A stretch of DNA of 64,000 nucleotides from a bacterium (GTDB lineage Bacteria; Vulcanimicrobiota; JAZDOK01), in assembly GCA_043798715.1 (NCBI GenBank), contig JAZDOK010000004.1:114537-178536 (forward strand), given 5' to 3'. The notes beneath the pieces are model-generated. The model made no database searches, was not told where the DNA came from, and saw only the letters and a program-made list of their open reading frames with translations. Numbering within the stretch: the first letter of the stretch is position 1; each line of letters starts with the position of its first letter. The position numbers and the translations under genes were made by a program. Below, one piece after another: positions 1-64,000 of this stretch.

Positions 1-615
1 CCCGGTCAGTCTCCCGTTCTCAATCCCCATCTTGCCGCCCGGGGGCACAGGGGTCTTCGGCGTGACGTTGGTGAGCTTCATGGCGGCGGTATTGATGACC
101 GCATTGTGTCCGAGAGTATCGCACAGAAAGGCCGGATGATTGCCGGTCACCGCATCTATTTTAGCCAGATCCGCCAGGGACCACTTATCGTAATCCCTCA
201 GGGAGTATCCTAGTCCCAGAATAATCCCGCCGTCGGGGATGGATTTTACCTTCTCTTCCAGAACCCTGGCCATCGAATCGGCATCGGTCGTGCCGAGGAG
301 GTAGGCTCCGACATATAGGGAATACCCGGCCTCCATCAGATGGACATGGCTGTCGCAGAAGCCGGGATAGGCGGCCGCACCTTTAAGATCGATGACCGCG
401 GCCTTTCCATGTTCGGCCGGGGCGACATTATAACCAGCCACTACCCCGTCCTTCACCAGCAGATTGTCGACCTTTTTATCGGCATTTATATAGATAGAAC
501 CGTTGGTAAAAAGCTGTTCATTGACCGGCTCTTGAGAGAAACTCCGTGAAAACGAAAGAATGACCAGTGCAAGAATGAGTACCAGATTAAGACCTGATTT
601 TTTCAGATTGCTCAT
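1..615 (-). CDS. Amidohydrolase-family protein with N-terminal signal peptide; 3' end runs off the left edge of the window
   Basis: Minus-strand ORF starts at 615 with a GGAGG RBS at 620-626. The reverse-complement translation reads MSNLKKSGLNLVLILALVILSFS...GFCDSHVHLMEAGY, and the HVH motif is typical of metal-dependent amidohydrolases. This ORF is not in the supplied track because it runs off the edge. Confidence 0.5.
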   Translation of the reverse strand, partial: MSNLKKSGLNLVLILALVILSFSRSFSQEPVNEQLFTNGSIYINADKKVDNLLVKDGVVAGYNVAPAEHGKAAVIDLKGAAAYPGFCDSHVHLMEAGYSLYVGAYLLGTTDADSMARVLEEKVKSIPDGGIILGLGYSLRDYDKWSLADLAKIDAVTGNHPAFLCDTLGHNAVINTAAMKLTNVTPKTPVPPGGKMGIENGRLTG

Positions 616-680
616 TATTTTGTTCCTCCATTTAAGGTGTGTTTCGAGTTTACTATAATTGGAAAATAGTATTATGTCCC

Positions 681-718
681 TATTTACCCTCTATTTACCC
701 TATTTACCCTATTTACCC
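681..718. repeat. Tandem repeat, four copies of TATTTACCC, upstream of the amidohydrolase start
   Basis: Direct read: ccctatttaccctctatttaccctatttaccctatttacccc. The four units lie about 65-100 bp upstream of the start at 615 and could be iterons or a regulator-binding array. Confidence 0.8.
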
Positions 719-756
719 CATGCAAAAAAAAGTCTGGCGCCGACGGCTGATACCTC

Positions 757-1452
757 TTATCTGGAGCCCTGTTTCATGAGAAAATCAGCCACGTCAAAGT
801 ACCCCTCCTTACGGGCCTCTTTGGAGGGGGTGTTCCCCTGGAAGTCGGGAAGGTTGAAATCCGCGCCCCTGGAAACGAGGTTCTTCACCGTATCTAAGCG
901 GCCGTTGTCCGCGGCTCTGTAGAGGGGGGTTTCCCCTTTCTCATTGCGTGCGTTTATCTCGGCTCCCTTCGATATGAGATATTCTGCGACGTCCGTGTGT
1001 CCCTGGGAAGCGGCTTCGTGGAGAGGAGTGTTCCCATCGTCGTCCCTGGAGTTGAGATCGGCGCCCTTCGCAACAAGGATTTTCACCAACTCCAGGTAAC
1101 CCTCTGAAGCTTCGATGAGTGGGGTGTCCCCGTCGTTCTCCTTCGCATTCACGTCGGCCCCGGAGGAAATCAGGAACTCGACGATCTCCTTCCGGTTCTT
1201 GTCACAGGCCTTGTGAAGGAGGGTGCATCCCTTGTCGTCCCGGGCATCGAAGAGCGCGGGGTCTTTCTTTAGAAGGTCTTTCACGGTGGCAAGATCCCCT
1301 AGATTGATGGCGGCCCAGATCGTGACGTACTGGGAGTAAGGCACGGGCGTAGCTGAAGGTTGCGGCGATGCCTGGGCTTTGGTGAGAGCCCCCAAAAACA
1401 CCGTGATAATGACGGCGAGGAGTAAAATTACAGGGATAGATTTTTTCTTCAT
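757..1452 (-). CDS. Secreted ankyrin-repeat protein
   Basis: Signal peptide MKKKSIPVILLLAVIITVFLGA, then repeated ankyrin motifs of the form GxTPLHxAAxxGHxxVVxxLLxxGADxNA. Confidence 0.8.
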   Translation of the reverse strand: MKKKSIPVILLLAVIITVFLGALTKAQASPQPSATPVPYSQYVTIWAAINLGDLATVKDLLKKDPALFDARDDKGCTLLHKACDKNRKEIVEFLISSGADVNAKENDGDTPLIEASEGYLELVKILVAKGADLNSRDDDGNTPLHEAASQGHTDVAEYLISKGAEINARNEKGETPLYRAADNGRLDTVKNLVSRGADFNLPDFQGNTPSKEARKEGYFDVADFLMKQGSR

Positions 1453-1540
1453 TTTTTCACATCCTTACAACAATTTAGTTTTACAACCATTTCTTGTTTC
1501 CCTTTTGAAAGTATTTTGTAAATTTCCACAGAACTCCTGT

Positions 1541-2410
1541 CTATAAACCCCTTGCGTATTCCGGCCTGAGCCTGATCTCTCCGTCTATGGCAGAGTTCAG
1601 CTTTTCCAAAAGCACTCTTTTATCTTTGGGAAACGTCCCTTCCAGCGCCAGGTAATTTGAAGCGTGATTCGAGCGAAATACGGTCTGCTTGAGCTCAAGC
1701 CCCCTTACAATTTCGCAGGACTCTTTCAACAACTCTATGGGATTTAATTCCTCAAAGTCGCCCCTCCCGGCATCTTCCGCCATGGCTGTCCCGGGGATGA
1801 TCATCAGGGAAAGGAATGAAAGGTATCTTGGCTGCATCCTGTTTAAAGCTTCTATGGTGCCCTTGACATGTTCTTCGGAATATTTCCTGCCGCCCAGCCC
1901 CAGCAAAACAATCACCGATGACTTTATCCGCTCTTCAGCCGCTTTATGGACCGCCTCGATCATGTCTTCGACACCCGAAGATTTTCCACACCGGTCCAGG
2001 AGGGCCTGGCTGCCGCTTTCCAGCCCCATGTAGATAAGACTTAGCCTGTGATCGCGCAACTCTTTTAATTCAGATGCATTCCTTCGTGTGATGTTCGTTC
2101 CATTCGCGTAACTTGAGACCCGGGAAAGATGAGGGAAAGCCTGTTCCAGCCTTTCCAGTATTGGAACGAGCCTGTTGTTGCCAAGGACAAGGGCATCGCC
2201 GTCCATCAGGAAAACACGCCGTTCTTCCCGATGCCTGAGGGAGTGCCGATCTATATCAGCCAGGATCTCCTCATGATCTTTGACACGGAAGCTTTTATTC
2301 TTGTATGCGCCGCAGAAACGGCAGGTATTGGCCGAGCATCCCAGGGTTACCTGCAAAAGAAAGCTGTCGGCTTCCGCCGGAGGTCTGATTACAGGTTCAA
2401 TTATGGCCAT
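1541..2410 (-). CDS. Radical SAM protein; I trimmed the start to MAIIEPV
   Basis: CxxxCxxC motif (CSANTCRFCGAYKN) plus a downstream glycine-rich region. The track ORF extends to 2680, but the in-frame Met at 2410 gives a more plausible N-terminus. Confidence 0.7.
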   Translation of the reverse strand: MAIIEPVIRPPAEADSFLLQVTLGCSANTCRFCGAYKNKSFRVKDHEEILADIDRHSLRHREERRVFLMDGDALVLGNNRLVPILERLEQAFPHLSRVSSYANGTNITRRNASELKELRDHRLSLIYMGLESGSQALLDRCGKSSGVEDMIEAVHKAAEERIKSSVIVLLGLGGRKYSEEHVKGTIEALNRMQPRYLSFLSLMIIPGTAMAEDAGRGDFEELNPIELLKESCEIVRGLELKQTVFRSNHASNYLALEGTFPKDKRVLLEKLNSAIDGEIRLRPEYARGL

Positions 2411-2472
2411 TGAGCTTGCACCCCCTCGTGACTTGCCATAATACTTTTTAAACGCCGCTCTTAATCCGGGGA

Positions 2473-3696
2473 TCACCCGTTGCCGGCCGGAGCGGCAGTA
2501 CGCGCCGTCCGGCTGTATACCCACAGGAGAATAATGGTCAGCAAGCCTATACCCATGTAATAATACCACATGAGAGGGGCATCTCCCCTGAATCCCTCCT
2601 GGGGGCAGTAGCGCGTCAGCATGGCCCCGGCCAGCAATCCCCCGAAGAGGTTGCCGAAGAAACTGGATAGATAGTAACACCCCATGTAAACCCCGGTCTG
2701 CCCCGGAGGGGCCTGGGAGGAGACAAACTCCAGCGCCCTGGGGGCCATCGCCATTTCGCCCAGGGCAATGGTCGCGATTCCCATCAGCATAAGCGGGACG
2801 CTGGGCCGGTGCGAGAATATGAACATGGCAATGCTTATTATGAAGACGCCCAGAATGATTGATTGGAGGGGCTTCATCCGCCTGAGGAGTGCCGTAACCG
2901 GCAGCTGGAAGAGGACGATCATGAGAGGATTCACATTAACCATCCACTCGGGGGCGATCTTATCGCCCAGGGTGCGCAGGGTGTAGAGCGGGAGGGTGAA
3001 GTACATCTGGATGTAGAGCGTATGAAAACCGCTGAGGAGGATCAGAAATACCAGGAGCCGGTAGTTGGTGACCGCCCGCCACAGGTTCAGGAGAACTTCG
3101 GACGGGGTTTTAGCGGCGCTACCCTCCACTCCCGGATCCCGGTAGAAAAAAAAGACCGCGACAAAGGCCAGCACCGCGAGGCCCGCCGAGGCCAGGCAGA
3201 TATACTGGATGCCGAAATGAATGCGCATGGGATAGGCCAGGGTCTTCCCCAGGAATCCGCCGATGTTCACAATGAGGTAGAATATCGAAAAACCCTGGGC
3301 CGCCCGATCTGGGGGAGAGGTTCGCGAGACCGTCCCGGAGATGGTGGGCTTGACGAAGGCCCCGCCCAACGCGATGAATATAAGCGCTATAATCACCGTT
3401 CCCTTCGAGGGAAAGAGGCCCATCACCAGGTAGCCGAAAAAGAGGAGTGAAAAGGCGGCCAGAAGGGCGTTCCTGAATGTAATACGGTCGGCAAGAGTCC
3501 CGCAGAGAGAGGGCAGGATATAGAGGAGCGCCGAGAAAGTTCCGGCGATGGCTCCCGTCTCCATGTCAGAAAACCCCACCAGCCGGGAAAGGTAAAGGGT
3601 TAGGGCGATATACATCCCGTAGTAGGCAAAGCGCTCGAGGAGCTCGATGCCGTTGGCAATCCAGAAAAGACGAGGAAACTTCAAATGATGTTCCAC
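2473..3696 (-). CDS. POT/PTR2-family proton-dependent oligopeptide transporter (MFS)
   Basis: POT signature FWIANGIELLERFAYYGM and GGAFVKPTISGTV; 12-TM hydrophobic profile. Confidence 0.8.
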   Translation of the reverse strand: MEHHLKFPRLFWIANGIELLERFAYYGMYIALTLYLSRLVGFSDMETGAIAGTFSALLYILPSLCGTLADRITFRNALLAAFSLLFFGYLVMGLFPSKGTVIIALIFIALGGAFVKPTISGTVSRTSPPDRAAQGFSIFYLIVNIGGFLGKTLAYPMRIHFGIQYICLASAGLAVLAFVAVFFFYRDPGVEGSAAKTPSEVLLNLWRAVTNYRLLVFLILLSGFHTLYIQMYFTLPLYTLRTLGDKIAPEWMVNVNPLMIVLFQLPVTALLRRMKPLQSIILGVFIISIAMFIFSHRPSVPLMLMGIATIALGEMAMAPRALEFVSSQAPPGQTGVYMGCYYLSSFFGNLFGGLLAGAMLTRYCPQEGFRGDAPLMWYYYMGIGLLTIILLWVYSRTARTAAPAGNG

Positions 3697-3760
3697 TGGA
3701 TATGCAGTCTTGTTTTCCCTTTACCCGGCGTCTTTTTCCCTTTGATGCAAAAATTAAAAC

Positions 3761-5677
3761 TTAAATTCGGCATGAAAGACTTTCCGCCTGGCTCGTGCGG
3801 TTATTATTGGAAAATTCCAATTGAGAAAGTCTCTGTATGTTTTCGTTGCGCTTCTGGCGCTTGCGTTCAAAAGAAGAGAGAATTTTTTTTCGAATCCTCA
3901 CGGACTTGGGAGTTACTTCCACCAATTCATCCGGGCCAATATATTCCAGGGCAAAATCCAGATTGGCATCCCTGGGCGGAGTCAGGATAATCGCATCATC
4001 GGCCCCGGAGGAGCGCATGTTGGTAAGTTTTTTTGTTTTGCAGGCATTAAGCTCAAGATCTGTTGAGGTGGCGTGGATTCCCACCACCATGCCTTCGTAC
4101 ACTTCCACGGCCGGACCGATAAACAGAGTGCCTCTTTCCTGGGCGTTATTCAAGCCGTAAGAATTGGAAAACCCGGCTTCGGAAGAAACCAGACTGCCGT
4201 GTTCGTTACAGCGCAAGTCAATTTCGTGTACGGGTTGGTAGGAGTCAAACAAGTTATTGATTATTACAGTGCCGCGAGTGCGGGTCATCAGTGTATTTTT
4301 AAGGCCGATCAACCCGCGGGTGGGGATTACGTACTCGGCGTGGACGTCGCCGGCGGCATTTGAGTCCAGTTGTTGCATCTGCCCGCCGCGGCGGCCCAAT
4401 TCCTCAATCACCACTCCCTTGAAATCGCCCGGCACATCCACCGTAACAAATTCGTACGGTTCAAGTTTGATTCCATTTTCTTCGTGATAAATCACTTCGG
4501 GCTGTGAAACCTGCAATTCATAACCTTCGCGCCGCATGGTTTCCACCAGCACCGCCAGGTGCAGTTCGCCTCTTCCGGAGACCAGAAAATTGTCACGGCC
4601 TTCATCAAGCCCGTCAACTCTTAAAGACACGTTGGTTTCCAATTCCTTTATCAGACGGTCACGCAAATTACGGGAAGTGAGATATTTCCCTTCGCGTCCG
4701 GCAAAGGGGGAAGTGTTTACGCCGAAAGTCATTTTTATGGTCGGCGGCTCAATATGCACGGGAGGCAGGCTCACCGGGTTTAAAGGGTCCGTCAGCACAT
4801 CGCCGATGTGAATGTCGTCAAAACCGGCCACGGCCACGATGTCTCCGGCCACCGCTTCTACTGCATCAACCTGCTTGAGCCCGGCGTACATCTGCAGGGC
4901 GGTAACCCTGGATGTGTTTATAGTACCGTCCATTTTTACAAGGAGCAGATTCTGGGCTTTGGAAATTTTGCCGGACTTTATTTTTCCGATGCCCAGGCGA
5001 CCTTTGTAGTTGTCGTAATTGAGAGCCAGAATCTGCAGGGCCAGAGGTTCCTCCGGAAAGACTTCCGGGGCCGGGATATAATCGATAATTGCCTGGAACA
5101 GAGCGGAAACATCGGCCTCTGCGGAATTGCTTATTTTTAATTTCAAATCATCCAAATCATTATTGGCCAGGCCCATGACGCCGGATGCAAAGATTATCGG
5201 AAAATCCAACTGGTCGTCATTGGCGCCCAACCTGACGAAAAGGTCAAATGTTCTGTCCACGGTCATATTGGCTTCTTCGCCGTCTTTGTCCACTTTGTTA
5301 ATGACCACGATTGCCTTGAGCCCGAGCTCCAGGGCTTTTTTCAACACGAACTTGGTTTGGGGCATGGGACCTTCCTTGGCGTCAACCAGAAGCAGAACAC
5401 CGTCGGCCATTTTCAGGGTGCGTTCCACTTCTCCGCCAAAATCAGCATGGCCCGGCGTGTCCACGATGTTGATTTTAATGCCTTCGTAAACCACGGAAGC
5501 GTTCTTGGCCTTGATGGTAATGCCGCGTTCGCGCTCCAGGTCCATGCTGTCCATTATCAAGTCCTGCTGGTCATTTTTGACCGATTTGGTCTGTCTTAGC
5601 ATGGCGTCCACCAGCGTGGTTTTGCCGTGGTCAACGTGGGCGATAATCGCGATATTCCTGATGTTGTCTCTTTTCAT
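3761..5677 (-). CDS. typA: Translational GTPase BipA/TypA
   Basis: IAIIAHVDHGKTTLVD G1 motif, DTPGHADFGGEVER, NKVD. Start trimmed to MKRDNIRN (ATG at 5677, with an AAGGGA RBS). The track ORF begins 19 codons upstream. Confidence 0.9.
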   Translation of the reverse strand: MKRDNIRNIAIIAHVDHGKTTLVDAMLRQTKSVKNDQQDLIMDSMDLERERGITIKAKNASVVYEGIKINIVDTPGHADFGGEVERTLKMADGVLLLVDAKEGPMPQTKFVLKKALELGLKAIVVINKVDKDGEEANMTVDRTFDLFVRLGANDDQLDFPIIFASGVMGLANNDLDDLKLKISNSAEADVSALFQAIIDYIPAPEVFPEEPLALQILALNYDNYKGRLGIGKIKSGKISKAQNLLLVKMDGTINTSRVTALQMYAGLKQVDAVEAVAGDIVAVAGFDDIHIGDVLTDPLNPVSLPPVHIEPPTIKMTFGVNTSPFAGREGKYLTSRNLRDRLIKELETNVSLRVDGLDEGRDNFLVSGRGELHLAVLVETMRREGYELQVSQPEVIYHEENGIKLEPYEFVTVDVPGDFKGVVIEELGRRGGQMQQLDSNAAGDVHAEYVIPTRGLIGLKNTLMTRTRGTVIINNLFDSYQPVHEIDLRCNEHGSLVSSEAGFSNSYGLNNAQERGTLFIGPAVEVYEGMVVGIHATSTDLELNACKTKKLTNMRSSGADDAIILTPPRDANLDFALEYIGPDELVEVTPKSVRIRKKILSSFERKRQKRNENIQRLSQLEFSNNNRTSQAESLSCRI

Positions 5678-5871
5678 AGTTTTCCCTTTTAATAAAATTC
5701 CGTCAGGTTTGTTAATTCTGTCCGGTCTGATCAATACGGATTGAATCCTGATGCAGCATCGTAAGTCTACCTGAAATTACGAAAATGTCAACGAGGGATC
5801 GAGGATATTAGTAAAATCCCAAAATCGGACGTTTCCACCGACGGCAGGATTTCTTTCGCAGGAATCCCGCT

Positions 5872-7557
5872 TCAGTCCCTGGTGAGGCTCTTGTAACGGA
5901 TCCTGTTGTGCATCAAAACCTCGGCTCCGAGACGTTTGAGCCGGTGCTCTTCGTAATCGGAGTAGTTGCCGGGAAACCAGTAGACCTTCCCATCTCCCTC
6001 AAAAGCCATTATATGGGTGGCAATCCTGTCGAGGAACCAGCGGTCGTGGCTGATGACCACCGCGCAGCCGCCGAATTGCTCCAGCCCCTCTTCGAGCGCC
6101 CGCATGGTGTTCACGTCCAAATCGTTCGTGGGCTCGTCCAGGAGGAGCACGTTAGCTCCCTCTTTCAGCATCATGGCCAGATGCACCCGGTTGCGCTCTC
6201 CGCCCGATAGCATCCCCACCCTTTTTTGCTGGTCCTGGCCGGCGAAGTTGAAACGCGCCACGTAGGCCCGGGAGTTCATCTGGTACTTGCCGAGTGCCAG
6301 GGTCTCCGCCCCGCCGGTGATGACTTCCCATACTGATTTCTCCGGGTCGAGAGCCTCCCGGCTCTGATCCACGTAGGCCAGTTTCACCGTCTCGCCGATA
6401 CGGAAGGCGCCGCTGTCAGGCGTCTCCTGGCCGGTAATCATCCTGAAGAGCGTTGTTTTCCCCGCCCCGTTGGGGCCGATGATGCCCACGATACCGCCGG
6501 GCGGCAGCGAAAAATTCATATCTTCTATCAGGACCCGGTCGGCGTAGCCCTTGGAGACTTTAGAGGCATCGATAACCACATCCCCAAGGCGGGGGCCCGC
6601 GGGGATGAAAATTTCCATGTCCCGCATGCGACTCTCCGACTCCTGTTCCAGGAGCTTCTCATAGGCGCTGATGCGGCCCTTGGCCTTGGCCTGCCGCGCC
6701 TTCGGCGCCATGCGGATCCACTCAAGCTCCCGCTGGAGCGTTTTCTGGCGCTGGCTCTCGGTCTTCTCCTCCAGGCGCAGGCGGTTTTCCTTCTGCTCGA
6801 GCCATGAAGAGTAGTTTCCTTTCCAGGGGATGCCGTAACCCCGGTCGAGTTCGAGGATCCATCCCGCCACGTTGTCGAGGAAGTAGCGGTCGTGGGTCAC
6901 CGCGATGACGGTGCCCTGGTAATCCTTGAGGTGCCGCTCGAGCCAGCCCACCGATTCGGCGTCGAGGTGGTTCGTAGGCTCGTCGAGGAGGAGAATATCG
7001 GGCTTCTTGAGGAGCAACCTGCACAAAGCCACCCGGCGCCGCTCCCCCCCCGAGAGCACCTTTATCGGCGTGCCGCCGTCCGGGCATCCAAGCGCATCCA
7101 TGGCTATATCCAGGCGGTTATCGAGGCTCCAGCCGTCGAGAATTTCGATGCGCTCCATGAGTCCGGCCTGTTTATCGAGAAGTTTCGTCATCTCGTCTTC
7201 GGAGATATCGCCTGACAGGCGCTCGCTGACCTCGTTGTACTGCTTCAGGACTTCGACGGTCTCGCTGAGCCCCTGCTCCACCACCTGCCGCACCGTGAGC
7301 GAATCGTCGAGAGACGGCTCCTGCTCCAGTAATCCCACGGAGTAGCCCGGCGAAAAAACAACTTCCCCGTTATATTCTTTCTCCACGCCGGCAATAACCC
7401 TGAGAAGCGTGCTCTTGCCCGCGCCGTTCAAGCCCAGTACCCCGATCTTCGCCCCGTAAAAGAAGGACAGGGAGACGTCCTTGATAATGGGGCGCTTGTC
7501 AATGAGCTTGCTCACTTTTACCATGGAAAAAATAATCTTGTACGCCTCAGCACTCAT
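5872..7557 (-). CDS. ettA: ABC-F ATPase, energy-dependent translational throttle EttA
   Basis: Two ABC cassettes (GLNGAGKST and GPNGAGKTT, LSGGERRR / LSGGERNRV). The length, 561 aa, and the N-terminus are both like EttA. Confidence 0.85.
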   Translation of the reverse strand: MSAEAYKIIFSMVKVSKLIDKRPIIKDVSLSFFYGAKIGVLGLNGAGKSTLLRVIAGVEKEYNGEVVFSPGYSVGLLEQEPSLDDSLTVRQVVEQGLSETVEVLKQYNEVSERLSGDISEDEMTKLLDKQAGLMERIEILDGWSLDNRLDIAMDALGCPDGGTPIKVLSGGERRRVALCRLLLKKPDILLLDEPTNHLDAESVGWLERHLKDYQGTVIAVTHDRYFLDNVAGWILELDRGYGIPWKGNYSSWLEQKENRLRLEEKTESQRQKTLQRELEWIRMAPKARQAKAKGRISAYEKLLEQESESRMRDMEIFIPAGPRLGDVVIDASKVSKGYADRVLIEDMNFSLPPGGIVGIIGPNGAGKTTLFRMITGQETPDSGAFRIGETVKLAYVDQSREALDPEKSVWEVITGGAETLALGKYQMNSRAYVARFNFAGQDQQKRVGMLSGGERNRVHLAMMLKEGANVLLLDEPTNDLDVNTMRALEEGLEQFGGCAVVISHDRWFLDRIATHIMAFEGDGKVYWFPGNYSDYEEHRLKRLGAEVLMHNRIRYKSLTRD

Positions 7558-7750
7558 CGTTTCATAAACCTCGTATTCACGTAATCATGGCCCCGCCGAT
7601 GGCGGGGCGAAATACTATGGTTCCCCCTCGCCCCCTGAAACCCTGCCGACGTAACTTCGCCCGGGGTGGAAGACAGTTCCTCCACTTGAAAAAGCCGTCT
7701 TTCCCGGTTATAATGTCGCAGGAGATAGATCCTGTCCTTCAAATCGGCAA

Positions 7751-9295
7751 ATGAAAAAAACAAGCTTTAAAGAAATCGAAATATCCCTCCCTGTCGGCTA
7801 TTCCGAAGAAGAACTTAAAACGAAGATCGGCCGAAGCGTGCGCTCGGCCGAATTTGCTTTTGAAATACGGAAAAAAAGCCTGGATGCCCGGAAGAAGAGC
7901 AATATTCACTGGGTCATGAAAATTATCGTTTACGATAAAAATATCAGCCGTAATCTTATTCAGTCAACACCCGGGCTGGAAATTCCCATAGCCGGTAAAA
8001 AGAAAAAGGCGATCGTAGTCGGCAGCGGTCCGGCCGGTTTTTTTGCTGCGGACATTCTTTTGCGGTCCGGCCTGGAAGTCGTAATTTTAGAAAGAGGATA
8101 TGATGTAAGCAAGCGTACCGAAGACATTGAAAATTTTGAATCATCGGGAAAGCCGGTTGAAAATTCAAATTATGCCTATGGCGAAGGCGGAGCGGGAACA
8201 TTCTCAGACGGCAAACTGACTTCCCGAACCAAGGATATTTCCTTGGAACGCCAATATGTTTTCGATGCCTTTGTCAAAGCCGGAGGGCCTGAGGAGATAA
8301 AATTTCTCGCCATGCCGCATCTGGGGAGTGACAATTTAATAAACATCGCAGCCGCTTTGCGCCGGGACTATATCAGCCGCGGTGGCCGGATTCTTTTCAG
8401 CCACCAGGTTACCGATATTATGCTGGATGACTCCAGGGTCAAAAGCGTCGTAGTCGACGGCCGGGAATTTGAGGCTGACCACTTTGTTTTTGCCATCGGT
8501 CACAGCGCCTATGACACTTATTCGCTTCTGAACTCCAAGGGTGTTCAGATGGAAAGCAAGCCTTTTGCCATTGGTGTTCGCGTTGAGCATCCCCAGGAAA
8601 TGATCAATGTCAACCAGTGGGGCGTCAAAGATTTGCCGGGCCTTAAGGCGGCTGAATATCGCCTGACGTTTCCGGGACGTTATTGCCTGCCGGTATATTC
8701 TTTTTGCATGTGTCCCGGCGGACGGGTTATCCCGGCAACGCCAAGGGCTGGTCTGAACATCGTAAACGGCGTATCCGATTACCGGAGAAGCTCCCGATAC
8801 GCCAATTCGGCGATTGTGGCGGCGGTGGATCTGGAAAAAATATCGGGCAAGGCGATGAAGTTTGAAGATATCGCCGCCTTCATGGAAGATTTGGAAAGCC
8901 GCGCCTATAAGATCAATAACGATTATTCGGCGCCGGCCAATCGCATCCGGGATTTTATTCAGGGCAATGTGGCCGATAATTTGCCTGAAAGCAGTTATCC
9001 TTTCGGGCTTATTCCCTGTGATTTTGCCGAACTATTGCCGAAAGAGGTGGTCGAGGCCCTGAGATTCGGGTTGTCGGACTTTTCCAACAAAATCAGGGGC
9101 TTTGAAAATGGAATCATGCTCGGCATTGAGGCGACAACTTCCAGCCCGATTCGCCTGATCCGCGACGAACAGAGGAGACTTGTGGGATTTTCCAATTTAT
9201 ATGCCGCCGGCGAAGGCAGCGGGTACAGCGGAGGCATTGTTTCTTCGGCCGCCGACGGTATTCTGACCGCTTTAGCCATTATCAACAGCCTGTGA
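7751..9295 (+). CDS. FAD-dependent protein (COG2509-like uncharacterised dehydrogenase)
   Basis: Rossmann dinucleotide-binding motif IVVGSGPAGFFAAD..LEVVILERG and a C-terminal GEGSGYSGGIVSSAADG motif. Confidence 0.6.
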   Translation: MKKTSFKEIEISLPVGYSEEELKTKIGRSVRSAEFAFEIRKKSLDARKKSNIHWVMKIIVYDKNISRNLIQSTPGLEIPIAGKKKKAIVVGSGPAGFFAADILLRSGLEVVILERGYDVSKRTEDIENFESSGKPVENSNYAYGEGGAGTFSDGKLTSRTKDISLERQYVFDAFVKAGGPEEIKFLAMPHLGSDNLINIAAALRRDYISRGGRILFSHQVTDIMLDDSRVKSVVVDGREFEADHFVFAIGHSAYDTYSLLNSKGVQMESKPFAIGVRVEHPQEMINVNQWGVKDLPGLKAAEYRLTFPGRYCLPVYSFCMCPGGRVIPATPRAGLNIVNGVSDYRRSSRYANSAIVAAVDLEKISGKAMKFEDIAAFMEDLESRAYKINNDYSAPANRIRDFIQGNVADNLPESSYPFGLIPCDFAELLPKEVVEALRFGLSDFSNKIRGFENGIMLGIEATTSSPIRLIRDEQRRLVGFSNLYAAGEGSGYSGGIVSSAADGILTALAIINSL

Positions 9296-9368
9296 CGGTC
9301 AGGGTCATTTAAGGGTCAAAAGCGGGTTCTTTGTGAGCGGCGGTTTGGTGGAGAACGGCCCCTGAAGC

Positions 9369-9446
9369 TGGTCGGAGTGGGCGGACTTGAACCGCCGACC
9401 CCTAGCCCCCCATGCTAGTGCTCTAGCCAACCTGAGCTACACCCCG
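9369..9446 (-). tRNA. tRNA-Pro, anticodon GGG
   Basis: I folded the reverse complement by hand: acceptor CGGGGUG/CACUCCG, D-stem GCUC/GAGC, anticodon stem CUAGC/GCUAG with loop AUGGGGG, T-arm GGCGG-UUCAAGU-CCGCC, discriminator A, then CCA. Confidence 0.8.
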
Positions 9447-9613
9447 ACGCGCCCTATTATAACAAAACATTTGCTCATATGCAAGCGCCTTCATGAAAGG
9501 CGTTCATTCAAAGATGTGAGCCCTTCCGGGATGCGGGAGTACCGTCGCAAGGAGATGAAGAAGAGGAATCGAATATCTTTAAATAACGGGATGAAAGAAA
9601 GAGGAATGATGTA

Positions 9614-10642
9614 ATGTCAGAAAAGATCCGAGTTGCCGTCGACGCCATGGGCGGAGACTTTGCACCGGCGGAGATAGTCATAGGGGCTCTCATAGCGGCC
9701 CGGGAGTCGGCAGTCACACCGATCCTGGTCGGAGACGAAACCAAGATTAAAAACGAGTTGCCCGGCCAGGAGATTCCCCCCGGAATTGAGATCGTCCATA
9801 CGAGCGAATATATCTCCATGGAAGACTCCCCCTCGGCCGCCGTAAAAAAGAAAAAAAACGCTTCCATGGCGGTGGCGGCCAGACTGGTGAAAGAGGGAAA
9901 AGCGGATGCCATGGTTTCCGCCGGAAACACGGGCGCGCTCATGGAAGTCGCCCTGCTCACCTTCGGCAGAATTCACGGAATAAAACGCCCGGCGATTGCC
10001 ACCGTCTGGCCGGTAAAAACAGGGAGGGCCATGCTGCTGGATGCGGGAGCCAACGCCGAGTGCCGCCCGGAACATCTCCTTCAGTTTGCGATCATGGGTT
10101 CCATATACTGCGAAAAAGTTCTGGACATCGCGAACCCCAGAGTGGGCCTGATAAACATCGGGGAAGAATCCGGCAAGGGGAATTCTCTGACCGTTCAAAC
10201 CTATCAGCTCCTGAAGGGCTCAAACCTGAATTTTTACGGCAACGTGGAGGTGCAGGAATTCATCAACGGGGTTGTGGACGTCGCGGTTTGTGACGGTTTT
10301 GTCGGAAACATAGTACTTAAGACCGCCGAGGGCGTGGCCGCCTTAATTACGCAGATTCTGAAGGATTCCATTCCGAAGACTTTTATGAGAAAAATTGGAG
10401 GGCTTCTTCTTAAGCCCGTTTTCAGGGAACTTAAACACAAGCTGGACTCCAGCGAATACGGAGGAGCCCTTTTACTGGGCCTGCGGGGGATCTGCATCAA
10501 AAGCCACGGCCGGGCCAACGCCAAGGCGATAAAAAACGCCATCCGGGTGGCTGAGAAAGCCGTTGAAAGCCGTTTCATCGAAAAAATCAAGGAAAATTTC
10601 GAGAATTTTTCAGCGACGTCCAAACCGGAAGCCCGGCCGTGA
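9614..10642 (+). CDS. plsX: Phosphate acyltransferase PlsX
   Basis: N-terminus IRVAVDAMGGDFAP and overall PlsX-like sequence. It sits in the conserved neighbourhood upstream of recG. Confidence 0.9.
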   Translation: MSEKIRVAVDAMGGDFAPAEIVIGALIAARESAVTPILVGDETKIKNELPGQEIPPGIEIVHTSEYISMEDSPSAAVKKKKNASMAVAARLVKEGKADAMVSAGNTGALMEVALLTFGRIHGIKRPAIATVWPVKTGRAMLLDAGANAECRPEHLLQFAIMGSIYCEKVLDIANPRVGLINIGEESGKGNSLTVQTYQLLKGSNLNFYGNVEVQEFINGVVDVAVCDGFVGNIVLKTAEGVAALITQILKDSIPKTFMRKIGGLLLKPVFRELKHKLDSSEYGGALLLGLRGICIKSHGRANAKAIKNAIRVAEKAVESRFIEKIKENFENFSATSKPEARP

Positions 10643-12755
10643 AGAGAATTTCAAGCATGATCCCGCCCATAAAACCGAAGTGAATCCACCCGCCTCCCCC
10701 CTTGATTCTCCCGTCCAGTATGCCAAAGGCGTGGGGCCGGCCGTTTCGGCCAGGTTAAACCGCCTCGGCATCAATGTAATCGAGGATCTTTTCTACCATT
10801 TCCCCAGGCGCTACGAGGACCGGAGCCATATCAAACCCATCGCTGAAACCGTGGAAGGGTCTTTTGAAACAGTCTCCGGAACTCTGGGAAAAGTCTTTGA
10901 GAAAAGGATACGCCGCGGTCTTACGATCACCAGAATTCCGCTCTTCGACGGGAGAGACATCATCTACCTCGTCTGGTTCAATCAGCCCTACCTGAAAAAT
11001 TCCCTGAAAACGGGAATGAAAGTCATCGCCAGCGGAAAAGTGGAGAAAAAATACAAGGAAATCCAGATCAACGCCCCCGAGTACGAAACGATTGGAGAAG
11101 ACGAAGACCTCCTGAACACCGGGAGAATCGTGCCGATATACCCTCTTACCGAGCGCCTCAGCCAGAAATACCTCCGGAAAATCATCCGGGGAGGCCTGGA
11201 GCGCTATGCCCAATTTTTCGCCGAGGATCTTCCGGAGGAACTCCGGATGAAATACAGCCTGCCGGGCATAGCCGAGGCCTTGAGGGAGATTCATTTCCCC
11301 GACAGTTTCCCCCTCATGGAAAAGGCCCGGAGGCGCCTGGTCTTTGAGGAATTCCTGCTCCTCCAGCTGACTCTGGCCATGATGAGGAATAAGAGGGAAC
11401 GGCAGGTCCGCATCCTCCATTATTCAACTTCAGGGAAGATTCTCGATGAATTCTCCGAAAAACTCCCCTTCCGCCTAACCGGCGCCCAGATCCGGGTCAT
11501 GGAGGAGATCCTCTCCGACACGAAAAAAGAGCGCCCGATGAATCGCCTCCTCCAGGGCGATGTCGGCGCCGGCAAGACCGTGGTGGCGGCTTTTGCCGTC
11601 CTCTGCGCCGCACGCAGCGGTTTCCAGGCGGCCGTAATGGCCCCCACCGAGATACTGGCCGAACAGCATTTCAGGAATTTTTCCGGCCTGCTTTCTCTCC
11701 ATGGAATCCGGGTCAGCCTCCTCACCGGAAATTGCCCGAAAAAAAAGAAAGAGGAGACCTACCGGGAAATAAAAAATGGAGAAATTGACCTCCTGGTGGG
11801 AACTCACGCCATTATCCAGGAGGGAGTTTCATTTTTGCGCCTTGGCCTTACTGTAGTGGATGAACAGCACAAGTTCGGAGTCATGCAGAGGGCCACGCTC
11901 AAGGAAAAAGGCCTGAGCCCGGACCTGCTGGTCATGACCGCCACCCCCATCCCCCGGACACTGGCCCTGACACTCTACGGAGACCTGGACATTTCCGTCA
12001 TAGACGAACTTCCTCCCGGGCGGCGGAAAATCAAGAGCTACTGGGTCAGCGCCTCGCTTTCGGAGCGGGTCTTCCAGTTCGTGAGCCGCCTGGCCGGGGA
12101 AGGTAAACAGGCCTACGTCGTATGTCCCCTGATCGAAGAATCGGACAAAATAGAGGCCAAGGCGGCGGTGAAGGAGGCCGAGCGCCTCCGGAAGGAAGTC
12201 TTTTCGGAGCAGCCGGTCGGCCTTCTGCATGGGAAGATGAAAAGTCGCGACAAGGAAAGCGTCATGCAGTCGTTCAGAGATGGGGAGCTGAAGATCCTGA
12301 TATCCACCACGGTCATCGAAGTCGGGGTGGACGTGAGCAACGCCTCCATCATGGTGGTCCTCAATGCGGACCGCTTCGGGCTGGCCCAGCTCCACCAGCT
12401 AAGAGGGCGAGTGGGCCGGGGAAATGAGCAGGCCTACTGCATCTTCATCTCCGATCCCCCCTCGGAAGATGGCCGTCAAAGGATGGAGGCCATCGTAAAG
12501 AACACCGACGGATTCCTCCTGGCGGAGGAGGACCTGCGCCTCCGGGGGCCGGGGGAATTCTACGGGACGCGCCAGCACGGTCTGCCGGAACTAAAGATCG
12601 GGGATCTCATAAGCGACCTCAAAGTCATGGAAGAGGCCCGCGCTGAAGCAGCGAAATTGCTGGCTCTGGATCCCTGCCTGGAAAAGGCGGAAGTAAGGGA
12701 ACTGAAAAAAAAGCTTGACCGAAAATTCAGTCTGTCCGCGGACATGGTCCACTGA
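10563..12755 (+). CDS. recG: ATP-dependent DNA helicase RecG; start position uncertain
   Basis: GVGP...L..LGI..IEDLFYHFPRRYEDRS wedge region, GDVGAGKT Walker A, DEQHKFGV, TATPIPRTLALT. The annotated ATG overlaps plsX by 80 bp, so the true start may lie further downstream. Confidence 0.9.
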   Translation: MKAVSSKKSRKISRIFQRRPNRKPGREENFKHDPAHKTEVNPPASPLDSPVQYAKGVGPAVSARLNRLGINVIEDLFYHFPRRYEDRSHIKPIAETVEGSFETVSGTLGKVFEKRIRRGLTITRIPLFDGRDIIYLVWFNQPYLKNSLKTGMKVIASGKVEKKYKEIQINAPEYETIGEDEDLLNTGRIVPIYPLTERLSQKYLRKIIRGGLERYAQFFAEDLPEELRMKYSLPGIAEALREIHFPDSFPLMEKARRRLVFEEFLLLQLTLAMMRNKRERQVRILHYSTSGKILDEFSEKLPFRLTGAQIRVMEEILSDTKKERPMNRLLQGDVGAGKTVVAAFAVLCAARSGFQAAVMAPTEILAEQHFRNFSGLLSLHGIRVSLLTGNCPKKKKEETYREIKNGEIDLLVGTHAIIQEGVSFLRLGLTVVDEQHKFGVMQRATLKEKGLSPDLLVMTATPIPRTLALTLYGDLDISVIDELPPGRRKIKSYWVSASLSERVFQFVSRLAGEGKQAYVVCPLIEESDKIEAKAAVKEAERLRKEVFSEQPVGLLHGKMKSRDKESVMQSFRDGELKILISTTVIEVGVDVSNASIMVVLNADRFGLAQLHQLRGRVGRGNEQAYCIFISDPPSEDGRQRMEAIVKNTDGFLLAEEDLRLRGPGEFYGTRQHGLPELKIGDLISDLKVMEEARAEAAKLLALDPCLEKAEVRELKKKLDRKFSLSADMVH

Positions 12756-12769
12756 AACAGGAGGGCGGC

Positions 12770-13321
12770 ATGATCAGAATAACCGGCGGCGAGTTCGCCG
12801 GAAGACGTCTTAAGATGATCGAGGGAGCGCTCAGCCGCCCGACCTCGCAGAAAGTTCGCCAGGCGCTCTTTAATATTCTGGCGCCCCGGATAGCGGGCTC
12901 CACCTTCCTGGATCTTTTTGCCGGTGTCGGCACCGTGGGCCTTGAGGCCCTGAGCCGGGGCGCTGACAGGGCCGTTTTTGTGGAGAAAAACCCCGGAGCG
13001 GCCAGAATTCTGGCGGCGAACATAGAGACGCTGAAAGTCGCCCCCCAGAGCAGGATCTGGAACGTTGACGCATTGTTGTTCCATCGCAGGACGGAAGAAA
13101 AATATGATATCATTTTCGTGGATCCGCCCTACCTCGGGCCTTTGGCGGACTTGGCTATCCGGGCACTTGGCTGGAAGGATCTTTTAAAAGGAGGAGGAAT
13201 AGTGGTGGTCGAACATTATTCCAAGACTCCCCTGCCCTCTGAGGAGGGGAATCTGGTTCTGAGCCGCACGGAAAGGTACGGCCAGACGGGACTTTCTTTC
13301 TACAAGGGAGCGAATGCGTGA
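12770..13321 (+). CDS. rsmD: 16S rRNA (guanine966-N2)-methyltransferase RsmD
   Basis: IRITGGEFAGRRL..P...TRPT...RQALFNIL and DLFAGVGTVGLEALSRGA SAM-binding motif; the recG-rsmD-coaD order is conserved. Confidence 0.8.
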   Translation: MIRITGGEFAGRRLKMIEGALSRPTSQKVRQALFNILAPRIAGSTFLDLFAGVGTVGLEALSRGADRAVFVEKNPGAARILAANIETLKVAPQSRIWNVDALLFHRRTEEKYDIIFVDPPYLGPLADLAIRALGWKDLLKGGGIVVVEHYSKTPLPSEEGNLVLSRTERYGQTGLSFYKGANA

Positions 13322-13836
13322 AAACGGCTGTTTATCCCGGAAGTTTTGATCCGGTCACCAATGGGCATTTGGATATCATCACCCGGGCGGCCTTCCTCTT
13401 TGACCGCCTCATCGTCGCCGTCGTCCGTAATCCGGGCAAGGCGCCGCTTTTTTCCATGGAGGAACGGGTGGCTCTGCTCCAGGAGATTCTGGCCTCCCAC
13501 CGCAATATCGAGGTGCAGAGTTTCAACGGCCTTCTGGTTGATTTTGCCGAAAAGACGGGGTCCTCCGTCATTGTCAAAGGCATGCGCGCGCTCTCCGACT
13601 TTGATTTCGAATACCAGATGGCATTGATGAACAAAAAACTCAAGCCCTCGCTTGAGACAATTTTTCTCATGACCTCCGAGAATTTTGCCTTCTTAAGTTC
13701 CAGCTCAGTCAGGGAAATCGCTTCCCTCGGTGGAAGAGTGAAAGGCCTGGTCCCCTCAAACGTGGAAAAAGCGCTGGCAAAAAAATTCCGAAACAGGAAG
13801 GGAATTGCCCGGGGTCAGGATGTCGCCAAGGATTAG
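13318..13836 (+). CDS. coaD: Phosphopantetheine adenylyltransferase CoaD
   Basis: AVYPGSFDPVTNGHLDII nucleotidyltransferase motif. Confidence 0.9.
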   Translation: MKTAVYPGSFDPVTNGHLDIITRAAFLFDRLIVAVVRNPGKAPLFSMEERVALLQEILASHRNIEVQSFNGLLVDFAEKTGSSVIVKGMRALSDFDFEYQMALMNKKLKPSLETIFLMTSENFAFLSSSSVREIASLGGRVKGLVPSNVEKALAKKFRNRKGIARGQDVAKD

Positions 13837-13848
13837 GAGGAATATCAT

Positions 13849-14415
13849 ATGAGTATTTTCAGGGTCCTCGACAAGATTGAAAACGCCATTTTCAACAGCA
13901 CCCCCCTGTGGCCATTCAAGGACCGGATTATCGTCAACAGGGAAAAATTTCTCGCCCTGATAGAAAAGACCCGGAAGACCCTTCCGGAGGAGATGAAACA
14001 GGCCCGTCTGGTGACCAAGGACAACCAGAGGATTATTCAGGAGGCGAGGGACAAGTCTGAAGAAATTCTCCGGGAATCCCAGGAAAGGGTTCGAAAGATG
14101 CTCGATGGAGCGAAGGAGGAGGCCGCCAGGCTTCTGGATCAGAGCGACATCCTGACGCAGGCCCGGAAGAAGGCGGAGGATCTTACGCGACAGACCCAGG
14201 AAGAGGCCCAGGAGCACCTTCGCCTGGCGCATGAAAAGGCGATAAGAGAGACCGCGGAGACGGAGGCCCAGGTTCGGGAACTCGTCCTGGGCGCCAATGA
14301 ATACGCTGAAAAAATCCTCTCCGGGCTGGAAAGCGAATTGACGAGAATTCTGCCCATAATCCAGAAGGGACGAAAGCAGCTTCAGGAGGCTATCAAGGAG
14401 CATAATGACGATTGA
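13849..14415 (+). CDS. Hypothetical coiled-coil protein
   Basis: Charged, helix-forming E/K/R-rich sequence with no recognisable catalytic motif; strong RBS. Confidence 0.4.
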   Translation: MSIFRVLDKIENAIFNSTPLWPFKDRIIVNREKFLALIEKTRKTLPEEMKQARLVTKDNQRIIQEARDKSEEILRESQERVRKMLDGAKEEAARLLDQSDILTQARKKAEDLTRQTQEEAQEHLRLAHEKAIRETAETEAQVRELVLGANEYAEKILSGLESELTRILPIIQKGRKQLQEAIKEHNDD

Positions 14416-14469
14416 ACCATCGAGCCCGGTTTTTTTCTGCCACCGGTCTTTTATAATTTTGAGGATTCC

Positions 14470-15708
14470 ATGATCATTCTTGTAGTCAACTGCGGCAGCT
14501 CATCCCTCAAGTTTGAGCTGATAGACACCGAAAGCTTCAGTAAGCTCGCCGGGGGGATCATAGACCGAATCGGACAGGAAGGCTCCCTCATAAACCTCCG
14601 GATGGGCCAGGACAAGATCTCTTCCCCTATTCAGGCCAATAATCACAAGGAGGCGATCTCGGACGTCTTCCAATTCCTGACGGGCGAGGGGGGCGTGCTG
14701 AAAAGCCCCGACGAAGTTCACGGAATAGGCCACCGGGTCGTCCATGGCGGCGAAAAATTTCAAAGCGCGACGCTCATCACCGGGGAAGTTCTGAAGGGAA
14801 TTCAAGATTGCATAGGGCTGGCGCCCCTGCACAATCCCGCCAATCTCATGGGTATAGACGCCTGCAGGACGCTGTTTCCGTCCACTCCCCAGGTGGCGGT
14901 CTTCGACACCGCCTTCCACCATACCATTCCCCCCGAAGCCTACACCTATGCCATTCCATACGATCTCTACCTGAAATACGGCATTCGCCGATACGGCTTT
15001 CACGGAACTTCCCACAAGTTTGTCAGCTGGAGGCTGGCCCAGATAAAGAAGAAAAAGATTGAGGAGATGAAGATAATCTCCTGCCACCTCGGCAACGGCT
15101 GCAGCATCACCGCCATAAAAAACGGAATCTCTACCGACACATCCATGGGGATGACCCCTCTCGAGGGACTGGTCATGGGCACCCGTTCGGGGGACCTGGA
15201 CCCTGCCATCATCACCTTTCTCATCGAGAAGGAGAACGTCTCATTCGCTGAAATTGACTTCCTCCTCAACCGGAGGAGCGGACTTCTGGGAATCTCCGGA
15301 AGGTCCAATGACATGCGGGACCTCATGGAAGGAGCCGAAAAAAACAACGACAAGCTCTCGATACTGGCCTTAAATGTCTTCTGCTACCGCCTGAAAAAAT
15401 ACATCGGTTCCTATGCCGCCGCCATGGGCGGGGTGGATGACATCATTTTCACCGCCGGCATCGGTGAAAATTGCCCCTGGGTAAGAAAAAAAGTCATGGA
15501 AAACATGGATTTTCTCGGGGTCTCCATAGATGAGAGCCTCAACGAATCGGCCGCCGGTGAAACCCTTATAAGCACGCCCTCGTCGAAAGTGGGCCTCTGG
15601 GTCATCCCCACCAATGAGGAACTCATGATTGCCACCGAGACGAAAGCGATCCTGGAGGAGAAAGCCTCCGGAAAACCCCTGTTTCAGACGGCTCCGGCAA
15701 TAAGGTAG
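14470..15708 (+). CDS. ackA: Acetate kinase
   Basis: ILVVNCGSSSLKFEL N-terminus, plus the motifs HGTSH and GNGCS. Confidence 0.9.
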   Translation: MIILVVNCGSSSLKFELIDTESFSKLAGGIIDRIGQEGSLINLRMGQDKISSPIQANNHKEAISDVFQFLTGEGGVLKSPDEVHGIGHRVVHGGEKFQSATLITGEVLKGIQDCIGLAPLHNPANLMGIDACRTLFPSTPQVAVFDTAFHHTIPPEAYTYAIPYDLYLKYGIRRYGFHGTSHKFVSWRLAQIKKKKIEEMKIISCHLGNGCSITAIKNGISTDTSMGMTPLEGLVMGTRSGDLDPAIITFLIEKENVSFAEIDFLLNRRSGLLGISGRSNDMRDLMEGAEKNNDKLSILALNVFCYRLKKYIGSYAAAMGGVDDIIFTAGIGENCPWVRKKVMENMDFLGVSIDESLNESAAGETLISTPSSKVGLWVIPTNEELMIATETKAILEEKASGKPLFQTAPAIR

Positions 15709-15739
15709 AGAAAACCGTCTTTCGCGTCCACTTCCAGGA
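15703..15739. repeat. Left copy of a perfect 37-bp direct repeat (aggtagagaaaaccgtctttcgcgtccacttccagga) bracketing the nucleotidyltransferase insertion
   Basis: Identical to 16593-16629. This left copy overlaps the ackA stop codon. Its reverse complement would encode the last roughly 12 codons (LEVDAKDGFLYL) of the 16574-17314 gene. Confidence 0.9.
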
Positions 15740-15864
15740 TGGCTCCACCAATATAAAAAATTCTAAATCAAAGTTATATGGTTTTCAGGGGGCGGGTCAA
15801 TTTCTTTCTTTATTGAAGTGCCAAATGGCATTTTCGGACAGCCTGTCAATGTCTTACCCTGGTG

Positions 15865-16377
15865 TTATTTGATTTCCAGGCGGCCGAGTTCGAGCAGGTT
15901 GTCAAAATCCTCCAAAGAGGACGGCTCCATCCTGGAAAAGAAGGCTCGGGCTTTGCGGATGTTTCCCTCATCGGCCAGGCCGAGCATCCGGGAGATGTCC
16001 GCCAGATCCTGGACCCTTCCGGAGCGAAACTTGAGGAGGATGAAAGATTCGAAGGGCAGGATGGGAAGACCCTGGGCGTCCCGGTTATAAGCGGCATTTC
16101 GGATGGCCTCCGCCTGCCACTCCTCTCGTGCCTCCAGAAGGTCCACCTCAATGCCTTCAGGCGAGTTCCAGGCGGAGCCGCCGATGGAAAGTTCCTGTTT
16201 AAATCCAAAACCCGCCCCTGCGAGGCGCCTGTGAACCTCACCTGCATGAGAAGCCTCTATGAAGACATCCAGGTCGGCCGTCGTTCTTTCCGGCATGTAG
16301 GCGCGGGTAGCGACGCCTCCCACGACGGCCCAGGGAATTTCCCCCAGTGCAGGTGTCAAATCAGGCCAGGTTTTCAT
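15865..16377 (-). CDS. Small nucleotidyltransferase-fold protein (minimal NTase family)
   Basis: hGGx(9-13)DhDh motif in WAVVGGVATRAYMPERTTADLDVFIE. AGGAGG RBS directly upstream of ATG 16377. I preferred this minus-strand call over the overlapping plus-strand ORF 15862-16392. Confidence 0.55.
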   Translation of the reverse strand: MKTWPDLTPALGEIPWAVVGGVATRAYMPERTTADLDVFIEASHAGEVHRRLAGAGFGFKQELSIGGSAWNSPEGIEVDLLEAREEWQAEAIRNAAYNRDAQGLPILPFESFILLKFRSGRVQDLADISRMLGLADEGNIRKARAFFSRMEPSSLEDFDNLLELGRLEIK

Positions 16378-16573
16378 CGCAGTCCTCCTTGAAAGAAATT
16401 CCCGGCTGGTGCCGGAGCCTGGCTTGGCCAGACGAAGGGACAGCCCTATCAGGAATTTTGTGGAGTCTCTTTTTGAAAGAGCCATCTGTTTTACTCCTCT
16501 TTTATTACCTGCAAAATTAGAGCAAGAAGTCAAGATCAGAGCCTCAGAGAAGAAATCTTTCTGAAATACCCGT

Positions 16574-17314
16574 TTATACCGCGCCGGCGATGAGGTAGAG
16601 AAAACCGTCTTTCGCGTCCACTTCCAGGAGCGACCCCTCCAACTTTGCCGGTATGATCTTCTCCAGGTCCACCGTTATTTCCCGGCCGTGCAGGGTCAAC
16701 CCCTCGCCCTGAATGTATTTCCTGGAGCGCTCCATGATGAAGGCCGTCAGGAAATTGGGGATCAAGATCAAAAAGAGCAGGCTGATGTTTTCGATTTTTA
16801 CGGCCAGTTGCCAGGGTCCTTTTACGGCCAGGACAACCTCCCCTGAGAACGGGAATAACTTATAGAAACCGTTGACGTGGATTCTTCCGCCTTCGCGGAA
16901 CTCAAATTTAAGGGAGAGATCCAGCGACTTGAAAAACTTCCGGCTGGAGGGGGAATTCAGCCATTCCCCGGACAGGATAACGGACAGATCTTCGAGTTTG
17001 AAGGTGGTGTCGGAAAGGGAATCCTTTATGCCGGGCTTATCCTCCGAATCGGCTGGCTCTGCGAGTTCTTCTTTGATGGAACCGTCCGAAAGGGAATCCT
17101 TTTTATCATTCGGTTCCTCTTCAGCGTCGCTCAAGGGAGCATCCAGAAGGAAGCTCAGTTTTTCAATCATCAGGCCCTGGAGTTCCCCCTGCCCCGCCTC
17201 CAGAGAATCCAGGGAGCATTTGAGTTTTATTCGGCCTTCCGGGGCTTCCAGCAGCTGGAAACGCAGCTTGTCAAGGGATATGAAATCCAGCAGGTCCTTG
17301 ATTGAATTTTTCAT
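16574..17314 (-). CDS. Hypothetical protein
   Basis: Long ORF with an acidic central region; no motif I recognise. Confidence 0.4.
   Translation of the reverse strand: MKNSIKDLLDFISLDKLRFQLLEAPEGRIKLKCSLDSLEAGQGELQGLMIEKLSFLLDAPLSDAEEEPNDKKDSLSDGSIKEELAEPADSEDKPGIKDSLSDTTFKLEDLSVILSGEWLNSPSSRKFFKSLDLSLKFEFREGGRIHVNGFYKLFPFSGEVVLAVKGPWQLAVKIENISLLFLILIPNFLTAFIMERSRKYIQGEGLTLHGREITVDLEKIIPAKLEGSLLEVDAKDGFLYLIAGAV
16593..16629. repeat. Right copy of the 37-bp direct repeat, lying inside the 3' end of the 16574-17314 gene
   Basis: Exact match to 15703-15739; the flanking similarity extends to about 46 bp with 2 mismatches. Confidence 0.9.
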
Positions 17315-17583
17315 TCTGAGCTGTCCGCCTTTTTGGTGTTGTCGGTTTTAGGCACCGTTTTTTTCTCCGCAGCGGAGGTCGTTTCCGGAGGGGGCACCAA
17401 GTTGCCTCTCCCGTAGTCGTTGACATGGAAACCGCTTCCCTTGAAGACGATCCCGATGGAGCCTATCATTTTCCTTACTTTCCCGCCGCAGAAAGGACAT
17501 TCACTTATCGGCGGATCGTCCATTTTCTGGATAAGCTCGCTAATCTCGCCGCAGCCGAGACAGCGGTATTGATAAATCGGCAT
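17311..17583 (-). CDS. FmdB-family zinc-ribbon protein
   Basis: MPIYQYRCLGCGEISE...CPFCGG matches the FmdB CxxC...CxxC zinc ribbon. Confidence 0.7.
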   Translation of the reverse strand: MPIYQYRCLGCGEISELIQKMDDPPISECPFCGGKVRKMIGSIGIVFKGSGFHVNDYGRGNLVPPPETTSAAEKKTVPKTDNTKKADSSE

Positions 17584-17630
17584 TCTCTACCTCCCTTAAT
17601 TAAGACCCTGAAAGAATCCCTATTCAGGCC

Positions 17631-19553
17631 TTACATCCCTGAAAGTACCTTCCCGGTATGGGTGATGTCGTATCCGCCCTGCGAGGCCAGTTCTCCCCTG
17701 AATTCCTGCGAGCGGATGACCTGGATCAGGCTCCGGATGGGATGCTGGTTGAAAAACTTCTGCGGGATGACGATATCGAACCGCTCCGGATAAAGCGGAA
17801 TGAAATCCAGATCCAGAGCCTTCGCCGCGGGCAGAATTCCCACCCCGACATCCGCCTTCTCACCGGCCACTATCGAGGCCAGGGCCATGTGGTTGGACGC
17901 TTCCTCCTCATATCCCCTGATGCCGGCCGGATCAATGCCCTCGTTTTTAAGAAGAAAATCCAGCACCAGTCTCGTCCCGGAGAGAGTGTCTCTTCCTATG
18001 AAAGACACGTCTTTTCTTAAAAGATCCTTCAACCCGCAGATGTTTTTCGGGTTCCCCTTTTTTATCAAGAGGCCCAGATGACGATGGAAAAGCGTCATGA
18101 CGACCACCGGCAGATCGGGAAGCATCCTGGGAATAAAGGGCAGGTTGTACTCCCCGCTCTCCGGGTCGAATATATGCACCCCGGCCAGATGGCAATAGCC
18201 CTCTCTGAGAGACACGAGGCCGGAAATGCTCCCCACGTTCGAAGAGAACAGCTCGAGATGGGGAAAATTAAAAGACAGGAAATTGCTGAGGTAATCCAGG
18301 CAGAAGTCGTGGGTCCCCATCATGATGATGCGGTTTTCAACCCTTTCGCGCATTTCCAGCAATGCGATTGAGACCTTTTCTCCAGCTTCGATGGTTTCGG
18401 AGGCGGCCGGGACCCGGATGAATCCGTCCGCCTTCACCAGGGACATGAGGAAACCCGCACCTCTGGAAATGGGAACCGCGATCTCCCGTCCCTCGACAGA
18501 GCCCATCTTGACCCGGATAAATTCCTCTATTCCCGCCGGGGAGATGATTTTTCTGGCCAGCCGGGCCTCTATTTTCGGCCGCTCGGGCAGGGTCAGTCCC
18601 AGCTTGGAGGCGATTACGGGTTTGACAAAAATATCAAAGGTGAGGAAAGTGGATACTGGATAGCCAGGAAGCGCCGCGACCGGCTTATTGTCAACAATTC
18701 CCAGACAGACCGACTGCCCCGGCTTGATGTTTACCCCGTCAACAATGACCTCGCCGATTTCGTGGAATACCTTGGCCGGCATGAACGTTCCCCATGAGGG
18801 ACCGGCGATCACCACGGCCAGATCGACGGAGCCGAGCGCCGTCTTAAGAACATCTCTTAAAAGTTCCGGTTTTTCCGGGACGATATCGAAAATCCGTCCC
18901 TCGGCGCCCATATCCTCAACCAGGCTGGCTAAGACGTGCGAGTTGTATTCGATGGTCTGCCCGACTTCGGGCGTCGCACCCGGAGGAACGAGCCCGGCAC
19001 CGACTGGTATTATGCCGACCACGGGCTTTTCTCTTACCGACACCGAGGACAGGCCTCCCGTGAGCATCGGCCCGAGATCCAGAGGGCGCACCCGGCGGTT
19101 CATCGGGAGGATCATCTCGCGCAGTCCCACGTCCTCTCCTACGGCCCGGATATTCTGCCAGGGGGCCGCGGGCCCGGAGATAAAAACGCTCTCAAGAGAA
19201 GGCAGCCTGATATCTTCAATGGGGATCACCGAGTCAAATCCCTGGGGGATGGGCCGCCCCGTATCGACAAAAAAAGCTTCTTTCCCGAGCTTAAGCTCTT
19301 TCGGAGAGTCCAAAGAGGCCCCATAAGTCGTGCTCGAAACGACGACGATACCGTCCATCCCGGCGGCATAATAATTGGGAGAGGGCATCTTCGCGGTCAC
19401 AGGCCTGGCCGTCACCCTTCCAACGGCTTCCTGAACAGGGATTTCAACCTGCTTCGTAAGGGAGGCCGCCTCCCTGAATTCCAGGTCGCAGAGCCATCTT
19501 TCAAGGGCCTCTTCGAGCGGGACCATGTCCTGCATGAGAATATCCGTGGACAT
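17631..19553 (-). CDS. moeA: Molybdopterin molybdotransferase MoeA fused to a C-terminal periplasmic-binding-protein-like domain
   Basis: MoeA N-terminal and MoCF-biosynthesis regions (GGTGP-like VIAGPSWGT, PGYPVS), followed by about 230 aa with PBP-like character. Confidence 0.75.
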   Translation of the reverse strand: MSTDILMQDMVPLEEALERWLCDLEFREAASLTKQVEIPVQEAVGRVTARPVTAKMPSPNYYAAGMDGIVVVSSTTYGASLDSPKELKLGKEAFFVDTGRPIPQGFDSVIPIEDIRLPSLESVFISGPAAPWQNIRAVGEDVGLREMILPMNRRVRPLDLGPMLTGGLSSVSVREKPVVGIIPVGAGLVPPGATPEVGQTIEYNSHVLASLVEDMGAEGRIFDIVPEKPELLRDVLKTALGSVDLAVVIAGPSWGTFMPAKVFHEIGEVIVDGVNIKPGQSVCLGIVDNKPVAALPGYPVSTFLTFDIFVKPVIASKLGLTLPERPKIEARLARKIISPAGIEEFIRVKMGSVEGREIAVPISRGAGFLMSLVKADGFIRVPAASETIEAGEKVSIALLEMRERVENRIIMMGTHDFCLDYLSNFLSFNFPHLELFSSNVGSISGLVSLREGYCHLAGVHIFDPESGEYNLPFIPRMLPDLPVVVMTLFHRHLGLLIKKGNPKNICGLKDLLRKDVSFIGRDTLSGTRLVLDFLLKNEGIDPAGIRGYEEEASNHMALASIVAGEKADVGVGILPAAKALDLDFIPLYPERFDIVIPQKFFNQHPIRSLIQVIRSQEFRGELASQGGYDITHTGKVLSGM

Positions 19554-19564
19554 CGAGCCTCCTC

Positions 19565-19762
19565 CTATTTAAAACAGCCTAACTGGCAGTGTTCAAACTT
19601 GATCTCAAGCTTATTGGCCGCCTCGCCTACCAGCCGGGGGTTCACCTTTAGATCATCTGCAATCCTGAGCGCCTCTGAACACGGAATGCGCCCATCCACG
19701 GCCTTTTCCCTCAGTTTTTTTTCAATAAGTTCGGTTTTGTTCACTTCAAACAACCTTTCCAA
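19565..19762 (-). CDS. Small hypothetical protein with a C-terminal CQLGC motif
   Basis: ORF overlaps the gatB stop by 17 bp; no identifiable family. Confidence 0.3.
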   Translation of the reverse strand: MERLFEVNKTELIEKKLREKAVDGRIPCSEALRIADDLKVNPRLVGEAANKLEIKFEHCQLGCFK

Positions 19763-21188
19763 TTTCTTCGCTCAACAGCCTGTTAAGAGTCTCCGGGTTC
19801 GCCTTTCCCTGGGTTTCCTTCATGGCCTGGCCGATCATGAAACGCAGGCCCTTCTCCTTGCCGGCGAGAACATCCCTGGCGACCTCGATATTGGCCGCCA
19901 CGATCCGGCTTACAACGGGGCGGAGCTCTTCTTCTCCCGAGATCTGGAGCCATCCTTTTTTCCGTACGATTGCCATCGGCTCCCCGCCGCCGTCAAGCAT
20001 CTCTTCCATCAGGGACTTGCCGATTTTCCCGCTGATGGCCCCCGATTCGATCAGCTTGAGCATCTCGGCCAGATGAGAAGGCAAAAGCCGGGTCCCGTCA
20101 ATCTCCAGGTTGGCCGTGTTCAGAAAACGGGTAACATCCCCCATCAGCCAGTTGGCCACGGTCTTGGGCTGGAGATAAAGTTTTACGGTCTCTTCGAAAA
20201 AATCCGCCATCGGACGGGAAGAAACCAGGATTCCCGCATCATAAGCCGGTATTTTGTAATCGGAGACGAACCTGGCCCTTCGTTTTTCGGGAAGCTCGGG
20301 AAGCTGCCTCCTGACATCATCGAGCCATTCGTTCCCTATTTCGAGCGGAACAAGATCGGGCTCGGGGAAATAGCGGTAGTCGTGCGCAAATTCCTTGGAA
20401 CGCATACTGAAGGTGGCCTCACGGGCCTCATCCCAGCCCCGCGTCTCCTGGACTACTTTATCTCCCTTTCCGAGCGCCTCGCGCTGCCGCCTGATCTCAA
20501 AAGCCAAGGCCTTCTGTACCGCCTTGAAGGAATTCATGTTCTTGATCTCGGTCTTGACTCCCATGTTCCCGCCGGCATCCCGGATGGAGACATTGGCGTC
20601 GCACCTGAGCGAGCCCTCCTCCATCTTGCAGTCGCTGACCTTAAGCCATCGCAGTATATCCCTGATTCCGCGCAGGTAGGCATGGGCCTCCTCCGGCGAG
20701 GAGATATCAGGTTCCGAGACAATCTCAAGGAGCGGGACCCCGGCCCGGTTATAATCCTCCAGGGTGGAGAGCGACTGATCTATCGTGCCCTGGTGGATGG
20801 ATTTCCCGGTGTCTTCCTCCATGTGTATCCGCTTGATCCGGACCTTTTTCTCAAGGCCCTCCACGGAAATAACGAGGTGTCCGTCCACCGCCAGAGGCAT
20901 GTCGTACTGGGAGATCTGATAGTTTTTCGGCATGTCGGGATAAAAATAATTTTTCCGATCGAATTTCGAGCGGGGCGGAATCCGGCAATCCAGAGACAAA
21001 GCAGACATAAGAAGAAGTTCAACGGCCGCCCGGTTGACGACCGGGAGAACACCGGGAAGTCCCAGGCAGACCGGACAGACCTGGGAATTAGCCGCAGAGC
21101 CGAATTTTGTCGAACATCCGCAGAAGAGCTTGCTTCCGGTGAGGAGCTCGACGTGAACTTCAAGGCCGACAACCACATCTTTTTTCAT
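19746..21188 (-). CDS. gatB: Asp/Glu-tRNA amidotransferase subunit B
   Basis: VVGLEVHVELLTGSKLFCGCS N-terminal GatB signature. Confidence 0.9.
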   Translation of the reverse strand: MKKDVVVGLEVHVELLTGSKLFCGCSTKFGSAANSQVCPVCLGLPGVLPVVNRAAVELLLMSALSLDCRIPPRSKFDRKNYFYPDMPKNYQISQYDMPLAVDGHLVISVEGLEKKVRIKRIHMEEDTGKSIHQGTIDQSLSTLEDYNRAGVPLLEIVSEPDISSPEEAHAYLRGIRDILRWLKVSDCKMEEGSLRCDANVSIRDAGGNMGVKTEIKNMNSFKAVQKALAFEIRRQREALGKGDKVVQETRGWDEAREATFSMRSKEFAHDYRYFPEPDLVPLEIGNEWLDDVRRQLPELPEKRRARFVSDYKIPAYDAGILVSSRPMADFFEETVKLYLQPKTVANWLMGDVTRFLNTANLEIDGTRLLPSHLAEMLKLIESGAISGKIGKSLMEEMLDGGGEPMAIVRKKGWLQISGEEELRPVVSRIVAANIEVARDVLAGKEKGLRFMIGQAMKETQGKANPETLNRLLSEEIGKVV

Positions 21189-21387
21189 GTCGTAATTTTA
21201 TTTCTTCAAGGCCCTTCCAAATCCTTTTTTCGTCACGCTCCCGGCCGCCTCGGGGGATTTTCCCATAAATTTCCTGAACATAGTTGACGAAATCTTTTGC
21301 GACTAATATACTAGGGGGGAAGAAGTTTCTTTACCTGAGAGAAATCGGGCATCTTCCATCAAGGGAAGGAGGTTTGGATCTCACGAC

Positions 21388-22740
21388 ATGAAAAACACAG
21401 CAATATGTCTGATTTTTCTGTTGATCATGGCCCTGGGGGGCGCATCTGCGGCCACCGCCCAGAGCGGGTTCACCCCGGTCTATGTCAACGGAGTCAGAAT
21501 CAATGTTTTTCCGGTTATCAAGGACGGGGTCGTCTTCCTGCCGCCCTACACCATGGCTCAATCACTGGGGGCCAGCATCAAGTATGACTACAGCCTGAAC
21601 ATTCTCAAGATCAACGACATCATGGTTTCAGCCACTCCGTACACTCCACCGGACGGCCAGATTCTTGTTCCGGCGGAGGCTCTTTGCCAGACCATCGGAG
21701 GCTCCCTGGAGTGGGATGGGCAGACCCGGGCCATTCGCATCACCACCCCCCGCTCGGGTGCCACTGTCGCCCAGCCCTATTCCCCGCCACCCATGGTTGC
21801 TCAGGCGCCGACAATCCCCAGTCTGGCTCCAATATCACCCACAATCACCGAACCGACGGGACCTTCCCCTTCATCCTCCTCCAAATCAGCCCCCAATCCT
21901 TACCAGGCCCAGGAAGCTCCTTTCCAGCCCCAGGCGGCACCCTACCAGCCATCCAATTCCGCCCCGAATCCCTACCAGGCCCAAACGTCTTCATCCTTTC
22001 CACCGCCCCCTTCCGGCTCTTCTTCCCTTTCATACTATCCGAGTGGCATTATCCCCATAACCACTCCTGTAACCACTAATAATCCACCTTACCAGCCCAC
22101 CGCTCCCTCATACAACCCCCCTGCTGCCGGCAACCAGGCGCCCGCCGGCAGTCCCCAAACCACCTCCCCTCAGGACACGATGAACTACAATCCGACAATG
22201 CCCCAGACGAGTTTCCCATCCGGCTCCATCTACCAGCAGCCGGCCTATTCAGCCAAATCCCCAACCTCCGCTCCCCCGCAGATCCCGTCATCAGTGCAGC
22301 AGCTCTCCCAGGCCACCATCTATAACCCCCCGGGGGCGGCTCCGCTGACTCCCAGCAACATACCGACTTTCTCCACCGACATTTTCCGGCCGGTCACGGC
22401 CAATAATTCGGTTTTTTCAGTGACCGTCACCAACATCGAAACCATGAATACCATTAAGGACTACTACAAGCCCAAGACCGGCTATAAATTTGTAACGGTC
22501 TACCTCTCCCAGCAGAACGTCTCAAATGAAGTGCAGATCTACACCGGCCGCTTCTCCATGCTTGACCAGAGCAACACCTCCTACGACTACGCCGAGCAGT
22601 TGAGCAACTTCTGGCTGATTATTCTCAAGCCGGGAGGAATCAACTTCGGATACCTGGTCTTTGAAGTGCCCCAGGATGCCAGACCCGCGCGCCTGCTTCT
22701 GCATGCGTTGAACCAGGCGCCGCTCAGCCTGAACTTGTAA
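21388..22740 (+). CDS. Secreted protein: Cu-amine-oxidase N-terminal-like domain, a Pro/Gln/Ser-rich linker, and a C-terminal DUF4352-like domain
   Basis: Signal peptide; VYVNGVRINVFPVIKDGVVFLPPY; roughly 200 aa of low-complexity P/Q/S/T/A sequence; C-terminal YKPKTGYKFVTVYLSQQNVSNEVQIY. Confidence 0.6.
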   Translation: MKNTAICLIFLLIMALGGASAATAQSGFTPVYVNGVRINVFPVIKDGVVFLPPYTMAQSLGASIKYDYSLNILKINDIMVSATPYTPPDGQILVPAEALCQTIGGSLEWDGQTRAIRITTPRSGATVAQPYSPPPMVAQAPTIPSLAPISPTITEPTGPSPSSSSKSAPNPYQAQEAPFQPQAAPYQPSNSAPNPYQAQTSSSFPPPPSGSSSLSYYPSGIIPITTPVTTNNPPYQPTAPSYNPPAAGNQAPAGSPQTTSPQDTMNYNPTMPQTSFPSGSIYQQPAYSAKSPTSAPPQIPSSVQQLSQATIYNPPGAAPLTPSNIPTFSTDIFRPVTANNSVFSVTVTNIETMNTIKDYYKPKTGYKFVTVYLSQQNVSNEVQIYTGRFSMLDQSNTSYDYAEQLSNFWLIILKPGGINFGYLVFEVPQDARPARLLLHALNQAPLSLNL

Positions 22741-22757
22741 AGGAGTGATAGGAAACC

Positions 22758-24059
22758 ATGCATTTTAAGCCCAAATTTTTCACTTTCCTCTCGAGAATGC
22801 TCGCGCTTGCTTTCATTTTCTTCCTCCTCGGGTCCAGGCAGATTCCCGCCCAGGATTCCCAGGTCTATGTCACTTTCTGGCATGCCATGGATGGGTACAA
22901 GGGCGAGGTTTTAAGAACTCTGGTGGAGCGCTTCAACATGACTCACCCCGGCATCATCGTGGACGAAAAGTGCGTCGGCAAGTCGGAGCGGTCCTTTGCG
23001 GATGCTTATAATATTCTTTTTTCAAGCATCCTCGAAAACCTGGCCATGAAGAATCCGCCCGACATCGCGCAGGTCTATGAAAACTGGACCACCCAGCTCA
23101 TTGAATGCGGGGCTCTCGTGTCCATGGAAAATTTCATTCGCAGCCCGCAGGGCTTCAGCCAGAATGAATTAAAAGACATCTTTCCGGTCTTTATGGAAGC
23201 GAACACCTACGGAAAGAAGATCTGGACCCTCCCCTTCAATAAAAGCATCTACGTCCTCTACTACAACAAGGACGCCTTCTGGAGAGCGAATGCGGCCCCC
23301 CCGAAAACATGGGCCGAACTTCGGCAACTGGCCAAGAAACTGACTGTCTCCCAGGGGGATTACGTCCAGCAGTACGGGCTCGCCTTTGACCCCAGCGTGG
23401 ACACTTTCGGCCACTGGCTGTATGCCCACGAGGGCAACTTCCTCACTAAAAGCAACGAAGTCGGCTTCAACAACACGCTGGGCTACAAGGACATTCAGTA
23501 CTGGGTGGACCTCGTAAACACCGACCATTCGGCCCTGCCGCTTCCTTCCGGCGAGGCGCTGAAGGAATTTCAGAATCAGCATGCCGCGATGTACATCGAG
23601 ACCACCTCCAAGCTTTCCTCTATGGAAAAATGCAACTTCAGATGGGGGATGGCCACCCTTCCCAAGGGGAGCGTAAAGGCCTACGGCTTTGCGGGAACCA
23701 ACCTGGCCATTTTCGCCAACTCCTCCCCCGATAAACGCCGGGCCGCCTGGACTTTCGTAAAATGGCTTCTGGACACGGAGAATACCACCGAATGGGCCAT
23801 ACAGACAGGCTACCTTCCGGTGAGAAAATCAGCCGTCGAGAGTTTCCAGTATCAGGCCTACCTCCGGAAAAACCCGGAATTCAACGCGGCCATCGATTCG
23901 CTGGAACACGCCATCTGCCAGCCCCGTATATCGACCTGGCAGACAATCCGGGGGATCATCAACGATGCCCTTTTTGAGGCTATTTCGAGACAGAAGACGC
24001 CGAAAAAAGCGCTGGATGACGCGGCCAAGGTCATCATCAGCCAGCGCTATGTAAAATAA
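22758..24059 (+). CDS. ABC transporter substrate-binding protein (family 1, sugar-type)
   Basis: Signal peptide plus solute-binding-protein family 1 features (YVTFWHAMDGYKG, WTLPFNKS); no permease or ATPase gene next to it. Confidence 0.75.
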   Translation: MHFKPKFFTFLSRMLALAFIFFLLGSRQIPAQDSQVYVTFWHAMDGYKGEVLRTLVERFNMTHPGIIVDEKCVGKSERSFADAYNILFSSILENLAMKNPPDIAQVYENWTTQLIECGALVSMENFIRSPQGFSQNELKDIFPVFMEANTYGKKIWTLPFNKSIYVLYYNKDAFWRANAAPPKTWAELRQLAKKLTVSQGDYVQQYGLAFDPSVDTFGHWLYAHEGNFLTKSNEVGFNNTLGYKDIQYWVDLVNTDHSALPLPSGEALKEFQNQHAAMYIETTSKLSSMEKCNFRWGMATLPKGSVKAYGFAGTNLAIFANSSPDKRRAAWTFVKWLLDTENTTEWAIQTGYLPVRKSAVESFQYQAYLRKNPEFNAAIDSLEHAICQPRISTWQTIRGIINDALFEAISRQKTPKKALDDAAKVIISQRYVK

Positions 24060-24130
24060 TAGATATGCGGCTAATACGCTTGAGGGTTTGAACGCCTTCC
24101 AACACGGAAAGGAGGTTTAGATCTGACGAG

Positions 24131-24988
24131 TTGAAAAAAACAGCTTTATGCCTCGTTTTCCTGATGGTTATGGCCCTTCGGGGATCTCTTTCGGTCACCG
24201 CCCAGGGCGAATTCACCCGGGTCTATGTCAACGGGGTCATTGTCGATGTTTTCCCGGTCGTCAGGGAGGGAATAGTCTACCTGCCGCCCTATGTCATGGC
24301 TAAGTCGCTGGGGGCCAGCATCAGGTATGATTACAACCTGAAAATCCTCGCTATCAACGACATTATAATCCCTTTTTACACTCCCCCGGACGGCCGGACG
24401 CTGGTTCCCGTGGAAGAGCTCTGCCAGGCCATCGGATGCACCGTGGAGTGGGATGGGCGGACCCGGGCTATTCGGATCTCCACCTTCCCACCGGAGGTGA
24501 AACCTTCCCCGAAACCCACCGAAAATCCCTACGATAAGCAGTCTGTTCCCCTCCCCACCTCCACTCCGTCCTTTTTCCCCTCCGAAACTCCCATGCCAAC
24601 TCCCTTCAACCCAGGAAGCGACATCTTTATGCCGGTTACAGTCTCCAACGGAATTTTTTCGGTGACCGTCTCCGACATGAAAACAGTGAATGCCATAAAG
24701 GACTACTACAAGCCCAAGACCGGCTATAAATTTGTAACGGTCTACCTCTCCCAGCAGAACGTCTCAAACGAAGTGCAGATCTACTCAGGCCGATTCTCCA
24801 TGATTGACAAGAAAAACGCCACCTACGACTACGCCGAGCAGTTGAGCAACTTCTGGCTGATCATTCTCAGGCCTGGTGGAATCAACTTCGGATACCTGGT
24901 CTTTGAGGTGCCCCAGGATGCCAGACCCGTGCGCCTGCTCCTGCAGGCGAAGGCGCCGCTCAATATTAATTTGACAGGGGAGCGATAG
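24131..24988 (+). CDS. Secreted paralog of the 21388-22740 gene, lacking the low-complexity linker (TTG start)
   Basis: About 100 bp is nearly identical (1 mismatch) to 22455-22545, and the RBS region (ggaaggaggtttRgatctSacga) is also conserved. Confidence 0.6.
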   Translation: MKKTALCLVFLMVMALRGSLSVTAQGEFTRVYVNGVIVDVFPVVREGIVYLPPYVMAKSLGASIRYDYNLKILAINDIIIPFYTPPDGRTLVPVEELCQAIGCTVEWDGRTRAIRISTFPPEVKPSPKPTENPYDKQSVPLPTSTPSFFPSETPMPTPFNPGSDIFMPVTVSNGIFSVTVSDMKTVNAIKDYYKPKTGYKFVTVYLSQQNVSNEVQIYSGRFSMIDKKNATYDYAEQLSNFWLIILRPGGINFGYLVFEVPQDARPVRLLLQAKAPLNINLTGER

Positions 24989-25088
24989 GAAATGCAGAAG
25001 ATGCCTTGCGCAGATTCAAAAAACCGTCGGATTATCGTGAGGAATACCCCCGACAGCCCCGAACAAAGTAACGCTTAGCTGTTCACGC

Positions 25089-26357
25089 TTGATGAAGAGT
25101 GGATTCTGGCGATACTCGGACGAACTGATTCTTCTCGGAGTATCGCTTTTTCTTTTTCTGGTGGCCTCGAACACCCAGGCCGGCTGGCTCTATCTCCTCA
25201 ATTCCGTATTGCTTGGAACCCTTCTGGCCGGTTTCATCATATCCAGATTTTCCATTCGGGGACTTGAGATCGAACGGCGCCTCCCCCTTATTGCCTGCGA
25301 GGGAGATACGATCCGCGTTACCCTGAGGGTACTCAACAAAAACCGCCTGGCCAGCTACTTTTTTTCAATCGAGGAATACTTCCCCGCGGCCTCCCCCGAA
25401 GATTTAAAAAGCAGCCGAATGTTTGTCTTTGAGCGCCTGTCCGGGAAAACGGCGGATTCTGTCACCTACGAGGCCGAATGCTATAAGCGGGGGATTTATC
25501 ACTTCCCGCCCATGCGCGCATCGGCGGGTGCTCCGATTGGTTTTTTCAATGCCATGAAGACCCTGAAAGTCCCCGGCGTCCTCACCGTCCTGCCGACCGC
25601 TCCCGTCCTGCGCGACGGGCATTTCAGCACGGCCCGTTTTGAGTCTTCCACCCAGAACACGGCCCGCTTGAGAAGCGGCCACAGCCACGATTTTTTCGGG
25701 ATACGCCAGCACCAGCCCGGAGAGAGCACCCGCATGCTCCACTGGCCCTCCGTCGCCAGAACGGGTTTACTGATGCTCAAGGAATTCGAAAATCCTGCCG
25801 GTAGCCAGGTCTTTATCTTTCTGGATACGAACAGGCGCTTCCATACCGGCCTGGGAAGAGAGGCCTCCATCGAATACGCGGTCAAGCTGGCGACTTCCGT
25901 GGCGCGCCATGCCCTTTTGCACGGACATACGATCCGCCTGATGGCGGCCCGCAAAGGGGAATTTCTTGCGCTGAAAACACGGGATCTCCTCCAGGCCCTC
26001 CGATGGCTGGCGGCAGTGGAGGCCGACGGCGAGATGGAAAATGAACAATTATTCGTAAAACTCAATGATGAAATTACCCGCGGGAGCCGACTCCTGCTGA
26101 TCCAGCCGGAGTCATCCATAAATCCCGAACTATTCGTCCCGCTCCTGGATAAGAAGATAAAATGCCGCCCGCTGCTCCTGAAAACTGAAACTTTCATCAA
26201 AAACATTGAAAGTATGACTCCTGCTACTGATGAAAGCCGGCAGCAGGAGGTAATTCTTTTAAACCGGATGCGCTCTCTCGGCCTCTCCCCGGTCGTGTGC
26301 GGCAGAGGGGATGACCTGCTCCAATGCCTCAGGGAGCTGGGAGGGCTTTTCAAGTGA
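25089..26357 (+). CDS. DUF58-domain protein
   Basis: N-terminal TM helices and HDFFGIRQHQPGESTRMLHWPSVARTGLLMLKEFE, which is the DUF58 core (vWA-like). Confidence 0.7.
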   Translation: MMKSGFWRYSDELILLGVSLFLFLVASNTQAGWLYLLNSVLLGTLLAGFIISRFSIRGLEIERRLPLIACEGDTIRVTLRVLNKNRLASYFFSIEEYFPAASPEDLKSSRMFVFERLSGKTADSVTYEAECYKRGIYHFPPMRASAGAPIGFFNAMKTLKVPGVLTVLPTAPVLRDGHFSTARFESSTQNTARLRSGHSHDFFGIRQHQPGESTRMLHWPSVARTGLLMLKEFENPAGSQVFIFLDTNRRFHTGLGREASIEYAVKLATSVARHALLHGHTIRLMAARKGEFLALKTRDLLQALRWLAAVEADGEMENEQLFVKLNDEITRGSRLLLIQPESSINPELFVPLLDKKIKCRPLLLKTETFIKNIESMTPATDESRQQEVILLNRMRSLGLSPVVCGRGDDLLQCLRELGGLFK

Positions 26358-28549
26358 AATTTAAATTAAAAATACATCGCCATCCCCCCGAACACTCCGT
26401 GCCCTTCCGCATCTCCGTTCTGGTGATGGTTCTGGTCGCCATTGTGACGACCCTGATGCAGCAGTTTGAATGGCCGCCCTGGGGATGGCAGGTCCTCGCG
26501 GGCACCATCACGGGCTTCTGGGTCAGTTACCTCCGGAGGGAGAAAAAAAACTGGTGGATAAAGCTCATCATCGCAGCACTGATGATCTGGGCTTTTTACG
26601 ATTTCTTCCGAAACCTCCTCCTCAATGTATACGACCCGAGGATACCCCTGACCAGCTTTCTGATCTGGCTTCAGACCCTCCACAGTTTCGACCTGCCTTC
26701 CCGGAGGGACTTGAATTATACGATGTGGGTGGCCCTGATCCTGATGAGCGCCGCCGCCGTCCTAAGCCGGGACATGTCATTCGGGATCGCCCTTGTCCTC
26801 TTTGTCCTCTGCTCCATCTATCCCCTTTACTTTAATTACCTCTGCGCGCTCCGGGAAAAGGCCCGCCTTCCTCCGCTTACCCGCTGGAACTGGTCATTGG
26901 GCCTGTATTCCGGGACACTGCTCATCATCATGGCCTTGAGCCTGGTCATCTATCTGGTGGTCCCCCGTACCCGGCGGATCAACATGCGTCCACTGCCAAT
27001 GTCTTTTAACCTCCACCTTCCCCGCTTCGGGATGGGCCGGATAAAAAATCCCGCCTATCCCTCATCTCAATCGGGAATGCTGCGGCTCAGGAGAATTTTC
27101 AACGCCGGAGCCTACTTCGGATTCAATGCCTTTCTGGATCTTAATATGCGGGGGCGCCTCGACAGCGAGGTCGTCATGCGCGTCAGAATGAGCAACGAAC
27201 TATACCTGCGCGGGCTTGCCTTTGACTTTTACGACGGCGCCGCCTGGTCCTTCAGCCGCGAGACCACCCAGGAGCTCAAGACGACAATGCCCCCCATTGT
27301 CGCTATTCCAGCTAAAACAAACGGATTTTTCTCTGAATTATCCACCGGCTCCCACCAGGAGATTCAGATCATCCATGTGGAAAAAGAACTGCCGAATATA
27401 ATATTTTCCGCTTACCGCCCCTGGCAGCTCTATTTTCCCTCCGACTATATCTTTTCGGACGCATTTTTCGGCTTAAGAAGCCCGTTTCCCCTTGAAAAAG
27501 GCATGATCTACAGCGTCGTCAGCCTCGTCAACGAATTTGCGCCGGCCCGATTATCCAGGTCGAAGAGCTTAAGGTACCCTCCCGGAATCAGAGAACTCTT
27601 TCTTCAATTGCCGCCTCTTTCGGACAGGTTGAAAAAGAAGGCCTCGGAGATTGCCTCCCGCTACAGGACGCCCTCACACAAAGCCCAGGCCATTTGCCTC
27701 TATCTACAAAATCACTTTCAGTATGACCTCGATATTCCGCCGTTTCCACAAAACGCCGAGACGGTGGATTATTTCATGTTTGTTACAAAACGGGGTTATT
27801 GCGAACACTTTGCAACCGCCATGGCCGTCCTTTGCCGCCTGTCGGGAGTCCCGGCCCGCCTGGTCACCGGATATACACCCGGCACTTACAATCCCCTGAC
27901 CGGCTACTATGAGATCCGCAACAAAGATGCCCATGCCTGGGTCGAGGTCTTCATCCCCAGGTTCGGCTGGATCTCCTTTGAACCCACCCCGGGATGGTCT
28001 CCGGCCCCGGAAGAAAGCGAAAAAGAACAATCTTTCTGGCTGGCCTCCCTGCTTATCAATTACCTGAAAGAGACCCCGCTTAAAGAGGCCCTGGAGGCCT
28101 CTGCCCGCTTTATTAAAAGTATCGCCGCCCCGGAGCAGCGCTCCCTCTTCCGCTCCTTCTATTTAAAAGGAGGGATCCTGGTTGTTCTTGCCATGCTGGT
28201 CCTGTTTTTTTCAAGGCGCTGGTGGAGGAAGCTTTTCCGGGGAAAGTCCCTCAATGCGCCGCATCCGGGAAAACTCCCGCCTCAAATACCCGATGAATTC
28301 AGAAAATCCATCGTTGAAAATTATCTGGCGCTGTGCCGCACCCTGAAAGCGCATGGCCAGATAAAGAATGCCGGACAGACACCCCTTGAATTCATCAGGA
28401 TCCTTCCGCCGCAACTTCCGCAGACCGAAATAATAGCTCTGACCCTGCTCTACCTTGAGGCCCGCTACAGCCTCCACACCATGGGGCCGGATGAAGTCAG
28501 AACTTCAAAATCGCTCCTCAATGCCGTGCGTGCCCGCGGGTTGTTGTAG
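26324..28549 (+). CDS. Transglutaminase-like membrane protein (TgpA-like)
   Basis: Multi-TM N-terminus followed by GYCEHFATAMAVLCRLSGVPARLVTGY...DAHAWVEVF, i.e. the Cys-His-Asp transglutaminase core. Confidence 0.8.
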   Translation: MPQGAGRAFQVKFKLKIHRHPPEHSVPFRISVLVMVLVAIVTTLMQQFEWPPWGWQVLAGTITGFWVSYLRREKKNWWIKLIIAALMIWAFYDFFRNLLLNVYDPRIPLTSFLIWLQTLHSFDLPSRRDLNYTMWVALILMSAAAVLSRDMSFGIALVLFVLCSIYPLYFNYLCALREKARLPPLTRWNWSLGLYSGTLLIIMALSLVIYLVVPRTRRINMRPLPMSFNLHLPRFGMGRIKNPAYPSSQSGMLRLRRIFNAGAYFGFNAFLDLNMRGRLDSEVVMRVRMSNELYLRGLAFDFYDGAAWSFSRETTQELKTTMPPIVAIPAKTNGFFSELSTGSHQEIQIIHVEKELPNIIFSAYRPWQLYFPSDYIFSDAFFGLRSPFPLEKGMIYSVVSLVNEFAPARLSRSKSLRYPPGIRELFLQLPPLSDRLKKKASEIASRYRTPSHKAQAICLYLQNHFQYDLDIPPFPQNAETVDYFMFVTKRGYCEHFATAMAVLCRLSGVPARLVTGYTPGTYNPLTGYYEIRNKDAHAWVEVFIPRFGWISFEPTPGWSPAPEESEKEQSFWLASLLINYLKETPLKEALEASARFIKSIAAPEQRSLFRSFYLKGGILVVLAMLVLFFSRRWWRKLFRGKSLNAPHPGKLPPQIPDEFRKSIVENYLALCRTLKAHGQIKNAGQTPLEFIRILPPQLPQTEIIALTLLYLEARYSLHTMGPDEVRTSKSLLNAVRARGLL

Positions 28550-30139
28550 CAAAAACAGGGCATCCTGGTCCGAATATTTTTTGATGCGAACAAGCTCGAA
28601 ATTCTTTGTAATCCCTTTTTTAAGCTCCAGGCAGTCTTTTAATCCGAAACAGATGAGTCTCCCCCCGGGTTTGCCCCGAAGGTTTGCGCATTCGCTTTCG
28701 GTGACTTCTATCTTCGCTTCGTCGCTCAGATAATAGCAGACCGGGCGGAAATTTGCCGGGTTGTCATGCAGGAAAACCTTATGGCCCTGCTCCATGAAAC
28801 TCCGGACCTGGCTACTCACGCAATCCGCCACTTTTTGCCCTTTGTAAAAATTCGCCTCATTATAAATATCCAGCACTTCACATTTCGCGAAGTAGGAGAA
28901 ATACAGCGCAAAAAAGCCCGTGGTCAGGACCACGTTCCCGGGAGCGAGGTCCCGCGAATAGAGCTGGACCGCCCCGATACAGGGATCCGTCCGGCCCTGA
29001 TGGAGGGGAAGAAAGCTGTCAACCATGTTCAGGCAAAAGATGACCATTCCTGCCAGCACCAGCAATGCCATCAGGCCCCAGCGGAAGATCTTTGCGGCCT
29101 CCCCCCGGAAAAAGGATCGCGACACGACGGACAACAGGACGCCCACCAGGATCCAGAATGGGAAGAGGACTACGTAGAGATTGGCATTTTCCCAGAGGTA
29201 GAGGAAGAAGCTGAAGACGCCCCAGACCAGACAAAGCAGGACTGCCTGGGCATGGGGTTTCATTTTTTTCCAGAAAATCAGAAGAAGGGCCGGGAGGAGA
29301 AGCGGCAGCCACATCTGGAAGAACTCCTCGCAGGCAACCACCTGGAAGACGTATCTGGTAAACCCCGAGGCCGCACCGGTTATTTGCGCGTTGAAGCGCG
29401 CCATATTCATTATCCCGGCGGCATTTCTCACGAGTTCCCACGGGGAAAGCCCCTGGTTCTGGGCGAGGAGCGGGCCCAGAATAATCAGGAGGAGAACCAG
29501 GGAGAACGCGTAAGCCAGGAGGTTCAGGATTTTCTCCCGTAAAGGACGCCGGACCGCGAGGAGCCCGGCCAGCACGGGCAAAGCAAAAAGGATATTCGTC
29601 GCATGGCCCAGCAGAGCCAGGCCATGTGCAGCTCCAAGCGCCAGGGACCAGCGGGCATCCCCGCGGGAGGCCTTAAGCAGCAGGAAAAAACACACCAGGA
29701 GCAACCCGGAGATGGGATAGAGCTTGTCCGTCACGCACATGAACCAGTAGTTCACGGAAAAACCCATGAGGAGGGCCGTGATAAAGGGGACCGCCGTTTC
29801 CCCCACCAGAAAGACGAGCAGCAGAAAGAAGAAACTCAGGCTCAAGGCCCCGAAGAAGGCGCTGATGCCTTCCATGATCCAGATCCCCCGCACTGTCATC
29901 CCCAGGTGCTGCAGGAGACCGTAAACCGCTTTCCCAAGGGGAATCCAGAGAAGGTGAAAAAACTCCCGCACCCCCGGAGTATCGCCCCCTTCTACGACCC
30001 GGCCGTAGAAAAGGTAGTCGCTGTCGTTGGAAAAATCCCCGGAGAGGGTCAGAAGATAAACTCCAAAGGCGACGACGAAAATTATCGACGCAAGGAGAAG
30101 AATAAAGCCGACGGATTTTTTTTGTTCAGCGTTTATCAA
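28505..30139 (-). CDS. Polytopic membrane protein, possibly a GT-C-type glycosyltransferase
   Basis: More than 10 predicted TM helices followed by a C-terminal soluble region; apparently co-oriented with, and immediately downstream of, the POT transporter. Confidence 0.4.
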   Translation of the reverse strand: MINAEQKKSVGFILLLASIIFVVAFGVYLLTLSGDFSNDSDYLFYGRVVEGGDTPGVREFFHLLWIPLGKAVYGLLQHLGMTVRGIWIMEGISAFFGALSLSFFFLLLVFLVGETAVPFITALLMGFSVNYWFMCVTDKLYPISGLLLVCFFLLLKASRGDARWSLALGAAHGLALLGHATNILFALPVLAGLLAVRRPLREKILNLLAYAFSLVLLLIILGPLLAQNQGLSPWELVRNAAGIMNMARFNAQITGAASGFTRYVFQVVACEEFFQMWLPLLLPALLLIFWKKMKPHAQAVLLCLVWGVFSFFLYLWENANLYVVLFPFWILVGVLLSVVSRSFFRGEAAKIFRWGLMALLVLAGMVIFCLNMVDSFLPLHQGRTDPCIGAVQLYSRDLAPGNVVLTTGFFALYFSYFAKCEVLDIYNEANFYKGQKVADCVSSQVRSFMEQGHKVFLHDNPANFRPVCYYLSDEAKIEVTESECANLRGKPGGRLICFGLKDCLELKKGITKNFELVRIKKYSDQDALFLLQQPAGTHGIEERF

Positions 30140-30169
30140 GGCGTTTTCCTTTATTGAAAACAGTTGTCC

Positions 30170-31531
30170 CTATTTTTTTTCTTCCATGGCCGATGCCTCA
30201 TGCAGACCCGGGGCCAGAAAGACGTTATATAGGAAGAGAAGGAAGGCGGTCAGAAGACCGACACAGCCGATTATATACCACATGGTGGAGAGCGAAATCA
30301 GGTGCGCATCGGATGCGGCATAGAGTTTTCCGCCCAGCACGTTGGCTATCAGGCTGCCGATACCTATCGGCAGGAATCCATAGCCCAGGAAAACAGCCAC
30401 CTTGTCTTTGGGAGCGATTCTCCCGACGTATTCAAGGAACTTGGGACTGGCCGCCATCTCGCCGAAAGCCAGGAGCACGATGGAAAGCACCACCAGCCAG
30501 GGATTGCGGGTGGATCCCGCCAGGAACATGGCGCCAGCGCTCAGGAGAACCCCCGCGATCATCGAGTGAAGAGGTTTGAACATCCCTGAGATCCGGCTCA
30601 CCAGTATCTGGAAGATGATGATGGCCGCGGCGTCCATGTCCGTCAGAATCTCGGGAGGAATCGCCTCCCCGACCCGTATCTGGCCGGAGGCCACCAGGGC
30701 CAGGCGGCCCTGGAGCACGTCGGCCCAGGGACGATAGAGGTGCGAGGCGGTGTCCTTTAAAAACTGGAGAATGGGCACCGTGTTTACATGATCCCGAAGG
30801 TAGAGCGTCATGGTGAGGTAGAGCTGAAAGAACATGACCCAGAAGCCTGAAAAAATGACGAGAAGAATGATGAAGCGCCAGTTGCGGAGCACCCCCACCG
30901 AATTCATGAGAACTTTACCGACCCCGCACGACGAGCGCACTTCGGAGGCCTCGCGGGGTTCCTTATAAAGAAATATGGCCGGAAGGAGCATGAGGCCCAC
31001 CCAGAGGGCCGAGGCCCAGAAGACCCACTGCCAGTTATGGGCCCTTAAGTAGCTGGCCACGAAGGGGCCGGCAAATCCCCCGATGTTGACTATCATGTAG
31101 TAGATCCCGAATCCCAAAGAACAGGTCTTCTCGTCCGTCGTGCGCGAGATGGTTCCCGTCAGGGTCGGCTTGAATAGAGCGCCCCCTATTGAAACCATTA
31201 GCAGAGCCGCAAAAATCCCTCCGTATGTCCTGAAATTACCGGACAGGAAATAGGCCAGGGACAAGGTGCTGAGGGCGATGACAAAGGACCTTTTATAGCC
31301 GTAGCGCTCGGCCACGGCGCCCCCGAAGATTGGAAGCATGTAGAGGAAGAAGGTATAGATCCCCATCATGAGGCCGGTCTGCTCCTTGGAAAAACCAAGG
31401 CAGCCCTCCCCCACCGCGCCCGTAAGATAAAGGGCCAGCACGTTGAACATGCCGTAGTAGGACATCCGCTCGAAGAGCTCCATGAAATTGCCGACCCAGA
31501 AACTGCGGGGAAACTTCCCGAGAATACTCAT
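30170..31531 (-). CDS. POT/PTR2-family peptide transporter, second copy
   Basis: FWVGNFMELFERMSYYGM and GGALFKPTLTGTISRTT. Start trimmed to MSILGKF (ATG 31531, GGAG RBS). Confidence 0.8.
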   Translation of the reverse strand: MSILGKFPRSFWVGNFMELFERMSYYGMFNVLALYLTGAVGEGCLGFSKEQTGLMMGIYTFFLYMLPIFGGAVAERYGYKRSFVIALSTLSLAYFLSGNFRTYGGIFAALLMVSIGGALFKPTLTGTISRTTDEKTCSLGFGIYYMIVNIGGFAGPFVASYLRAHNWQWVFWASALWVGLMLLPAIFLYKEPREASEVRSSCGVGKVLMNSVGVLRNWRFIILLVIFSGFWVMFFQLYLTMTLYLRDHVNTVPILQFLKDTASHLYRPWADVLQGRLALVASGQIRVGEAIPPEILTDMDAAAIIIFQILVSRISGMFKPLHSMIAGVLLSAGAMFLAGSTRNPWLVVLSIVLLAFGEMAASPKFLEYVGRIAPKDKVAVFLGYGFLPIGIGSLIANVLGGKLYAASDAHLISLSTMWYIIGCVGLLTAFLLFLYNVFLAPGLHEASAMEEKK

Positions 31532-31689
31532 CGCGCCACTCCTTCCAATCTCTTTATCCTTTTCTGCGCCAACAGTTCTCTTCCTCCCTCTTCCATTATT
31601 CAAAGATGGAGAAAATCGCATAACCGGAAGGAGTTCCTCCGATTCCTATAGAAAATTTCCAGAGCTGAAAATAAATCAGGAGGGCTCTA

Positions 31690-33068
31690 TGCAGTTCCAT
31701 GGGATTCCCAAAATTGTTCTCTTTCTGATTCTATCCCTTCTTCTCATGACCCCTCTGACCGCTCAGGCCGGAAATGAGACATCACCCCCCGAAGAGCCCA
31801 TGCTCTCCCTGGATGAGGCTGTTAAGATCGCCCTTAAGAGCAATCGAGATATTCAGAGTGCCTCTCTTGGCGTCGGCCGCTCGAAAAATTCCGTCTCAGC
31901 CGCAAAATCGGCCCGCTATCCCCAGGTGAGCGTCGGCGCCAAGCAGTCGAACGTTCTCACCCCGCAGGATTTCATGGTCAATGCCGGAGCTCTGGGCACC
32001 TACCCTGGAATCGGGCCCATTCCGTCCGAGACCCGCTCCATCGGACAGATTTCCGGCTCCACCACCATGGTGAGCCTGGAACTTGAACAGCCCATCACGA
32101 GCCTTTATAAAGCCAACATGAACGTGGGAGCCCAGAAGGCCCAGCTCGGAATCGCCTCGGAGGGAGAGCGAAGCCAGAGACAGGTGGTGGTACAAAACGT
32201 CAAACAGTCCTACTTCGAGATGCTGAATTATCAGAACTCTCTTATGGCCACCCGCGACTCTCTTAAATTTCTGACGGATCTCCGCCGGGTGGTGAACAAC
32301 CAGATCGGACAGGGAACGGCACTTAAGACCGATCTTCTCCAGGTGAATTCTCAGCTTGCCGAAACCCGCTACCAGGAGTCGGCTCTGGCCGACCAGCTCA
32401 TCACTTTGAAGCAGAAATTCAACATCCTTCTCGGGCGACCCATCGAAACTCCGTTCAGTATCGCTCTCCCTGAAAATTTTCAACAACAGCTCGGGGAGCA
32501 GGAAGACCTTGCCTCTCTTGAGGCCATCGCCGCAAAACAGCGCCCGGAGGTCCTCCAGAGCGCCCTTCAAATCAGCCAGGCCGAGTACCAGCGCGAAGTA
32601 CAGCGATTTGACTGGTACCCGGATATCGGCCTCTACGCAAGCTATTTAAATCAAAGCAATTCCGGCATCCTCCCCGGCAACATGACCTTTGCCGGGATAA
32701 AAGGCCAATGGGCGGTCCTGGATTGGGGACGCCGCGACAACCAGGTGGCCGGCCAGTCCAAGGCCGTCGAACAGGCAAAAAAACAGTCCGAACAGGTTAG
32801 AGATCAGGTGATGACGGAGGTCAGCTCCTCCTGGCGCAAACTTGGCCTGATCCGCTCCCGCCAGGAGGCCGACAAAGCCGCCCTGGATGCGGCGGAGGAG
32901 AATTTCCGCATCACTAACAATCGTTTCAAGGAAAAGCTGGCCCTGACCAAGGACGTACTTCAATCGCAAGCCCAGTTTTCCCAGGCCCGCCAGCAGTATC
33001 AGAAATCGCTGATGGACGAGGCGGCCGTCCGGGCGGAAATAGATCGGGTAACAGGGAGGAATCCATGA
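31690..33068 (+). CDS. Outer-membrane efflux protein (TolC family)
   Basis: Signal peptide MQFHGIPKIVLFLILSLLLMTPLTAQA (ATG 31690, AGGAGG RBS). The rest is repetitive coiled-coil/beta-barrel OMF-like sequence. The track ORF starts upstream at 31482. Confidence 0.7.
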
Positions 33069-34444
33069 AAAAGCTTTTGACCATTTTTACACTATGCCTG
33101 GCGGCGACCCTGGGGGGATGCACCCAGGCGCCAAAACCCCAGCCCAGGCCCCTCGCCCTGGTTCAGGTGGAGACGGTGGAGAAAAACTCCGTCGGAGCGC
33201 CTGTATCCACCTACTCGGCCTCCATAGATGCTTACAGCCGCGTTCAGCTCACCTTCCGGGGACAGGGCTATATCACCTCCATCCACCTGGTCAAAGAACC
33301 CGATGGAAGCACCCGCCTGGTGGACCAGGGAGACGAAGTGACCGCCGGCACCGTGCTGGCCTGCCTTCGTCCCGCGGATTTTCAGAACCTGGTGAACAGC
33401 GCCCAGTCGCAAATGGACAGAACGGTGGCCGGAGTTCAGCAATCAAAGTCCCAGGTGCTCCAGGCGCAGGCGGCGGAGGTTTCAGCCAGGGCCGCCGTGA
33501 AGCAGGCGGAAGCGGCCGAAGGAGAGGCCCGGGCCCAGGTGGCCGCGGCCCAGGCTGATTACGACAATAACCGGGCCAACTATGACAGGGCCGTCAATTT
33601 GCTGGCCAGCGAGAGCATGGCCCAATCTGATTATGACTCGGCCAAAGCCGCCTGCGACTCCTCCAAAGCCCGCCTGGATCAGACCAAACAGCAGATTTAC
33701 GCGGCCCAGGCCCAGCTCAGGTCCGTCCGGGCCAAGGTTGGCGAGGCAGTAAGCTCCGTGGGCATGTCCGTCGCAGCGCTCAACTCTCAGAAAGCCGCCG
33801 TACTGGGATCCCAGTCCCAGCTGGATCAGGCTAAACTTAATTATTCCGATGCCTTCCTGAAAGCGCCGTTCAGCGGCGTCATCCTGGATCGCAACGTGGA
33901 ACTGGGAACCCAGGTAACACCTGGAACGGTGGCATTTGAAATAGTGGCTCTGGACACCGTCAAGGTCACCTTCGGGGTTCCGGACATGGTGGTAAACCAC
34001 CTTAGGATTGGCCAGAAGGTGGACGTCATCTGCGACGCCCTCCCCGGCAAACTCTTTCACGGACGCATCCTGACCCTGGCGGCCGGAGCCGACCCCAAGG
34101 AGCGGACCTTCCAGGTCGTCGTCAAGCTGGCCAACACCAATCACCTCCTTCGAGTCGGCATGATCGCCTCTTTAGATCTTACTACTACTAACAGGAAAGC
34201 GATGGTGGAATTATCCATCCCTCTTTCCTCAATTGTCGAGGATCCAAATAATCCCGGTCAATACTGCGTATACATCGTCGAGGGCCAGGGAAATAATCTC
34301 ATGGCCCGGCTCCGCCGGATAAAGACCGGCGAGGCGATTGGAGATCGCATCACCATTAAGGAAGGCATTTCTCACGGAGACCGGGTGGTAACAAGCGGCC
34401 TCCAGCTCATCAAGGACGGGGATCCCATAAAGATCGGAGATTAA
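33065..34444 (+). CDS. Efflux RND periplasmic adaptor (membrane fusion protein)
   Basis: Lipoprotein signal LGGC, a long A/Q-rich coiled-coil hairpin, and a C-terminal beta-barrel region. Confidence 0.75.
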   Translation: MKKLLTIFTLCLAATLGGCTQAPKPQPRPLALVQVETVEKNSVGAPVSTYSASIDAYSRVQLTFRGQGYITSIHLVKEPDGSTRLVDQGDEVTAGTVLACLRPADFQNLVNSAQSQMDRTVAGVQQSKSQVLQAQAAEVSARAAVKQAEAAEGEARAQVAAAQADYDNNRANYDRAVNLLASESMAQSDYDSAKAACDSSKARLDQTKQQIYAAQAQLRSVRAKVGEAVSSVGMSVAALNSQKAAVLGSQSQLDQAKLNYSDAFLKAPFSGVILDRNVELGTQVTPGTVAFEIVALDTVKVTFGVPDMVVNHLRIGQKVDVICDALPGKLFHGRILTLAAGADPKERTFQVVVKLANTNHLLRVGMIASLDLTTTNRKAMVELSIPLSSIVEDPNNPGQYCVYIVEGQGNNLMARLRRIKTGEAIGDRITIKEGISHGDRVVTSGLQLIKDGDPIKIGD

Positions 34445-34448
34445 TAAA

Positions 34449-37400
34449 GTGGCACACGGAAAAAGCGACGCCGACTATATCAAAACCACCAGCAACCTGG
34501 CCCGTTTCTGCGTCAACAACCCGTCCGTTGCGATCGTCTTCCTTCTGATCGCCATGGGCATCGGTTTCCTGGGCTATCGCTCAATGCCCCAGCGCAAGGA
34601 TCCGGATATCCCGATCCGACAGGCCGCCGTGCAGGTTCCCTGGCCGGGTAACACGCCCATGCAGATCGAGCTTCAAGTCACCAAAAAGATTGAGGACATC
34701 TGCGCGACGAACAAGAACTTCAAGAAAATTGAGTCCACCGTCCAGCCGGGCCTGTCGATCACTTACATCGAACTGGAAGACAGCATCAAAGACGCCGACA
34801 AGGAGTTCGACGACATAGGGATCAAGCTCATCAATGCAGCCCCGAGCCTGCCGCAGGGAGCCGGTCCCATCTACTACATAAAGGATTTCGGGGACACCGC
34901 GGCCCTGATGCTCACGGTAGCCAGTCCCCCCCTGTCCAATGTCGAGATCGAAGCCAGGGCGACGCCCATCGTGGAGCGGATCAATAAGACCCGGGCGAAG
35001 CGCAAGATCAAAAGTCCGGGATTTCCCTACACCATCGTCTACTGTTATCCCAAAAACGCGGACATGCGACTTCTCCAGAGCACCGTGGGAACCTTCCAGA
35101 TTGACGCCGCCGTGAGTGGATTTGCCCGCGACATCCGCCTCATCCAGGGAGAAGGCTTCCTCGGCATCGACCTTTTGAGCACCGGGAGCGAGCAGGATGT
35201 CATGGCCTATCTTCAAAATTACATGGCCCACAATCTGAAGCTCGAAGAGATGAATCCGGACACCTGGCTCCCGGTGGTAGTCCAGGATCCGCTACAGTTA
35301 AAAGATCGGCTGTCGGTTGCGGCCCCGGACCGCTATACCTACCGGGAGATGGACGATTTCACCCGAACCATAGCCGACGGCCTTCGTACCGTCCCCCTGG
35401 CCACTTCGGTGGGTCGCAAAGGTGCCCTGGGAGAGGCGATCTACCTTAACTATTCGCAGAGCCGGGTGGCCGCCTATGGGTTCAACCCGAGCAAATTGCC
35501 CGAGCTTCTGGGCGCCCGCAATATTACCGGAGCCTCCGGAACCGCCCAGGCCGAGGGACAGGGGATCCTCTTTCAGACGGCCGGTCAGTTCAAAAATCAG
35601 GACGAGATCGGAAACATGATGATAGGTCAGGCCCAGGGCTCGCCGGTTTACCTCCGCGACGTAGTGGGGATCACCCGCAGCTACAATCTGCCGGCCACCT
35701 ACCTCAACTACCTCACCTGGAAGAACGATGCCGGAGCGTGGCACCGAAACCGGGCCATCACCATCTCGGTGCAGATGAAGCCGGGGCAGAAGATCCATGT
35801 GCTCGGGAAACAGATCGACGATAAGCTCGCGGATCTGCGCCGCCTGGTGCCCTCCGACCTGGTCATCGTCCGCACCTCCGACCAGCCGCGGCAGGTGGCG
35901 GAGAACATCGAACTTTTGAACACCGCCCTCATCGAAGCCGTGCTTCTGGTGGTGCTCGTCTCCCTCATCGGTTTCTGGGACTGGCGCTCGGCCTTGCTTA
36001 TGGCGCTCTCCATCCCCCTTACCTTATCCATGACCTACGGTTGCATGAGCCTGCTGGGTCTTGACCTCCAGCAGGTCTCCATCGCCTCCCTCATCATCGC
36101 TCTGGGACTTCTGGTCGACAACCCGGTGGTGGCGGGAGACGCCATCAAGGTCTCCATGGCCTCCGGGCAGCCGGCTAAGATCGCCGCCTGGCTGGGGCCC
36201 ACGAAGCTCCTTAAGGCCATCACGTTTGCCACTCTCACCAATATTGCAGCCTACGTGCCGCTGGCCTTCCTGCCCGGAGATCCAGGGAAATTCTTATACA
36301 GTCTGCCTCTCGTCGTAGGCTCTTCCCTCATTTGCTCGGTCATTGTAGCCCAGGCCTTCGTACCGACCATCGGGCGCTTCCTCCTTCGGCCCCAGAAGGA
36401 GGCTTCCGTGGAAGCGATGCGAACCACCGGATTCACCCGCTACTACTATCGTTTTGCCAACTTCTGCGTTCATCACCGCTGGAGAGTGGTCGGCGTGTCG
36501 CTGGTTCTTCTCATGCTCGGGCTTTTCCTGGCCTCCAGTCTCCCGACCCAGATGTTCCCCGATGACGAACAGTATATCTCCACCGTGGACCTCTACATGC
36601 CCTGCAACGCCGGCCTTATGGCCACCAATATAAAGGCGAAGGAAGTGGAAAGAGCGATAGGCAATATCGCCACCAAGCTCGGGCAGGACCTTACAAAGCG
36701 GAATAAACCGGATGTGCACGTCATCAAGACGATCACCACCTTTGTCGGCGGCGGCGGCCCCCGCTTCTGGTTCTCCATACAGCCGGAGATGTCCATGCTA
36801 AGCTACGCGCAACTGATTGTGGAATGTAATGACAAACATTACACCAACACCCTGGTGGACCGCCTGATGGAACAGCTTCCGCAGCAGGTGGCCGGAGTCC
36901 GTATAGACGTGCGCAAACTCCAGAGCGGGACCTCCTTCAAAGTCCCGGTGCAGCTCTATGTGAGCGGCTCGGACAACGCGTGGAAACCGCTGGTGGGCCT
37001 CTCCAATAAGATCCAGCAGATCTACCGGGCGGACCCCCAGGCCATGTCCATCCAGGACGATTGGGGTGAGCCCATCGGGACGGTGAACCTGGAGCCCGAT
37101 CAGGACAAGGCCAACATGGTCGGGATTACCAGCCTGGACGTGGCCCGATCCATGGCCCTGGCCGTGCAGGGACTTCCCGTGGGCACAGTGCTGGAGGGTC
37201 AGTACAGCATTCCCATCATTGCACGCTTAAACTCCGATGAGCGGGCCCAGCTCTCCGACCTTCGCAACCTCTATATCTACTCCTCCGCCACCGGAAACAA
37301 GGTGCTTTTGAGCCAGGTGGTCAAGGGGAACATCGACCTCAGCCCGTATTATATTCAGCGCCGCAATTTTCACCGCTGCATCAAGCCGGGGGCCTTCCCC

Positions 37401-38075
37401 GTGCCTGAGGCCTGGGGCTCGACCATTTTCAAAAAGGCCTGGAAGCAGGTTAAAACTCTCACTCTTCCACCCGGCTACCGCATCGAGATCGGCGGGGAAA
37501 TGGAGAAGCAGCAGGAAAACTTCCCCCCCATGGGCATGGCCATGCTGATGTCCATCGTCGGAATCTTCCTTTGCCTGGTGCTGCAGTTCAACAGCGCCGC
37601 CAAGCCCTTTATCGTATTTGCCGCCGTGCCCTTCGGTCTGGTGGGCGCCCTTGGAGGCCTTATTCTTACGCACATGCCCTTCGGCTTCATGGCCTTCCTG
37701 GGAATCGCCAGCCTGGTCGGGGTCATAGTTAGCCATATCATCGTGCTCTTCGACTACATCGAAGTCATGCACTCCGAGGGGAAACCCATCATTGAGGCGG
37801 TCATCGATGCGGGCCTGGCCCGTCTTCGCCCCGTTCTCATCACGGTGTGCGCGACGGTCTTCGCCCTCTTCCCGCTGGCGGCACACGGAGGACCCCTCTG
37901 GCAGCCCATGTGCTTTACTCAAATCGGCGGCCTGACCCTGGCCACCCTGGTCACCCTGGTGCTGGTGCCGACCATCTACTGCATCTTCGTCCTGGATCTC
38001 AAGATCGTGAAGTGGGAAACCGCCCCCGCGACGGAAGCGGAGGGTGCGCTACCGACGGGAAAGAAAGATTCCTGA
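34449..38075 (+). CDS. RND efflux permease (AcrB/HAE1-like), unusually long at 1208 aa
   Basis: 12-TM architecture with two large periplasmic loops and characteristic TM4/TM10 regions. Confidence 0.85.
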   Translation: MAHGKSDADYIKTTSNLARFCVNNPSVAIVFLLIAMGIGFLGYRSMPQRKDPDIPIRQAAVQVPWPGNTPMQIELQVTKKIEDICATNKNFKKIESTVQPGLSITYIELEDSIKDADKEFDDIGIKLINAAPSLPQGAGPIYYIKDFGDTAALMLTVASPPLSNVEIEARATPIVERINKTRAKRKIKSPGFPYTIVYCYPKNADMRLLQSTVGTFQIDAAVSGFARDIRLIQGEGFLGIDLLSTGSEQDVMAYLQNYMAHNLKLEEMNPDTWLPVVVQDPLQLKDRLSVAAPDRYTYREMDDFTRTIADGLRTVPLATSVGRKGALGEAIYLNYSQSRVAAYGFNPSKLPELLGARNITGASGTAQAEGQGILFQTAGQFKNQDEIGNMMIGQAQGSPVYLRDVVGITRSYNLPATYLNYLTWKNDAGAWHRNRAITISVQMKPGQKIHVLGKQIDDKLADLRRLVPSDLVIVRTSDQPRQVAENIELLNTALIEAVLLVVLVSLIGFWDWRSALLMALSIPLTLSMTYGCMSLLGLDLQQVSIASLIIALGLLVDNPVVAGDAIKVSMASGQPAKIAAWLGPTKLLKAITFATLTNIAAYVPLAFLPGDPGKFLYSLPLVVGSSLICSVIVAQAFVPTIGRFLLRPQKEASVEAMRTTGFTRYYYRFANFCVHHRWRVVGVSLVLLMLGLFLASSLPTQMFPDDEQYISTVDLYMPCNAGLMATNIKAKEVERAIGNIATKLGQDLTKRNKPDVHVIKTITTFVGGGGPRFWFSIQPEMSMLSYAQLIVECNDKHYTNTLVDRLMEQLPQQVAGVRIDVRKLQSGTSFKVPVQLYVSGSDNAWKPLVGLSNKIQQIYRADPQAMSIQDDWGEPIGTVNLEPDQDKANMVGITSLDVARSMALAVQGLPVGTVLEGQYSIPIIARLNSDERAQLSDLRNLYIYSSATGNKVLLSQVVKGNIDLSPYYIQRRNFHRCIKPGAFPVPEAWGSTIFKKAWKQVKTLTLPPGYRIEIGGEMEKQQENFPPMGMAMLMSIVGIFLCLVLQFNSAAKPFIVFAAVPFGLVGALGGLILTHMPFGFMAFLGIASLVGVIVSHIIVLFDYIEVMHSEGKPIIEAVIDAGLARLRPVLITVCATVFALFPLAAHGGPLWQPMCFTQIGGLTLATLVTLVLVPTIYCIFVLDLKIVKWETAPATEAEGALPTGKKDS

Positions 38076-38122
38076 ACTGACATAATCTTGCGTTATTAAA
38101 CGCTTACAAAGTTGATTGCGTG

Positions 38123-38150
38123 AAAGGCCAAGGTTATGCCTTGGCCTTTT
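38123..38150 (+). terminator. Rho-independent terminator after the RND operon
   Basis: aaaggccaagg-ttatg-ccttggccttt, a perfect 11-bp stem followed by TTTT. Confidence 0.6.
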
Positions 38151-38208
38151 AGCGCTCACCTCTTGACTTACCTTAAGGTAGGCTGTAAGATATATATGGA
38201 GGTATAAT

Positions 38209-38490
38209 ATGTTGGAATATATTTTGGGCGTTGAGGAGGCCAGAAAGAATCTGGGCGATTTGATCGTCCGTGTTGCCAGAAAAAAACAACCTGTTGTGAT
38301 CACCCGCCGGACGAAAGAAAAAGCGGTCCTTGTAAACTACGAAGAGTACAAGAAACTGGAAGAAATGGCGGAGTCGGTTGCGGCCAATGACGTTTCCCTG
38401 GCATTAAAAAGAATCAGACGTTCGGTGGCTGCTGAGGGATTATCGGTTGAGACGGTTGAAATGTCTATCCGCGAGGTTCGCGGCAGGTGA
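38209..38490 (+). CDS. Phd/YefM-family antitoxin
   Basis: N-terminus EARKNLGDLIVRVARKKQPVVITRRTKEKAVLVNYEEY; 4-bp overlap with the downstream PIN gene; a TTGACT-N17-TAAGAT promoter lies upstream. Confidence 0.7.
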   Translation: MLEYILGVEEARKNLGDLIVRVARKKQPVVITRRTKEKAVLVNYEEYKKLEEMAESVAANDVSLALKRIRRSVAAEGLSVETVEMSIREVRGR

Positions 38491-38894
38491 AAGTGGTCCT
38501 TGATACCAACACCCTGGTTTCAGCAATCGGCTGGTCGGGACCTCCCCAAAGAATTTTAAATGCGTGCTTGCAAGGAAAATTCGAGCTTTACATCAGCCAG
38601 GCTCTCCTGGAGGAATTTATCCGGGTCATTTCCCGACCGAAACTCAAGGTTATTGCGCAGCATCCGGATTTGCCCTTGATATTATCCTGGCTCTATCAGC
38701 CATCGCACATCGTTCGCCCCAAAACCGTTATCAATGCCATTAAGAAGGACCCCGCGGACAACAAAGTGCTTGAATGCGCCGTGGAAGCAGGCGCCGAGGT
38801 TATAGTTTCCGGCGACAAGCACCTTCTTGCCCTGGAGGAGTTTCAAGGGATCCAAATACTGACGCCCGCCGCTGCAACCAGATTGTTTTTATAG
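38487..38894 (+). CDS. PIN-domain toxin (TIGR00305-type)
   Basis: VLDTNTLVSAI..., and conserved acidic residues of the PIN fold. Confidence 0.7.
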   Translation: MKVVLDTNTLVSAIGWSGPPQRILNACLQGKFELYISQALLEEFIRVISRPKLKVIAQHPDLPLILSWLYQPSHIVRPKTVINAIKKDPADNKVLECAVEAGAEVIVSGDKHLLALEEFQGIQILTPAAATRLFL

Positions 38895-38967
38895 CCTCCG
38901 CACCTTATTTCCCCAGCAACCGATCACTAATTCCATACCCATGTCCCCTTCATTTTTCCCCCATATT

Positions 38968-40203
38968 CTACCACGATATATCCGGCCAATCACTCATTAA
39001 AAGTTGGCGAATCTGAGTGGCTGGGAAATCGTTATTATTTGCAATGCGCAAGGCCAGGTTCTGAATAAATTTCACGGAGACCGCAGGTTTTCCAAGAGCG
39101 GCGGCGGCGTCTCTCAGTGCGTCGACCGCTCTGACCAGAGTTGCCCACTCGATTTCGTAGCCGTATCCTTCAAGAAGCAGGTCCATGGCCCGCAAGGCCA
39201 CGGCGAACGAGAATTCGGGAGCGTCAAACCTGTTCTGATAAGCAGCCGTTATTAACGTGCCGGGGTTCAGTGTCCCATTTAAGGCGCACGTGTAAGCAAT
39301 ATCCATATGTCCGGCACTGCCGGCCGCTGCGAACCAGTTTCCGGGGTTGTCCGAATCGTCAATGAGATCCTGGAGGATGCGCCGGGTTTCGAGCTGCGGA
39401 TATTTTTTTACGATCGCACGATACTGGTTGAGATAGGTGTGGCCTACCCGGAGAAAGCGGCCATATTGCTTATAAGCCTGCTCCCAATGGCCCTCCTCTA
39501 TCAAGAGACGCTCGCAGAAACAGGTTATGGCCGTATCATCGTATCCCAGCGGGGAGCGGCAGTCTTCGGCGAAAGAAATAGCTTCTTCGATTTTCCCCTG
39601 GCGGCGCAGAGCTTCCGCCCAATAGTATTGCTCGGACCAATGTCGGTGGGAAGCTGATTTTAAAAGCGATTGGAGTTCATTATATCGTCCGGCTTCCAGC
39701 AGGCAGGAGAAGCACATGATGTTGTCCGGTGAATAGATGAACTTTCCGGAAAGCGAGGATAAGCTCGAGACCAACTCCAACAATCGGTCCGCCCACTCGC
39801 GGATCAGGTCCGGCTCTTTGCAAATTATCCCCCAAATCCGGCGCACCTGAAAAAGATAGTCAACGCCGTCATCCTGAACGGCCGAATAAAGCCTGTCAAT
39901 CCATTTGCGCCTGGTGGCCGTATCAGCCGGCGCCTGGACAAGGAGGGGAAGGAGTTTGTCAAGCGTGAGCCAGACGGCTGTCCCAAGTGCCCCCGAGGAG
40001 GAGTCCACCGCCTGAAGCGCCGGCCAGAGGCGTTCGCAAAGAGTCACGACGCCCTCCCCGGCACGAATAGGATCGGCCTTCGATGTTCGCTTGATCTCCG
40101 AAGTTGCCTCATTCAGCCTTTTACAGGCCAAAACAGACCCCCGCCACCCGAAGGCTCTGGTTCTTAAATATCGCTTAAACTGCCAAGCCGCTGACGTCGT
40201 CAT
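38968..40203 (-). CDS. Hypothetical 411-aa alpha-helical protein inside the toxin-antitoxin/defence island
   Basis: No recognisable motif; a possible TPR-like stretch (YYWAEALRRQGKIEEAISFAED). Confidence 0.4.
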   Translation of the reverse strand: MTTSAAWQFKRYLRTRAFGWRGSVLACKRLNEATSEIKRTSKADPIRAGEGVVTLCERLWPALQAVDSSSGALGTAVWLTLDKLLPLLVQAPADTATRRKWIDRLYSAVQDDGVDYLFQVRRIWGIICKEPDLIREWADRLLELVSSLSSLSGKFIYSPDNIMCFSCLLEAGRYNELQSLLKSASHRHWSEQYYWAEALRRQGKIEEAISFAEDCRSPLGYDDTAITCFCERLLIEEGHWEQAYKQYGRFLRVGHTYLNQYRAIVKKYPQLETRRILQDLIDDSDNPGNWFAAAGSAGHMDIAYTCALNGTLNPGTLITAAYQNRFDAPEFSFAVALRAMDLLLEGYGYEIEWATLVRAVDALRDAAAALGKPAVSVKFIQNLALRIANNNDFPATQIRQLLMSDWPDISW

Positions 40204-40342
40204 TATTTTTCAATTCTTTTAAATGATTTGAATTTGACCTGATAGCTTAAGGTCGTCCAGATTTCGGTTTCAAGACTCTTGACATTCTCTACATTCGTGT
40301 TGACGGAGAAATCAATTCCGATTCGGGGAAAAGAGGATACTG

Positions 40343-40398
40343 CCTTTTTAGCACGGCAGATTCTCATTCGGCGTAAAAGGCTCTGACCCCTTTATTCC
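40343..40398. repeat. Junction repeat, modules W-X (cctttttagcacggcagattctcattcggcgtaaaagg + ctctgacccctttattcc)
   Basis: Matches 44461-44515 with a few mismatches. Confidence 0.8.
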
Positions 40399-40450
40399 TG
40401 GCGAAACGAGGACGACGACAGGGCAGGAGCATCAGCGACAGCCTCAAATA

Positions 40451-40750
40451 TCAGGAGGCGCGTGGCAGCTTTCGGATGTCTTTTAATTCCTCTTCAATCC
40501 TCTGTTTTTCTTCATCCAGGTCGTAGTCGTTCTGGAGGCCGAGCCAGAACTGGGGGGAATTTCCGAAATAACAGCTGAATCTAAGAGCCGTATCTGCAGT
40601 AATTCTCCGCTTCTTTTTCAGAATCTCAGAAATTCTCGTCTGGGGTATTTTAGTTTCTTTCGCAAGGCGATAGGGTGTGATCCCGAGCGGTTTTAAGAAC
40701 TCCTCATCCAGTACCTCCCCCGGATGGATGTTTGCAAGTTTCAGCATCAT
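40451..40750 (-). CDS. higA: HigA-family antitoxin (XRE helix-turn-helix)
   Basis: IHPGEVLDEEFLKPLGITPYRLAKETKIPQTRISEI matches the HigA helix-turn-helix. Confidence 0.85.
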   Translation of the reverse strand: MMLKLANIHPGEVLDEEFLKPLGITPYRLAKETKIPQTRISEILKKKRRITADTALRFSCYFGNSPQFWLGLQNDYDLDEEKQRIEEELKDIRKLPRAS

Positions 40751-40765
40751 TTCACCTCTATTTCT

Positions 40766-41047
40766 CTAATGATAGTCAACGATTTCTACGTTATAACAAT
40801 TCCCGTTTTGCCATTCGAAACAAATCCTCCATCGGTCATTGATGCGGATGCTGTACTGTCCTTCCCGATCGCCTTTTAGCCTTTCAAGAAAATTCGAGGG
40901 CGGCACCCGCAAATCATTGAGCATATGGGAATTATTGAGCATCCTTAACTTTCTCCTGGCGATGGCCTGAATGTCAAAAGGCAATTTTCTCGAAGGGAGG
41001 CCATCCCATATTTTTCTGGTTTCTTTCGAGCGAAATGACTGAATCAC
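40766..41047 (-). CDS. higB: HigB toxin (RelE/ParE superfamily)
   Basis: FRSKETRKIWDG...NDRWRICFEW..G.CYNVEIVDYH; toxin-first HigBA gene order. Confidence 0.85.
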   Translation of the reverse strand: MIQSFRSKETRKIWDGLPSRKLPFDIQAIARRKLRMLNNSHMLNDLRVPPSNFLERLKGDREGQYSIRINDRWRICFEWQNGNCYNVEIVDYH

Positions 41048-41302
41048 AGCACTATAGTATCACATCGCGTTACTATTGTCAAAAAGCAGCAATCAAGGGG
41101 ATATGCCTACACAGAACTAAGTAAGATGTCCCCATAAATGTTAGGAGGATGACAGAATCCCTGGGTAATTAAGGTGACATATTCCCTGGGGAAGGACACC
41201 GGCACGAAGGAAAAGGAGAACCGGGCAAAAATCTTGAATTTTCCCTTGGAACAAGTTTTACGCGTTCCGTCTAATTATTATTAGACCACAGGGATGGGAT
41301 GA

Positions 41303-41618
<316 letters not shown>

Positions 41619-41646
<28 letters not shown>

Positions 41647-41712
41647 GCTTTGTCGTAAAGGGCTCTGACCCTTTTCCCCCTATTCTGTCAATTGTGTAGA
41701 CGTGACCCCTAT
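41619..41712. repeat. Junction repeat, modules Y-X-Z; module Y overlaps the 3' end of brnA
   Basis: Y = cagccgacgcacaggaacgcgcggctgagctttgtcgt (identical at 44517-44554). X = ctctgaccctttt. Z = tattctgtcaattgtgtagacgYgacccctat (also at 43040-43071 and 44585-44617). Confidence 0.85.
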
Positions 41713-41713
41713 G

Positions 41714-42976
41714 TCATAAGGCAAACCAGGGATAGACAATCGTTCCAGCTCTTTTAAAGGACGAATCCCCGCCATACACAAGAGCGGCCGGATCGTTGGA
41801 GCGGCTGGAGAGATTCCGCCAGTCATTCAATCCTTTGAAAAAGTCGCCCGCAATGGTCTGAGCTGATTTAACCTCCACCGGAGTCAGCCGGCCACCCTGT
41901 TCGACGAGGAGATCCACCTCCCGTCCGGATGTGTCACGCCAGAAACTCAGGGCAGGCAGCTCGCCCCGGTTCAAGAAGTTCTTGTAGAATTCGGATAAGA
42001 CGTAACTTTCAAAAATGCCGCCCTTCATCGCGTGATGGTGAAGCTCCTCCGGGAATCGAATCTGAAGAAGGAAGCACAAAAGACCGGTGTCCAGGAAATA
42101 AAGCTTCGGGCTTTTGATAAGGCGTTTCCCGAAGTTCTGGTGATGAGGTCTGAGAAGCACGATCAGAAAGCTGGCCTCCAGAACCGAAATCCAGCGTCTT
42201 GCGGTCGTATGCGTGATGCCGCAGTCTGAGGCCAGGGACGACAAATTTAACAGCTGGGCGTTCCGACCGGCACAGAGCCGGACAAATCGGCCGAAGGACT
42301 CCAGGTCGCCCATCTTCAAAACATTCCGGACGTCCCGCTCCAGGTAAGTCTGGTAATAATTTCCCAGCCAGTCCTGCGGGGGTAGCCTTTTGTCGTGAAT
42401 CCGTGGATAAAAACCTGTAAAAAGGACTTCTGCCAGTTTTTTTCCCGGTGCTCCGGTACCCTGATAAGTTTTTCTTCCCAGTTCCGAAAGAGTAAAAGGC
42501 TTATGACCGGACAGTTCGGCATGGGAAAACGGCAAAAGGTGCAGAACGGCACATCGTCCGGCCAGAGATTGGGAAATGCCCTGGAGAAGGAGAAAATTAT
42601 GCGAGCCTGTCAGGATGAATTGTCCCGCTTTATTCTGTTCATCCACCATGACTTGAATATAGGAAAACAAGTCCGGGACGCGCTGGGCTTCGTCCAGAAT
42701 AACCGGGCCTTCAAACTGCGAGAGAAACCCCCGGGGATCTTCCATAGCAAAAGCGCGTTGATCGGGAAGCTCTAGAGTTGAGTAGGCGTAATCTTTAAAT
42801 ACGGCTCTGACCAGGGTGGTTTTGCCCGATTGACGCGGCCCCGTGACTGTTACGACCGGATATCGGCCGGCGGCCTCCTTGAGTTTTTTCGCCAGGGTTC
42901 GAGGAATCATGGCCGTACCTCTTTTGCTATTTGAATATCCAATATTCAATTTACATGATATCTCGAATTTTGTCAA
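41714..42976 (-). CDS. AAA+ ATPase with a C-terminal DUF4143 domain (COG1373-type)
   Basis: Walker A GPRQSGKTT, Walker B VILDEAQ, and a C-terminal DUF4143-like region. Confidence 0.75.
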   Translation of the reverse strand: MTKFEISCKLNIGYSNSKRGTAMIPRTLAKKLKEAAGRYPVVTVTGPRQSGKTTLVRAVFKDYAYSTLELPDQRAFAMEDPRGFLSQFEGPVILDEAQRVPDLFSYIQVMVDEQNKAGQFILTGSHNFLLLQGISQSLAGRCAVLHLLPFSHAELSGHKPFTLSELGRKTYQGTGAPGKKLAEVLFTGFYPRIHDKRLPPQDWLGNYYQTYLERDVRNVLKMGDLESFGRFVRLCAGRNAQLLNLSSLASDCGITHTTARRWISVLEASFLIVLLRPHHQNFGKRLIKSPKLYFLDTGLLCFLLQIRFPEELHHHAMKGGIFESYVLSEFYKNFLNRGELPALSFWRDTSGREVDLLVEQGGRLTPVEVKSAQTIAGDFFKGLNDWRNLSSRSNDPAALVYGGDSSFKRAGTIVYPWFAL

Positions 42977-42999
42977 CCGATGGAGGCAGACTTCTCCTC

Positions 43000-43093
43000 A
43001 AGGGCAGCCTGCCCCCTTTATTCTCGGCATCTTTTCCCCTATTCTGTCAATTGTGTAGACGCGACCCCTATATCCTTCGACCCCTATATCCTT
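43000..43093. repeat. Junction repeat, diverged X plus Z, followed by a tandem 16-bp duplication (cgacccctatatcctt, twice)
   Basis: Module Z lies at 43040-43071; the 16-mer copies are at 43062-43077 and 43078-43093. Confidence 0.8.
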
Positions 43094-43361
43094 GCCTCCA
43101 GGAAAATGATTGTTTCTTTCCCGGATAGATCCGACATAAAAAGTATTTTTCCTACTGAATTGGAAAACTATTTTCTGACAGCCTGTGCCCCCAATGTCAC
43201 CCGTTCGCCCTGAGCCTGTCGAAGGGCAAGACCCATCCGTTCATGGTTCGACAAGCTCACCACGAACGGAAACGAAGCGAGAAGGAGAAAGGAGACGCTT
43301 GTTTTTTTCAGGGAATTCGTGACTGGCACAAATTATTCAATTTCCATTTTCGGACAGCCTG

Positions 43362-44348
43362 TCAAGGCTTGTCCTTCGTTGGCGGCGGCAATTGCTTGAC
43401 GGCGCGGTCGAAGTCGGATTCGAGGTGCCGATCCTCGATATTGCGAAACTCGACGAACTCGCGTTCCGAGTGGGTTCGGGCCAACTCGGCCGACACTTTA
43501 CCGGCGTTCTGTAATATTTCCCGGTCGTTCAATGTCAAAAAACCCTCCAGCTTCGTGATCCAATCGTTCATCGTCATGGCTATCCGACGCTCGGCCTGGG
43601 ACTCGGCAAAGATGAGATACTGTTCGACGAGGTTATTGAGCGCACGCAGCTCTTCTTCATTTAAATAGTTTTTTGCAATGGCGACGTCCGATTTGCGGAT
43701 ACGCGCCCCCTCCCAGTTAGTGAGACCCATGTTCGGCATTCTGCTGTCAGCGCGGAACAAGATAACCTCGACGGCGGTCTGGCCGTGAATAGCGTAATGC
43801 ACCTTGTTTTGCACCGTAGCGAAGAACTCCTGGGTGAGCGGGTGGTCCTTGTCGTAGTCTATGCTCGTGGCGTAGATGTCTGTGATTTTCTGGTAAAAAC
43901 GCCGCTCGCTCGTGCGGATATCCTGGATGCGCCGGGTGAGCTCCTCGAAGTAGTCGTTTCCTGCTTTCGGGTTTTTCAGACGCTCGTCATCCAGCACAAA
44001 GCCCTTGATGATGTACTCTTTAAGCTTGTCTGCGGCCCACTGACGGAAGCGCACGGCCACCGGGCTACGCACCCTGAAACCCAGGGCCAGGACCATGTCG
44101 AGGTTGTAATGAGCCACCTCGTACTGTTTACCGTCTGCGGCAGTTGTTCGGAAAAACCGAACAACTGAATCTTCCTCCAGTTCTTCGTCCTCAAAGATGT
44201 GTTTGATGTGTTCACTGATGGTGCCCTTGGCCTTGCCGAACAACTCCACGAGCTGCTTCTGGTTGAGCCAGATGTTCCGGTCTTCGAGGCGAACGTCGAG
44301 TTTCGTGCGGCCGTCCTCGCTCTGGTAGATGAGAATCTGGTTCATCAC
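43362..44348 (-). CDS. RhuM-family protein (virulence/defence-associated, DNA-binding)
   Basis: N-terminus IYQSEDGRTKLDVRLEDRNIWLNQKQLVELFGK...VRFRQWA; overall pattern like rhuM. Confidence 0.7.
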   Translation of the reverse strand: MMNQILIYQSEDGRTKLDVRLEDRNIWLNQKQLVELFGKAKGTISEHIKHIFEDEELEEDSVVRFFRTTAADGKQYEVAHYNLDMVLALGFRVRSPVAVRFRQWAADKLKEYIIKGFVLDDERLKNPKAGNDYFEELTRRIQDIRTSERRFYQKITDIYATSIDYDKDHPLTQEFFATVQNKVHYAIHGQTAVEVILFRADSRMPNMGLTNWEGARIRKSDVAIAKNYLNEEELRALNNLVEQYLIFAESQAERRIAMTMNDWITKLEGFLTLNDREILQNAGKVSAELARTHSEREFVEFRNIEDRHLESDFDRAVKQLPPPTKDKP

Positions 44349-44460
44349 AGGCTCCTCACGTTTAGTAGCCCGTGCTGGCTGAGGATGGCGGCAAGGTTGG
44401 TCTTGGCGACATCATCGGCAAAGGCGCTGTCACGGAAGACGCAAGAGAAAAGAGGACAGA

Positions 44461-44617
44461 GCCTTTTTAAGCACGGCAGATTCTAATTCGTCGTAAAGGG
44501 CACTGTCCCCTTTATCCCAGCCGACGCACAGGAACGCGCGGCTGAGCTTTGTCGTTCGTCGTAAGGGGCTCTGACCCTTTTATCCTTATTCTGTCAATTG
44601 TGTAGACGCGACCCCTA
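44461..44617. repeat. Most complete junction repeat: modules W-X-Y-(tail of W)-X-Z
   Basis: Contains a copy of the 3' end of brnA (module Y) detached from any brnA gene. Confidence 0.85.
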
Positions 44618-44744
44618 TGACCTTGAATTTTCCCTCCCAGATCATCTCCTTAAAAAAAACATGAAGTCGAGCATCCCGACTGATTGTACCACACCCACTG
44701 TGACAAAGACTGTCATTGTGATTTCAGATGACGATTTTTTTATA

Positions 44745-44784
44745 TAATCCCCGGCATAAACCTGATTGCCTCGCCCATTGCCAA
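44745..44784. repeat. Left imperfect direct repeat flanking the NERD cassette
   Basis: aatccccggcataaacctgattgcctcgcccattgccaag, compared with 45784-45833 aatccccggcatcgacctgatttaccctcccccttgccag. Confidence 0.75.
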
Positions 44785-44965
44785 GGAAGTCCAATTGAAG
44801 CCCCTCTACTGTCACCAATAGAAAATCATCTCAATTTCGCCGTTTTCCCCTGCATGCAAGAAAAAAGACCTGTCACAGACCGCCTTTCCCCCGCCAAAAA
44901 GGTGTGGCGGCCACTTTTGTATAATTGAAACCAATAAAAATTTTTCCAAAAAACGGAGTGAGTGT

Positions 44966-45766
44966 ATGCAAGAGGCTAAAAAAAGAACAGGTAAAAAATC
45001 TCCCATAAAAAAAGCACCTCTTCGTCTTCCCGGACAGTTCTTGGATGAGAAGATAAAAGATATAAAGTATGACATGCTATGGAATGTCTTTGTGTGCCTT
45101 ATGTATTTAACTTCGCTTGTAATCGCATGGCTGTTCTACTTGTTCCCAAAGACATTTTTGTTGCCTCTTTTACTTCTACTGACCCTTGTTTCTGTACTTG
45201 TTTTTATTTTCTATGGGACAAGAATTTCTAAACAATGGAAGGAAATAGACAACCACAAGCTCGGCCGCGTCGGGGAAATAGAAGTCGGGCAGACCTTGGA
45301 AAAATTACGAGAGCAGGGCTGCCGGATCTTTCACGACATTCAGATGGGAAATTATAATATCGATCATGTCGTTTTATCTACTAAGGGGGTTTTCGTGATT
45401 GAGACGAAGACGCGAAGAAAACCGGCAGAAGGCCGCACTGAGATTGTTTATGAGGGTGATTTGATTAGAATAAACGGTTCGCCGAATAAAACTGACATTG
45501 AGCAGGCAAAAAGTCAGGCCTGCGGTTTTCATAAATTTTTCAAGCTAATTACAGGGAATTCTTATTTTGTAAGGCCTGTTATTGTGTATCCTGGTTGGTA
45601 TGTGACTTCTTCTTTTGATCCCGAGAAAAGCGATATGTGGGTGCTAAACCCCGATCAACTCAGTCAAAAGATCGCAGCTCAACCTGAAGTCATCAAACCC
45701 AAGGAACTGGAGACTATTGCAAATCAATTGGAATACCATATACGCGAAAAATCTGATTTAAAGTAG
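44966..45766 (+). CDS. NERD-domain (nuclease-related) protein with N-terminal TM helices
   Basis: GRVGEIEVGQTLEKLREQGCRIFHDIQMGNYNIDHVVLSTKGVFVIETKT is the NERD core. GC content is about 38% against roughly 60% for the surrounding genome. Confidence 0.75.
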   Translation: MQEAKKRTGKKSPIKKAPLRLPGQFLDEKIKDIKYDMLWNVFVCLMYLTSLVIAWLFYLFPKTFLLPLLLLLTLVSVLVFIFYGTRISKQWKEIDNHKLGRVGEIEVGQTLEKLREQGCRIFHDIQMGNYNIDHVVLSTKGVFVIETKTRRKPAEGRTEIVYEGDLIRINGSPNKTDIEQAKSQACGFHKFFKLITGNSYFVRPVIVYPGWYVTSSFDPEKSDMWVLNPDQLSQKIAAQPEVIKPKELETIANQLEYHIREKSDLK

Positions 45767-45783
45767 ATACATTTTTTAAATAA

Positions 45784-45833
45784 AATCCCCGGCATCGACC
45801 TGATTTACCCTCCCCCTTGCCAGAACAGGAGTA
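45784..45833. repeat. Right imperfect direct repeat flanking the NERD cassette
   Basis: See 44745-44784. Confidence 0.75.
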
Positions 45834-46042
45834 TCGACGGGAGAGGTTGTGAGCCACAGAGCGAAAGCGCTGGATCGAAGAAGGTTAAAGTGAAGGCTTC
45901 GTAGAGATAACGGCTCTGGGTAGAGCAGACCTTTAGGTCTGCAAAACTAGCTTCATGCCCCCGCACAGTCATCGTCCTAATCATGGCGTCCACCGGTACT
46001 TTTTCATCCGGCTTCTCGGCTTTTCAGGGAAGTTCGAACCCT

Positions 46043-46249
46043 TTATTTCAAGACCTCCCACCGCCCGCCCTTGTCGGGGCCGATTCGTTTCAAGCAGCCG
46101 TGCATCTTGCACATGGCGATGACACGGTTTGTCCCACGGCCCCAGACCTCCACCGCTCCGGCACGGTGGAAGAGGTCGGCTGTAGTGGGGTTTCGCAGAA
46201 GGTCTGTAAGTTGCCTTGATTCAGTGAAATTTCGCATGTTATTCCCCAT
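46043..46249 (-). pseudogene. C-terminal fragment of an AlbA_2/HATPase_c_4-type putative transcriptional regulator
   Basis: ADLFHRAGAVEVWGRGTNRVIAMCKMHG resembles the conserved C-terminus FRRxGLIERWGSGIxRI of that family; the ORF is only 68 aa. Confidence 0.4.
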
Positions 46250-46481
46250 AGTACCTATTTTATTACTCGTTTAATCAGGTATTACCTGTTTCCCTTTTTC
46301 CATGTTGCATCCCGTCCTCGTCCAAGGCACTCCACCCTTTTGACACGGTTCTCTTTTTTCAGCACTTTGCGTATCATATCAACGCTCCCCCCTCTGCCTA
46401 ATTCTTCAAATAATGAGATGAAACCGGCCATAATTCCTCCGCTTGGGAGGAAAGATGAGGCGTTTACCTAATTATTGACAG

Positions 46482-47690
46482 GTGAGGATTCTTTTTGTCC
46501 ATCAGTTTTTTACGACCGAGAAGGAGCCGGGAGAGGTGCGGCATATCGAGATGTTCCGCCATCTCGCCAAAGACGGCCACGAGTTTTTCATAATCGGCGG
46601 AGCATTGAACTACCTGACCGGAAAGCTCTATCCTGATTTTAAAGGTCCGGTACAGGAGATAGACCTGGGGAATCCGGCCCTCCGCTTTATCCGGGTCCCT
46701 GCGGCCCCCACCTACCGGAAGGGATTTGCCGGACGACTCTGGACCTACCTCACCTTTGCCGCCAATGCCCTCCGAGCGGGCCTTAAAGCCCCCAAACCCG
46801 ACCTGGTGATGACGACCTCCCCTTCTCTCTTCCCCGCCCTCTCCGGATACATTTTAAGCCGCCTCAAGGGCGTCCCCTGCCTCTTTGAAATCCGCGACCT
46901 CTGGCCCCGGGCCCCCATTGAAATGGGCCTTCTTAAAAACAAGGCCGTCATCGCGTTTTCCTACTGGCTGGAAAAGTATCTCTGCCAAAGGGCTGAGAAG
47001 ATAGTGGTCATTACGCAGGGCTATAAGGATTACCTGGTCTCGCGGGGCATCCGGGCCGAAAAAATTCACATCGTCCCCAACGGCGTGGACGAATGGATGC
47101 TCGATTACCAGGGCTCTCCCCTGCCCCAGGAACTGGCCTCTCTTAAAGACAAATTCATCGTGGCCTATGCCGGGGCCATCGGGAAATTCAACCACTTGAG
47201 CGAACTAATCGGGGCGGCGGAAATCTTAAGAAATGAAAAGGACATCGCTTTCATACTCATCGGGGATGGAAACGACCGGGAGAATCAGGAGAGAGTCTGC
47301 CGGGAGAAAAATCTGGATAACGTTATCTTTCTCGGTTTAAAACAAAGGCAGGAAATCCCGGCTTTCCTCCAGGCGGCGGATCTTACCGTCGTCATCCATC
47401 CGCCCATCCCCTTAAGCCGCCTCCTCCTTCAGAACAAGGTGCTCGACTGCCTGGCCCTCGGGAAATTCATCCTCCTGGTCTCCGAGGAAGGCGACACGTC
47501 CAGGATCATCGAGGAGGCCGGGTGCGGCGAGCGTCTTCCCTACGGCCCGGGTGAGCTCGCCAAAAAGATTTTATGGTGCCGCGATCACCGGGACGAATGC
47601 CGGAATATGGGCGAGCGGGGACGCAAATATGCCCGGGAGCACTTCCTGCGCAAAGACCTGGCAGGGAAACTGGGGGAGATACTGGCCTGA
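46482..47690 (+). CDS. Glycosyltransferase family 4 (GT-B, WbuB-like)
   Basis: MRILFVHQFF N-terminus and a C-terminal GT4 E-x7-E-like region; probable GTG start. Confidence 0.75.
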   Translation: MRILFVHQFFTTEKEPGEVRHIEMFRHLAKDGHEFFIIGGALNYLTGKLYPDFKGPVQEIDLGNPALRFIRVPAAPTYRKGFAGRLWTYLTFAANALRAGLKAPKPDLVMTTSPSLFPALSGYILSRLKGVPCLFEIRDLWPRAPIEMGLLKNKAVIAFSYWLEKYLCQRAEKIVVITQGYKDYLVSRGIRAEKIHIVPNGVDEWMLDYQGSPLPQELASLKDKFIVAYAGAIGKFNHLSELIGAAEILRNEKDIAFILIGDGNDRENQERVCREKNLDNVIFLGLKQRQEIPAFLQAADLTVVIHPPIPLSRLLLQNKVLDCLALGKFILLVSEEGDTSRIIEEAGCGERLPYGPGELAKKILWCRDHRDECRNMGERGRKYAREHFLRKDLAGKLGEILA

Positions 47691-47697
47691 ATAGCAC

Positions 47698-48240
47698 TTG
47701 GAGGACTTTACCGAGAATAATCCAATAGATAGAATGATGATTTGCCTGACATGCGGATATTTCAACGAAGGAACGACAGGAAACTGCGTGAAGTGCGGAT
47801 CCCCTCTCATCCCGTTTCCGGCAGCCCCCCCTTTTCTGGAGGGACAGCTTTCCACCCTGAAAGATTCGGCCCGGAATGTCATCCTGGGGCAGATCTCAAT
47901 TGAAGATTTTGAAGCAGTGCTGGAACGCTTTGAAAATCGCCTGAACGAAGTCTCATCCTTTCTTGAAACCCTGGCTGTTCCGGAGGAAATGAGACTTGAT
48001 CTTCTTCCGGAGCTGACCGTGGGCTCCGAAGGGCTCCGCCTGCACCAGGAAGCTCTCCAGGCCATGCGGGACTACGTCTCTTCCCGGAGCCTGAGAGTCC
48101 TTCAGGAAGGCCTTGAAAAAGCCGAGAAAGCCAATGAAAAAATCAACGAAGCCATGCAGTTGAACTGGAAATCATTCCTCAACTGGAAGGAAATGACGGA
48201 AGACCTCCTGACACAGTACCTGCCGGGGTCACCTACTTGA
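47698..48240 (+). CDS. Zinc-ribbon protein with a C-terminal helical domain, paralog A
   Basis: CLTCGYFNEGTTGNCVKCG plus a C-terminal ...KINEAMQLN; paralog of 49112-49618. Confidence 0.4.
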   Translation: MEDFTENNPIDRMMICLTCGYFNEGTTGNCVKCGSPLIPFPAAPPFLEGQLSTLKDSARNVILGQISIEDFEAVLERFENRLNEVSSFLETLAVPEEMRLDLLPELTVGSEGLRLHQEALQAMRDYVSSRSLRVLQEGLEKAEKANEKINEAMQLNWKSFLNWKEMTEDLLTQYLPGSPT

Positions 48241-49027
48241 TAAATATATCCATCGGCTTAAAAAGATTATCCTGGAGACCGACGTTGATCGCCACCGCCC
48301 GATATACAACGACCTTTTCCATAACCTCGTTCTCATAATATTCAATCACAAAAGGCATCCAGCGCCCGTCCTTCAACTGGATGATTTCCTTATAGAGAAC
48401 CCGCAAAAAAGCCGGCTTGTCCTTCTCCGAGGAGCTTCTGGAGACTCTCCGCATCTCCAGTTTCAAGGGGACCCAGCGGCTCCGGTCGATCCATACTTTT
48501 ACCATCTGCTCCGGGGAGGCCGGATTTACGATTCCTACGACGTCCGTCGGAATCCCCCCAACCGACTCCTTGCCTAAAATGACATACTCCTGGTTGAGGT
48601 CCTGCTGGTAAATCTGCAGATTAAAGGGGAGCATGAGGCTGGCGCTTGGCTCATCCGGCCCCTTTTTGACGGGGTATTGCCCGGCAGAGACATACATCCA
48701 GCGATTGATTCCGTCCCGGATGATGATCGCCTGCTTTCCATCCGTAGGATCGCCTGGAGCAATAGTTACGCTATCAACTCTTAACTTGTTCGGCTTTTTA
48801 AAAAAAATCGTATCCCTCGAGGCCGGTTGAAGAACGCCGGAAGAACCGGAATTAGTCAGAGTCGTGCGGCTGACATCCAACTCTATCATGATGTCCTGGA
48901 TGGGAAGCTGGTTTGAGGTGACAAAGAGATGATCCACCAGTTGTCTGGCGGATGTTTCCGACGCCAGAACTCCTGTCGAGGAAACCAGAACCAGTATTAT
49001 GACCGTGCAGATGATTTTTCTTGTCAA
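48233..49027 (-). CDS. LolA-like beta-barrel lipoprotein-sorting-fold protein; fold assignment is tentative
   Basis: Signal peptide, then a beta-rich sequence of about 240 aa; the family assignment is weak. Confidence 0.4.
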   Translation of the reverse strand: MTRKIICTVIILVLVSSTGVLASETSARQLVDHLFVTSNQLPIQDIMIELDVSRTTLTNSGSSGVLQPASRDTIFFKKPNKLRVDSVTIAPGDPTDGKQAIIIRDGINRWMYVSAGQYPVKKGPDEPSASLMLPFNLQIYQQDLNQEYVILGKESVGGIPTDVVGIVNPASPEQMVKVWIDRSRWVPLKLEMRRVSRSSSEKDKPAFLRVLYKEIIQLKDGRWMPFVIEYYENEVMEKVVVYRAVAINVGLQDNLFKPMDIFIK

Positions 49028-49111
49028 TTTATTCCCTCTTTCCTTCCAGCAGGAAAATATTGCATTTTCGCGAATATTATGTTACATTGAGTCATAAAGG
49101 AGGTCAGCATC

Positions 49112-49618
49112 TTGATCTGTATCAAGTGCGGCGGTAGCAATCCGGACAGCGTCAACTACTGTGAGAGCTGCGGAGCCGCTCTTCCAAAGATGCCCCAGTC
49201 TCACGTGGCTCCTCCCCAGCAGGTGAACGAGCGGTACAACCAGTTGCGCGATGCGGGGGAAAAGGTAATCAACGGCGAGTGGACCACCGAAGAATTTATT
49301 TCTTTCCTGAACGGAATTTCCTCTGTTCTGGCCCAGAAGGAACATGAGATCAAAGAGATTCTGGAAACCGAAATACCACAGGAGGCCTACTCTGACTTTG
49401 AAGACGAACTGAACGTAGGCTTCAGCGGCATTGATTCCTATAACCAGGGAATTGTGGAAATGCTTTATTATGGTGAAGATCAGGACCCGGCCCACATTGA
49501 TGCCGGCTTGAACATGATCAAGGACGGAAACGAATTGATCAACGAGGCGATGCGCATTAACCGGGACAACCGCCGCAAGCTGGAAGAAATGTATATAGAC
49601 ACTTCGACGTTCCTGTGA
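49112..49618 (+). CDS. Zinc-ribbon protein with a C-terminal helical domain, paralog B
   Basis: CIKCGGSNPDSVNYCESCG plus ...LINEAMRIN; aligns with paralog A over the full length. Confidence 0.4.
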   Translation: MICIKCGGSNPDSVNYCESCGAALPKMPQSHVAPPQQVNERYNQLRDAGEKVINGEWTTEEFISFLNGISSVLAQKEHEIKEILETEIPQEAYSDFEDELNVGFSGIDSYNQGIVEMLYYGEDQDPAHIDAGLNMIKDGNELINEAMRINRDNRRKLEEMYIDTSTFL

Positions 49619-49724
49619 TTTTTCTGCGTTCCTGAAGTACACGGTTGGCTCCTGATTCTTGGAATAAAGCCTCCAGACATTGCCTGGAGGCTTATTGTTT
49701 CGCGAAAAAAACTACCTGTCCCGT

Positions 49725-50372
49725 TTAGTCACCCTTGGCAAGCTTGTCCCACATTTCGAAGACCTTGTTCTGCACGGCCACCCGGTTGGCATAGGCTTCC
49801 TGCCATATTTTGAAGATCTCATTCTGGGTGTCCTGCATGATTTTCCAGACATTGGCCCACCATTTTGACTGATCGGCCTTCATCTGCCACCAGACGCTCA
49901 TGGCGTTATTGACGTCTTCCTGGTGAGCCTTGGCCTTGTTGGCGGCATCCGTCGCAGAGGTAGTACCCACCGGCGCCGCTCCTCCGTCCGCCGGTTCAGC
50001 AGAGGGGCTGCCGGCTGCGGGCGGCTGGGTGCCCGTTGCAGGAGGCTTCTGAGACGGCGCGCCCGGTGCGGTCGGAACCTTATCCTGTGGCGGCTTTGCG
50101 GCGGGAGTCTCTTCCTTCGGAGTTTTTGTTTCCTGAGGAGCCGCGCCCTTGGCCCCCTTGACCTTCTGCATGGCCAGGTTCTGCAGAAGACCCGTCTGAA
50201 GACCGGCTCCCTGAGAGGCCCGGCTCAAATCAACCGAATCCATGGTCCCTTCCGACCGGGAAGGCTCCTCTTTGCTCCCGGCAACTTTTTTCTGGTCGTC
50301 CAGGGAGAGAGCTGACTGCTGTGCCAATCCGACCTGCTGGCCGGCCTTGATATTGACGTTGATATCGCTCAC
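49725..50372 (-). CDS. Protein with a Pro/Ala-rich N-terminus and a C-terminal Trp-rich helical domain paralogous to 53666-53905
   Basis: The C-terminal about 60 aa (NNAMSVWWQMKADQSKWWANVWKIMQDTQNEIFKIWQ) aligns with NNAMTVGIQMQADAQKQQMERWKILQDTQTKIFEIQQ. Confidence 0.45.
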   Translation of the reverse strand: MSDINVNIKAGQQVGLAQQSALSLDDQKKVAGSKEEPSRSEGTMDSVDLSRASQGAGLQTGLLQNLAMQKVKGAKGAAPQETKTPKEETPAAKPPQDKVPTAPGAPSQKPPATGTQPPAAGSPSAEPADGGAAPVGTTSATDAANKAKAHQEDVNNAMSVWWQMKADQSKWWANVWKIMQDTQNEIFKIWQEAYANRVAVQNKVFEMWDKLAKGD

Positions 50373-50413
50373 TAAAATGACCCCCTTCGGCTTGAAATAA
50401 CCGTTCCATGGTC

Positions 50414-50442
50414 ATTATATCAATTGTTGCTTGAAATGTAAA
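50414..50442 (-). promoter_or_regulatory. Sigma-70-like promoter TTTACA-N17-TATAAT for the 49725-50372 gene
   Basis: Read on the reverse complement as ctTTTACAtttcaagcaacaattgaTATAATg; the same architecture is found upstream of 53905. Confidence 0.55.
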
Positions 50443-50474
50443 GAATCAGGTGTTAAAAATATGTTAACATTTGG

Positions 50475-50511
50475 AAGGGTCAGACCTTTATCTTCAAAAG
50501 GTCTGACCCTT
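50475..50511. terminator. Perfect 15-bp-stem hairpin built from the tctgaccc repeat motif, downstream of the response-regulator gene
   Basis: aagggtcagaccttt-atcttca-aaaggtctgaccctt; a related motif, agtctgacccc, occurs at 50537. Confidence 0.5.
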
Positions 50512-50551
50512 ATTCTAAAACTTAATCTTCCAGAAAGTCTGACCCCTGTTC

Positions 50552-50986
50552 TCAGACCTCGTCGATCGAATAAATCGGCCTTCCATCGAAATGGGTATCC
50601 TTCTTGTCCTCTGTGTGCGCGAAAATACGCTTGACGAAGGCGATGAGCTCGGCGGGATTGAAGGGTTTAGTCAGGTAACAATCCACCCCGGATTGCCACC
50701 CCTTGAGAATATCTCCATCCTGGGCCTTCGCGGTCAGCATGATGATCGGTATGTCCGCGGTCTCCGGGTTGGATTTCAATTCCTTCAGCGTCTGAAAGCC
50801 GTCTTTTCTGGGCATCATGATGTCCAGGACGATAAGGTCCGGCCTCTGGACGGCGACTTTCTTCAGACATTCCACTCCGTCATAGGCGCAGTCCACCTCG
50901 TACCCCAGCTTCATCAGATTGATCTGGATAAGCCGAACGATATTTTTATTGTCGTCCACCGCCAATATTTTTCTCTTTCCTGCCAT
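50552..50986 (-). CDS. Single-domain response regulator (CheY-like receiver)
   Basis: ILAVDD...D55 (LIVLDIMMP)...LTAK acidic pocket and conserved Lys. Confidence 0.85.
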   Translation of the reverse strand: MAGKRKILAVDDNKNIVRLIQINLMKLGYEVDCAYDGVECLKKVAVQRPDLIVLDIMMPRKDGFQTLKELKSNPETADIPIIMLTAKAQDGDILKGWQSGVDCYLTKPFNPAELIAFVKRIFAHTEDKKDTHFDGRPIYSIDEV

Positions 50987-51010
50987 TAGATTAATCCTCC
51001 TTTAGTCGCT

Positions 51011-52756
51011 TCAACTGGATGATTCTTCTTCACTGCTTTCGGGGGTTTCATACTTTATGGGGAGAGTAAAGTTGAATGTGGAGCCGAAACCGGGCTGGCT
51101 CTCCACCCAGATCCTGCCCTTATGGGATTCCACCAGATTTTTTACTATGAAGAGGCCTATGCCGGCCCCCTCGGTCATCCTGGTATCCTCGGTATTGACC
51201 CGATGGAACTTGTCGAATATTTTGTCCATATGCTCTTCGGGAATCCCCACGCCCTGATCCGTGATGGAAAAATGGACCTCGTGATGATTGGCGTAAACCT
51301 TGAGCGTTACGGTCCCGCCCTCCGGAGAATACTTGACGGCATTCCCCAGAAGATTGACGAGAATCTGGTCCACCTTGTCCTTGTCCGCAACAATGGTGGG
51401 CAGTTTGTCTTCCTCCATGTTAAGAGCGAATTCATGCATGGTGGAGGAGGACTTAATGGCCTGAAGCGAACGTTTGACCACGGGAGGAATCTGCATGGGG
51501 GCCATCTTGAGGTCCAGGCTCCTCCCGGCCTCGATGCGGGAGATCGTCAGAAGATCGGAGATAAGCCGGATCAGGCGATCGCATTCCTCATCTATGATGT
51601 GGTAGAATTCCATCCTGGAATCCTTATCAAAGGAGTCGTCCTCATCATCCAGCAGGGTGGATATGAAACCCTTGATGGAGGTCAGGGGGGTGCGCAATTC
51701 ATGGGAGGCGGTAGAGACAAACTCGGTTTTCAATTGTTCAAGGCGTTTTATTCTGGTAATATCGGTGAAGGATGCGACGACTCCGACATCAGTGGAGGAG
51801 GATTCCGGCTCCGGGACGATGTTCAGCTGAAAAGTCAGCTCCTGCGTCGAACGGGGGTTCAGAGTGAGTTCATCGTTTATGACCTCCCGCTCTCTTATGG
51901 AGCGGTTCAGGAGATCCAGGACCTTCAGCTCTTTGATCGCATCGGTGGCCCTCAGATTCCTCGGATCGCCTACCTGCACGTTCAATATTTCCCTGGCCTT
52001 CGGGTTACAGAAGAGTACTCGCCCGAAACGATCGAGGACCAGCACTCCGGTCAGCATGGACAGCAGCGTCGTCTCCAGCTCGGTCTTCCTGGCCATAAGG
52101 GTGATGAAAGTCTTGGTGTTCTGGATAATGACGGAGGCCTGCCGGGCCAGGGTACTCAGGATCTGGGTATCTTCGTCGTTGAATTCCTCGTTATAGGACT
52201 TGTTGAAAACATGGAGAACCCCGATGGTCTGGGGCGGCTCTGAAGGGCCCTTCCGAAGGAGGAGCGGCATGCTCAGGCTGGAGCGCACTCCCAGCATGTT
52301 GGCCAAGTTGGCATCCCAGAGGGGATCATTAAGGGCATCGTTCACCAGCACCGGGACCCCCTCCCGGAAGACCTTGCCGCTTACGCCGTTGTTCGGATCC
52401 ACCCGGAAGAGTCGCAGTTCCTTGTCGCCTATCCCCTTGGCCGGTTTCTGGGCGAGCAGTTGGGTTTCTTTTTCATCCGGAAGCATGAAGACGCACTTCT
52501 CCGCCTGCATGATCATGCCCACCTTGTTTACGAGCTGTTTCAGGGTGTCTTCGATCCCGGGAATCGTCTCGACCTCGGGCGAAACCTCCTGCATGGAATT
52601 ATACGCCGTGAGGCGGACTTCCATCTCCTCATGGTATTTTTCAAGCTGGGTCGCATAGGCCTGAAGACGGTGATATTCCTCGATGGAAACATTCTGAGGC
52701 TCTTTTACGCCCGCATTAGCTGCCTTGTTAAGCTCGTTTGACATCGTTATCCCCAC
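51011..52756 (-). CDS. Cytoplasmic sensor histidine kinase with a GAF domain
   Basis: H-box ASHELRTPLTSIKGF, N and G boxes (LGNAVKYS, GAGIGL); no TM segments. Confidence 0.85.
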   Translation of the reverse strand: MGITMSNELNKAANAGVKEPQNVSIEEYHRLQAYATQLEKYHEEMEVRLTAYNSMQEVSPEVETIPGIEDTLKQLVNKVGMIMQAEKCVFMLPDEKETQLLAQKPAKGIGDKELRLFRVDPNNGVSGKVFREGVPVLVNDALNDPLWDANLANMLGVRSSLSMPLLLRKGPSEPPQTIGVLHVFNKSYNEEFNDEDTQILSTLARQASVIIQNTKTFITLMARKTELETTLLSMLTGVLVLDRFGRVLFCNPKAREILNVQVGDPRNLRATDAIKELKVLDLLNRSIREREVINDELTLNPRSTQELTFQLNIVPEPESSSTDVGVVASFTDITRIKRLEQLKTEFVSTASHELRTPLTSIKGFISTLLDDEDDSFDKDSRMEFYHIIDEECDRLIRLISDLLTISRIEAGRSLDLKMAPMQIPPVVKRSLQAIKSSSTMHEFALNMEEDKLPTIVADKDKVDQILVNLLGNAVKYSPEGGTVTLKVYANHHEVHFSITDQGVGIPEEHMDKIFDKFHRVNTEDTRMTEGAGIGLFIVKNLVESHKGRIWVESQPGFGSTFNFTLPIKYETPESSEEESSS

Positions 52757-52783
52757 ACACCTTTATAATATTGTTCCCAAGTT

Positions 52784-53656
52784 CTACGTCCCGGACTTTT
52801 TTCCCTGCTTGGACGGATCGGAAAAGGAAGCAAGGGAAACCACGCTTCCTAGCTCAAGGGTAAAGGCGCCCAGATACTGGGCATCGCTCCCGCTCTGAAG
52901 AATATAGGTTTCATTCTCCTTCAGGTAATGGGGCAGAAAATGGTGGGAGCGGCCGCCCACAATTACGGAAATCCGGGGAAAAGCCCGGGCCAGCGCCATA
53001 TCCTCCTCCAGCCCAAGTTGGGAAAGAAGGATGACCACCTGGACCCCTTCATCGCTGAAATGCTGGAGGACTTCCCCAACAACACCGGCCGGCGCCTCAA
53101 GGTGGAGATTACCCGTCATTTTCACGGGGTAAGAGAGGCCGAAAATTCCGACTGACAGAGGCCCGACCTTCTTCTGCACCCACCTCAGGACAAAAGGAGG
53201 AGGCATCTTCCCCCCTGCAAAAACATTCGAACAGACAAATGGGAAAGCCGCCTTTTCCGCCCATTTCGCCATCGCCGGGAGCGGCCATCCAAAATCGCCC
53301 TCCCCGAGACCAACCGCATCATACCCGATGGCGTTCATGATCTCCACCATCGGCATCCCCTCAAAACGCTCACAGAGAGGATGCCCCCGGGACCAGTCAC
53401 CGCTGTCCACCAGAAGAGACGGCCCATCCTTCCACCGCTTTCCCTTTACCAGGGTGGAGACAAAAGGCATTCTCTCGACCTGCCCGTGAAGATCATTGGT
53501 ATAAAGGATCTGAAGGCCCGTGATATCGGGGATACCAATTTCAAATCTTTCTTCCGTTGAATCCGCCTCCCTGAAGAAGAAAGTCCCCCCGCCGCCGGCA
53601 GGGAGAACCTCGGGAATAAAAAAAGGGCGAAGGCAAAGCCCCCGCCCGAAAAACAC
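52784..53656 (-). CDS. Calcineurin-like metallophosphoesterase (5'-nucleotidase N-domain-like)
   Basis: ILYTNDLHG and GDW..GH motifs. Confidence 0.6.
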   Translation of the reverse strand: MFFGRGLCLRPFFIPEVLPAGGGGTFFFREADSTEERFEIGIPDITGLQILYTNDLHGQVERMPFVSTLVKGKRWKDGPSLLVDSGDWSRGHPLCERFEGMPMVEIMNAIGYDAVGLGEGDFGWPLPAMAKWAEKAAFPFVCSNVFAGGKMPPPFVLRWVQKKVGPLSVGIFGLSYPVKMTGNLHLEAPAGVVGEVLQHFSDEGVQVVILLSQLGLEEDMALARAFPRISVIVGGRSHHFLPHYLKENETYILQSGSDAQYLGAFTLELGSVVSLASFSDPSKQGKKSGT

Positions 53657-53665
53657 AACCTGGCA

Positions 53666-53905
53666 CTAACTCCTGATATACTCGTCCCACTTGTTGAACA
53701 TCTTGTCGGTTGTCTTTGCCTTGTTGACCGTGACATCCTGCTGAATTTCAAAGATCTTCGTCTGAGTATCCTGCAGGATTTTCCAGCGCTCCATCTGCTG
53801 CTTCTGAGCATCGGCCTGCATCTGAATGCCGACTGTCATGGCATTGTTGTAGTCATTCTGCTGGAGCTGGGTCGCTGAGAAAATGTTTGAGAGCACTCCA
53901 CCCAT
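53666..53905 (-). CDS. Small 79-aa protein paralogous to the C-terminus of 49725-50372; possibly a YjfB-like motility-associated protein
   Basis: Sits immediately downstream of the flagellar genes. SATQLQQNDYNNAMTVGIQMQADAQKQQ weakly resembles the YjfB family consensus. Confidence 0.4.
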   Translation of the reverse strand: MGGVLSNIFSATQLQQNDYNNAMTVGIQMQADAQKQQMERWKILQDTQTKIFEIQQDVTVNKAKTTDKMFNKWDEYIRS

Positions 53906-53945
53906 ACCTACACCTCCTCTCCTACTATACTATCCACTTACCTGT

Positions 53946-53974
53946 ATTATCGCACCAATCTCCTGAAATGTAAA
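53946..53974 (-). promoter_or_regulatory. Sigma-70-like promoter TTTACA-N17-GATAAT for the 53666-53905 gene
   Basis: Reverse complement reads ccTTTACAtttcaggagattggtgcGATAATac; it shares ctttacatttca with the promoter at 50414-50442. Confidence 0.5.
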
Positions 53975-54054
53975 GGGATATTTGTTAACAGAATGTAAAT
54001 TATTCGTGAATAAATTGTTAAAACCCTACTCCTTTTCCTGATGCGTTGGGGCCT

Positions 54055-54345
54055 TCAATCCGAAAAGGCTTCTCCCTCGGCGGGCGCCAGCGGATCTTCC
54101 TGTTCAGGGAAGGGAATCCCGGCCTGCTTGAGATCGTAGTAGACTTTCTCGTTGTTCTCATACATGGTAAGAATGGCCCCATCCCTGGCGGCGGTGATCA
54201 CTACCTCCAGGACTTCGAGCAGGAGCTTGGGAACGTCGGTCTCCTTCCAGTTGATGCGCTCCCGGGTCTTTTCCCAGACATCCAGGTACATCCGGTTGAA
54301 GATGCTTATCATCTCTTCAGGAGTCAGGCCCAGATGGGTTTCCAT
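54055..54345 (-). CDS. Hypothetical 96-aa protein between flhA and the YjfB-like gene
   Basis: No recognisable motif. Confidence 0.3.
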   Translation of the reverse strand: METHLGLTPEEMISIFNRMYLDVWEKTRERINWKETDVPKLLLEVLEVVITAARDGAILTMYENNEKVYYDLKQAGIPFPEQEDPLAPAEGEAFSD

Positions 54346-54405
54346 AAGGTCGATACCCCCCTTTCACACTTATTGAAAAGTTCGCCTGATCCGGCAAATA
54401 TCCTG

Positions 54406-56520
54406 CTAAACCGAGAGCATCCCTGCAGACTGCACGTTCACTCTCGGAGCGATCTCGTTCCAGGACAGGACGATCAATTGAGGGAAGGAGCGCTCCGTCA
54501 GCTTCTTCACGGCCGGCCGGATCTGGGGAGCGCACAGGACAATCGGCTGAAGGCCCCGTTCGTTGAACTTTTCGACCTCTCTTCCGAGCATCGAGAGAAT
54601 CTCCTGGCCGATATTGGGGTCCAGAGTCAGGAAGCTTCCCATCTCCGTCCTCTGGATGGATTGAGAGATCACCTGCTCGATCTGGGGATCCATCGTAAGC
54701 ACGTTTATGATGCCGTCATTGTTCATGTATTCCTTGCAGATGATCCGGGAGAGAGCCACCCGGACGCACTCCGTCAGAATCTCAGGATCCTTGGTGGCGT
54801 GAACGTTGTCGGCGATCGTCTCAAGAATGGTGACCAGATCCCTGATGGAAACCCGCTCCCTTATCAGGTTCTGGAGGACCTTCTGGACGTCTCCGAGCGA
54901 AAGCGCGTCCGGAATGACCTCCTTGATGACCGCCGGGTGCGTCTTCTTGACCGTATCCACCAGGGCCTGGACCTCCTGTCTCCCAAGAAGCTCCGCCCCG
55001 TGGGAACGGACGACCTCCGTAATCTGGGTGGCGATGACGCTCACCGGATCAAAGATCATGCAGCCGAGGCGTTCGGCCTCTCCCCGTTGTTCAGGCGAGA
55101 TCCAGACCCCGGGCATGCCGTATGTCGGATCCACGGTTTTGGTGCCGCGCAGACTCCGGAGCTTATCCTCCGGGCCGATGGCCAGAAACTGATTGACCAT
55201 GACCTCCCCCGTGGCCACCTCTACTTCCTTGATCTTGACTGCGTAGGCATTGGGCTTGAGTTGGAGGTTGTCCCTGAAGCGGACCCCCGGCAGGACCAGC
55301 CCCATCTCGAGGGCTATATGGCGGCGGATGGAGGTGACCCGTTCCAGCAGTTTGGCCCCCTGGTTGGGATCCACCAGAGAAAGGAGCCCTCTGCCGACTT
55401 CGAGCGAAATGGGATCCACCTGCATCATGGTGACCACGCTCTCGGGCTTTTTGACATTATCCTGCTTCTGGGCCTCCAGCGCCTGGGAGGCCGAGGCCTC
55501 ATGTTCCTGGGTCTGCCTCTCCAGGATCGTCCCTATCCCGAATGAGAGCCCACCGAGCAGAAAGAAGGGGAGCCAGGGGAGGCTTTTCGTGAGCAGGCCG
55601 ATGGTGCCCAGAATGAACATGAAGATGGAGGCAATCTTGAGAGCCTTGGGCTGGCCGGTGACCTGGCGCACCACGTCCTGCCCCAGGTTGGCGTCAGAGG
55701 CCGCCCTGGATACCACCATGCCCATGGCAGTCGACATGAGGAAGGCCGGGAGTGTAGTCACCAGGCCGTTTCCTATCGTGAGGAGCGAATAAGTGTTCAT
55801 GGCGTCCCCCGGGGACATATGATGGAAGAGAACCCCGATGATGAGCCCACCGATGATATTGACGATCATGATGATGACGGAGGCGATGGAGTCCCCTTTG
55901 ACGAACTTTCCGGACCCGTCCATGGATCCGTAGAAATCGGCCTCCCTCTCGATCTCCTTCCGCCTCTTCTTGGCGCTTTCGGCGTCAATGAGGCCGGAGT
56001 GAAGATCCGCGTCAATGGCCATCTGTTTTCCGGGCATGGCGTCCAGGGTGAAGCGTGCCGCCACTTGAGCGATACGCTCGGCGCCCGAGGTGATAACCAT
56101 AAACTGGATGATGATGAGGATGATGAACATTATGAAGCCGACCACCAGGTTTCCCCCGACGACGAAATTTCCGAAAGCCGGGATGACCCTCCCCGCCCCG
56201 ATGGGCACTCCCAGCGCATCTTTGATGTGGCCGTGAAGAAGAATCATCCTGGTGGCCGATACGTCGAGGGAAAGGCGGAAGAGGGTGGCCACCAGGAGCA
56301 TGGTCGGAAACACGGCGAACTCCAGCGGGTTGCTGATGTAAATGGAAATAAGGATGACGACGATCGAGGCCGAGATATTCAGCACCAGGAGGACGTCCAG
56401 AACCTCCGGAGGGAGGGGCACGATCAGCATCATTATGATGCCGATGACGACCACGGCGATCCCGATGTCGGAGTATTTTATATACTTGACAAACGGGTCT
56501 CTGTTGTCGGGCATGGTCAT
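54406..56520 (-). CDS. flhA: Flagellar biosynthesis protein FlhA
   Basis: N-terminal TM helices and a conserved FHIPEP region (GDAMNTYSLLTIGNGLV...); 704 aa. Confidence 0.9.
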   Translation of the reverse strand: MTMPDNRDPFVKYIKYSDIGIAVVVIGIIMMLIVPLPPEVLDVLLVLNISASIVVILISIYISNPLEFAVFPTMLLVATLFRLSLDVSATRMILLHGHIKDALGVPIGAGRVIPAFGNFVVGGNLVVGFIMFIILIIIQFMVITSGAERIAQVAARFTLDAMPGKQMAIDADLHSGLIDAESAKKRRKEIEREADFYGSMDGSGKFVKGDSIASVIIMIVNIIGGLIIGVLFHHMSPGDAMNTYSLLTIGNGLVTTLPAFLMSTAMGMVVSRAASDANLGQDVVRQVTGQPKALKIASIFMFILGTIGLLTKSLPWLPFFLLGGLSFGIGTILERQTQEHEASASQALEAQKQDNVKKPESVVTMMQVDPISLEVGRGLLSLVDPNQGAKLLERVTSIRRHIALEMGLVLPGVRFRDNLQLKPNAYAVKIKEVEVATGEVMVNQFLAIGPEDKLRSLRGTKTVDPTYGMPGVWISPEQRGEAERLGCMIFDPVSVIATQITEVVRSHGAELLGRQEVQALVDTVKKTHPAVIKEVIPDALSLGDVQKVLQNLIRERVSIRDLVTILETIADNVHATKDPEILTECVRVALSRIICKEYMNNDGIINVLTMDPQIEQVISQSIQRTEMGSFLTLDPNIGQEILSMLGREVEKFNERGLQPIVLCAPQIRPAVKKLTERSFPQLIVLSWNEIAPRVNVQSAGMLSV

Positions 56521-56532
56521 ACTGTTATACTC

Positions 56533-57642
56533 CTAAGCCGTCCGGAAGAGGGGCTTGGCCTTCTGACGGCGGCGGCGCAGAAGCTCTCTCTTGCGTTTCA
56601 GCTTGTAAATGTACGCCAGGACCTCGGCCACCGCCTTGTAGAGCTCAGCCGGAATGGAATCCCCGATCTCACAGCCGTTGTAGAGGGCTCTGGCCAGTTC
56701 CACGTTTTCCAGGATGGGAACCTCATGGTCCTCGGCGACGAGCTTGATCTGCATGGCCATTAGACGGGCCCCCTTGGCTACGACCATGGGAGCGCCCCCG
56801 CCCGCCTGATCGTATTTGAGGGCCACTGCCAGGTGGGTGGGGTTGGTCAGCACCGCCGTCGAATTCGGCACTTCCTCCATCATCCGCGACATGGCTCCCT
56901 GGCGCATGAGCTGCCTTATCTTGCCCTTAACCTGGGGATTTCCCTCGGTGTCCTTGAACTCGTCCTTAAGCTCCTGGAAGGACATCTTCATCTGCTTTAA
57001 GTACTGCTTCTTCTGGAAGAGATAATCCACGACCGCGATTACGGCCATGGCCACGATGACCTGGAAAATAATCTTGACTACGATGGAATGAAGGAGATGG
57101 AGAGTCTGCGGGAGTTCCCATAGCACCCCGAGCCGGAGGGACATGAGGTTTGCCGCCACCACCTTGTAGCAGATATAGCCGATAATCACAAGCTTGACCA
57201 CCTGTTTGGCCAGTTCCATGAGAGACTTCATCGAGAAAATTCGCTTGAATCCCTCGATGACACTTATTTTGCTGGCCGTGGGTTTGAGAGGCTCCGTGCT
57301 GAAAATCATCTTGATCTGGCCGATATTGGCGACAATGGCCATTACAAAACCAGCCAGAAGGAGTGGCAGGAGTACCTTCATGAAATTCCAGAGCACATAG
57401 GCGGCATCGTAGAAAGTGTTCCGCTGAGAAAAATCGTAATACGGAATCAGACCGAAAAGGTGCCTGGTAAAGTCGCCGAGTGAACGACACATCCAGCTCC
57501 CCAGCGCATAGAGAACTCCCGCCGTCGCAATCAGCACGAGCGTCGAGACGATATCCTGACTCTTGAAAATCTGACCTTTTTTTCTCGCCTCCTGAAGCTT
57601 GTGTTCAGTCGGCTCCTCGGTCTTGTCGCTGTCGTCAGCCAT
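56533..57642 (-). CDS. flhB: Flagellar biosynthesis protein FlhB
   Basis: N-terminal DKTEEPTEHKLQEARKKGQ, TM helices, and the NPTH autocleavage motif. Confidence 0.9.
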   Translation of the reverse strand: MADDSDKTEEPTEHKLQEARKKGQIFKSQDIVSTLVLIATAGVLYALGSWMCRSLGDFTRHLFGLIPYYDFSQRNTFYDAAYVLWNFMKVLLPLLLAGFVMAIVANIGQIKMIFSTEPLKPTASKISVIEGFKRIFSMKSLMELAKQVVKLVIIGYICYKVVAANLMSLRLGVLWELPQTLHLLHSIVVKIIFQVIVAMAVIAVVDYLFQKKQYLKQMKMSFQELKDEFKDTEGNPQVKGKIRQLMRQGAMSRMMEEVPNSTAVLTNPTHLAVALKYDQAGGGAPMVVAKGARLMAMQIKLVAEDHEVPILENVELARALYNGCEIGDSIPAELYKAVAEVLAYIYKLKRKRELLRRRRQKAKPLFRTA

Positions 57643-57648
57643 TCTCCG

Positions 57649-58449
57649 TCACCTCCCTGTTCCCATCATTTGTATGGCATTCATAACCTGAGCGTCATTC
57701 TTTATAAAAAGATTCTGAAGCGCGATATAGACGATCGGCAGTGAGACGGTGACCAGGATGAGCCCCACCGCGATATTCAGAGGAAATGAGAGCATGAAGA
57801 CATTCATCTGGGGCGCCACCCGGGCCAGCATTCCCAGGGCCACCTGGGTGATGAAGAGCGCCGCCAGAGCGGGCGCCGCGATCTGAAGGCCCGCGTAGAA
57901 AATCTCACCGACCATGTGTATGATATCCGTGACGAGAACGCCGGGGAAATTAAGCCCCGTCACCGGGATGACCACAAAGCTCTTCTGAAGTGCCCTGAGG
58001 AGCGTGTGGTGCCCGTCCAGAAGGAGATAGATGATCATGGCCAGGTAAAATTTGAAACGCCGGATGAGGTTGACCGCCCCCTTGCTGGCCGGATCAAAGC
58101 TGGCGGCCGTGGATAGACCGGTCTGGATGTCGATCATCTCCCCGGCGAACTGGGCCGTGGCCATCACCAGGAAGGAGACAAAGCCGATCACCAGCCCGAC
58201 CAGGGCCTGGGCGAGGATGGCAAGGCACAGACTGATGATGTCCATGGGAAAAGACCCGGGCATCGGGATCGAGGGATAGATGATGATGGTCACCAGAGTC
58301 GCAATCCCTATCAGCACCTGGTTGGGCGCATGGTGACTTCCCCAGATGGGCGCCTGCACAAAAAAAGTGACTACGCGCACCAGGCACAGAAGAAAGATCC
58401 CGAAATAAACGTAGGCATCCGCAGTCATCCAGCGCCTCTCAATGAACAA
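57649..58449 (-). CDS. fliR: Flagellar biosynthesis protein FliR
   Basis: Six-TM hydrophobic protein at the expected position in the cluster. Confidence 0.8.
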   Translation of the reverse strand: MFIERRWMTADAYVYFGIFLLCLVRVVTFFVQAPIWGSHHAPNQVLIGIATLVTIIIYPSIPMPGSFPMDIISLCLAILAQALVGLVIGFVSFLVMATAQFAGEMIDIQTGLSTAASFDPASKGAVNLIRRFKFYLAMIIYLLLDGHHTLLRALQKSFVVIPVTGLNFPGVLVTDIIHMVGEIFYAGLQIAAPALAALFITQVALGMLARVAPQMNVFMLSFPLNIAVGLILVTVSLPIVYIALQNLFIKNDAQVMNAIQMMGTGR

Positions 58450-58714
58450 TACTCATTTTGGGAATATCCTCTAAAATCTTTATGGTAAACTTGGAGATCA
58501 TCCCCGCCATCCAGGTGCCGCAGACGAGGACCGCGACAAAAGTGGCCACGATCTTGGGCACGAATGAAAGGGTCTGCTCCTGAATCTGGGTGGTCGCCTG
58601 CAAAATGCTGATAAGAAGCCCGACCACCAGGGCCGAGATCAGCATCGGAGCCGAAAGAATGAGAATCAGGTAGAGCGCCTGCCCGCAGATGAACATCACA
58701 TAATCTTCGGTCAT
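58439..58714 (-). CDS. fliQ: Flagellar biosynthesis protein FliQ
   Basis: 91 aa with two TM helices; SALVVGLLISILQATTQIQEQTLSFVPKI. Confidence 0.85.
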   Translation of the reverse strand: MTEDYVMFICGQALYLILILSAPMLISALVVGLLISILQATTQIQEQTLSFVPKIVATFVAVLVCGTWMAGMISKFTIKILEDIPKMSIVH

Positions 58715-58727
58715 ACTGCATTCCCCC

Positions 58728-59552
58728 CTAATGAAAACTTTTGATGAGCCCGATTACAATGAGATCCCAACCGTCAATCATAACGAAGAGGAGAAGTTTG
58801 AACGGCAGGGAGATTGACATGGGAGAGAGCATGAACATCCCCATGGACATGAGGACCGAGGCCACCACCATGTCTATGACTAAAAACGGCAGATAGATGA
58901 TAAATCCGATTTCAAAGGCCGTCTTCACTTCGCTGATGACAAAGGCGGGAAGAAGAACGTGGAAAGGAACGTCCTTCTTTGTCTTTACCTTGCTCTGAAT
59001 CTTGGCCATGGTGACGAAGAGCTTGAGATCCTTGGACCGCGTCTGCCTGAGCATGAAATCCCTGAGGGGTACGGTTGCCTTGGATAGGGCCTCGTTCTGG
59101 GAAATGGTCCCCTTTATGAGCGGTTGAATAGCCGTCTTGTTCATGGCGGAGCCCACCGGCATCATCACATAGAGCGTCATGAAAAGAGCCATGCCCATCA
59201 AAACCTGGGTGGGAGGGACCTGCTGGGTGCCCATGGCGCTCCTCAGGAAGGAAAGAACTATCGTAATCCGGATAAAGGCGGTGGTCATGACCAGGATGTA
59301 GGGCGCCAGGGTCAGGGTCGTCATGAGCAGAAGAATCTGAAGCGGAAGAGCCAGGGCCTTGGAGCCCTTCACCATCTGATCCCCGATCTGTATCTTGGGC
59401 AGGACGATCTGGGGGATAGGAGGCGCCATGGCGGGCGAGGAGACTACCGCCACCAGACAGAGGACCAGAAGGAAAATAAATATTCCACCACGGACCCCGA
59501 CTTTCCCTCTTAGCCGGGCCATGACGGCCCGGATACCGATGCGATCAATCAC
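58728..59552 (-). CDS. fliP: Flagellar biosynthesis protein FliP
   Basis: Conserved ALGMM..P.. and LPFKLLLFV motifs. Confidence 0.9.
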   Translation of the reverse strand: MIDRIGIRAVMARLRGKVGVRGGIFIFLLVLCLVAVVSSPAMAPPIPQIVLPKIQIGDQMVKGSKALALPLQILLLMTTLTLAPYILVMTTAFIRITIVLSFLRSAMGTQQVPPTQVLMGMALFMTLYVMMPVGSAMNKTAIQPLIKGTISQNEALSKATVPLRDFMLRQTRSKDLKLFVTMAKIQSKVKTKKDVPFHVLLPAFVISEVKTAFEIGFIIYLPFLVIDMVVASVLMSMGMFMLSPMSISLPFKLLLFVMIDGWDLIVIGLIKSFH

Positions 59553-60139
59553 GATTGTTTCCTGCTTCCCTTCTTTGCAAACAGATTCGCAAGATATATC
59601 TGAAAGGGGCTGAATTCCGCGGAGATTGCCTCTCCCTGGGGATAGAGCGCAGCCGCCTTTTCTTTGTCCAGCTCCGTCAGCACGTTGATCTGTGACTCCC
59701 CTACGCCCAGGAGATAGTAACGATCCGCCGCCTCCACCACGCAGAGAAACTTCTGGGGGGTGAGGGCCTGCTTTTCCAGAATCCTGAGCGCTTTTTTTCT
59801 TCCAGCCGTCCCGCCTGCCTTAGTGGATATTCCCCCTCCATAAAAAAGCCGCAGGGTAAGATAAATCGCTCCCGAGATGACGAGGAGGGCCAGAACAACG
59901 TTGATATAGAAACGAATGTTTAAAAAGCGATCCAGGGGAGAGGGCGTGTTGGCATCGAATTTCTCCTCACTGACGGCGGGTGCCGGCAGAGGCGACGCCG
60001 GGGCGTTCGAAACCGCCGGGAGGCCCCGGCCTTCTTCGGCGCCAACAGACCACGCCGGAACCACCAGAGCCCCGGCATGCAGGAGCAGGCACGCTATAAC
60101 GAGGAGAAATGCCTTCCTCAATATTTTTTTCCTCCCCAA
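59549..60139 (-). CDS. fliO: FliO/FliZ-like flagellar protein
   Basis: Single TM helix plus its position between fliN and fliP. Confidence 0.45.
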   Translation of the reverse strand: MGRKKILRKAFLLVIACLLLHAGALVVPAWSVGAEEGRGLPAVSNAPASPLPAPAVSEEKFDANTPSPLDRFLNIRFYINVVLALLVISGAIYLTLRLFYGGGISTKAGGTAGRKKALRILEKQALTPQKFLCVVEAADRYYLLGVGESQINVLTELDKEKAAALYPQGEAISAEFSPFQIYLANLFAKKGSRKQS

Positions 60140-60146
60140 GCCGCAT

Positions 60147-60491
60147 TCAGCGACTCAGTATTTCCTGAATACGCACCCCGAAATTGCCGTCGATTTCCAC
60201 CACCTCGCCCCTGGCGATGAGCTTGTTGTTGACCAGAATGTCCACCGGTTCCCCGGCCTCCTTGTCCAACTCCACCACTGATCCGACGCCAAGCTTGAGA
60301 ATCTCTTTGACCAGCAGCTTGGTCCTTCCCAGTTCCGCCTGAACCAGAAGAGGGACATCCCTCAGCAGATCAATACTGCTGGGAGTAGCCTTGGCCGCCG
60401 AAGTTTCGTCCAGAGTCCCAAATTGGACCGATCTTACCTTCGGCTGATCTTCTTCCTGGTTAAAACGTCCGTCATTCTTCAAATTCTTCAT
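60147..60491 (-). CDS. fliN: Flagellar motor switch protein FliN
   Basis: C-terminus GEPVDILVNNKLIARGEVVEIDGNFGVRIQEI, the SpoA/FliN fold. Confidence 0.8.
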   Translation of the reverse strand: MKNLKNDGRFNQEEDQPKVRSVQFGTLDETSAAKATPSSIDLLRDVPLLVQAELGRTKLLVKEILKLGVGSVVELDKEAGEPVDILVNNKLIARGEVVEIDGNFGVRIQEILSR

Positions 60492-61491
60492 CCCCCTCGG
60501 TCAGCACTTTGCAAATCTGGATGCCGACTTTATTATCTTTGGTCTTTCCCGGTCTACCGAGAAATTTGGTGCGCTCGTTGACCTTCAGCCTAACGGGATC
60601 CCCTATTTGCGTGTCCAGTACCAGACAGTCTCCCGGCTCGATGTGGAGGAGATCCTCAAAAAGTACTTCCGTCCGCCCCAGTTCACAGGAAATGGGGACC
60701 CGGGCCGACTCTATTTTTCCGGCGAAGAGAGGGGAGACCGTTTGCCCGGAGGCGGCCTGACTGGTCTTGGAAAGGATAAACTGTTCGAAGCTGGCATTGG
60801 GAACGATCGCCTTGAGATGCTTGAAAGGCAGACACAGCTCAAACCTTCCCTGTGCCTGGGCGATCCTGGCTGAAAAAGGCACGATCACCATGTTTTCGCT
60901 GGAGCCGGCGACAACCACTCCCAGGGGATTCAGCCGGATCTCCACCAGCTGGGGCTTGAAATCGCGGACTTCTCTCCAGGCCTCGGAGTAGCATTCTACG
61001 AGCCGGACGATGGTCTTCTGGAGAAGAATCATCTCGATTTCCGTAAACTCCCGAATCCCCTCCGAAGTCTCGCCCTTGCCCCCCATCAGCTTGTCCAGGA
61101 GGGCAAAGGAGAGCGGGAAATCAAGAGAGAGCAGCGCCTTGGTCTCTGGGTCAATCTTGAAGACCACCATGGTCGAGGGATCGGGAAGTGAGTGCAGATA
61201 GTCGGCGTATGTCGCCACCGAAATCTGCCCCAGCTCCAGTTGGACCCTGGACTGAAGCATCGGAGCCAGCTTGGTGGTTACCGCATCGGCATACTGCTGG
61301 AATACATTATAAATAAACCTGTACTGATCGGCGTTGAGCTTATCGGCGGTGGCAAAGTCATACCGCGCGACCGAACCCTTGGCAGCCTTCATCATCTGTT
61401 CAATTTTGCCGCTCTCAGTATCCCCCAACAAGAACTTCCCCCCTTCAGAAGGTCGAAATTGAGACTCTCCATTCCCCGGCCACCTGATCAA
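60472..61491 (-). CDS. fliM: Flagellar motor switch protein FliM
   Basis: YDF...QLR, LSLDFPLSFALLDKLMGGKG and central CheC-like motifs; the true start may be at the internal MMKAAKG. Confidence 0.85.
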   Translation of the reverse strand: MIRWPGNGESQFRPSEGGKFLLGDTESGKIEQMMKAAKGSVARYDFATADKLNADQYRFIYNVFQQYADAVTTKLAPMLQSRVQLELGQISVATYADYLHSLPDPSTMVVFKIDPETKALLSLDFPLSFALLDKLMGGKGETSEGIREFTEIEMILLQKTIVRLVECYSEAWREVRDFKPQLVEIRLNPLGVVVAGSSENMVIVPFSARIAQAQGRFELCLPFKHLKAIVPNASFEQFILSKTSQAASGQTVSPLFAGKIESARVPISCELGRTEVLFEDLLHIEPGDCLVLDTQIGDPVRLKVNERTKFLGRPGKTKDNKVGIQICKVLTEGDEEFEE

Positions 61492-61519
61492 TTCCTGCCC
61501 GGGAAGGGGGAAACAGACG

Positions 61520-62341
61520 CTACTTTATGAGGCCTATCGCGTTCTCCTGCATTTTGTCCATCGCTCTGAAAGACGCGAAATTGGCGTTATAGTTCATCCT
61601 GGCCTGGCCCAGGGCGGCTGCTTCCCTGGCGTAGTCCACATTAGCCATTTCGAGGCTCTGCGGAGACACCTGCCCCAGGGCCCCCTGCCCGGCGACGCCG
61701 ACCACTGCGCCTCCCGAGTTTTCGGACTCCATAAAAGTGGTAAGACCCGACTTTTGAAGGCCCGAGGGATTGGCGAAGGAACCGATGGCCGCCTGGTAAA
61801 GCGGTACGGAGCTGACGATCGTCTGCCTGGTCAGGGTGTCGGTGGTCACCATCTCGCCGTAGAGCTTGCCGGATTCATCGAAATGGTATGAGGTGTATTT
61901 GCCCCCGTAAAGCTTGGTGGCGGGATCAAGGTTGAGAGAAATCGGCTGCATCTGCCCTGAGATGTTGCCGTACTCGTCCATGGCATACCCCTGCACCTTC
62001 ATGTTGGTGGGGCCGTGCACCAGGAAACCGTCCCGCATGACGAAGCGTCCGTCCCGGGTGTAGTGGTTGGTCCTCCCGTCATTGACCAGGAAGAAACCGT
62101 TTCCGTTGATGGCCAGGTCGGTGGGAGACGCCGTCCGCACGATCTGCCCCTGCGAGAAGACGATGCCGTTGCTTCTGAAAGTGGCCCCATGTCCCCCCAT
62201 GCTCTGATTGAGAGCCTCCGAGAAATTCACCGACTCCGACTTGTAACCCGGGGTGAACTGGTTCTGGAGGTTGTTGAAATTGGCATTCATCTGCTGCTGG
62301 TTCCCCATGATGGCGTTGGTCTGATAGTTTAAATCAAACAT
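61520..62341 (-). CDS. Flagellar hook or rod protein (FlgE/FlgG family)
   Basis: N-terminal flg_bb_rod motif NNLQNQFTPGYK and a C-terminal SLEMANVDYAREAAALGQARMNYNA region. Confidence 0.6.
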   Translation of the reverse strand: MFDLNYQTNAIMGNQQQMNANFNNLQNQFTPGYKSESVNFSEALNQSMGGHGATFRSNGIVFSQGQIVRTASPTDLAINGNGFFLVNDGRTNHYTRDGRFVMRDGFLVHGPTNMKVQGYAMDEYGNISGQMQPISLNLDPATKLYGGKYTSYHFDESGKLYGEMVTTDTLTRQTIVSSVPLYQAAIGSFANPSGLQKSGLTTFMESENSGGAVVGVAGQGALGQVSPQSLEMANVDYAREAAALGQARMNYNANFASFRAMDKMQENAIGLIK

Positions 62342-62359
62342 TTTTTTTCCTCCTTCCGC

Positions 62360-63247
62360 TTACGCGATTTTTTCCACAAGATTTACCAGGACGCGCCCGA
62401 CGCGCAGTCCCTTGTCGCTGAACGCCTTCTCGAGTTCCTTGAGGCTCTCCTCAAGAAATTCTCTCGTCTGCTTGGAGGTCGTCTCAAAGCGGGCCGTGAC
62501 CCGGCTCCCTTCGACTTCCATTTTAAGGCCCAGTTCGCCGAGAAAGGCGGGGTTCAGTTTCATGATCACCTGGGTGGCGTCCTGAAGCTTCAGGATCTCC
62601 AGGTGCTGAATGACCTGCTGCATGACCTCTTCGCGGGTATTGTCCGCCCCCCCGCGATCGTTGGTCTGAGCCGAGAGATTCTTCATCTCCGGGGTCTTCT
62701 GAGAAGGATCCGCTTCGGGACGTGCAACCATCTGACCGCCGTCCGCCCGATCCTTCCGGCCCCGGTCCTTGACCATATCGTCCAGGTAGGCGGCCAACTG
62801 CCACTTGTCGTTCTTGTGCATAAGCTGGGTTATCTGCTCCGAGGTCAGCTCCTGCAGTTTAAGGCCCCTCTGGGCCAGCATCTTCTGGAGCTGCGTGAGG
62901 CCGATGTCCCCAAGCAGTGGATCTCCCAGATGCAGCGACTGCTTCTGGGCCAGGCTCATCGCGTCCTTGTCCATCCAGAGCATGTTGTAGAGGAAGTTAT
63001 GAAGAGAACGGAGCTCCTCCCGGGATTCTTTTTTCCTGGGAGCGTTTTCCCGTCCCTTCTCCTCCTCCTTTTTTTCGGAGGAGATGAACTTGTTGGACTC
63101 TTTGCTCTCCTCTTTTTCCGACTTCTTGGCCTGCTCCTCGAGCATCTGGGCGAAGATCCCGTCTTCCTGGCCGGAGCCGGAGGCGGCAGACGATTTCTGC
63201 TGAGACTGGCGCAGGGTGTTTACCAGGGATGAAACCATGTTATCCAC
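62360..63247 (-). CDS. FliK-like hook-length control protein
   Basis: The C-terminus resembles the Flg_hook domain (LNPAFLGELGLKMEVEGSRVTARFETTS...LRVGRVLVN), and its position precedes the hook gene. Confidence 0.5.
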   Translation of the reverse strand: MDNMVSSLVNTLRQSQQKSSAASGSGQEDGIFAQMLEEQAKKSEKEESKESNKFISSEKKEEEKGRENAPRKKESREELRSLHNFLYNMLWMDKDAMSLAQKQSLHLGDPLLGDIGLTQLQKMLAQRGLKLQELTSEQITQLMHKNDKWQLAAYLDDMVKDRGRKDRADGGQMVARPEADPSQKTPEMKNLSAQTNDRGGADNTREEVMQQVIQHLEILKLQDATQVIMKLNPAFLGELGLKMEVEGSRVTARFETTSKQTREFLEESLKELEKAFSDKGLRVGRVLVNLVEKIA

Positions 63248-63262
63248 GGTCTGACCTCCTTC

Positions 63263-63850
63263 CTATCCTTTTTTCCTGAAATCGGCGTACATCGCCAGGA
63301 TGTTTTCAACGTAGTGCTGGGTCTCCTGGTAGGGCGGAACGCCGCCGTGCTGTTCCACCGCCCCGGGGCCGGCATTGTAAGCCGCCAGGGCCTTGGTGAG
63401 GTTGCCGTCGAAGCGATCCAGCATGCTCCTGAGATACTTGGCGCCTCCCATGAGATTCTCCCGGGCATCCATCGGATTATTCACCCCGAGTTCCCGGGCG
63501 GTGTCCGGCATGAGCTGCATGAGACCCATGGCCCCAGCCCCGGAGACGGCCGAAGCGTTAAAGCCCGACTCCTGCTTGACCACGGCCTTGAGGAGCGCCG
63601 GATCCAGTTTCCACTGACGGGCCGCCTCGTTGATGGAGTTGGCGTAGTCCTGCTCTCCGCCGCCCCCGGACGCAGAGGCGGGAAGTTTCATCTGGGCCTC
63701 CTGCATGGAGCTTAAAATACGGGAAAAATTGACGCCGGATGTTTCCGGTGTCCCCTGAGGCGGGGCCACCGGGGCATTGAAGGTGTTGAACTTCGCCTTG
63801 ATCTCCTGCATCCTCATCTCGATGGCGCTGATATTCTCAAACATCGCCAT
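63263..63850 (-). CDS. Lytic transglycosylase (SLT domain) associated with the flagellar locus
   Basis: ESGFNASAVSGAGAMGLMQLMPDTA...AYNAG, the catalytic Glu and the SLT motifs. Confidence 0.7.
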   Translation of the reverse strand: MAMFENISAIEMRMQEIKAKFNTFNAPVAPPQGTPETSGVNFSRILSSMQEAQMKLPASASGGGGEQDYANSINEAARQWKLDPALLKAVVKQESGFNASAVSGAGAMGLMQLMPDTARELGVNNPMDARENLMGGAKYLRSMLDRFDGNLTKALAAYNAGPGAVEQHGGVPPYQETQHYVENILAMYADFRKKG

Positions 63851-64000
63851 TGTCGTTCCCCCCTTCTTTCTTTTCCTCTTTCAATCTATGTGAACGGATA
63901 GTTGCCAGCTCGTCGATGAACTTCCTCTCCTCGGCCTCCATCTCAGTCACCCATACTTCCCGGTGCTTTTCCTTCAGTTTTTCCAGGGTCTTCTTCTCCT
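63838..64000 (-). CDS. 3' end of an unidentified gene extending beyond the right edge (possibly flagellar)
   Basis: Open frame with no stop up to the window edge, ending ...IDELATIRSHRLKEEKKEGGNDNGDV and overlapping the SLT start by 13 bp; it is absent from the track because it has no in-window start. Confidence 0.3.

Follow-up and report, generated by a model that had tools for sequence, protein, structure and literature searches.

Organization of the locus

The window, a stretch of 64,000 nucleotides from a bacterial metagenome-assembled genome (GCA_043798715.1, JAZDOK010000004.1:114537-178536), carries a solitary nucleotidyltransferase (NTase) gene between ackA and a convergent gene for a 246-aa protein, as listed in Table 1. 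In agreement with the original prediction, the NTase gene lies on the strand opposite to ackA, and on that of the 246-aa gene. Both host genes read through intact. The surroundings are conserved, with a Zn-ribbon gene and ackA adjoining the 246-aa gene in all relatives. The 246-aa protein itself gave no above-threshold match in Pfam, NCBIfam and PADLOC scans and no match in an exact look-up, and no relative was found on the contigs of the GTDB species representatives, a set from which the window lineage is absent. The likely start of the NTase is the ATG at 16485, as in its homologues, and not the TTG at 16533.

Table 1. Coordinates of the genes, repeat copies and cassette parts at the ackA locus (positions in the window)
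Feature	Position	Strand	Basis or remark
ackA (acetate kinase, 412 aa)	14470..15708	+	Pfam PF00871, E 3.6e-153
Left target copy, native, contiguous with ackA	15655..15751		Holds the ackA stop codon, 15706-15708
Left exact 37-nt block	15703..15739		Identical to L004 over the same stretch
Cassette 3' untranslated tail, AT-rich	15752..15864	-	97% identical to L001
Solitary NTase gene, 206 aa	15865..16485	-	Ribosome-binding site GAGGAG, 8 nt before the ATG; 741 homologues of equal length
Cassette upstream region, possible promoter TTGACT at 16527-16532	16486..16546	-	Conserved with L001 from 16533 inward
Right target copy	16547..16642		Functional 3' end of the 246-aa gene
Right exact 37-nt block	16593..16629		Repeat search
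246-aa host gene, target with duplicated 3' end	16574..17314	-	Stop codon 16574-16576

The insert of ~800 nt holds one homologue-supported gene, the one with the NTase fold, and neither an integrase nor a transposase gene. Any promoter function of the TTGACT element is only inferred, since a consensus promoter scan gave it no score. An inverted-repeat search of 15000-17500 returned none in 15740-15864, nor any attC-like or terminal inverted repeat, and an Rfam search of 15500-16800 gave no match. The cassette is not set apart as foreign by its base composition (57.6% GC in the NTase gene vs 54.2% in the window), although sliding windows had hinted at this.

Empty sites in relatives

Comparison with related genomes was the check suggested with the original prediction, and it revealed the empty site. 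Loci L004-L008, L014 and L029 have one repeat copy and no NTase; both sides align to the window, and 15752-16546 is missing. The ackA genes of these relatives are 96%, 91% and 79% identical to that of the window. The insertion between ackA and the convergent gene is thereby borne out, and an ancient fixed arrangement is ruled out, because close relatives have the empty site with its single repeat copy. In L004-L008 the two convergent genes share an overlap of 31-41 nt, which takes in the last ~25-41 nt of ackA. Because the host genes overlap in the empty site, both can be intact around an insert only with a duplication; it is the duplication of the target that gives each of them a complete 3' end. 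A metagenome scan with a conserved 20-mer of the target found 21 loci, of which two were related (both of the L004 lineage) and none was a further filled site. Our main reading, taken together with the mode of integration proposed below at roughly 60% probability, is that ~15752-16546 is a horizontally acquired single-gene cassette inside the overlap of ackA and the 246-aa gene, flanked by target copies of ~100 nt.

Structure of the direct repeat

The two 37-nt blocks of Table 1 are exact copies, as predicted, and nothing else in the window matches them with 3 or fewer mismatches (expected number 0, from 100 shuffles); the left one does overlap the ackA stop. The figure of 37 nt stands for the exact block, but the duplication is longer. 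It extends to 57 nt at 89% identity without gaps (15683-15739 / 16573-16629) and to ~97 nt with gaps (79/98 identical, ~81%). The duplication is therefore ~100 nt, of which only the 37-nt block has remained, or become, identical. Both copies align to the single copy in L004 and L007, and the repeats exceed 30 bp. The right block had been described as the last 12 codons of the 246-aa gene; it does encode 12 codons of this gene, but a further 6 codons and the stop follow them. These final 6 codons and the stop fall within the distal 20 nt that carry all 6 mismatches of the 57-nt repeat, the 37-nt block having none.

The differences between the copies show which one is native. Wherever they differ, the left copy has the empty-site sequence of L004 and L007 (CTTATTGCCGG..GTCTGA) and the right tail departs from it. 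Relative to the native copy, the tail at 16573-16592 has only third-position or stop-for-stop changes. The left copy is shown by this comparison to be native, and the tail of the right copy is imported. Read on the minus strand, the left copy still gives ...ILEVDAKDGFLYLIAGAV followed by a stop, what is left of the displaced 3' end of the 246-aa gene, while 16547-16572 in the right copy is a decayed remnant of the ackA tail. In both copies decay has affected the stretches that ceased to be required for coding, those on the left being the proximal ~12-15 nt (15740-15754). The 37-nt block of the left copy is itself mostly non-coding, and we infer that it was the zone of crossover or conversion.

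Differences between repeat copies are biased toward synonymous changes in the frame of the host gene, both in the window (P=0.008) and at two other loci of the family, L046 (P<0.0005) and L047 (P=0.001). Because the differences are mostly synonymous, they point to homology arms carried over from the alleles of other lineages. Later replacement of the functional gene copy by a relative's allele would be another possible source of this bias.

Movement between lineages

In L001, a sister contig from an independent metagenome sample, the cassette is again present, with 97.4% identity (759/779; 98.1% over the ORF). Identity between L001 and the window is 86-90% in the repeat segments and only 56% in the part of the ackA tail that lies beyond the overlap; since the L001 flanks are only ~45 and ~140 nt, the host divergence is an estimate from little sequence. 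The right-hand tail and spacer have 47% identity, with a 19-nt indel. As the cassette is 97.4% identical within far more diverged flanks, the sequences show that it moved between lineages into the same site. The NTase codons of the window and L001 differ by 9 nonsynonymous vs 2 synonymous changes, which could reflect relaxed constraint.

L001 also bears on whether the arrangement is an artefact, that is, a metagenome mis-assembly or a tandem duplication unconnected with acquisition of the NTase. The window does come from a metagenome-assembled genome, and many family members sit on ~1-kb contigs. However, the independent L001 has the same cassette, the remnant-side junction and the last ~20 nt of the gene-side repeat copy. 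The copies have diverged and are much shorter than the k=141 of L001's assembler, both host genes are intact, and the empty sites show that the intervening 800 nt are foreign to the locus. Because L001 is independent and the repeat is shorter than that k-mer, an assembly artefact is unlikely, and we give this explanation as a whole only a slight chance.

The repeat and L001 can likewise be set against an event that happened entirely in place. Here the cassette would be inserted at cuts staggered by ~100 nt, made by the NTase itself or by a dedicated enzyme supplied in trans. Fill-in synthesis would then give a true target-site duplication, and the differences between the copies would be later drift. 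Such an event would fit the target-site-duplication architecture with a repeat found once in the empty site, the symmetrical decay of the newly non-coding parts of both copies, and the recurrence of the pattern with the same gene family at unrelated targets (see below). A few IS elements are reported to make long duplications of variable length. Duplications of 19-26 bp by IS1630 are mentioned by Furuta et al. (PMC2853133). What drift in place explains poorly is that the relative with 96% ackA identity is empty, yet the neutral parts of the repeat differ by ~27-30% and the 37-nt block by 0. The nearly identical cassette in the much more diverged flanks of L001 and the synonymous bias at three loci also speak against it, as do the lack of conserved termini between loci and the presence of the same architecture around cargos other than an NTase. 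We regard an in-place event as improbable.

The NTase and its family

The predicted fold agrees with the assignment as a minimal NTase. The AF2 model (pLDDT 86.9) has a DNA polymerase beta-like NTase fold followed by a C-terminal helical domain, and a Foldseek search with it placed chains of MenT1 first (1.7e-7, TM ~0.55), followed by ANT(2'')-Ia (3.8e-6, TM ~0.42), TM1012 and LnuA (4.9e-4). The fold is almost equally near to the antibiotic-modifying ANT(2'')-Ia and LnuA as to MenT1. A profile search likewise matched the family to MenT1 (PDB 8an4, E 1.3e-4). The window protein has no Pfam, NCBIfam or PADLOC family above threshold. Sub-threshold matches to PF08843 occur in 10/36 relatives (best E 2e-3), the window NTase having none, and weak sub-threshold matches to PF10706 in 13/36 family members.

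MenT1 (Rv0078A, PDB 8AN4) is a toxin of M. tuberculosis (PMC10435456, PMC11375011). MenT/AbiEii NTases have four conserved motifs, which include the metal-binding G[GS]...DxD, a Lys motif and DxxD (PMC11375011). In the window family, GG-x13-D71-x-D73, K152, R157 and D160-x-x-D163 are invariant or nearly so, and the invariant T69, D71, K152, D160 and D163 align with T39, D41, K137, D149 and D152 of MenT1, so that the phospho-acceptor Thr and the catalytic Asp and Lys all have counterparts. The two proteins differ in that identity is only ~20%, and MenT1 lacks the conserved N-terminal extension of ~45 aa (PGxGS..FL..RT) of the window family. A profile of this extension matched, among PDB sequences, only the GS motif of TGF-beta type I receptors, a resemblance that was treated as chance at E 0.7.

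Unlike MenT/AbiEii systems, in which MenA or AbiEi is the antitoxin, the window family has no adjacent antitoxin in any of 83 loci. Neither a HEPN gene nor any other conserved partner was found there, and only lineage-specific synteny is shared, in line with the expectation that no partner gene is evident. The cassette has no room for an antitoxin gene. An MNT-HEPN pair was rejected, there being no partner in the window, no recurrent neighbour in the 83 loci and no PADLOC match. Relatives fused to Xre- or MarR-type HTH domains do exist. The cargo is most likely a self-regulated, toxin-like enzyme with RNA 3' ends as its substrate, to judge from its intact catalytic motifs and predicted fold. 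Alternatively, it could be a small-molecule NTase of the antibiotic type, like ANT(2'')-Ia or Lnu, that moves as a resistance cassette. The Foldseek scores just behind MenT1, the PF10706 matches and a solitary gene, as expected of an enzyme that needs no partner, are all compatible with this. Nevertheless, MenT1 is the top match by both sequence and fold, the K...R..D..D motif is invariant and aligns with MenT1, the HTH fusions resemble antitoxin-toxin fusions, and every Pfam match is sub-threshold, which makes a resistance function rather unlikely.

The family, which is uncurated, comprises ~1,700 clusters at 50% identity. It is absent from plasmid, phage and IMG/VR collections, so that these searches yielded no vehicle. 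Upstream genes are co-oriented at 46 loci vs divergent at 22, counts that are only indicative as they derive from naive ORF calls in GC-rich genomes.

Recurrence at other loci

Long direct repeats (33-217 nt) bracket the family gene in 6/76 loci from different phyla, compared with 1/337 control positions (odds ratio 29, P=2e-4); the other 70 loci have no flanking repeat within 500 nt. Where examined, most of these repeats duplicate the end of the host gene upstream; at L046, L047 and L089 they correspond to the 3' end of a co-oriented gene on that side, namely PPDK, a GH26-like gene and an SDR gene. These targets are unrelated to one another and to the 246-aa gene, a terminator hairpin is also among the targets, and the repeats of different loci have no common sequence or core. 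The cassette termini are likewise not conserved between loci. At the same three loci there is little or nothing between the repeats beyond the NTase ORF or small cargo genes; in L047 it is essentially a bare ORF with ~12 nt added. L035 has tandem copies of the cassette, and L089 has two cassettes with a target copy after each. The same architecture also occurs without the NTase, around vapBC and DUF4258/Zn-finger cargos.

This survey also bears on a site-specific integrase (tyrosine or serine) that would have recombined attB inside the 246-aa gene with an attP resembling its 3' end, the rest of the element with the integrase having been deleted later or acting in trans. Some genomic islands integrate in this way at the 3' ends of tRNA or protein genes. 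The window shares their layout, in that an imported, element-borne 3' end restores the gene, the original end is displaced, and an identical core lies beside diverged arms. Such islands can also insert one after another at the same gene end, as at tRNA hotspots, and the two cassettes of L089 are comparable. In contrast, the window insert of only ~800 nt has one homologue-supported gene and no integrase, and among the neighbours of the NTase in the 83 loci no family of recombinase-like proteins is recurrent. The near-empty intervals of L046, L047 and L089, the unrelated targets without a common att core, the spread of repeat lengths and the absence of the family from phage, plasmid and IMG/VR collections add to the case against an integrase, which we consider quite unlikely.

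Mode of integration

Insertion had been predicted to be either a target-site duplication or facilitated by homology. Both probably apply, at different times: most likely, an old, long duplication of the target made the repeat, and the window copy was acquired later by homologous recombination through the duplicated segment. Recombination through a carried target copy is the best model of integration in the window and, in our judgement, probably the right one. The first duplication, in an ancestor, would have been an illegitimate insertion with its two junctions staggered by ~100 nt. Insertions staggered in this manner survive because nothing is lost. From then on the cassette would circulate among related lineages, with its target copy as a portable homology arm. 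Recombination between the flanking repeats would loop out the cassette together with one hybrid repeat, and the looped-out DNA could enter a naive relative by a single Campbell-type (ends-in) crossover where the target is best conserved, recreating the duplication. In the window this crossover would be placed in the 37-nt identical block. The selfish or defensive value of the putative NTase toxin, as suggested by its fold and motifs, may keep the cassette in place. The crossover model is drawn from sequence patterns, and its circular or excised forms are putative. To cover the difference in right-hand tail between L001 and the window, it needs the assumption that every passage re-samples the arm.

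A bolder reading, which we offer tentatively as less probable than not, is that the family as a whole consists of minimal, recombinase-free selfish cassettes, for which the re-sampled arm from the target 3' end would provide site specificity without a site-specific enzyme. In its strongest version the NTase product helps to make the first duplication, for example by extension of 3' ends at staggered breaks.

Comparison with known systems

Insertion with long target duplication has been described for restriction-modification (RM) systems (Nobusato et al. 2000, Gene 259:99; Furuta, Abe & Kobayashi 2010, PMC2853133). Furuta et al. looked for an empty site, repeats of >30 bp, an insert of <20 kb with no integrase or transposase, and RM cargo. 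The window locus has the first two and its ~800-nt insert lacks a mobile-element gene, but the cargo is one NTase gene, so that the insertion mode is the same and the cargo class different. The window locus matches this known mode, with a cargo class other than RM. In both cases a small selfish unit without transposase or integrase is bracketed by repeats of tens to hundreds of bp that are single in the empty site; repeat lengths are variable among RM insertions too, and some of the repeats reach into the 3' end of an adjacent gene. Furuta et al. hypothesised that RM systems invade, amplify through the repeats and are released; tandem amplification through repeats has been observed, while release and re-invasion are hypothesised (PMC2853133). 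Because the window cargo is an NTase and not an RM system, DNA breakage by the cargo cannot be invoked. Unlike the RM cases, the target in the window is the overlap of two convergent genes, and there is direct sequence evidence both of the cassette moving between diverged lineages into the same site and of an origin of one repeat copy in another lineage's allele. The NTase cassettes also differ from the RM cases in belonging to one gene family that recurs across several phyla.

Integron cassettes offer a further parallel, being single genes of ~0.6-0.9 kb that are often co-oriented close behind an upstream gene, and NTases and toxin-antitoxin pairs are typical cargo classes of integron arrays, as here. 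An integron cassette was nevertheless rejected, as no attC-like imperfect palindrome is present at the cassette 3' end. Moreover, the repeats around the NTase are host coding sequence that is single in the empty site, a pattern not generated by recombination in integrons.

Significance

The route documented by this locus, by which selfish genes move with the help of neither a transposase nor an integrase, has rarely been described. For RM genes, insertion with long target duplication was inferred ~25 years ago; here, a different cargo of selfish type, a solitary MenT-like NTase, has the same architecture in several phyla, as do toxin-antitoxin pairs. One locus combines a clean empty site, evidence of re-entry in a diverged lineage and a codon-level signature of import. 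A compact genome can evidently take up a gene inside the overlap of two essential-looking genes with neither of them damaged. MenT-type catalytic residues, as aligned here, in a family that lacks an antitoxin gene raise the question of how the enzyme is restrained. Should the strongest version of the bolder reading be true, the cassette would represent a new kind of mobile element, autonomous and made up of one gene. In sum, the locus and its relatives recast what was a descriptive category as a model open to testing, that of homology-arm-guided integration dependent on host recombination.

Insertion into a gene overlap

The gene between ackA and the convergent 246-aa gene, a small nucleotidyltransferase (NTase), belongs to what is almost certainly a horizontally acquired cassette that was inserted with a long duplication of its target. 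It is the one homologue-supported gene in the interval. The perfect 37-bp direct repeat described in the original prediction is present, as the two 37-nt blocks are identical; the window has no third copy at up to three mismatches, and none is expected by chance. Without gaps the repeat extends to 57 nt at 89% identity, and with gaps to about 97 nt (79/98 identical). All six mismatches of the 57-nt repeat lie in its distal 20 nt: one changes TGA to TAA, and the other five affect third codon positions. Since the antiparallel overlap of ackA and the 246-aa gene has third codon positions in register, each of these sites is a third position in either frame. The minus strand of the left copy (at the ackA side) still encodes ...ILEVDAKDGFLYLIAGAV followed by a stop.

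Empty sites were found in relatives, with one copy of the repeat, as the original prediction had proposed to look for. The 246-aa protein has only five homologues among 5.8 billion sequences, and their contigs share the order gatB, small ORF, moeA-like, Zn-ribbon, 246-aa gene, ackA, 188-aa gene, coaD, rsmD and recG. In relatives whose ackA is 96% (L004, L005, L006, L014 and L029), 91% (L007) or 79% (L008) identical to that of the window in nucleotides, there is a tail-to-tail overlap of 31-41 nt between the 246-aa gene and ackA, the repeat is present once and the NTase is absent. The window thus carries an insertion relative to the empty site, with a duplication of about 100 nt that preserves both overlapping genes. 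In a multiple alignment, the duplicated target begins about 15 nt upstream of the 37-nt block and extends about 28 nt past the stop of the 246-aa gene, and because the target was duplicated, an insertion inside the overlap truncated neither gene. The same alignment reveals symmetrical decay, in the left copy at 15740-15754, a stretch needed by the 246-aa gene only, and in the right copy at 16547-16572, a stretch needed by ackA only. The native copy is the left one: it is contiguous with ackA, and where the two copies differ it has the empty-site sequence (CTT ATT GCC GG ... GTC TGA), whereas the right copy departs from it in its tail (CTC ATC GCC GGC GCG GTA TAA). The finding stands, and its first interpretation, a target-duplicating or homology-facilitated insertion, is essentially right.

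The site also accepts other small cassettes, since in L009 (a contig with a 63%-identical 246-aa orthologue; positions 3365-3776) a DUF2283 gene follows the gene end in place of ackA or the NTase; this contig stops before the position where a second target copy would appear. DUF2283 genes are often associated with toxin-antitoxin systems.

Further repeats occur in the window. Three direct copies of about 65-100 nt form a second repeat-bracketed array, with 40 nt exact between copies 1 and 3 and the core CCYTATTCTGTCAATTGTGTAGACGYGACCCCTAT kept in all three. Copy 1 overlaps the end (last ~10 codons) of an 80-aa ORF that adjoins a HigB-like toxin gene, and a NERD-domain gene follows. The array may be another such insertion with target duplication. 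Elsewhere, long direct repeats that have diverged, one of 300 nt (87%) and one of 271 nt (78%), connect a 450-aa and a 285-aa ORF; the latter looks like a paralogue of the former with an internal deletion.

Features of the window and of repeat-bracketed loci in other genomes
Locus	Feature	Positions	Strand	Remarks
Window	ackA	14470-15708	+	PF00871, E 3.6e-153
Window	NTase gene	15865-16485	minus	206 aa
Window	246-aa gene	16574-17314	minus	ORF, function unassigned, convergent
Window	37-nt repeat	15703-15739 / 16593-16629
Window	57-nt ungapped repeat	15683-15739 / 16573-16629
Window	~97-nt gapped repeat	15655-15751 / 16547-16642
Window	450-aa and 285-aa ORFs	21388-22740 / 24131-24988		long repeats span 21353-24918
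Window	HigB-like toxin gene	40766-41047
Window	Array	41617-44619		copies 41617-41713, 43008-43072, 44516-44619
Window	DUF4143/AAA_14 ATPase gene	41714-42976	minus	separated by repeat copies from RhuM gene
Window	RhuM gene	43362-44348	minus
L046, Planctomycetota	Repeat			127 nt at 86%, 47 nt exact; last 42 codons of pyruvate phosphate dikinase
L047, Abditibacteriaceae	Repeat			90 nt at 87%; last 30 codons of GH26-like gene
L089, Chloroflexota	Repeat	3307-4743		last 49 nt of SDR gene, three copies separating two cassettes
L105, Caldilineaceae	Repeat			33 nt; hairpin between convergent genes, on both sides
L049, NC10	Repeat			217 nt at 91%
L035, Obscuribacterales	Repeat			tandem cassette copies, period 1,262 nt
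L082, control match	vapBC pair	796-1432		170-nt direct repeat, 82% (492-1593)

The nucleotidyltransferase and its family

The most likely translation start is the ATG at 16485, which has GAGGAG 8 nt upstream; the 741 homologues detected match the resulting length of 206 aa. The NTase has no above-threshold match in Pfam, NCBIfam (standard cut-offs) or PADLOC, its sole trace in Pfam being PF14907 (E ~0.1), and weak, sub-threshold matches to the NTP_transf_5, ANT(2'') and AbiEii models occur among 36 relatives. Against solved structures, the family profile has one significant match, the NTase toxin MenT1 of M. tuberculosis (8an4, E 1.3e-4), and a Foldseek search with the AlphaFold model (pLDDT 86.9) also places MenT1 at the top (1.7e-7, TM ~0.55), followed by ANT(2'')-Ia, TM1012 and LnuA. 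Residues shown to matter in MenT1 are T39, D41, K137, D149 and D152 (PMC11375011), with which the family-invariant T69, D71, K152, D160 and D163 of the NTase align.

A further family feature, lacking in MenT1, is a conserved extension of ~45 residues at the N-terminus (consensus RRRQRPGxGS..FL..RT), predicted at lower AlphaFold confidence. Its motif PGxGS..FL..RT (residues 22-36) is weakly like the phosphorylated GS motif of TGF-beta type I receptors (E 0.7), probably by chance. A stronger second Shine-Dalgarno sequence, AAGGAGG (window 16363-16379), precedes an in-frame internal ATG (Met37); this arrangement is kept in the filled sister contig L001 but not family-wide, and from it a short isoform without the extension is conceivable. 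A minority of relatives carry an Xre-, IclR/MarR- or AsnC-type HTH ahead of the NTase, fusions that resemble antitoxin-toxin fusions. The extra N-terminal domains in the relatives P0169, P0188, P0245 and P0213 are an Xre-type HTH, winged HTHs (MarR/IclR/AsnC type) and an IS1595-type transposase zinc ribbon.

That no partner gene is evident, as first noticed, holds on a wider comparison: the cassette has no room for one, and clustering of neighbouring ORFs at 83 loci yielded no family common across phyla, only lineage-specific synteny (seven Poribacteria). An exhaustive HMM search puts the family at ~1,730 clusters at 50% identity. Genome matches come from Chloroflexota, Armatimonadota, Poribacteria, NC10, Planctomycetota and others, and none were found in plasmid, phage or IMG/VR collections.

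Bracketing repeats in other genomes

At 76 usable genome loci from the family scan, the 500 nt upstream of the NTase were compared with the 500 nt downstream. Six of them have strong direct repeats on either side of the gene; of 337 control positions taken from the 76 loci, one does (odds ratio 29, Fisher P=2e-4). The single control match is a vapBC pair bracketed by copies of the 5' end of an AAA ATPase gene; three NTase copies are also present in this Chloroflexi genome. At four loci, namely the window, L046, L047 and L089, the gene with the duplicated end is followed downstream by the NTase in the same orientation. At L047, the NTase ATG is 2 nt past the GH26-like stop and the displaced copy begins 2 nt past the NTase stop, so the insert is essentially a bare ORF. 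One L089 cassette holds the NTase and the other a DUF4258 gene with a cysteine-rich ORF (Zn-finger-like by eye, with no Pfam match), possibly a toxin-antitoxin pair; the middle repeat copy is the most diverged of the three, yet keeps its reading frame and stop codon. The architecture recurs in the family with no recombinase gene and no conserved cassette ends; repeats of different loci have no sequence in common, and the cassette ends no common motif.

Transfer between lineages and probable recombination

Differences between functional and displaced copies were counted per codon in the host-gene frame, with P against random placement. Synonymous and nonsynonymous codons number 7 and 5 in the window (P 0.008), 12 and 3 at L046 (P <0.0005), and 8 and 7 at L047 (P 0.001). 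A useless remnant drifting in place would give the opposite bias, so the differences arose largely while both copies were working gene ends in different lineages; one of the two copies stems from another allele. The central 37-nt block of the window has zero differences, though mostly non-coding in the left copy, while the neutral parts flanking it are 27-30% diverged. Together with the empty site of the closest relative, this points to recombination and not to drift in place.

Transfer can be followed in L001, an independent 964-nt ENA contig whose protein is 96% identical to the window NTase. Identity is 97.4% (759/779) over the putative promoter region, ORF and 3' tail (window 16533 to 15755), against 87% in the proximal remnant (a'), 86.5% in the 37-nt block (b), 89.5% in the tail (c), 56% in the ackA tail beyond the overlap and 47%, with a 19-nt indel, in the right tail and spacer. 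The window and L004, by comparison, share ~89% identity (171/193) across the remnant and adjacent ackA tail. The L001 remnant ends like the L009 gene (...GCCGGAGCCGCTTAAGACGGGT). A near-identical cassette therefore occupies this site in a host that is clearly more distant, and since the closest relatives of the window are empty, it has passed between diverged lineages by recent horizontal transfer and re-insertion at the same place. The two NTase proteins differ by nine nonsynonymous and two synonymous codons, none at invariant positions.

Proposed cycle and relation to known systems

These comparisons can be united in a model of loop-out, transfer and homologous re-entry via a carried target copy, to which we assign a probability of roughly 0.6. 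The cassette would carry along a copy of its own target, and recombination between the flanking repeats would excise it as a loop that keeps one hybrid repeat. Once transferred, the cassette would re-enter by one homologous crossover (Campbell-type, or ends-in if the DNA is linear) within the best-conserved stretch of the target, and the duplication would be regenerated. For the window, this stretch would be the 37-nt block, in which even L004 has no differences. With a crossover there, the gene-side copy should be of host origin upstream of the block and imported downstream of it, and the ackA-side copy the other way round, as seen. The faster divergence of the arms than of the cargo would follow from their re-sampling in each host. 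Our best guess for the first duplication at each new target is illegitimate insertion with staggered junctions, which would survive selection because nothing is deleted.

Insertion with long target duplication was defined by Nobusato et al. (2000) and extended for restriction-modification (RM) systems by Furuta et al. 2010 (PMC2853133). Its repeats, of 30 to >400 bp, occur once in the empty site, mobility genes are absent, some repeats overlap gene 3' ends, and amplification through the repeats has been reported; a virus-like cycle of invasion, amplification and release is those authors' hypothesis, without evidence of release or re-infection (PMC2853133). A later review still assigns the mode to RM systems only (PMC3874152). 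The window has every structural feature of this mode but not its cargo of RM genes. As for the cargo, the NTase is like the MenT/AbiEii toxins in fold and motifs but falls under the threshold of curated models and lacks their defining antitoxin neighbour, and is best described as MenT-like, not as a member. Membership of the MNT-HEPN systems, integron cassettes and integrase islands was rejected, a defining feature being missing in each case. The cassette is thus not a new principle, but a variant of a poorly understood insertion mode. What is new is a different class of cargo, a target where two genes overlap, recurrence in several phyla, and sequence evidence for arm-guided re-insertion.

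Follow-up and report, generated by a model that had tools for sequence, protein, structure and literature searches.

What has assembled an 8.4-kb island of toxin-antitoxin and candidate phage-defence genes, with short repeats recurring at several of its junctions, between an RND pump gene and a GT4 gene? The preliminary description of the window (the whole stretch of DNA analysed here, 64 kb) likened the island to an integron cassette array, or to repeated site-specific integration into one hotspot. Our analysis points instead, with a probability of about one half, to a mosaic cluster of REP/BIME-like or Neisseria NIME-like repeats inside a hotspot of the 'minimal mobile element' type.

Results

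The interval between the RND pump gene and GT4

The stop codon of the RND pump gene lies at 38073-38075 and GT4 starts with a GTG at 46482. Matching to the loci L005, L006, L007, and L008 breaks off at 38030-38080 and picks up again at 46445.

38081-46444, no strand: strain-variable island between the RND pump gene and the conserved sequence upstream of GT4; homology to relatives breaks there
46445-46481, + strand: conserved right boundary, GGGAGGAAAGATGAGGCGTTTACCT..., just 5' of the GT4 start codon; kept in L005, L007, L008, and L010

The comparison of this interval in relatives, proposed in the preliminary description, yielded both empty and otherwise occupied sites. In L007 the slot is empty, with the flanks about 20 bp apart. 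Between the same flanks L005, L006, and L011 have an antitoxin-PIN pair, HNH_2 and relics of rhuM; L008 has FlgD_ig, RHS and a gene of 261 aa, and L010 has another gene. The occupants seen in relatives include a helicase-like gene. The right-boundary sequence is also duplicated within the L005 island (8169-8193). With empty and differently filled states in close relatives, the interval is a true insertion hotspot.

Genes of the island

Gene calls were checked against Pfam, and some also against NCBIfam, PADLOC, PHROGs and PDB sequences. The genes occupy both strands.

38209-38894, + strand: Phd/YefM antitoxin (38209-38490) and PIN_3 toxin (38487-38894); Pfam, NCBIfam
38968-40203, - strand: 411-aa protein, function unknown; sub-threshold TPR-like Pfam matches only
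40451-41047, - strand: HigB toxin (40766-41047) and HigA antitoxin (40451-40750); Pfam, NCBIfam
41310-41646, + strand: truncated brnT (41310-41405, 32 codons) and intact brnA-type antitoxin (41404-41646)
41714-42913, - strand: AAA_14 + DUF4143 ATPase, PADLOC candidate PDC-S01; Pfam, PADLOC (E 1.7e-109)
43362-44390, - strand: rhuM (PADLOC candidate PDC-S05) with a 42-nt conserved leader; Pfam, PADLOC
44735-45814, + strand: low-GC NERD gene (44966-45766) in a 42-nt direct repeat bracket
46043-46249, - strand: HATPase_c_4-type gene fragment (24.4 bits, cut-off 26; E 2.9e-5)

Pfam bore out the calls first made from the letters for Phd, PIN_3, HigA (HTH_3), HigB, AAA_14 with DUF4143, RhuM, NERD, and GT4, and NCBIfam assigned HigA to TIGR02607 antidote_HigA (E 2.7e-30). 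The first slot of L005 holds a different antitoxin with a PIN_3 toxin 36% identical to that of the island. PADLOC, NCBIfam, PHROGs and PDB sequences gave no match to the 411-aa protein; L012 has a homolog of its first 71 residues, 49% identical and split by rhuM. The brnT gene is truncated as described, its fragment aligning to residues 2-32 of the 94-aa toxin 7vd7 (E 2.6e-7). The 'BrnA' ORF matched no curated model; its homologs of the same type, 70-95 aa long, number 2,092. A promoter-like site of the ATPase gene lies at 42976-42948. The NERD gene is indeed low in GC (40% vs. 54% for the window), and its bracketing repeats (44735-44776 and 45773-45814) are 79% identical. The supposed regulator fragment at 46043-46249 does correspond to a piece of HATPase_c_4, but below the curated cut-off, and is most probably the pseudogene relic of a gene of this type. 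Together with the truncated brnT and the rhuM relics in the L005 island, it marks erosion.

The rhuM gene shares 90-92% DNA identity with L012-L015, the match being bounded on one side precisely by the stop codon and on the other by position 44368 or 44390. On contig L012, which is unrelated, a rhuM-bearing fragment is flanked by a 99-nt repeat that belongs to that genome and occurs three times. The rhuM unit of the island includes a truncated upstream gene fragment. Judged by these matches, rhuM and its leader evidently form an ORF-sized unit that moves horizontally.

Junction repeats

Four repeat modules, W, X, Y, and Z, had been described. The repeats are real (about 0 expected by chance), no further copy was found in the 64-kb window with 20% mismatches allowed, and they are reused across junctions with sharply defined common ends and differing neighbours. 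The four-module scheme itself was abandoned: W-X is a doublet of X, Y is a gene relic, and W-X-Y-X-Z is a deletion derivative.

40328-40400, + strand: junction J1, W-X, composed of inverted X, a 12-nt spacer and X; 62/73 identical to 44447-44518
41617-41713, + strand: junction J2, Y (brnA 3' end, GC-rich hairpin), X and Z1
42999-43093, + strand: junction J3, X', a 15-nt spacer, Z2, then the 16-mer CGACCCCTATATCCTT twice in tandem
44447-44619, + strand: junction J4, W-X1-Y-X2-Z3, a second copy of 40328-41713 minus 1,216 bp between X and Y

On the sequence evidence, the junction modules can be reduced to a single unit, the small palindromic repeat X. This is a 20-30-nt hairpin, AAAGGG-N6-CCCTTT, with an AAAGGG/CCCTTT stem, a 6-7-nt loop and a C-rich tail; its tag is CGTC, TGTC or CCTC in four of the five direct copies and CGGC in J1. 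A pattern search returned 4 copies (0.04 expected) and a profile search 7 significant ones (5 direct, 2 inverted), all within the island. The two inverted copies are the left arms of the W-X elements, and X thus occurs as head-to-head doublets and as singlets. W, with core copies at 40350 and 44470 (0.00 expected), is not an independent module because its left 20 nt are an inverted copy of X. Both W-X elements, earlier placed at 40343 and 44461, are present, with true starts 15 nt further left, at 40328 and 44447. When folded, W-X gives an imperfect hairpin of 65 nt (z = -3.0); in J1 the outer stem is degraded and the inner stem folds. X' forms a hairpin, GGGCA/TGCCC, with a different stem sequence and the same tail, CCTTTATTCT. 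Singlet X, the right unit of each doublet and all W, Y, and Z copies share one orientation.

Z (32 nt) is present in three copies (41681, 43040, and 44587) with 0-1 mismatch, where shuffles expect 0.00. Of the CCCCTAT 7-mers reported to flank it, the left one is present at Z1 and Z2 and absent at Z3. The 3' end of Z meets three different sequences, one of them at J2, where Z1 runs directly into the ATPase stop codon (41714), and the 3' end of X meets four at the same nucleotide position. Both repeats share sharp ends against different neighbours. J4 is placed between divergent genes and not, as would suit a REP, downstream of ORFs. Identity between copies was uneven (Y 36/36, Z 32/33, X 21/32, W-X 62/73), which a single duplication does not predict.

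Origin of Y and of the largest junction

Y proved to be 40 nt long (38 in the preliminary description) and 100% identical between 41617-41656 and 44516-44555, and it takes in the last nine codons of brnA together with the stop and 10 nt beyond. A basic tail of this kind, ending ..ARG, is found in BrnA homologs, and Y therefore corresponds to a true gene end; its second copy is a relic of a genuine brnA 3' end. When J1 (W-X) and J2 (Y-X-Z) were joined in silico, J4 was identical at 151/174 positions (86.8%), and the difference between the spacings of 4119 and 2899 corresponds to the piece missing from J4. J4, which contains a 65-nt hairpin (z = -3.0), derives by deletion from a duplicate of the 1.4-kb higBA-brnTA segment.

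Plain segmental duplication and decay, without any repeat family, might extend this account to the whole mosaic. A circle with a diverged higBA-brnTA segment, the ATPase and rhuM would have recombined homologously into the resident copy, and the redundant copy would have been pared down to W-X|Y-X-Z and X'-Z. The composition of J4 and the relic nature of Y agree with this, the perfectly identical 40-nt Y is long enough for hosting a crossover, and toxin-antitoxin loci that have become redundant are known to decay (PMC13617665). We nevertheless consider it doubtful: it leaves unexplained the two X flanking Y in J4, the inverted X as the left arm of W, the X' hairpin and tail kept with a different stem, and the four sequences meeting X at the same nucleotide.

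The window derives from a MAG contig and the locus is hypervariable between strains, and a metagenome assembler might have joined alternative strain versions serially at short shared sequences. The final k-mers usual in assemblers exceed 40 nt, and the longest exact repeats (40 nt in Y, 32-36 nt in Z) fall below them. The copies differ in their flanks and the X variants include a 7-nt indel, so that they are distinct sequences and not one reused graph node. An assembly artefact is very improbable.

Recombinase search and integron test

No recombinase or transposase domain was detected in about 50 long ORFs scanned across the 64-kb window, in agreement with the reported lack of an integrase there. 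Pfam revealed no intI-like gene or relic in about 40 ORFs of at least 150 aa across the window and the island's shorter ORFs. Both strands of the island were scanned for RYYYAAC...GTTRRRY pairs with at least 6/7 complementarity within 40-160 nt, and none was found. AAC and GTT are the most conserved attC positions (PMC4889954); the W-X hairpin has neither, and the modules are, as had been remarked, unlike canonical attC sites. The likeness to an integron cassette array was rejected, given the missing R-box pair, the mixed gene orientation and the presence of modules at only 4 of the 8 island junctions.

A non-canonical integron-like array, in which W-X would be a folded ssDNA site for an unlinked recombinase, would be an attC-less analogue of CALINs. 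These clusters of attC sites without integron-integrase are common, usually without a nearby intI remnant (PMC4889954). W-X, an imperfect and bulged palindrome with the z-score given above, is at 65-72 nt similar in size to attC, the modules share a single orientation, and the cargo (toxin-antitoxin pairs, small unknown genes) is like that of chromosomal integrons. We give this reading very little credence, as the same missing triplets and box pair, genes on both strands and lack of intI weigh against it, the outer stem is degraded in J1, and there are just two W-X copies, 4.1 kb apart with four gene units between them.

Tandem site-specific integration was also considered, with X-Z, or GACCCCTAT within it, as the att core of small integrative elements. 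The ATPase unit and then the rhuM unit would have inserted, each duplicating the site, with the integrase acting in trans or lost. Three direct X-Z copies, spaced by 1359 and 1547 bp, enclose exactly two units of one gene each, the module ends are sharp and identical against differing neighbours, and the recurrence of short direct 15-16-mers (GACCCYTWTATCCTT), once as a tandem pair, is reminiscent of arm-type binding sites. Other direct-repeat-bracketed units exist (NERD, the L005 unit, and an insert beside ackA), but each uses a different repeat, which argues for a generic process and not one att-specific enzyme. The window has no recombinase domain, Z as read from its letters has no inverted-repeat core such as tyrosine or serine recombinases bind, units of 1.4-1.5 kb are too small for an integrase, and the truncated gene fragment upstream of rhuM and the Y relic fit ragged recombination better than precise cassettes. 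Tandem integration is in our view unlikely.

Further repeats and shared patches

38916-38937, + strand: 'U' 22-mer GCAACCGATCACTAATTCCATA, single copy in the island
41199-41246, + strand: 'V' module, hairpin and CTTGAATTTTC, 5' of brnT; 97.8% over 45 bp to L005 8512-8556
43170-43365, + strand: 17-nt direct repeat ATTTTC(T/G)GACAGCCTGT around a 159-bp segment with a 72-bp palindromic element
44683-44735, + strand: 'T' patch, shared with the GT4 upstream region of the more distant relative L010; 33 bp at 97% (BLAST), about 50 bp by eye

L005 carries about four tandem copies of U-related 23-bp units (8277-8368), and its V copy stands before the HNH_2 gene instead of brnT. The V tail CTTGAATTTTCCCT is found again at 44622, just after Z3. 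Plasmids of Moraxella, Sphingobium, Sphingomonas, and Comamonas contain matches of 78-82% to the core of the 43170-43365 element.

Discussion

If the island is a mosaic repeat cluster within a hotspot, single genes or gene pairs (toxin-antitoxin, candidate defence) would have been repeatedly inserted, replaced and eroded in the slot between the RND pump gene and GT4, and the mosaic would have been built through serial insertion, local duplication and erosion. New DNA would arrive mainly by recombination, via the conserved flanks or via the repeats themselves. The hairpin repeats may provide breakpoints and short stretches of homology through which adjacent segments are duplicated, joined and deleted; Y and Z would be short pieces of flanking DNA duplicated along with X copies, and redundant toxin-antitoxin copies would be lost afterwards. 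Any enzyme moving or cutting X, be it a REP-type transposase or the integrase of a phage or element, would be encoded elsewhere in the genome.

A generic REP-like element, raised in the preliminary description as the alternative to its own reading, now looks by analogy a closer description than a cassette array. REP clusters (BIMEs) have the same architecture as the island, with repeat units interleaved with short flanking pieces. In the REP literature head-to-head dimers predominate, and the CGTC tag is often altered to TGTC or CCTC (PMC3733652); the CGGC tag of X in J1 departs from that of the described families. X also differs in having 6-7-nt loops and 6-8-bp stems, where described CGTC families have 4-5-nt loops and 8-9-bp stems. 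REPs in BIMEs alternate in orientation, whereas the island singlets, the right-hand doublet units and W, Y, and Z all point one way. REP families are usually abundant and dispersed, whereas all seven X units lie in one 8.4-kb island: X was found neither in the remaining 56 kb of the window (roughly 4 kb intergenic) nor in about 170 kb of compared loci, close relatives included. Among the genomes compared only one carries the modules, and the exact Z 20-mer is absent from the species-representative genome collection and the JGI metagenome collection, save for chance matches in Haliea.

In Neisseria intergenic mosaic elements, dRS3 units alternate with RS modules much as X alternates with Y and Z, and dRS3 has been assigned to family CGTC-1 (PMC3733652). 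It has been proposed that dRS3/NIME arrays act as sites of integration and deletion and favour the exchange of genes. The island resembles these repeat-rich gene-swapping hotspots of Neisseria and not an integron.

Conserved flanks and variable content of the RND-GT4 interval

Relatives of the GT4 protein (the window copy is identical to NCBI MFH0801035.1) were found at 92, 89, 80, and 80% identity, on contigs that keep the RND pump gene and the GT4 gene and differ in what lies between them. DNA homology to these relatives ends at 38030-38080 and restarts at 46445, with flanks that are 87-96% identical, and the limits of the island were therefore set at 38081-46444. The preliminary description had proposed a hotspot here and pointed to the same interval in related genomes. 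Five states of the interval were seen, one of them empty and the others differently occupied, in line with that proposal.

Filling of the interval between the RND pump gene and the GT4 gene in the window and in relatives' loci (L numbers)
Window: 8.4-kb island
L005/L006/L011: different antitoxin and PIN_3 toxin, rhuM relics, 23-bp tandem repeat, HNH_2 gene
L007: empty, conserved flanks about 20 bp apart
L008: FlgD_ig protein, RHS toxin, 261-aa gene
L010: another gene, and a patch in common with window 44683-44735

The PIN_3 toxin of the L005 type is 36% identical to that of the window. The tandem repeat of L005 (8277-8368, about 4 copies of 23 bp) is related to the U module of the window. The features needed in what follows are listed here in window coordinates.

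38916-38937: U, small module (22-mer)
40328-40400: junction J1, W-X
41199-41246: V, small module
41617-41713: junction J2, Y-X-Z1
42999-43093: junction J3, X'-Z2
43362-44390, minus strand: rhuM
44447-44619: junction J4, W-X1-Y-X2-Z3
44683-44735: T, small module
46482: GTG start of the GT4 gene

Pfam and NCBIfam searches recovered the genes that had been read from the sequence alone, namely Phd, PIN_3, HigB, HigA, AAA_14 with DUF4143, RhuM, NERD, and the flanking GT4. PADLOC assigned the ATPase to PDC-S01 and RhuM to PDC-S05, both candidate single-gene defence proteins. No function was assigned to the 411-aa protein by Pfam, PADLOC, NCBIfam, PHROGs, or PDB sequence searches. The brnT fragment consists of 32 codons and aligns with residues 2-32 of a toxin structure of 94 aa; the ORF after it is a member of a large family of 70-95-aa proteins that is named by no curated model.

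The conserved right boundary (46455-46478) also has a strong Shine-Dalgarno-like sequence, GGAGG, and a mini-ORF of 7 codons, ATGAGGCGTTTACCTAATTATTGA, which ends 3 nt ahead of the GT4 GTG start. Its role may be that of a leader peptide or of translational coupling.

Recurring modules at the island junctions

The modules W, X, Y, and Z, first noticed from the sequence alone as recurring at the junctions, are real, and their copy numbers lie far above the expectation from dinucleotide-preserving shuffles. Z (32 nt) is present in three copies with at most one mismatch (41681, 43040, and 44587; 0.00 expected), the W core in two (0.00 expected), and X in four by pattern search (0.04 expected). Y is a 40-nt perfect duplicate (41617-41656 and 44516-44555). 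Modules are present at four of the eight island junctions.

All four modules were restricted to the island when the 64-kb window was searched at up to 20% mismatches. A profile search with X gave 7 significant matches (5 direct, 2 inverted), all within the island, and none in the remaining 56 kb or in approximately 170 kb of loci retrieved for comparison, those of close relatives among them. An exact Z 20-mer was absent from two large genome and metagenome collections, where only unrelated Haliea matches were returned. Searches for Z and W in viral contigs, and for J4 in plasmids and phages, found nothing related; the surroundings of the closest rhuM homologs contained none of the four modules, and Rfam over the whole island (E ≤ 1) gave a single chance-level match.

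X is a hairpin, AAAGGG-N6-CCCTTT, with a stem of 6-8 bp, a loop of 6-7 nt, and a C-rich tail. A tag stands 1 nt before the stem and reads CGTC in X1 and X2, TGTC in J2, CCTC in J3, and CGGC in J1. X' at 42999 keeps the hairpin and the CCTTTATTCT tail, and its stem differs (GGGCA/TGCCC). Both inverted X matches are the left 20 nt of a W, so that W-X reads, from left to right, inverted X, 12-nt spacer, X. This doublet forms an imperfect hairpin of 65 nt (z = -3.0 for 44445-44522); in the copy at 40328 its outer stem is degraded. The 3' end of X abuts four different sequences at one nucleotide, and that of Z abuts three; the X and Z ends are defined, not ragged homology. Z terminates in a 15-16-mer, CGACCCCTAT(ATCCTT), which resembles the tail half of X and is tandemly duplicated after Z2. 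As a terminator X scores weakly on the plus strand, and there is a weak promoter-like match on the minus strand in X1/W; a promoter role for Z was unsupported by the promoter scan.

Several candidate identities were rejected. W-X is not a transposon with target duplications, as its flanks do not match. The succession of X, Y, and X (32, 36, and 32 nt) is not a mini-CRISPR, given that Y is the end of the brnA gene and the X copies are only 87% alike. A tRNA-derived att site was dismissed because the single tRNA of the window is far from the island, and a dif/Xer-type or other recombinase core in Z because, as read from the sequence, Z has no inverted-repeat arms.

A deletion derivative at J4

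Homologs of the BrnA-type antitoxin share a similar basic C-terminal tail, several ending in ..ARG; this identifies Y as the genuine end of the brnA gene rather than a mobile sequence read into it. When J1 and J2 were joined in silico, the product was identical to J4 at 151 of 174 positions. The two W-X copies are separated by 4119 bp and the two Y copies by 2899 bp, and the difference fits the 1,216 bp (40401-41616) missing from J4. J4 is thus a duplicate of the 1.4-kb higBA-brnTA segment that has lost both toxin-antitoxin pairs by deletion. Such a loss would be bearable only as long as the antitoxins come from the first copy. The copies have diverged unevenly, with 36/36 identical positions in Y, 32/33 in Z, 21/32 in X, and 62/73 in W-X. 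An artefact of assembly is an unlikely source of these repeats, since the exact repeats are only 32-40 nt long and the flanks differ between copies.

Test for an integron cassette array

The best-conserved positions of attC sites are the AAC/GTT triplets, within imperfect palindromes carrying R''/L'' and L'/R' boxes (PMC4889954). Neither strand of 38000-46600 contained a RYYYAAC...GTTRRRY pair at least 6/7 complementary and 40-160 nt apart, and the sequence of W-X holds neither an AAC nor a GTT triplet. The gene strands run + + - - - + + - - +, while the modules all share one orientation. A Pfam scan of approximately 50 long ORFs across the window found no recombinase or transposase domain, and thus no intI gene or pseudogene and no Y1/HUH domain of the RAYT type. 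Both negative statements of the preliminary description, that the modules do not resemble canonical attC sites and that the window holds no integrase, agree with these scans. With no R-box pair, mixed gene strands, and modules at half of the junctions, attC sites and an integron cassette array were rejected. What stands of the original interpretation is the cassette-like hotspot with reused junction modules; the integron array falls, and the modules are instead a REP/NIME-like hairpin repeat, co-duplicated flanks, and gene relics.

The threefold occurrence of X-Z, bracketing two units, is what a tandem array of integrative elements with a repeated att core at each unit could leave behind. No integrase was found in the window by Pfam and Z lacks a recombinase-type inverted core; we regard such an array as the less likely reading.

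Gene turnover and repeat-bracketed units

The island carries traces of gene decay in the truncated brnT and in a sub-threshold HATPase_c_4 fragment. A short ORF tail is present upstream of rhuM, and rhuM relics are present in L005. The V module is nearly identical over 45 bp (97.8%) between the two loci, standing ahead of brnT in the window and ahead of the HNH_2 gene in L005. Minimal mobile elements (MMEs) are taken up through homologous recombination in their flanks alone and lack mobility genes. No mobility genes were found in the slot by the Pfam scan of the window, and its flanks are 87-96% identical, yet several units are bracketed by direct repeats.

Units bracketed by direct repeats
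NERD gene unit in the island: 42-nt repeat, 44735-44776 and 45773-45814, 79% identical
rhuM relics and HNH_2 unit of L005: 25-nt copy of the GT4 upstream sequence, L005 8169-8193 and 9910-9934, also enclosing the 23-bp tandem repeat and the V module
890-bp insert beside ackA in the window, outside the island: 57-nt repeat, 15683-15739 and 16573-16629, 89% identical

The NERD gene is of low GC, and the homology to L010 (window 44683-44735) ends exactly at the start of the first 42-nt copy. Because the bracketing repeat differs from unit to unit, one att-specific enzyme behind all of these units is unlikely.

The 57-nt repeat duplicates the 3' end of a 246-aa gene (16574-17314, minus strand), and its left copy now provides the last codons of ackA. 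Between the copies (15740-16572) lies one ORF of approximately 207 aa, with no recombinase nearby and no match in Pfam, PADLOC, NCBIfam, or PHROGs. A motif, ATTTTCGGACAGCCTGT(CAA), with the palindrome GACAG-C-CTGTC, matches three times in the window (15830-15849, 43170-43186, and 43346-43365; 0.07 expected). It stands just 3' of two inserted minus-strand genes, overlapping the rhuM stop codon and following the ORF beside ackA by 16 nt; the third copy, in the island, is degenerate. The 159-bp segment between 17-nt copies of the motif (43187-43345) holds a 72-bp palindromic element, CCGTTCGCCCTGAGCCTGTCGAAGGGC...GGTTCGACAAGCTCACCACGAACGG, with its core at 43200-43273. This element has unannotated matches of 78-82% in Moraxella, Sphingobium, Sphingomonas, and Comamonas plasmids, at most 5 per record, and is a small repeat common to different phyla. 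A full-text literature search found no mention of its typical spurious peptides.

Homologs of rhuM with 84-94% protein identity occur in MAGs labelled Methanosarcinales, Wallbacteria, Nitrospirota, Chloroflexi, and others. In four contigs (L012-L015) DNA identity of 90-92% runs precisely to the stop codon and, on the other side, to 20-42 nt ahead of the start codon. The unit that moves is therefore the size of the ORF, and it enters unrelated surroundings, among them restriction-modification operons in L014 and L015. Viral contigs contained no relatives of rhuM or of the ATPase. In L012 (5257-7625) the rhuM unit splits a homolog of the 411-aa gene after approximately 73 codons (49% identity over 71 aa), and past the unit lie a truncated ResIII gene and a DUF4143 ATPase. 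The L012 fragment is bracketed by a 99-nt repeat of its own (three copies, 88-98%) and a 27-nt repeat (two copies, 100%), so junction repeats around accessory fragments are not specific to the window.

Long diverged direct repeats at 21353-22676 and 24096-24918 (78-87% identical over 108-300 nt) correspond to two paralogous genes with Cu_amine_oxidN1 and DUF4352 domains and a solute-binding protein gene between them. This pair is an ordinary gene duplication.

Proposed history of the island

DNA would enter the slot by recombination, either in the conserved flanks or at the repeats. The defined ends of X and Z, together with J4, indicate that duplication and deletion use the hairpin units as breakpoints and short stretches of homology, and the relics indicate that redundant or decaying genes are lost. 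A different reading makes X-Z and W-X the recognition sites of an unlinked recombinase or single-strand transposase that would capture and shuffle single-gene units (the ATPase, rhuM, and higBA-brnTA) at the chromosomal hotspot, in an integron-like manner and with hairpins unrelated to attC. We consider this quite improbable. If true, it would also account for the other direct-repeat-bracketed single-gene units of the lineage, and a dedicated system of site-specific cassettes would be the far more interesting outcome; should the repeats turn out to occur at accessory junctions alone, this would be a pointer to an undescribed enzyme that handles cassettes. The case as a whole is a readable record of insertion, duplication, and decay.

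Comparison with known systems

REPs are dispersed in tens to thousands of copies per genome. A RAYT-type tyrosine transposase is associated with GTAG REPs, and to our knowledge none is known for CGTC REPs. REPs are palindromes of 20-40 bp with an unpaired GTAG or CGTC tag and a short tail, mostly arranged as head-to-head dimers, and the CGTC tag is often altered to TGTC or CCTC (PMC3733652). X is likewise a small imperfect palindrome of 20-40 bp, and its unpaired tag (CGTC, TGTC, or CCTC, with CGGC in J1) and short C-rich tail match those of REPs in part. The head-to-head doublet W-X occurs twice and folds as a larger hairpin, and J4 forms a cluster with co-duplicated flanking DNA, X1-Y-X2, in which Y is the duplicated gene end. 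The position, mostly downstream of ORFs, is also REP-like (PMC3733652, PMC2817692). In contrast to REPs and BIMEs, X singlets and the right-hand units of the doublets face one way with no regular alternation, the tail is TCC or CCC instead of the consensus CCA, loop and stem sizes lie outside the four described CGTC families, and the window has no RAYT gene. Given the single-island distribution and the loop and stem sizes, which do not fit, membership of X in the REP class is plausible but unproven.

One member of the CGTC-1 family is dRS3 of Neisseria, ATTCCC-N8-GGGAAT (PMC3733652). Together with RS modules, dRS3 builds intergenic mosaic elements (NIMEs); it has been proposed that DNA is integrated and deleted at these arrays and that they favour the swapping of neighbouring genes. 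The MMEs of Neisseria lie between two conserved genes as whole-gene cassettes differing among strains (PMC3898611). X and dRS3 both belong to a 20-nt class with 6-bp terminal inverted repeats, and both are interleaved with other short modules in intergenic arrays beside variable genes. The five interval states likewise show a slot between two conserved genes with variable filling, strain-specific whole-gene cassettes, and no mobility gene (PMC3898611). The two systems differ in copy number (approximately 700 dRS3 per genome against 7 X units, all in one island) and in array length (200-2700 bp against 70-175 bp). They share no sequence similarity, and Neisseria has documented natural transformation and a filamentous-phage integrase.

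Integron cassette arrays that lack an integrase (CALINs) are similar in having small promoter-poor accessory genes, including toxin-antitoxin pairs, with palindromic repeats in one orientation and no nearby integrase (PMC4889954). The island differs in having no attC features, mixed gene orientation, repeats at half of its junctions, and one repeat that is a gene relic.

Core defence hotspots that lack the hallmarks of mobile elements (P. aeruginosa cDHS1/2 and the defence-island hotspots of E. coli) share with the slot conserved core flanks, variable size and content, an empty state, defence and toxin-antitoxin cargo, and a GC content unlike the flanks, and transfer is proposed to occur by homologous recombination in the conserved flanks (PMC10250203). 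The searched passages of PMC10250203 do not mention junction repeat mosaics for these hotspots, which were defined over thousands of genomes and span tens of kb, whereas the comparison here covers five or six metagenomic relatives and intervals of 0-8.4 kb.

Defence and toxin-antitoxin genes often accumulate in slots between core genes where mobility genes are missing, and there is still debate over how these slots acquire their contents. The present case, from an uncultured lineage, offers an empty site, four other states of the interval, and one strain with hairpin-repeat junctions that have sharp ends, gene relics, and a deletion derivative. The combination of a REP/NIME-like repeat with an MME-like or core-hotspot slot fits the island better than any other picture, and the case suggests that mosaic intergenic repeats paired with gene-swapping hotspots, as in Neisseria, may occur more widely.

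Follow-up and report, generated by a model that had tools for sequence, protein, structure and literature searches.

What does a 411-residue protein do that resembles no curated family and is encoded between two toxin-antitoxin (TA) modules? The gene in question, here called gene X, lies in a stretch of 64,000 nucleotides of bacterial DNA (hereafter the window), at positions 38968-40203. Chiefly from its location, the original prediction took its product, described as a cytosolic scaffold or sensor with a possible TPR-like stretch, for a novel defence or abortive-infection effector. The gene turns out to belong to a large family that travels with mobile DNA, and its product is most plausibly a binding protein.

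The window island and its junction repeats

The open reading frame is exact on the minus strand and its flanking PIN and HigBA modules are both identified by Pfam, as originally described. The features of the surrounding island are the following:

38209-38490, plus strand: Phd/YefM antitoxin (Pfam PF02604, E 1.7e-14)
38487-38894, plus strand: PIN_3 toxin (Pfam PF13470, E 4.7e-22)
38968-40203, minus strand: gene X, ATG start at 40203, 411 aa (ORF call and homologs); predicted soluble alpha-solenoid from a large family without annotation
40328-40404: junction repeat copy A, between HigA and X, within the 247-nt spacer that precedes X
40451-40750, minus strand: HigA-type HTH antitoxin (Pfam PF01381, E 1.7e-7), upstream of X on the same strand
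40766-41047, minus strand: HigB toxin (Pfam PF05015, E 1.9e-18), upstream of X on the same strand
41082-41054, minus strand: sigma-70-like promoter before HigB (10/12 matches plus TG extension)
41617-41713: junction repeat copy B, directly next to the stop codon of the DUF4143 ATPase gene; 40-nt module identical to 44516-44555
41714-42976, minus strand: AAA_14+DUF4143 ATPase (Pfam; PADLOC PDC-S01)
43008-43093: junction repeat copy C, upstream of the DUF4143 ATPase gene
43362-44348, minus strand: RhuM family (Pfam; PADLOC PDC-S05)
44447-44624: junction repeat copy D, upstream of RhuM; the fullest copy, with all four modules
44966-45766, plus strand: NERD nuclease-related protein (Pfam)

The Phd/YefM-PIN_3 pair is convergent with gene X, 73 nt from its stop codon, and shares with it one repeat-delimited segment whose boundaries are drawn from the junction repeats. 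The repeat noticed beside X in the original prediction is copy A, which recurs at three other junctions of the island. Repeat-family detection, pairwise alignment and pattern searches place this modular repeat at four gene junctions, all within the island, and at no other position in the 64 kb, for a chance expectation of 0 matches. Copy A consists of a hairpin module, AAAGGG-N6-CCCTTT, and a module GAAT.AGAATCTGCCGTGCT.AAAAAGGC..TCCTCTTTTC, and shares about 85% identity with the stretch preceding RhuM. The GC content of the island is 0.40-0.55, versus 0.59 in the flanking RND efflux genes, and the PADLOC matches of the DUF4143 ATPase and RhuM have E-values of 7e-110 and 1e-140, respectively. 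Neither the window island nor one gammaproteobacterial cassette gave an Rfam match. An IS110 transposase was also considered and rejected, none being found in the window; the idea came from a 20-nt match to the repeat core in a metagenome contig, beside a transposase that appeared IS110-like by eye. Gene X and Phd-PIN_3 (or HigBA and X) look like one cassette-like unit within a repeat-partitioned accessory island.

A large conserved family without annotation

Gene X is a real gene. A word-indexed search returned more than 417 homologs, while an exhaustive profile search at E <= 1e-3 retrieved 2,629 clusters at 50% identity. Homologs from many phyla are 35-59% identical to the window protein, and motifs such as VDSSSGALG are invariant across the family. 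The identical database entry (P0001) is annotated as 359 aa with its start at V53; the 411-aa reading is the correct one, because residues 1-52 match the family consensus (58%, versus 48% over the remainder). A 54-aa ORF overlapping the start codon of X (40203-40367) was dropped, being probably non-genic because it overlies the junction repeat and has no homologs. The 5' region of X displays no unusual structure (z -0.88).

In line with the absence of a recognisable motif noted originally, no Pfam, NCBIfam, PADLOC or PHROGs family passes its curated cut-off with X. The PADLOC-DB v2 defence models gave 0 families at E <= 1, and neither Pfam nor NCBIfam finds a toxin or antitoxin domain. Catalytic, pore-forming and nucleotide-binding domains are all absent, and the proposed effector role finds no evidence. 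The original prediction had named a clear metabolic domain as the outcome that would count against it, and none emerged from any profile or fold search. Sequence searches of the PDB with phmmer and with the family profile returned only noise (E >= 0.065), and literature searches by accession numbers and partner-domain names gave nothing specific. A natural Xre-HTH-X fusion exists (P0127). The extensions of four other fused members (P0125, P0130, P0189 and P0221) share no significant domain, although in P0130 an integrase SAM-like domain is weakly signalled, below the cut-off (E 0.016).

Predicted structure

The AlphaFold2 (AF2) model is all-alpha (pLDDT 92.9, pTM 0.85) and comprises an N-terminal strap, an N-terminal helical bundle bearing the invariant loop, some five TPR-like hairpins and a C-terminal bundle that varies. 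The strap is basic and conserved (W7, F9, R14 and W20). Residues 159-323 fold in the model into paired helices of 10-14 residues, with the stacked hairpins that characterise TPR proteins. All TPR profile matches are sub-threshold (Pfam, residues 166-216, best E about 0.005) and no TPR-clan profile reaches its gathering score, the best bit scores (cut-offs in brackets) being 17.6 (27.2) for ANAPC3, 17.8 (23.5) for TPR_14 and 14.7 (27) for TPR_2. The TPR-like stretch of the original prediction thus survives as an all-alpha solenoid in the model, and not as a TPR match at the level of profiles. The nearest structural neighbours, TPR/HEAT solenoids, are weak and generic and give no PDB or fold assignment. 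Alpha-solenoid scaffolds of the TPR/HEAT/ARM kind, such as the TPR subunits of APC/C, importins and the PlcR/Rap-type TPR receptors, are among the closest known systems. The protein has no transmembrane helices, as anticipated (maximum 19-residue Kyte-Doolittle mean 1.39). The model and the hydropathy agree with a cytosolic, non-membrane helical scaffold; for an immune sensor, conservation is unusually high.

Neighbourhoods across genomes

Scanning 185,579 species genomes in a pattern-limited search based on an 8-sequence alignment yielded 477 confirmed hits; the distribution is patchy and some genomes carry two to three copies. The neighbourhoods were analysed at 80 genome loci. One gammaproteobacterial clade, at >= 60% identity, dominates these loci, so neighbour counts are not independent events, and since ORF calls and cluster labels are heuristic they are lower bounds.

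Gene X has no obligate partner. Its 121 immediate neighbours comprise 111 Pfam families, the commonest occurring in 7, and no neighbour cluster is constant, each being found in at most 15 of 79 loci. A TA gene lies within two ORFs on either side at 31 of 78 loci, versus 17 of 187 control positions, and a TA, defence-like or IS gene at 40 of 78, versus 32 of 187, the loci being phylogenetically non-independent in both comparisons. About 12-17% of the immediate neighbours at these non-independent loci match PADLOC models, including SoFic, AbiEii, GajB/UvrD-NERD, PD-Lambda-2, PglX and PDC-S01/S04. X shares its neighbourhood with DUF4143 ATPases in the window and at three further loci (L018, L029 and L094), and in diverse phyla it is found near AbiE, CBASS-like genes, DUF4143, PIN_3, ParE and HigBA.

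HigBA-type neighbours are present at roughly a quarter of the loci, with other TA families or none elsewhere. The partners include two HigB families, Gp49, GNAT/TacA, Phd-PIN_3, Phd-ParE, ParE and AbiE, and because the family varies between loci the link is not specific to HigBA. Conflict genes are absent from some contexts (L081 and L092). The plain contexts contain glycoside hydrolases (L092) or RPE65/DUF2141 (L081 and L095), and a protein of ~107 aa upstream of X at L091 and L092 was dropped as a partner, being confined to these two loci. Overall, the great majority of homologs reside in accessory or mobile surroundings, or in ones rich in TA or defence genes, and not in housekeeping operons, as the original prediction expected of its survey of homologs.

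The housekeeping genes that do flank X, namely guaA, tadA, rnr and tRNA-Leu (whose 3' end adjoins X in ten loci), mark integration hotspots, the divergence of X being out of step with theirs. X is 78-80% identical where the flanking GuaA is 68% and RNase R 61% identical, and its identities correlate poorly with those of either (r 0.11 and 0.37, respectively). As X is more conserved than these flanking proteins, we infer its horizontal spread. No phage copy of X was found: tblastn gave no match in 50,697 phage genomes, 2.9 million viral contigs (IMG/VR) held none and 0 PHROGs families match X.

Mobile units carrying gene X

In gammaproteobacteria, DNA homology between X loci is restricted to a block of 2.0-2.7 kb, flanked by direct repeats ending in ATCGAGTGGGAGTGACCGG, the 3' end of guaA. 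The corresponding cassettes, of 2.2-3.5 kb, are bounded by GIsul2-type att copies of this 3' end and each contain X and one TA module of varying family. The att core delimits, for instance, GuaA|att|X-Gp49-HigA|att, GuaA|att|HigB-HigA-X|att and att|GNAT-TacA, Xre-X-orf123|att, and none of the att-bounded cassettes encodes an integrase. They share with GIsul2 the core GAGTGGGA, an att site demonstrated experimentally in that element, for which mobilisation in trans of integrase-less units has also been reported (PMC9376610). One cassette boundary equals the published GGGAGTGACGGGCACTGGC at 18/19 positions. The CR2-sul2 units found at the guaA 3' end, which GIsul2-family integrases mobilise in trans (PMC9376610), are likewise integrase-less and have the GAGTGGGA core, but their content is an ISCR element and a resistance gene, whereas the X cassettes, whose mobility is putative, carry X and a TA pair. 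The att-cassette structure is established at the gammaproteobacterial loci and not at the window: no guaA-type att site occurs there beyond chance, and the window has a repeat of its own.

In Burkholderiaceae, X is the main cargo of a ~7.4-kb Tn3-family transposon with terminal inverted repeats and the order tnpA-tnpC-X-tyrosine recombinase, in which the genes overlap by 4 nt. This transposon occurs in replicons of Burkholderia, Paraburkholderia and Ralstonia; X has no TA partner in it, and its relatives carry mer or czc cargo at the position after tnpC. TA genes are known to be embedded within Tn3-family transposition modules (Lima-Mendez et al. 2020, PMC7157771). Like these pairs, X sits between transposase and resolvase genes, near the presumed res region of a Tn4651-like element, and TA types of such modules (PIN_3, Phd/YefM, Gp49-HigA and ParE) accompany it elsewhere; X differs in being a single gene of 400 aa with no toxin or antitoxin domain, and partnerless in the transposon. 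A family-wide linkage to tnpA/tnpC was dropped, as these are absent from the 80 genome loci. Finally, X is present on 23 plasmid records, 12 of them conjugative or mobilisable. Gene X is therefore mobile-element cargo, delimited in unrelated element types and decoupled from its core-gene flanks.

A proposed binding protein in host-element conflict

Being the cargo of small mobile DNA units, X is a good candidate for a conflict or defence function, by guilt by association. Of the original defence/abortive-infection proposal, the accessory, TA-rich, defence-rich and mobile contexts stand, and the function itself is argued from association alone. We favour, with a probability of roughly 45%, the reading of X as the payload of small mobile or mobilisable units, most likely a stand-alone, non-enzymatic binding protein acting in the conflict between host and mobile elements (defence, exclusion or protection). 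The adjacent TA pair would be a generic stabiliser of the cassette, that is an addiction module, and X the selected trait. Downstream of a HigA/Xre-type repressor, X is probably co-expressed with the TA operon. The protein may bind a conserved cellular or invading macromolecule through a conserved N-terminal and central surface, as suggested by the alignment, and such binding would explain an identity of 37-59% across phyla without a catalytic motif. Two observations run against a conflict role: no effector domain is present in X, and its conservation greatly exceeds that of typical phage-sensing proteins. The PADLOC candidates PDC-S01 (DUF4143 ATPase) and PDC-S05 (RhuM) are, like X, single genes defined only by residence in defence/TA islands and with no validated mechanism; X differs from them by having neither a PADLOC match nor an NTPase or nuclease domain.

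Alternative explanations

X could instead be an ordinary cellular scaffold or regulator, for example a stress-response adaptor, that acts outside conflict and on whose function the neighbours are uninformative. Strong purifying selection and a generic protein-binding fold are compatible with this, as are the plain contexts (L092, L081 and L095) and the conservation across genera of positions by guaA, rnr and tRNA-Leu. We nevertheless regard it as unlikely, given the patchy distribution in the pattern-limited scan, the multiple copies in some genomes, the presence on plasmids and a transposon, the att-bounded DNA block and a divergence decoupled from the housekeeping flanks.

The second alternative starts from the tripartite toxin-antitoxin-chaperone (TAC) systems, in which a HigB-HigA pair is associated with a SecB-like chaperone in Mycobacterium tuberculosis, with the order higB-higA-third gene. 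Antitoxins that depend on a chaperone typically bear a C-terminal extension. X might similarly be a dedicated third component of HigBA-type modules, as a chaperone, an antitoxin-turnover adaptor or a co-regulator, and some X loci do show the TAC arrangement of toxin, antitoxin and third gene on one strand: HigB-HigA-X occurs in the same orientation in the window and at ten gammaproteobacterial loci, seven of which have a 2-nt gap, and at L040 and L069 a different HigB family (PF09907) and HigA precede X. The Xre-HTH-X fusion points the same way. Window HigB and HigA are ~39-41% identical to the pairs preceding X in gammaproteobacterial loci, and are as diverged as X is, and the identities of X and the adjacent HigB correlate (Spearman 0.49, p 0.002). 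A value of r = 0.99 between X and HigB divergence was discounted, as one outlier drives it and it is moderate without that outlier. Yet most X genes have no adjacent HigBA or lie with other TA families, the partner in the cassettes varies, and X is also found upstream of the toxin (X-Gp49-HigA) or alone in the transposon. The fold is an alpha-solenoid, with no SecB-like or other chaperone domain, and the HigA proteins beside X, at 99-104 aa, have the usual length and lack the C-terminal extension. In the window, HigA and X are moreover separated by the 247-nt spacer with its junction repeat. Nor does X resemble a type II TA component in general, with its 411 aa, no TA domain, no constant neighbour and a solitary existence in the transposon. 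A TAC-like role accordingly seems to us distinctly unlikely.

We deem improbable a third possibility, that X is an anti-defence or establishment factor neutralising a conserved host defence or restriction component when an element enters the cell. The transposon hops among large Burkholderiaceae plasmids, conjugative or mobilisable plasmids are frequent among the carriers (12 of 23), the high conservation of X would fit a conserved host target and an enzymatic domain is lacking. However, X is absent from the phage and viral sets, home of most known anti-defence genes, and many copies are chromosomal, in integrase-less cassettes by TA or defence genes, an address typical of defence genes.

Finally, it is highly improbable that X assists transposition or site-specific recombination, whether by helping the tyrosine recombinase (the role of TnpT for TnpS in Tn4651) or as a regulator together with TnpC. 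In favour, X is translationally coupled to tnpC and directly upstream of a DUF3701-type tyrosine recombinase in a transposon with hardly any other cargo, recombinases of related type are also found close to X on two further plasmids and at L077, and the sub-threshold P0130 signal would agree. Against this, no Tn3 transposase or TnpC is near X in the 80 genome loci, most X loci, the window included, have no recombinase, and tnpA-tnpC-X represents one lineage (the X proteins of its two variants are 80% identical). In the transposon X is co-directional with the recombinase; a TnpT-like helper would be expected to pair divergently with tnpS around the res site.

Implications

The binding-protein reading can be extended, tentatively and with more doubt, to X as the founder of a new family of single-gene conflict proteins. 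A lone non-enzymatic alpha-solenoid would protect the cell or the mobile element, either through defence against phages or plasmids or because it shields a conserved cellular target from toxins, and would have spread via three minimal vehicles, namely plasmids, a Tn3-family transposon and the integrase-less att cassettes at guaA with their stabilising TA modules. If X alone confers a phenotype, this would be a rare case of defence or protection by a plain binding scaffold. Cultured carriers include Burkholderia vietnamiensis G4, Paraburkholderia fungorum, Cereibacter and Ralstonia solanacearum.

The family counts thousands of clusters in many phyla and is strongly conserved and confidently folded, all without annotation. 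Minimal mobile elements have taken it up as cargo again and again, and this type of address has been a source of new defence and addiction systems. Whatever X does, marine and sediment gammaproteobacteria carry, at the 3' end of guaA, small att-bounded cassettes in tandem arrays, composed of TA modules and a payload, which would extend the GIsul2-type model of mobilisation in trans beyond resistance genes.

Gene X and its family

The reading frame proposed in the original prediction, gene X (38968..40203, minus strand, 411 aa), opens with an ATG and lies, as had been described, between two toxin-antitoxin (TA) modules:

38209-38894, plus strand: Phd/YefM antitoxin and PIN_3 toxin, one side of X
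40451-41047, minus strand: HigA-type HTH protein and HigB toxin, other side of X

A word-indexed search returned >417 homologs of ~405-435 aa, and an exhaustive profile search, run against 1.84 billion cluster representatives, retrieved 2,629 clusters at E <= 1e-3, 704 of them at E <= 1e-30; since homologs were found by both searches, X is a real gene. Homologs 35-59% identical to the window protein occur in Armatimonadota, Auribacterota, Acidobacteriota, Desulfobacterota and alpha-, beta- and gammaproteobacteria. The identical sequence in NCBI, from a metagenome-assembled 'bacterium', is annotated as 359 aa (V2A78_01375), starting at an internal GTG preceded by GGAGG, a good Shine-Dalgarno sequence; in the region 40045-40203, this call drops 52 conserved N-terminal residues. 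The 411-aa form is the correct one, because these residues hold the family-invariant W7, F9, R14, W20 and E36 and match the family consensus better than the remaining protein (58% vs 48%). No obvious Shine-Dalgarno sequence precedes the true ATG at 40203, whose overlap with the stop codon of a 54-aa ORF reads TAATG.

Predicted fold and conservation

X belongs to no curated family, in agreement with the expected lack of a recognisable motif: no match was found in NCBIfam, PADLOC or PHROGs, nor among PDB sequences with single-sequence and family-profile queries, and Pfam gave only sub-threshold TPR-type matches at residues 166-216. A confident AlphaFold2 model computed from a 60-sequence alignment is all helical (mean pLDDT 92.9, pTM 0.85) and was divided by secondary structure into four regions:

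N-terminal: ordered strap
Residues 23-152: long-helix bundle
Residues 159-323: about five short helical hairpins of TPR-like size
C-terminal: bundle

The suspected TPR-like stretch is therefore seen in the model as hairpins of the right size, but not in Pfam above threshold, while the anticipated absence of transmembrane segments holds. X is thus a soluble, conserved solenoid, in which we found no catalytic signature. Its conservation is unusually high among solenoids, with invariant motifs including VDSSSGALG, CE, YP and KWFAAAK. The first 52 residues are basic (+7), and conservation is lowest in the final ~50. Rare natural fusions, to an Xre-type HTH, TPR+PRiA4_ORF3, ST7-like TPR, DUF6930 or DUF6933, show that X is used as a module, a Lys/Arg-rich linker joining the partner straight to the conserved HKWxF N-terminus.

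Cassettes at the guaA attachment site

In gammaproteobacterial X loci, homologous DNA is limited to a 2.0-2.7 kb block with direct repeats on either side, each made of the 3' end of a HigA-antidote gene, ~150 nt of conserved non-coding DNA with a hairpin, and the core ATCGAGTGGGAGTGACCGG, which is the 3' end of guaA. This core bounds cassettes in the guaA-tadA hotspot, arranged (att, attachment-site copy) as GuaA/att/X-Gp49-HigA/att, as GuaA/att/HigB-HigA-X/att/Fic.../att/TadA, or as GuaA/att/two small ORFs/att/GNAT-TacA, Xre-X-orf123/att. It includes GAGTGGGA, identical to the recombination core of GIsul2-family att sites at guaA, which was defined by experiment in a study that also reported mobilisation of integrase-less att-bounded units in trans by the GIsul2 integrase (PMC9376610).

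In marine and sediment gammaproteobacteria, the hotspot forms a tandem array of 0.8-3.5 kb cassettes containing TA pairs, Fic genes or X, each with a guaA 3'-end copy at its boundary, preceded by the conserved ~150-nt tail with its hairpin AATAAGCCAT-N18-ATGGCTTATT. No integrase was found in any cassette of the following arrays:

L044, 7066-12533
L008, 7909-10113
L052, 5439-9818
L007, 6935-9444

A Tn3-family transposon in Burkholderiaceae

The gene order tnpA-tnpC-X-tyrosine recombinase occurs on plasmids of Burkholderia vietnamiensis G4, Burkholderia sp. SFA1, Paraburkholderia fungorum and P. aromaticivorans and on one Ralstonia solanacearum megaplasmid, with stop-to-start overlaps at tnpA/tnpC and tnpC/X (4 nt at the latter). 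The copies have in common only a ~7.1-7.4 kb block with terminal inverted repeats at its ends, encoding a Tn3-type DDE transposase, TnpC, X, a DUF3701+Phage_integrase recombinase and one small unknown ORF, so that X is essentially the sole cargo. One copy is:

L086 (P. fungorum pBIL), 3760-11138: ~7.4 kb Tn3-family transposon (orf176, tnpA, tnpC, X, recombinase)

The compact element is present in several Burkholderia, Paraburkholderia and Ralstonia replicons (also at L083, L102 and L103). In related Tn4651-type elements, the genes after tnpC are ordinary cargo, for instance mer or czc. X occupies the same place in the transposition module as the TA pairs found within Tn3-family modules (Lima-Mendez et al., PMC7157771). 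One P. aromaticivorans strain has the transposon on three plasmids, and pBVIE02 bears a second, different Tn3-family transposase gene, which faces the other way and lies next to a further copy of the recombinase gene.

The window island and its junction repeat

In the window, X lies in a ~8 kb segment (about 38.1-46.4 kb) whose GC content is below that of the flanking DNA. An RND efflux operon borders this segment on one side and a glycosyltransferase gene on the other; it has no integrase and no nearby tRNA. Besides the two TA pairs, it encodes a DUF4143 ATPase (PADLOC PDC-S01), RhuM (PDC-S05) and a NERD protein. The flanks, 33065-38075 and 50552-57642, are ordinary chromosome. The upstream side encodes the RND efflux adaptor and its pump, and has a strong terminator hairpin at about 38125-38150. 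The downstream side encodes a GT4 glycosyltransferase, a response regulator alongside a GAF-PAS histidine kinase, and FlhA and FlhB of flagellar export.

The repeat noticed next to X in the original prediction proved to be one of four copies, each at a gene junction:

40328-40404: copy A, next to X
41617-41713: copy B
43008-43093: copy C
44447-44624: copy D

Within the whole 64 kb, this repeat occurs only in the island. Among its four modules are a 22-nt core with exactly three occurrences, a stretch of 40 nt that two copies share without mismatch, and a small hairpin AAAGGG-N6-CCCTTT; a ~80-nt upstream segment is common to X and RhuM. The repeat is not the guaA att and matches no Rfam family. 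If they acted as boundaries in the way seen for the guaA cassettes, the repeats would divide the island into units, with Phd-PIN_3 plus X forming one of them; they may mark cassette boundaries or be a shared regulatory site. A putative 80-aa ORF without family match (41404-41646, plus strand), between HigB and the DUF4143 ATPase gene, overlaps copy B with its 3' end. Elsewhere, the metagenome collection has a single exact match to the repeat core TCTACACAATTGACAGAATA, in non-coding DNA (L093, contig Ga0194125_10166670, 1466-1485) upstream of a 338-aa transposase that we judged by eye, from its N-terminal sequence, to be probably IS110-family; the window has no homolog of it.

Horizontal spread

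In gammaproteobacterial genomes, X averaged 78.5% identity where GuaA averaged 68.2% (r 0.11), and 79.8% where RNase R averaged 61.1% (r 0.37). X is thus more conserved than, and poorly correlated with, adjacent core genes, which indicates horizontal spread. The 3' end of a tRNA gene is a classic attachment point of islands, and that of tRNA-Leu adjoins X in ten loci; some genomes hold two or three copies, and 23 plasmids carry the gene. These lines of evidence concur: X is mobile cargo, the single-gene payload of several minimal vehicles. No X was found in phage genomes or IMG/VR contigs.

Genomic neighbourhoods

A pattern-limited scan of 185,579 species genomes gave 477 confirmed matches, of which 80 genome loci were fetched and all their flanking ORFs clustered. 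X has no constant partner: the top neighbour cluster appears in at most 15 of 79 loci, and the 121 immediate neighbours match 111 Pfam families, the commonest (HigA-type HTH) in seven. Recurring neighbours fall into two groups: hotspot markers (GuaB/GuaA, TadA, MltF, RNase R, RlmB), and genes of conflict or mobility (HigA with a HigB from either of two Pfam families, Gp49 paired with a HigA-type antidote, GNAT with TacA, HipA/HipB, Xre-type antitoxins, DUF4143 ATPases, UvrD-like helicases, SbcC-like ATPases, Fic, IS elements). PADLOC matches (E <= 1e-10) account for ~12-17% of immediate neighbours, from the models SoFic, AbiEii, GajB/UvrD-NERD, PD-Lambda-2, PglX and PDC-S01/S04. A TA gene lies within two ORFs of X in 31/78 loci vs 17/187 control positions of the same loci, a lower bound built on non-independent events, since a single gammaproteobacterial clade supplies most of the 80 loci. 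The recurrent conflict and mobile neighbours would fit the association with defence genes raised in the original prediction, with counts dominated by that clade.

Distant lineages repeat the same picture. By Pfam, UvrD/AddB, AAA_15/23 and DUF4143 accompany X in an Auribacterota locus, together with a CBASS-like E2/E1/JAB-patatin gene. In another locus the neighbours are IS110, HigBA, AbiEi/AbiEii, PIN_3-RHH and a PRiA4_ORF3 protein, and in a further one Phd-ParE. The closest relatives of the window gene lie near AbiEii, a NACHT protein and a PLD-like protein. The Auribacterota gene (L094, 8280-11582), ~1 kb downstream of the X homolog, is a single 1,100-aa reading frame with Prok-E2, ThiF (E1), JAB and patatin domains, joining CBASS-accessory-like enzymes to a phospholipase. 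In the two closest window relatives with usable context, a ~107-aa protein without family match (L091 6646-6969, L092 6643-6969) ends exactly 31 nt upstream of X; it is present neither in the window nor in any other locus.

Proteins directly beside X in three unrelated lineages end in a SEC-C (SecA-type metal-binding) motif, their bodies being TPR, UPF0149/YecA or DUF1186:

L001, 4812-6209
L002, 7209-7883
L091, 8247-9155

A PRiA4_ORF3 protein adjoins X in L097 and is fused to it in homolog P0138. The SEC-C and PRiA4_ORF3 families may form a functional network with X, whose fusion partners and SEC-C neighbours give no clue to its function.

Proposed role of X

The neighbourhoods of X are conflict-rich. 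We propose, with a probability of roughly 0.45, that X alone binds a conserved macromolecule and provides a trait selectable in conflict between hosts and mobile genetic elements. That trait would be defence, exclusion or target protection, and the TA pair would secure retention of the cassette. A cellular scaffold unrelated to conflict, a role that a solenoid might also fill, is a distinctly less probable reading.

Tripartite HigBA-SecB systems, the TAC modules, suggest by analogy a somewhat weaker alternative, in which X is a dedicated third TA component. It finds support in the order HigB-HigA-X, common to the window and ten gammaproteobacterial loci, where HigB and HigA (39-41% identity between the window and gammaproteobacterial pairs) have diverged about as much as X, and in the moderate correlation of X and HigB divergence within this group (Spearman 0.49; an r of 0.99 was dropped as an outlier effect). 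However, the TA partner in X units is interchangeable (HigB of two families, Gp49, GNAT/TacA, Phd-PIN_3, Phd-ParE, ParE, AbiE), and X is placed before or after the TA pair, or without any. Read most simply, the TA pair would serve as a generic stabiliser, with X as the trait under selection. An anti-defence or establishment factor, absent from phages yet borne on plasmids, is unlikelier still, and a helper of recombination or transposition, despite the place of X in the Tn3-family module, very improbable.

The alpha-solenoid fold class and a life as island or mobile-element cargo beside TA genes are of known kinds. What lacks a prior description is the X family, together with its motifs and its place as payload in a minimal Tn3-family transposon and in TA-stabilised att cassettes. 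No mention of any member was found in the searchable literature. The X family is a well-supported candidate, accessible to experiment.
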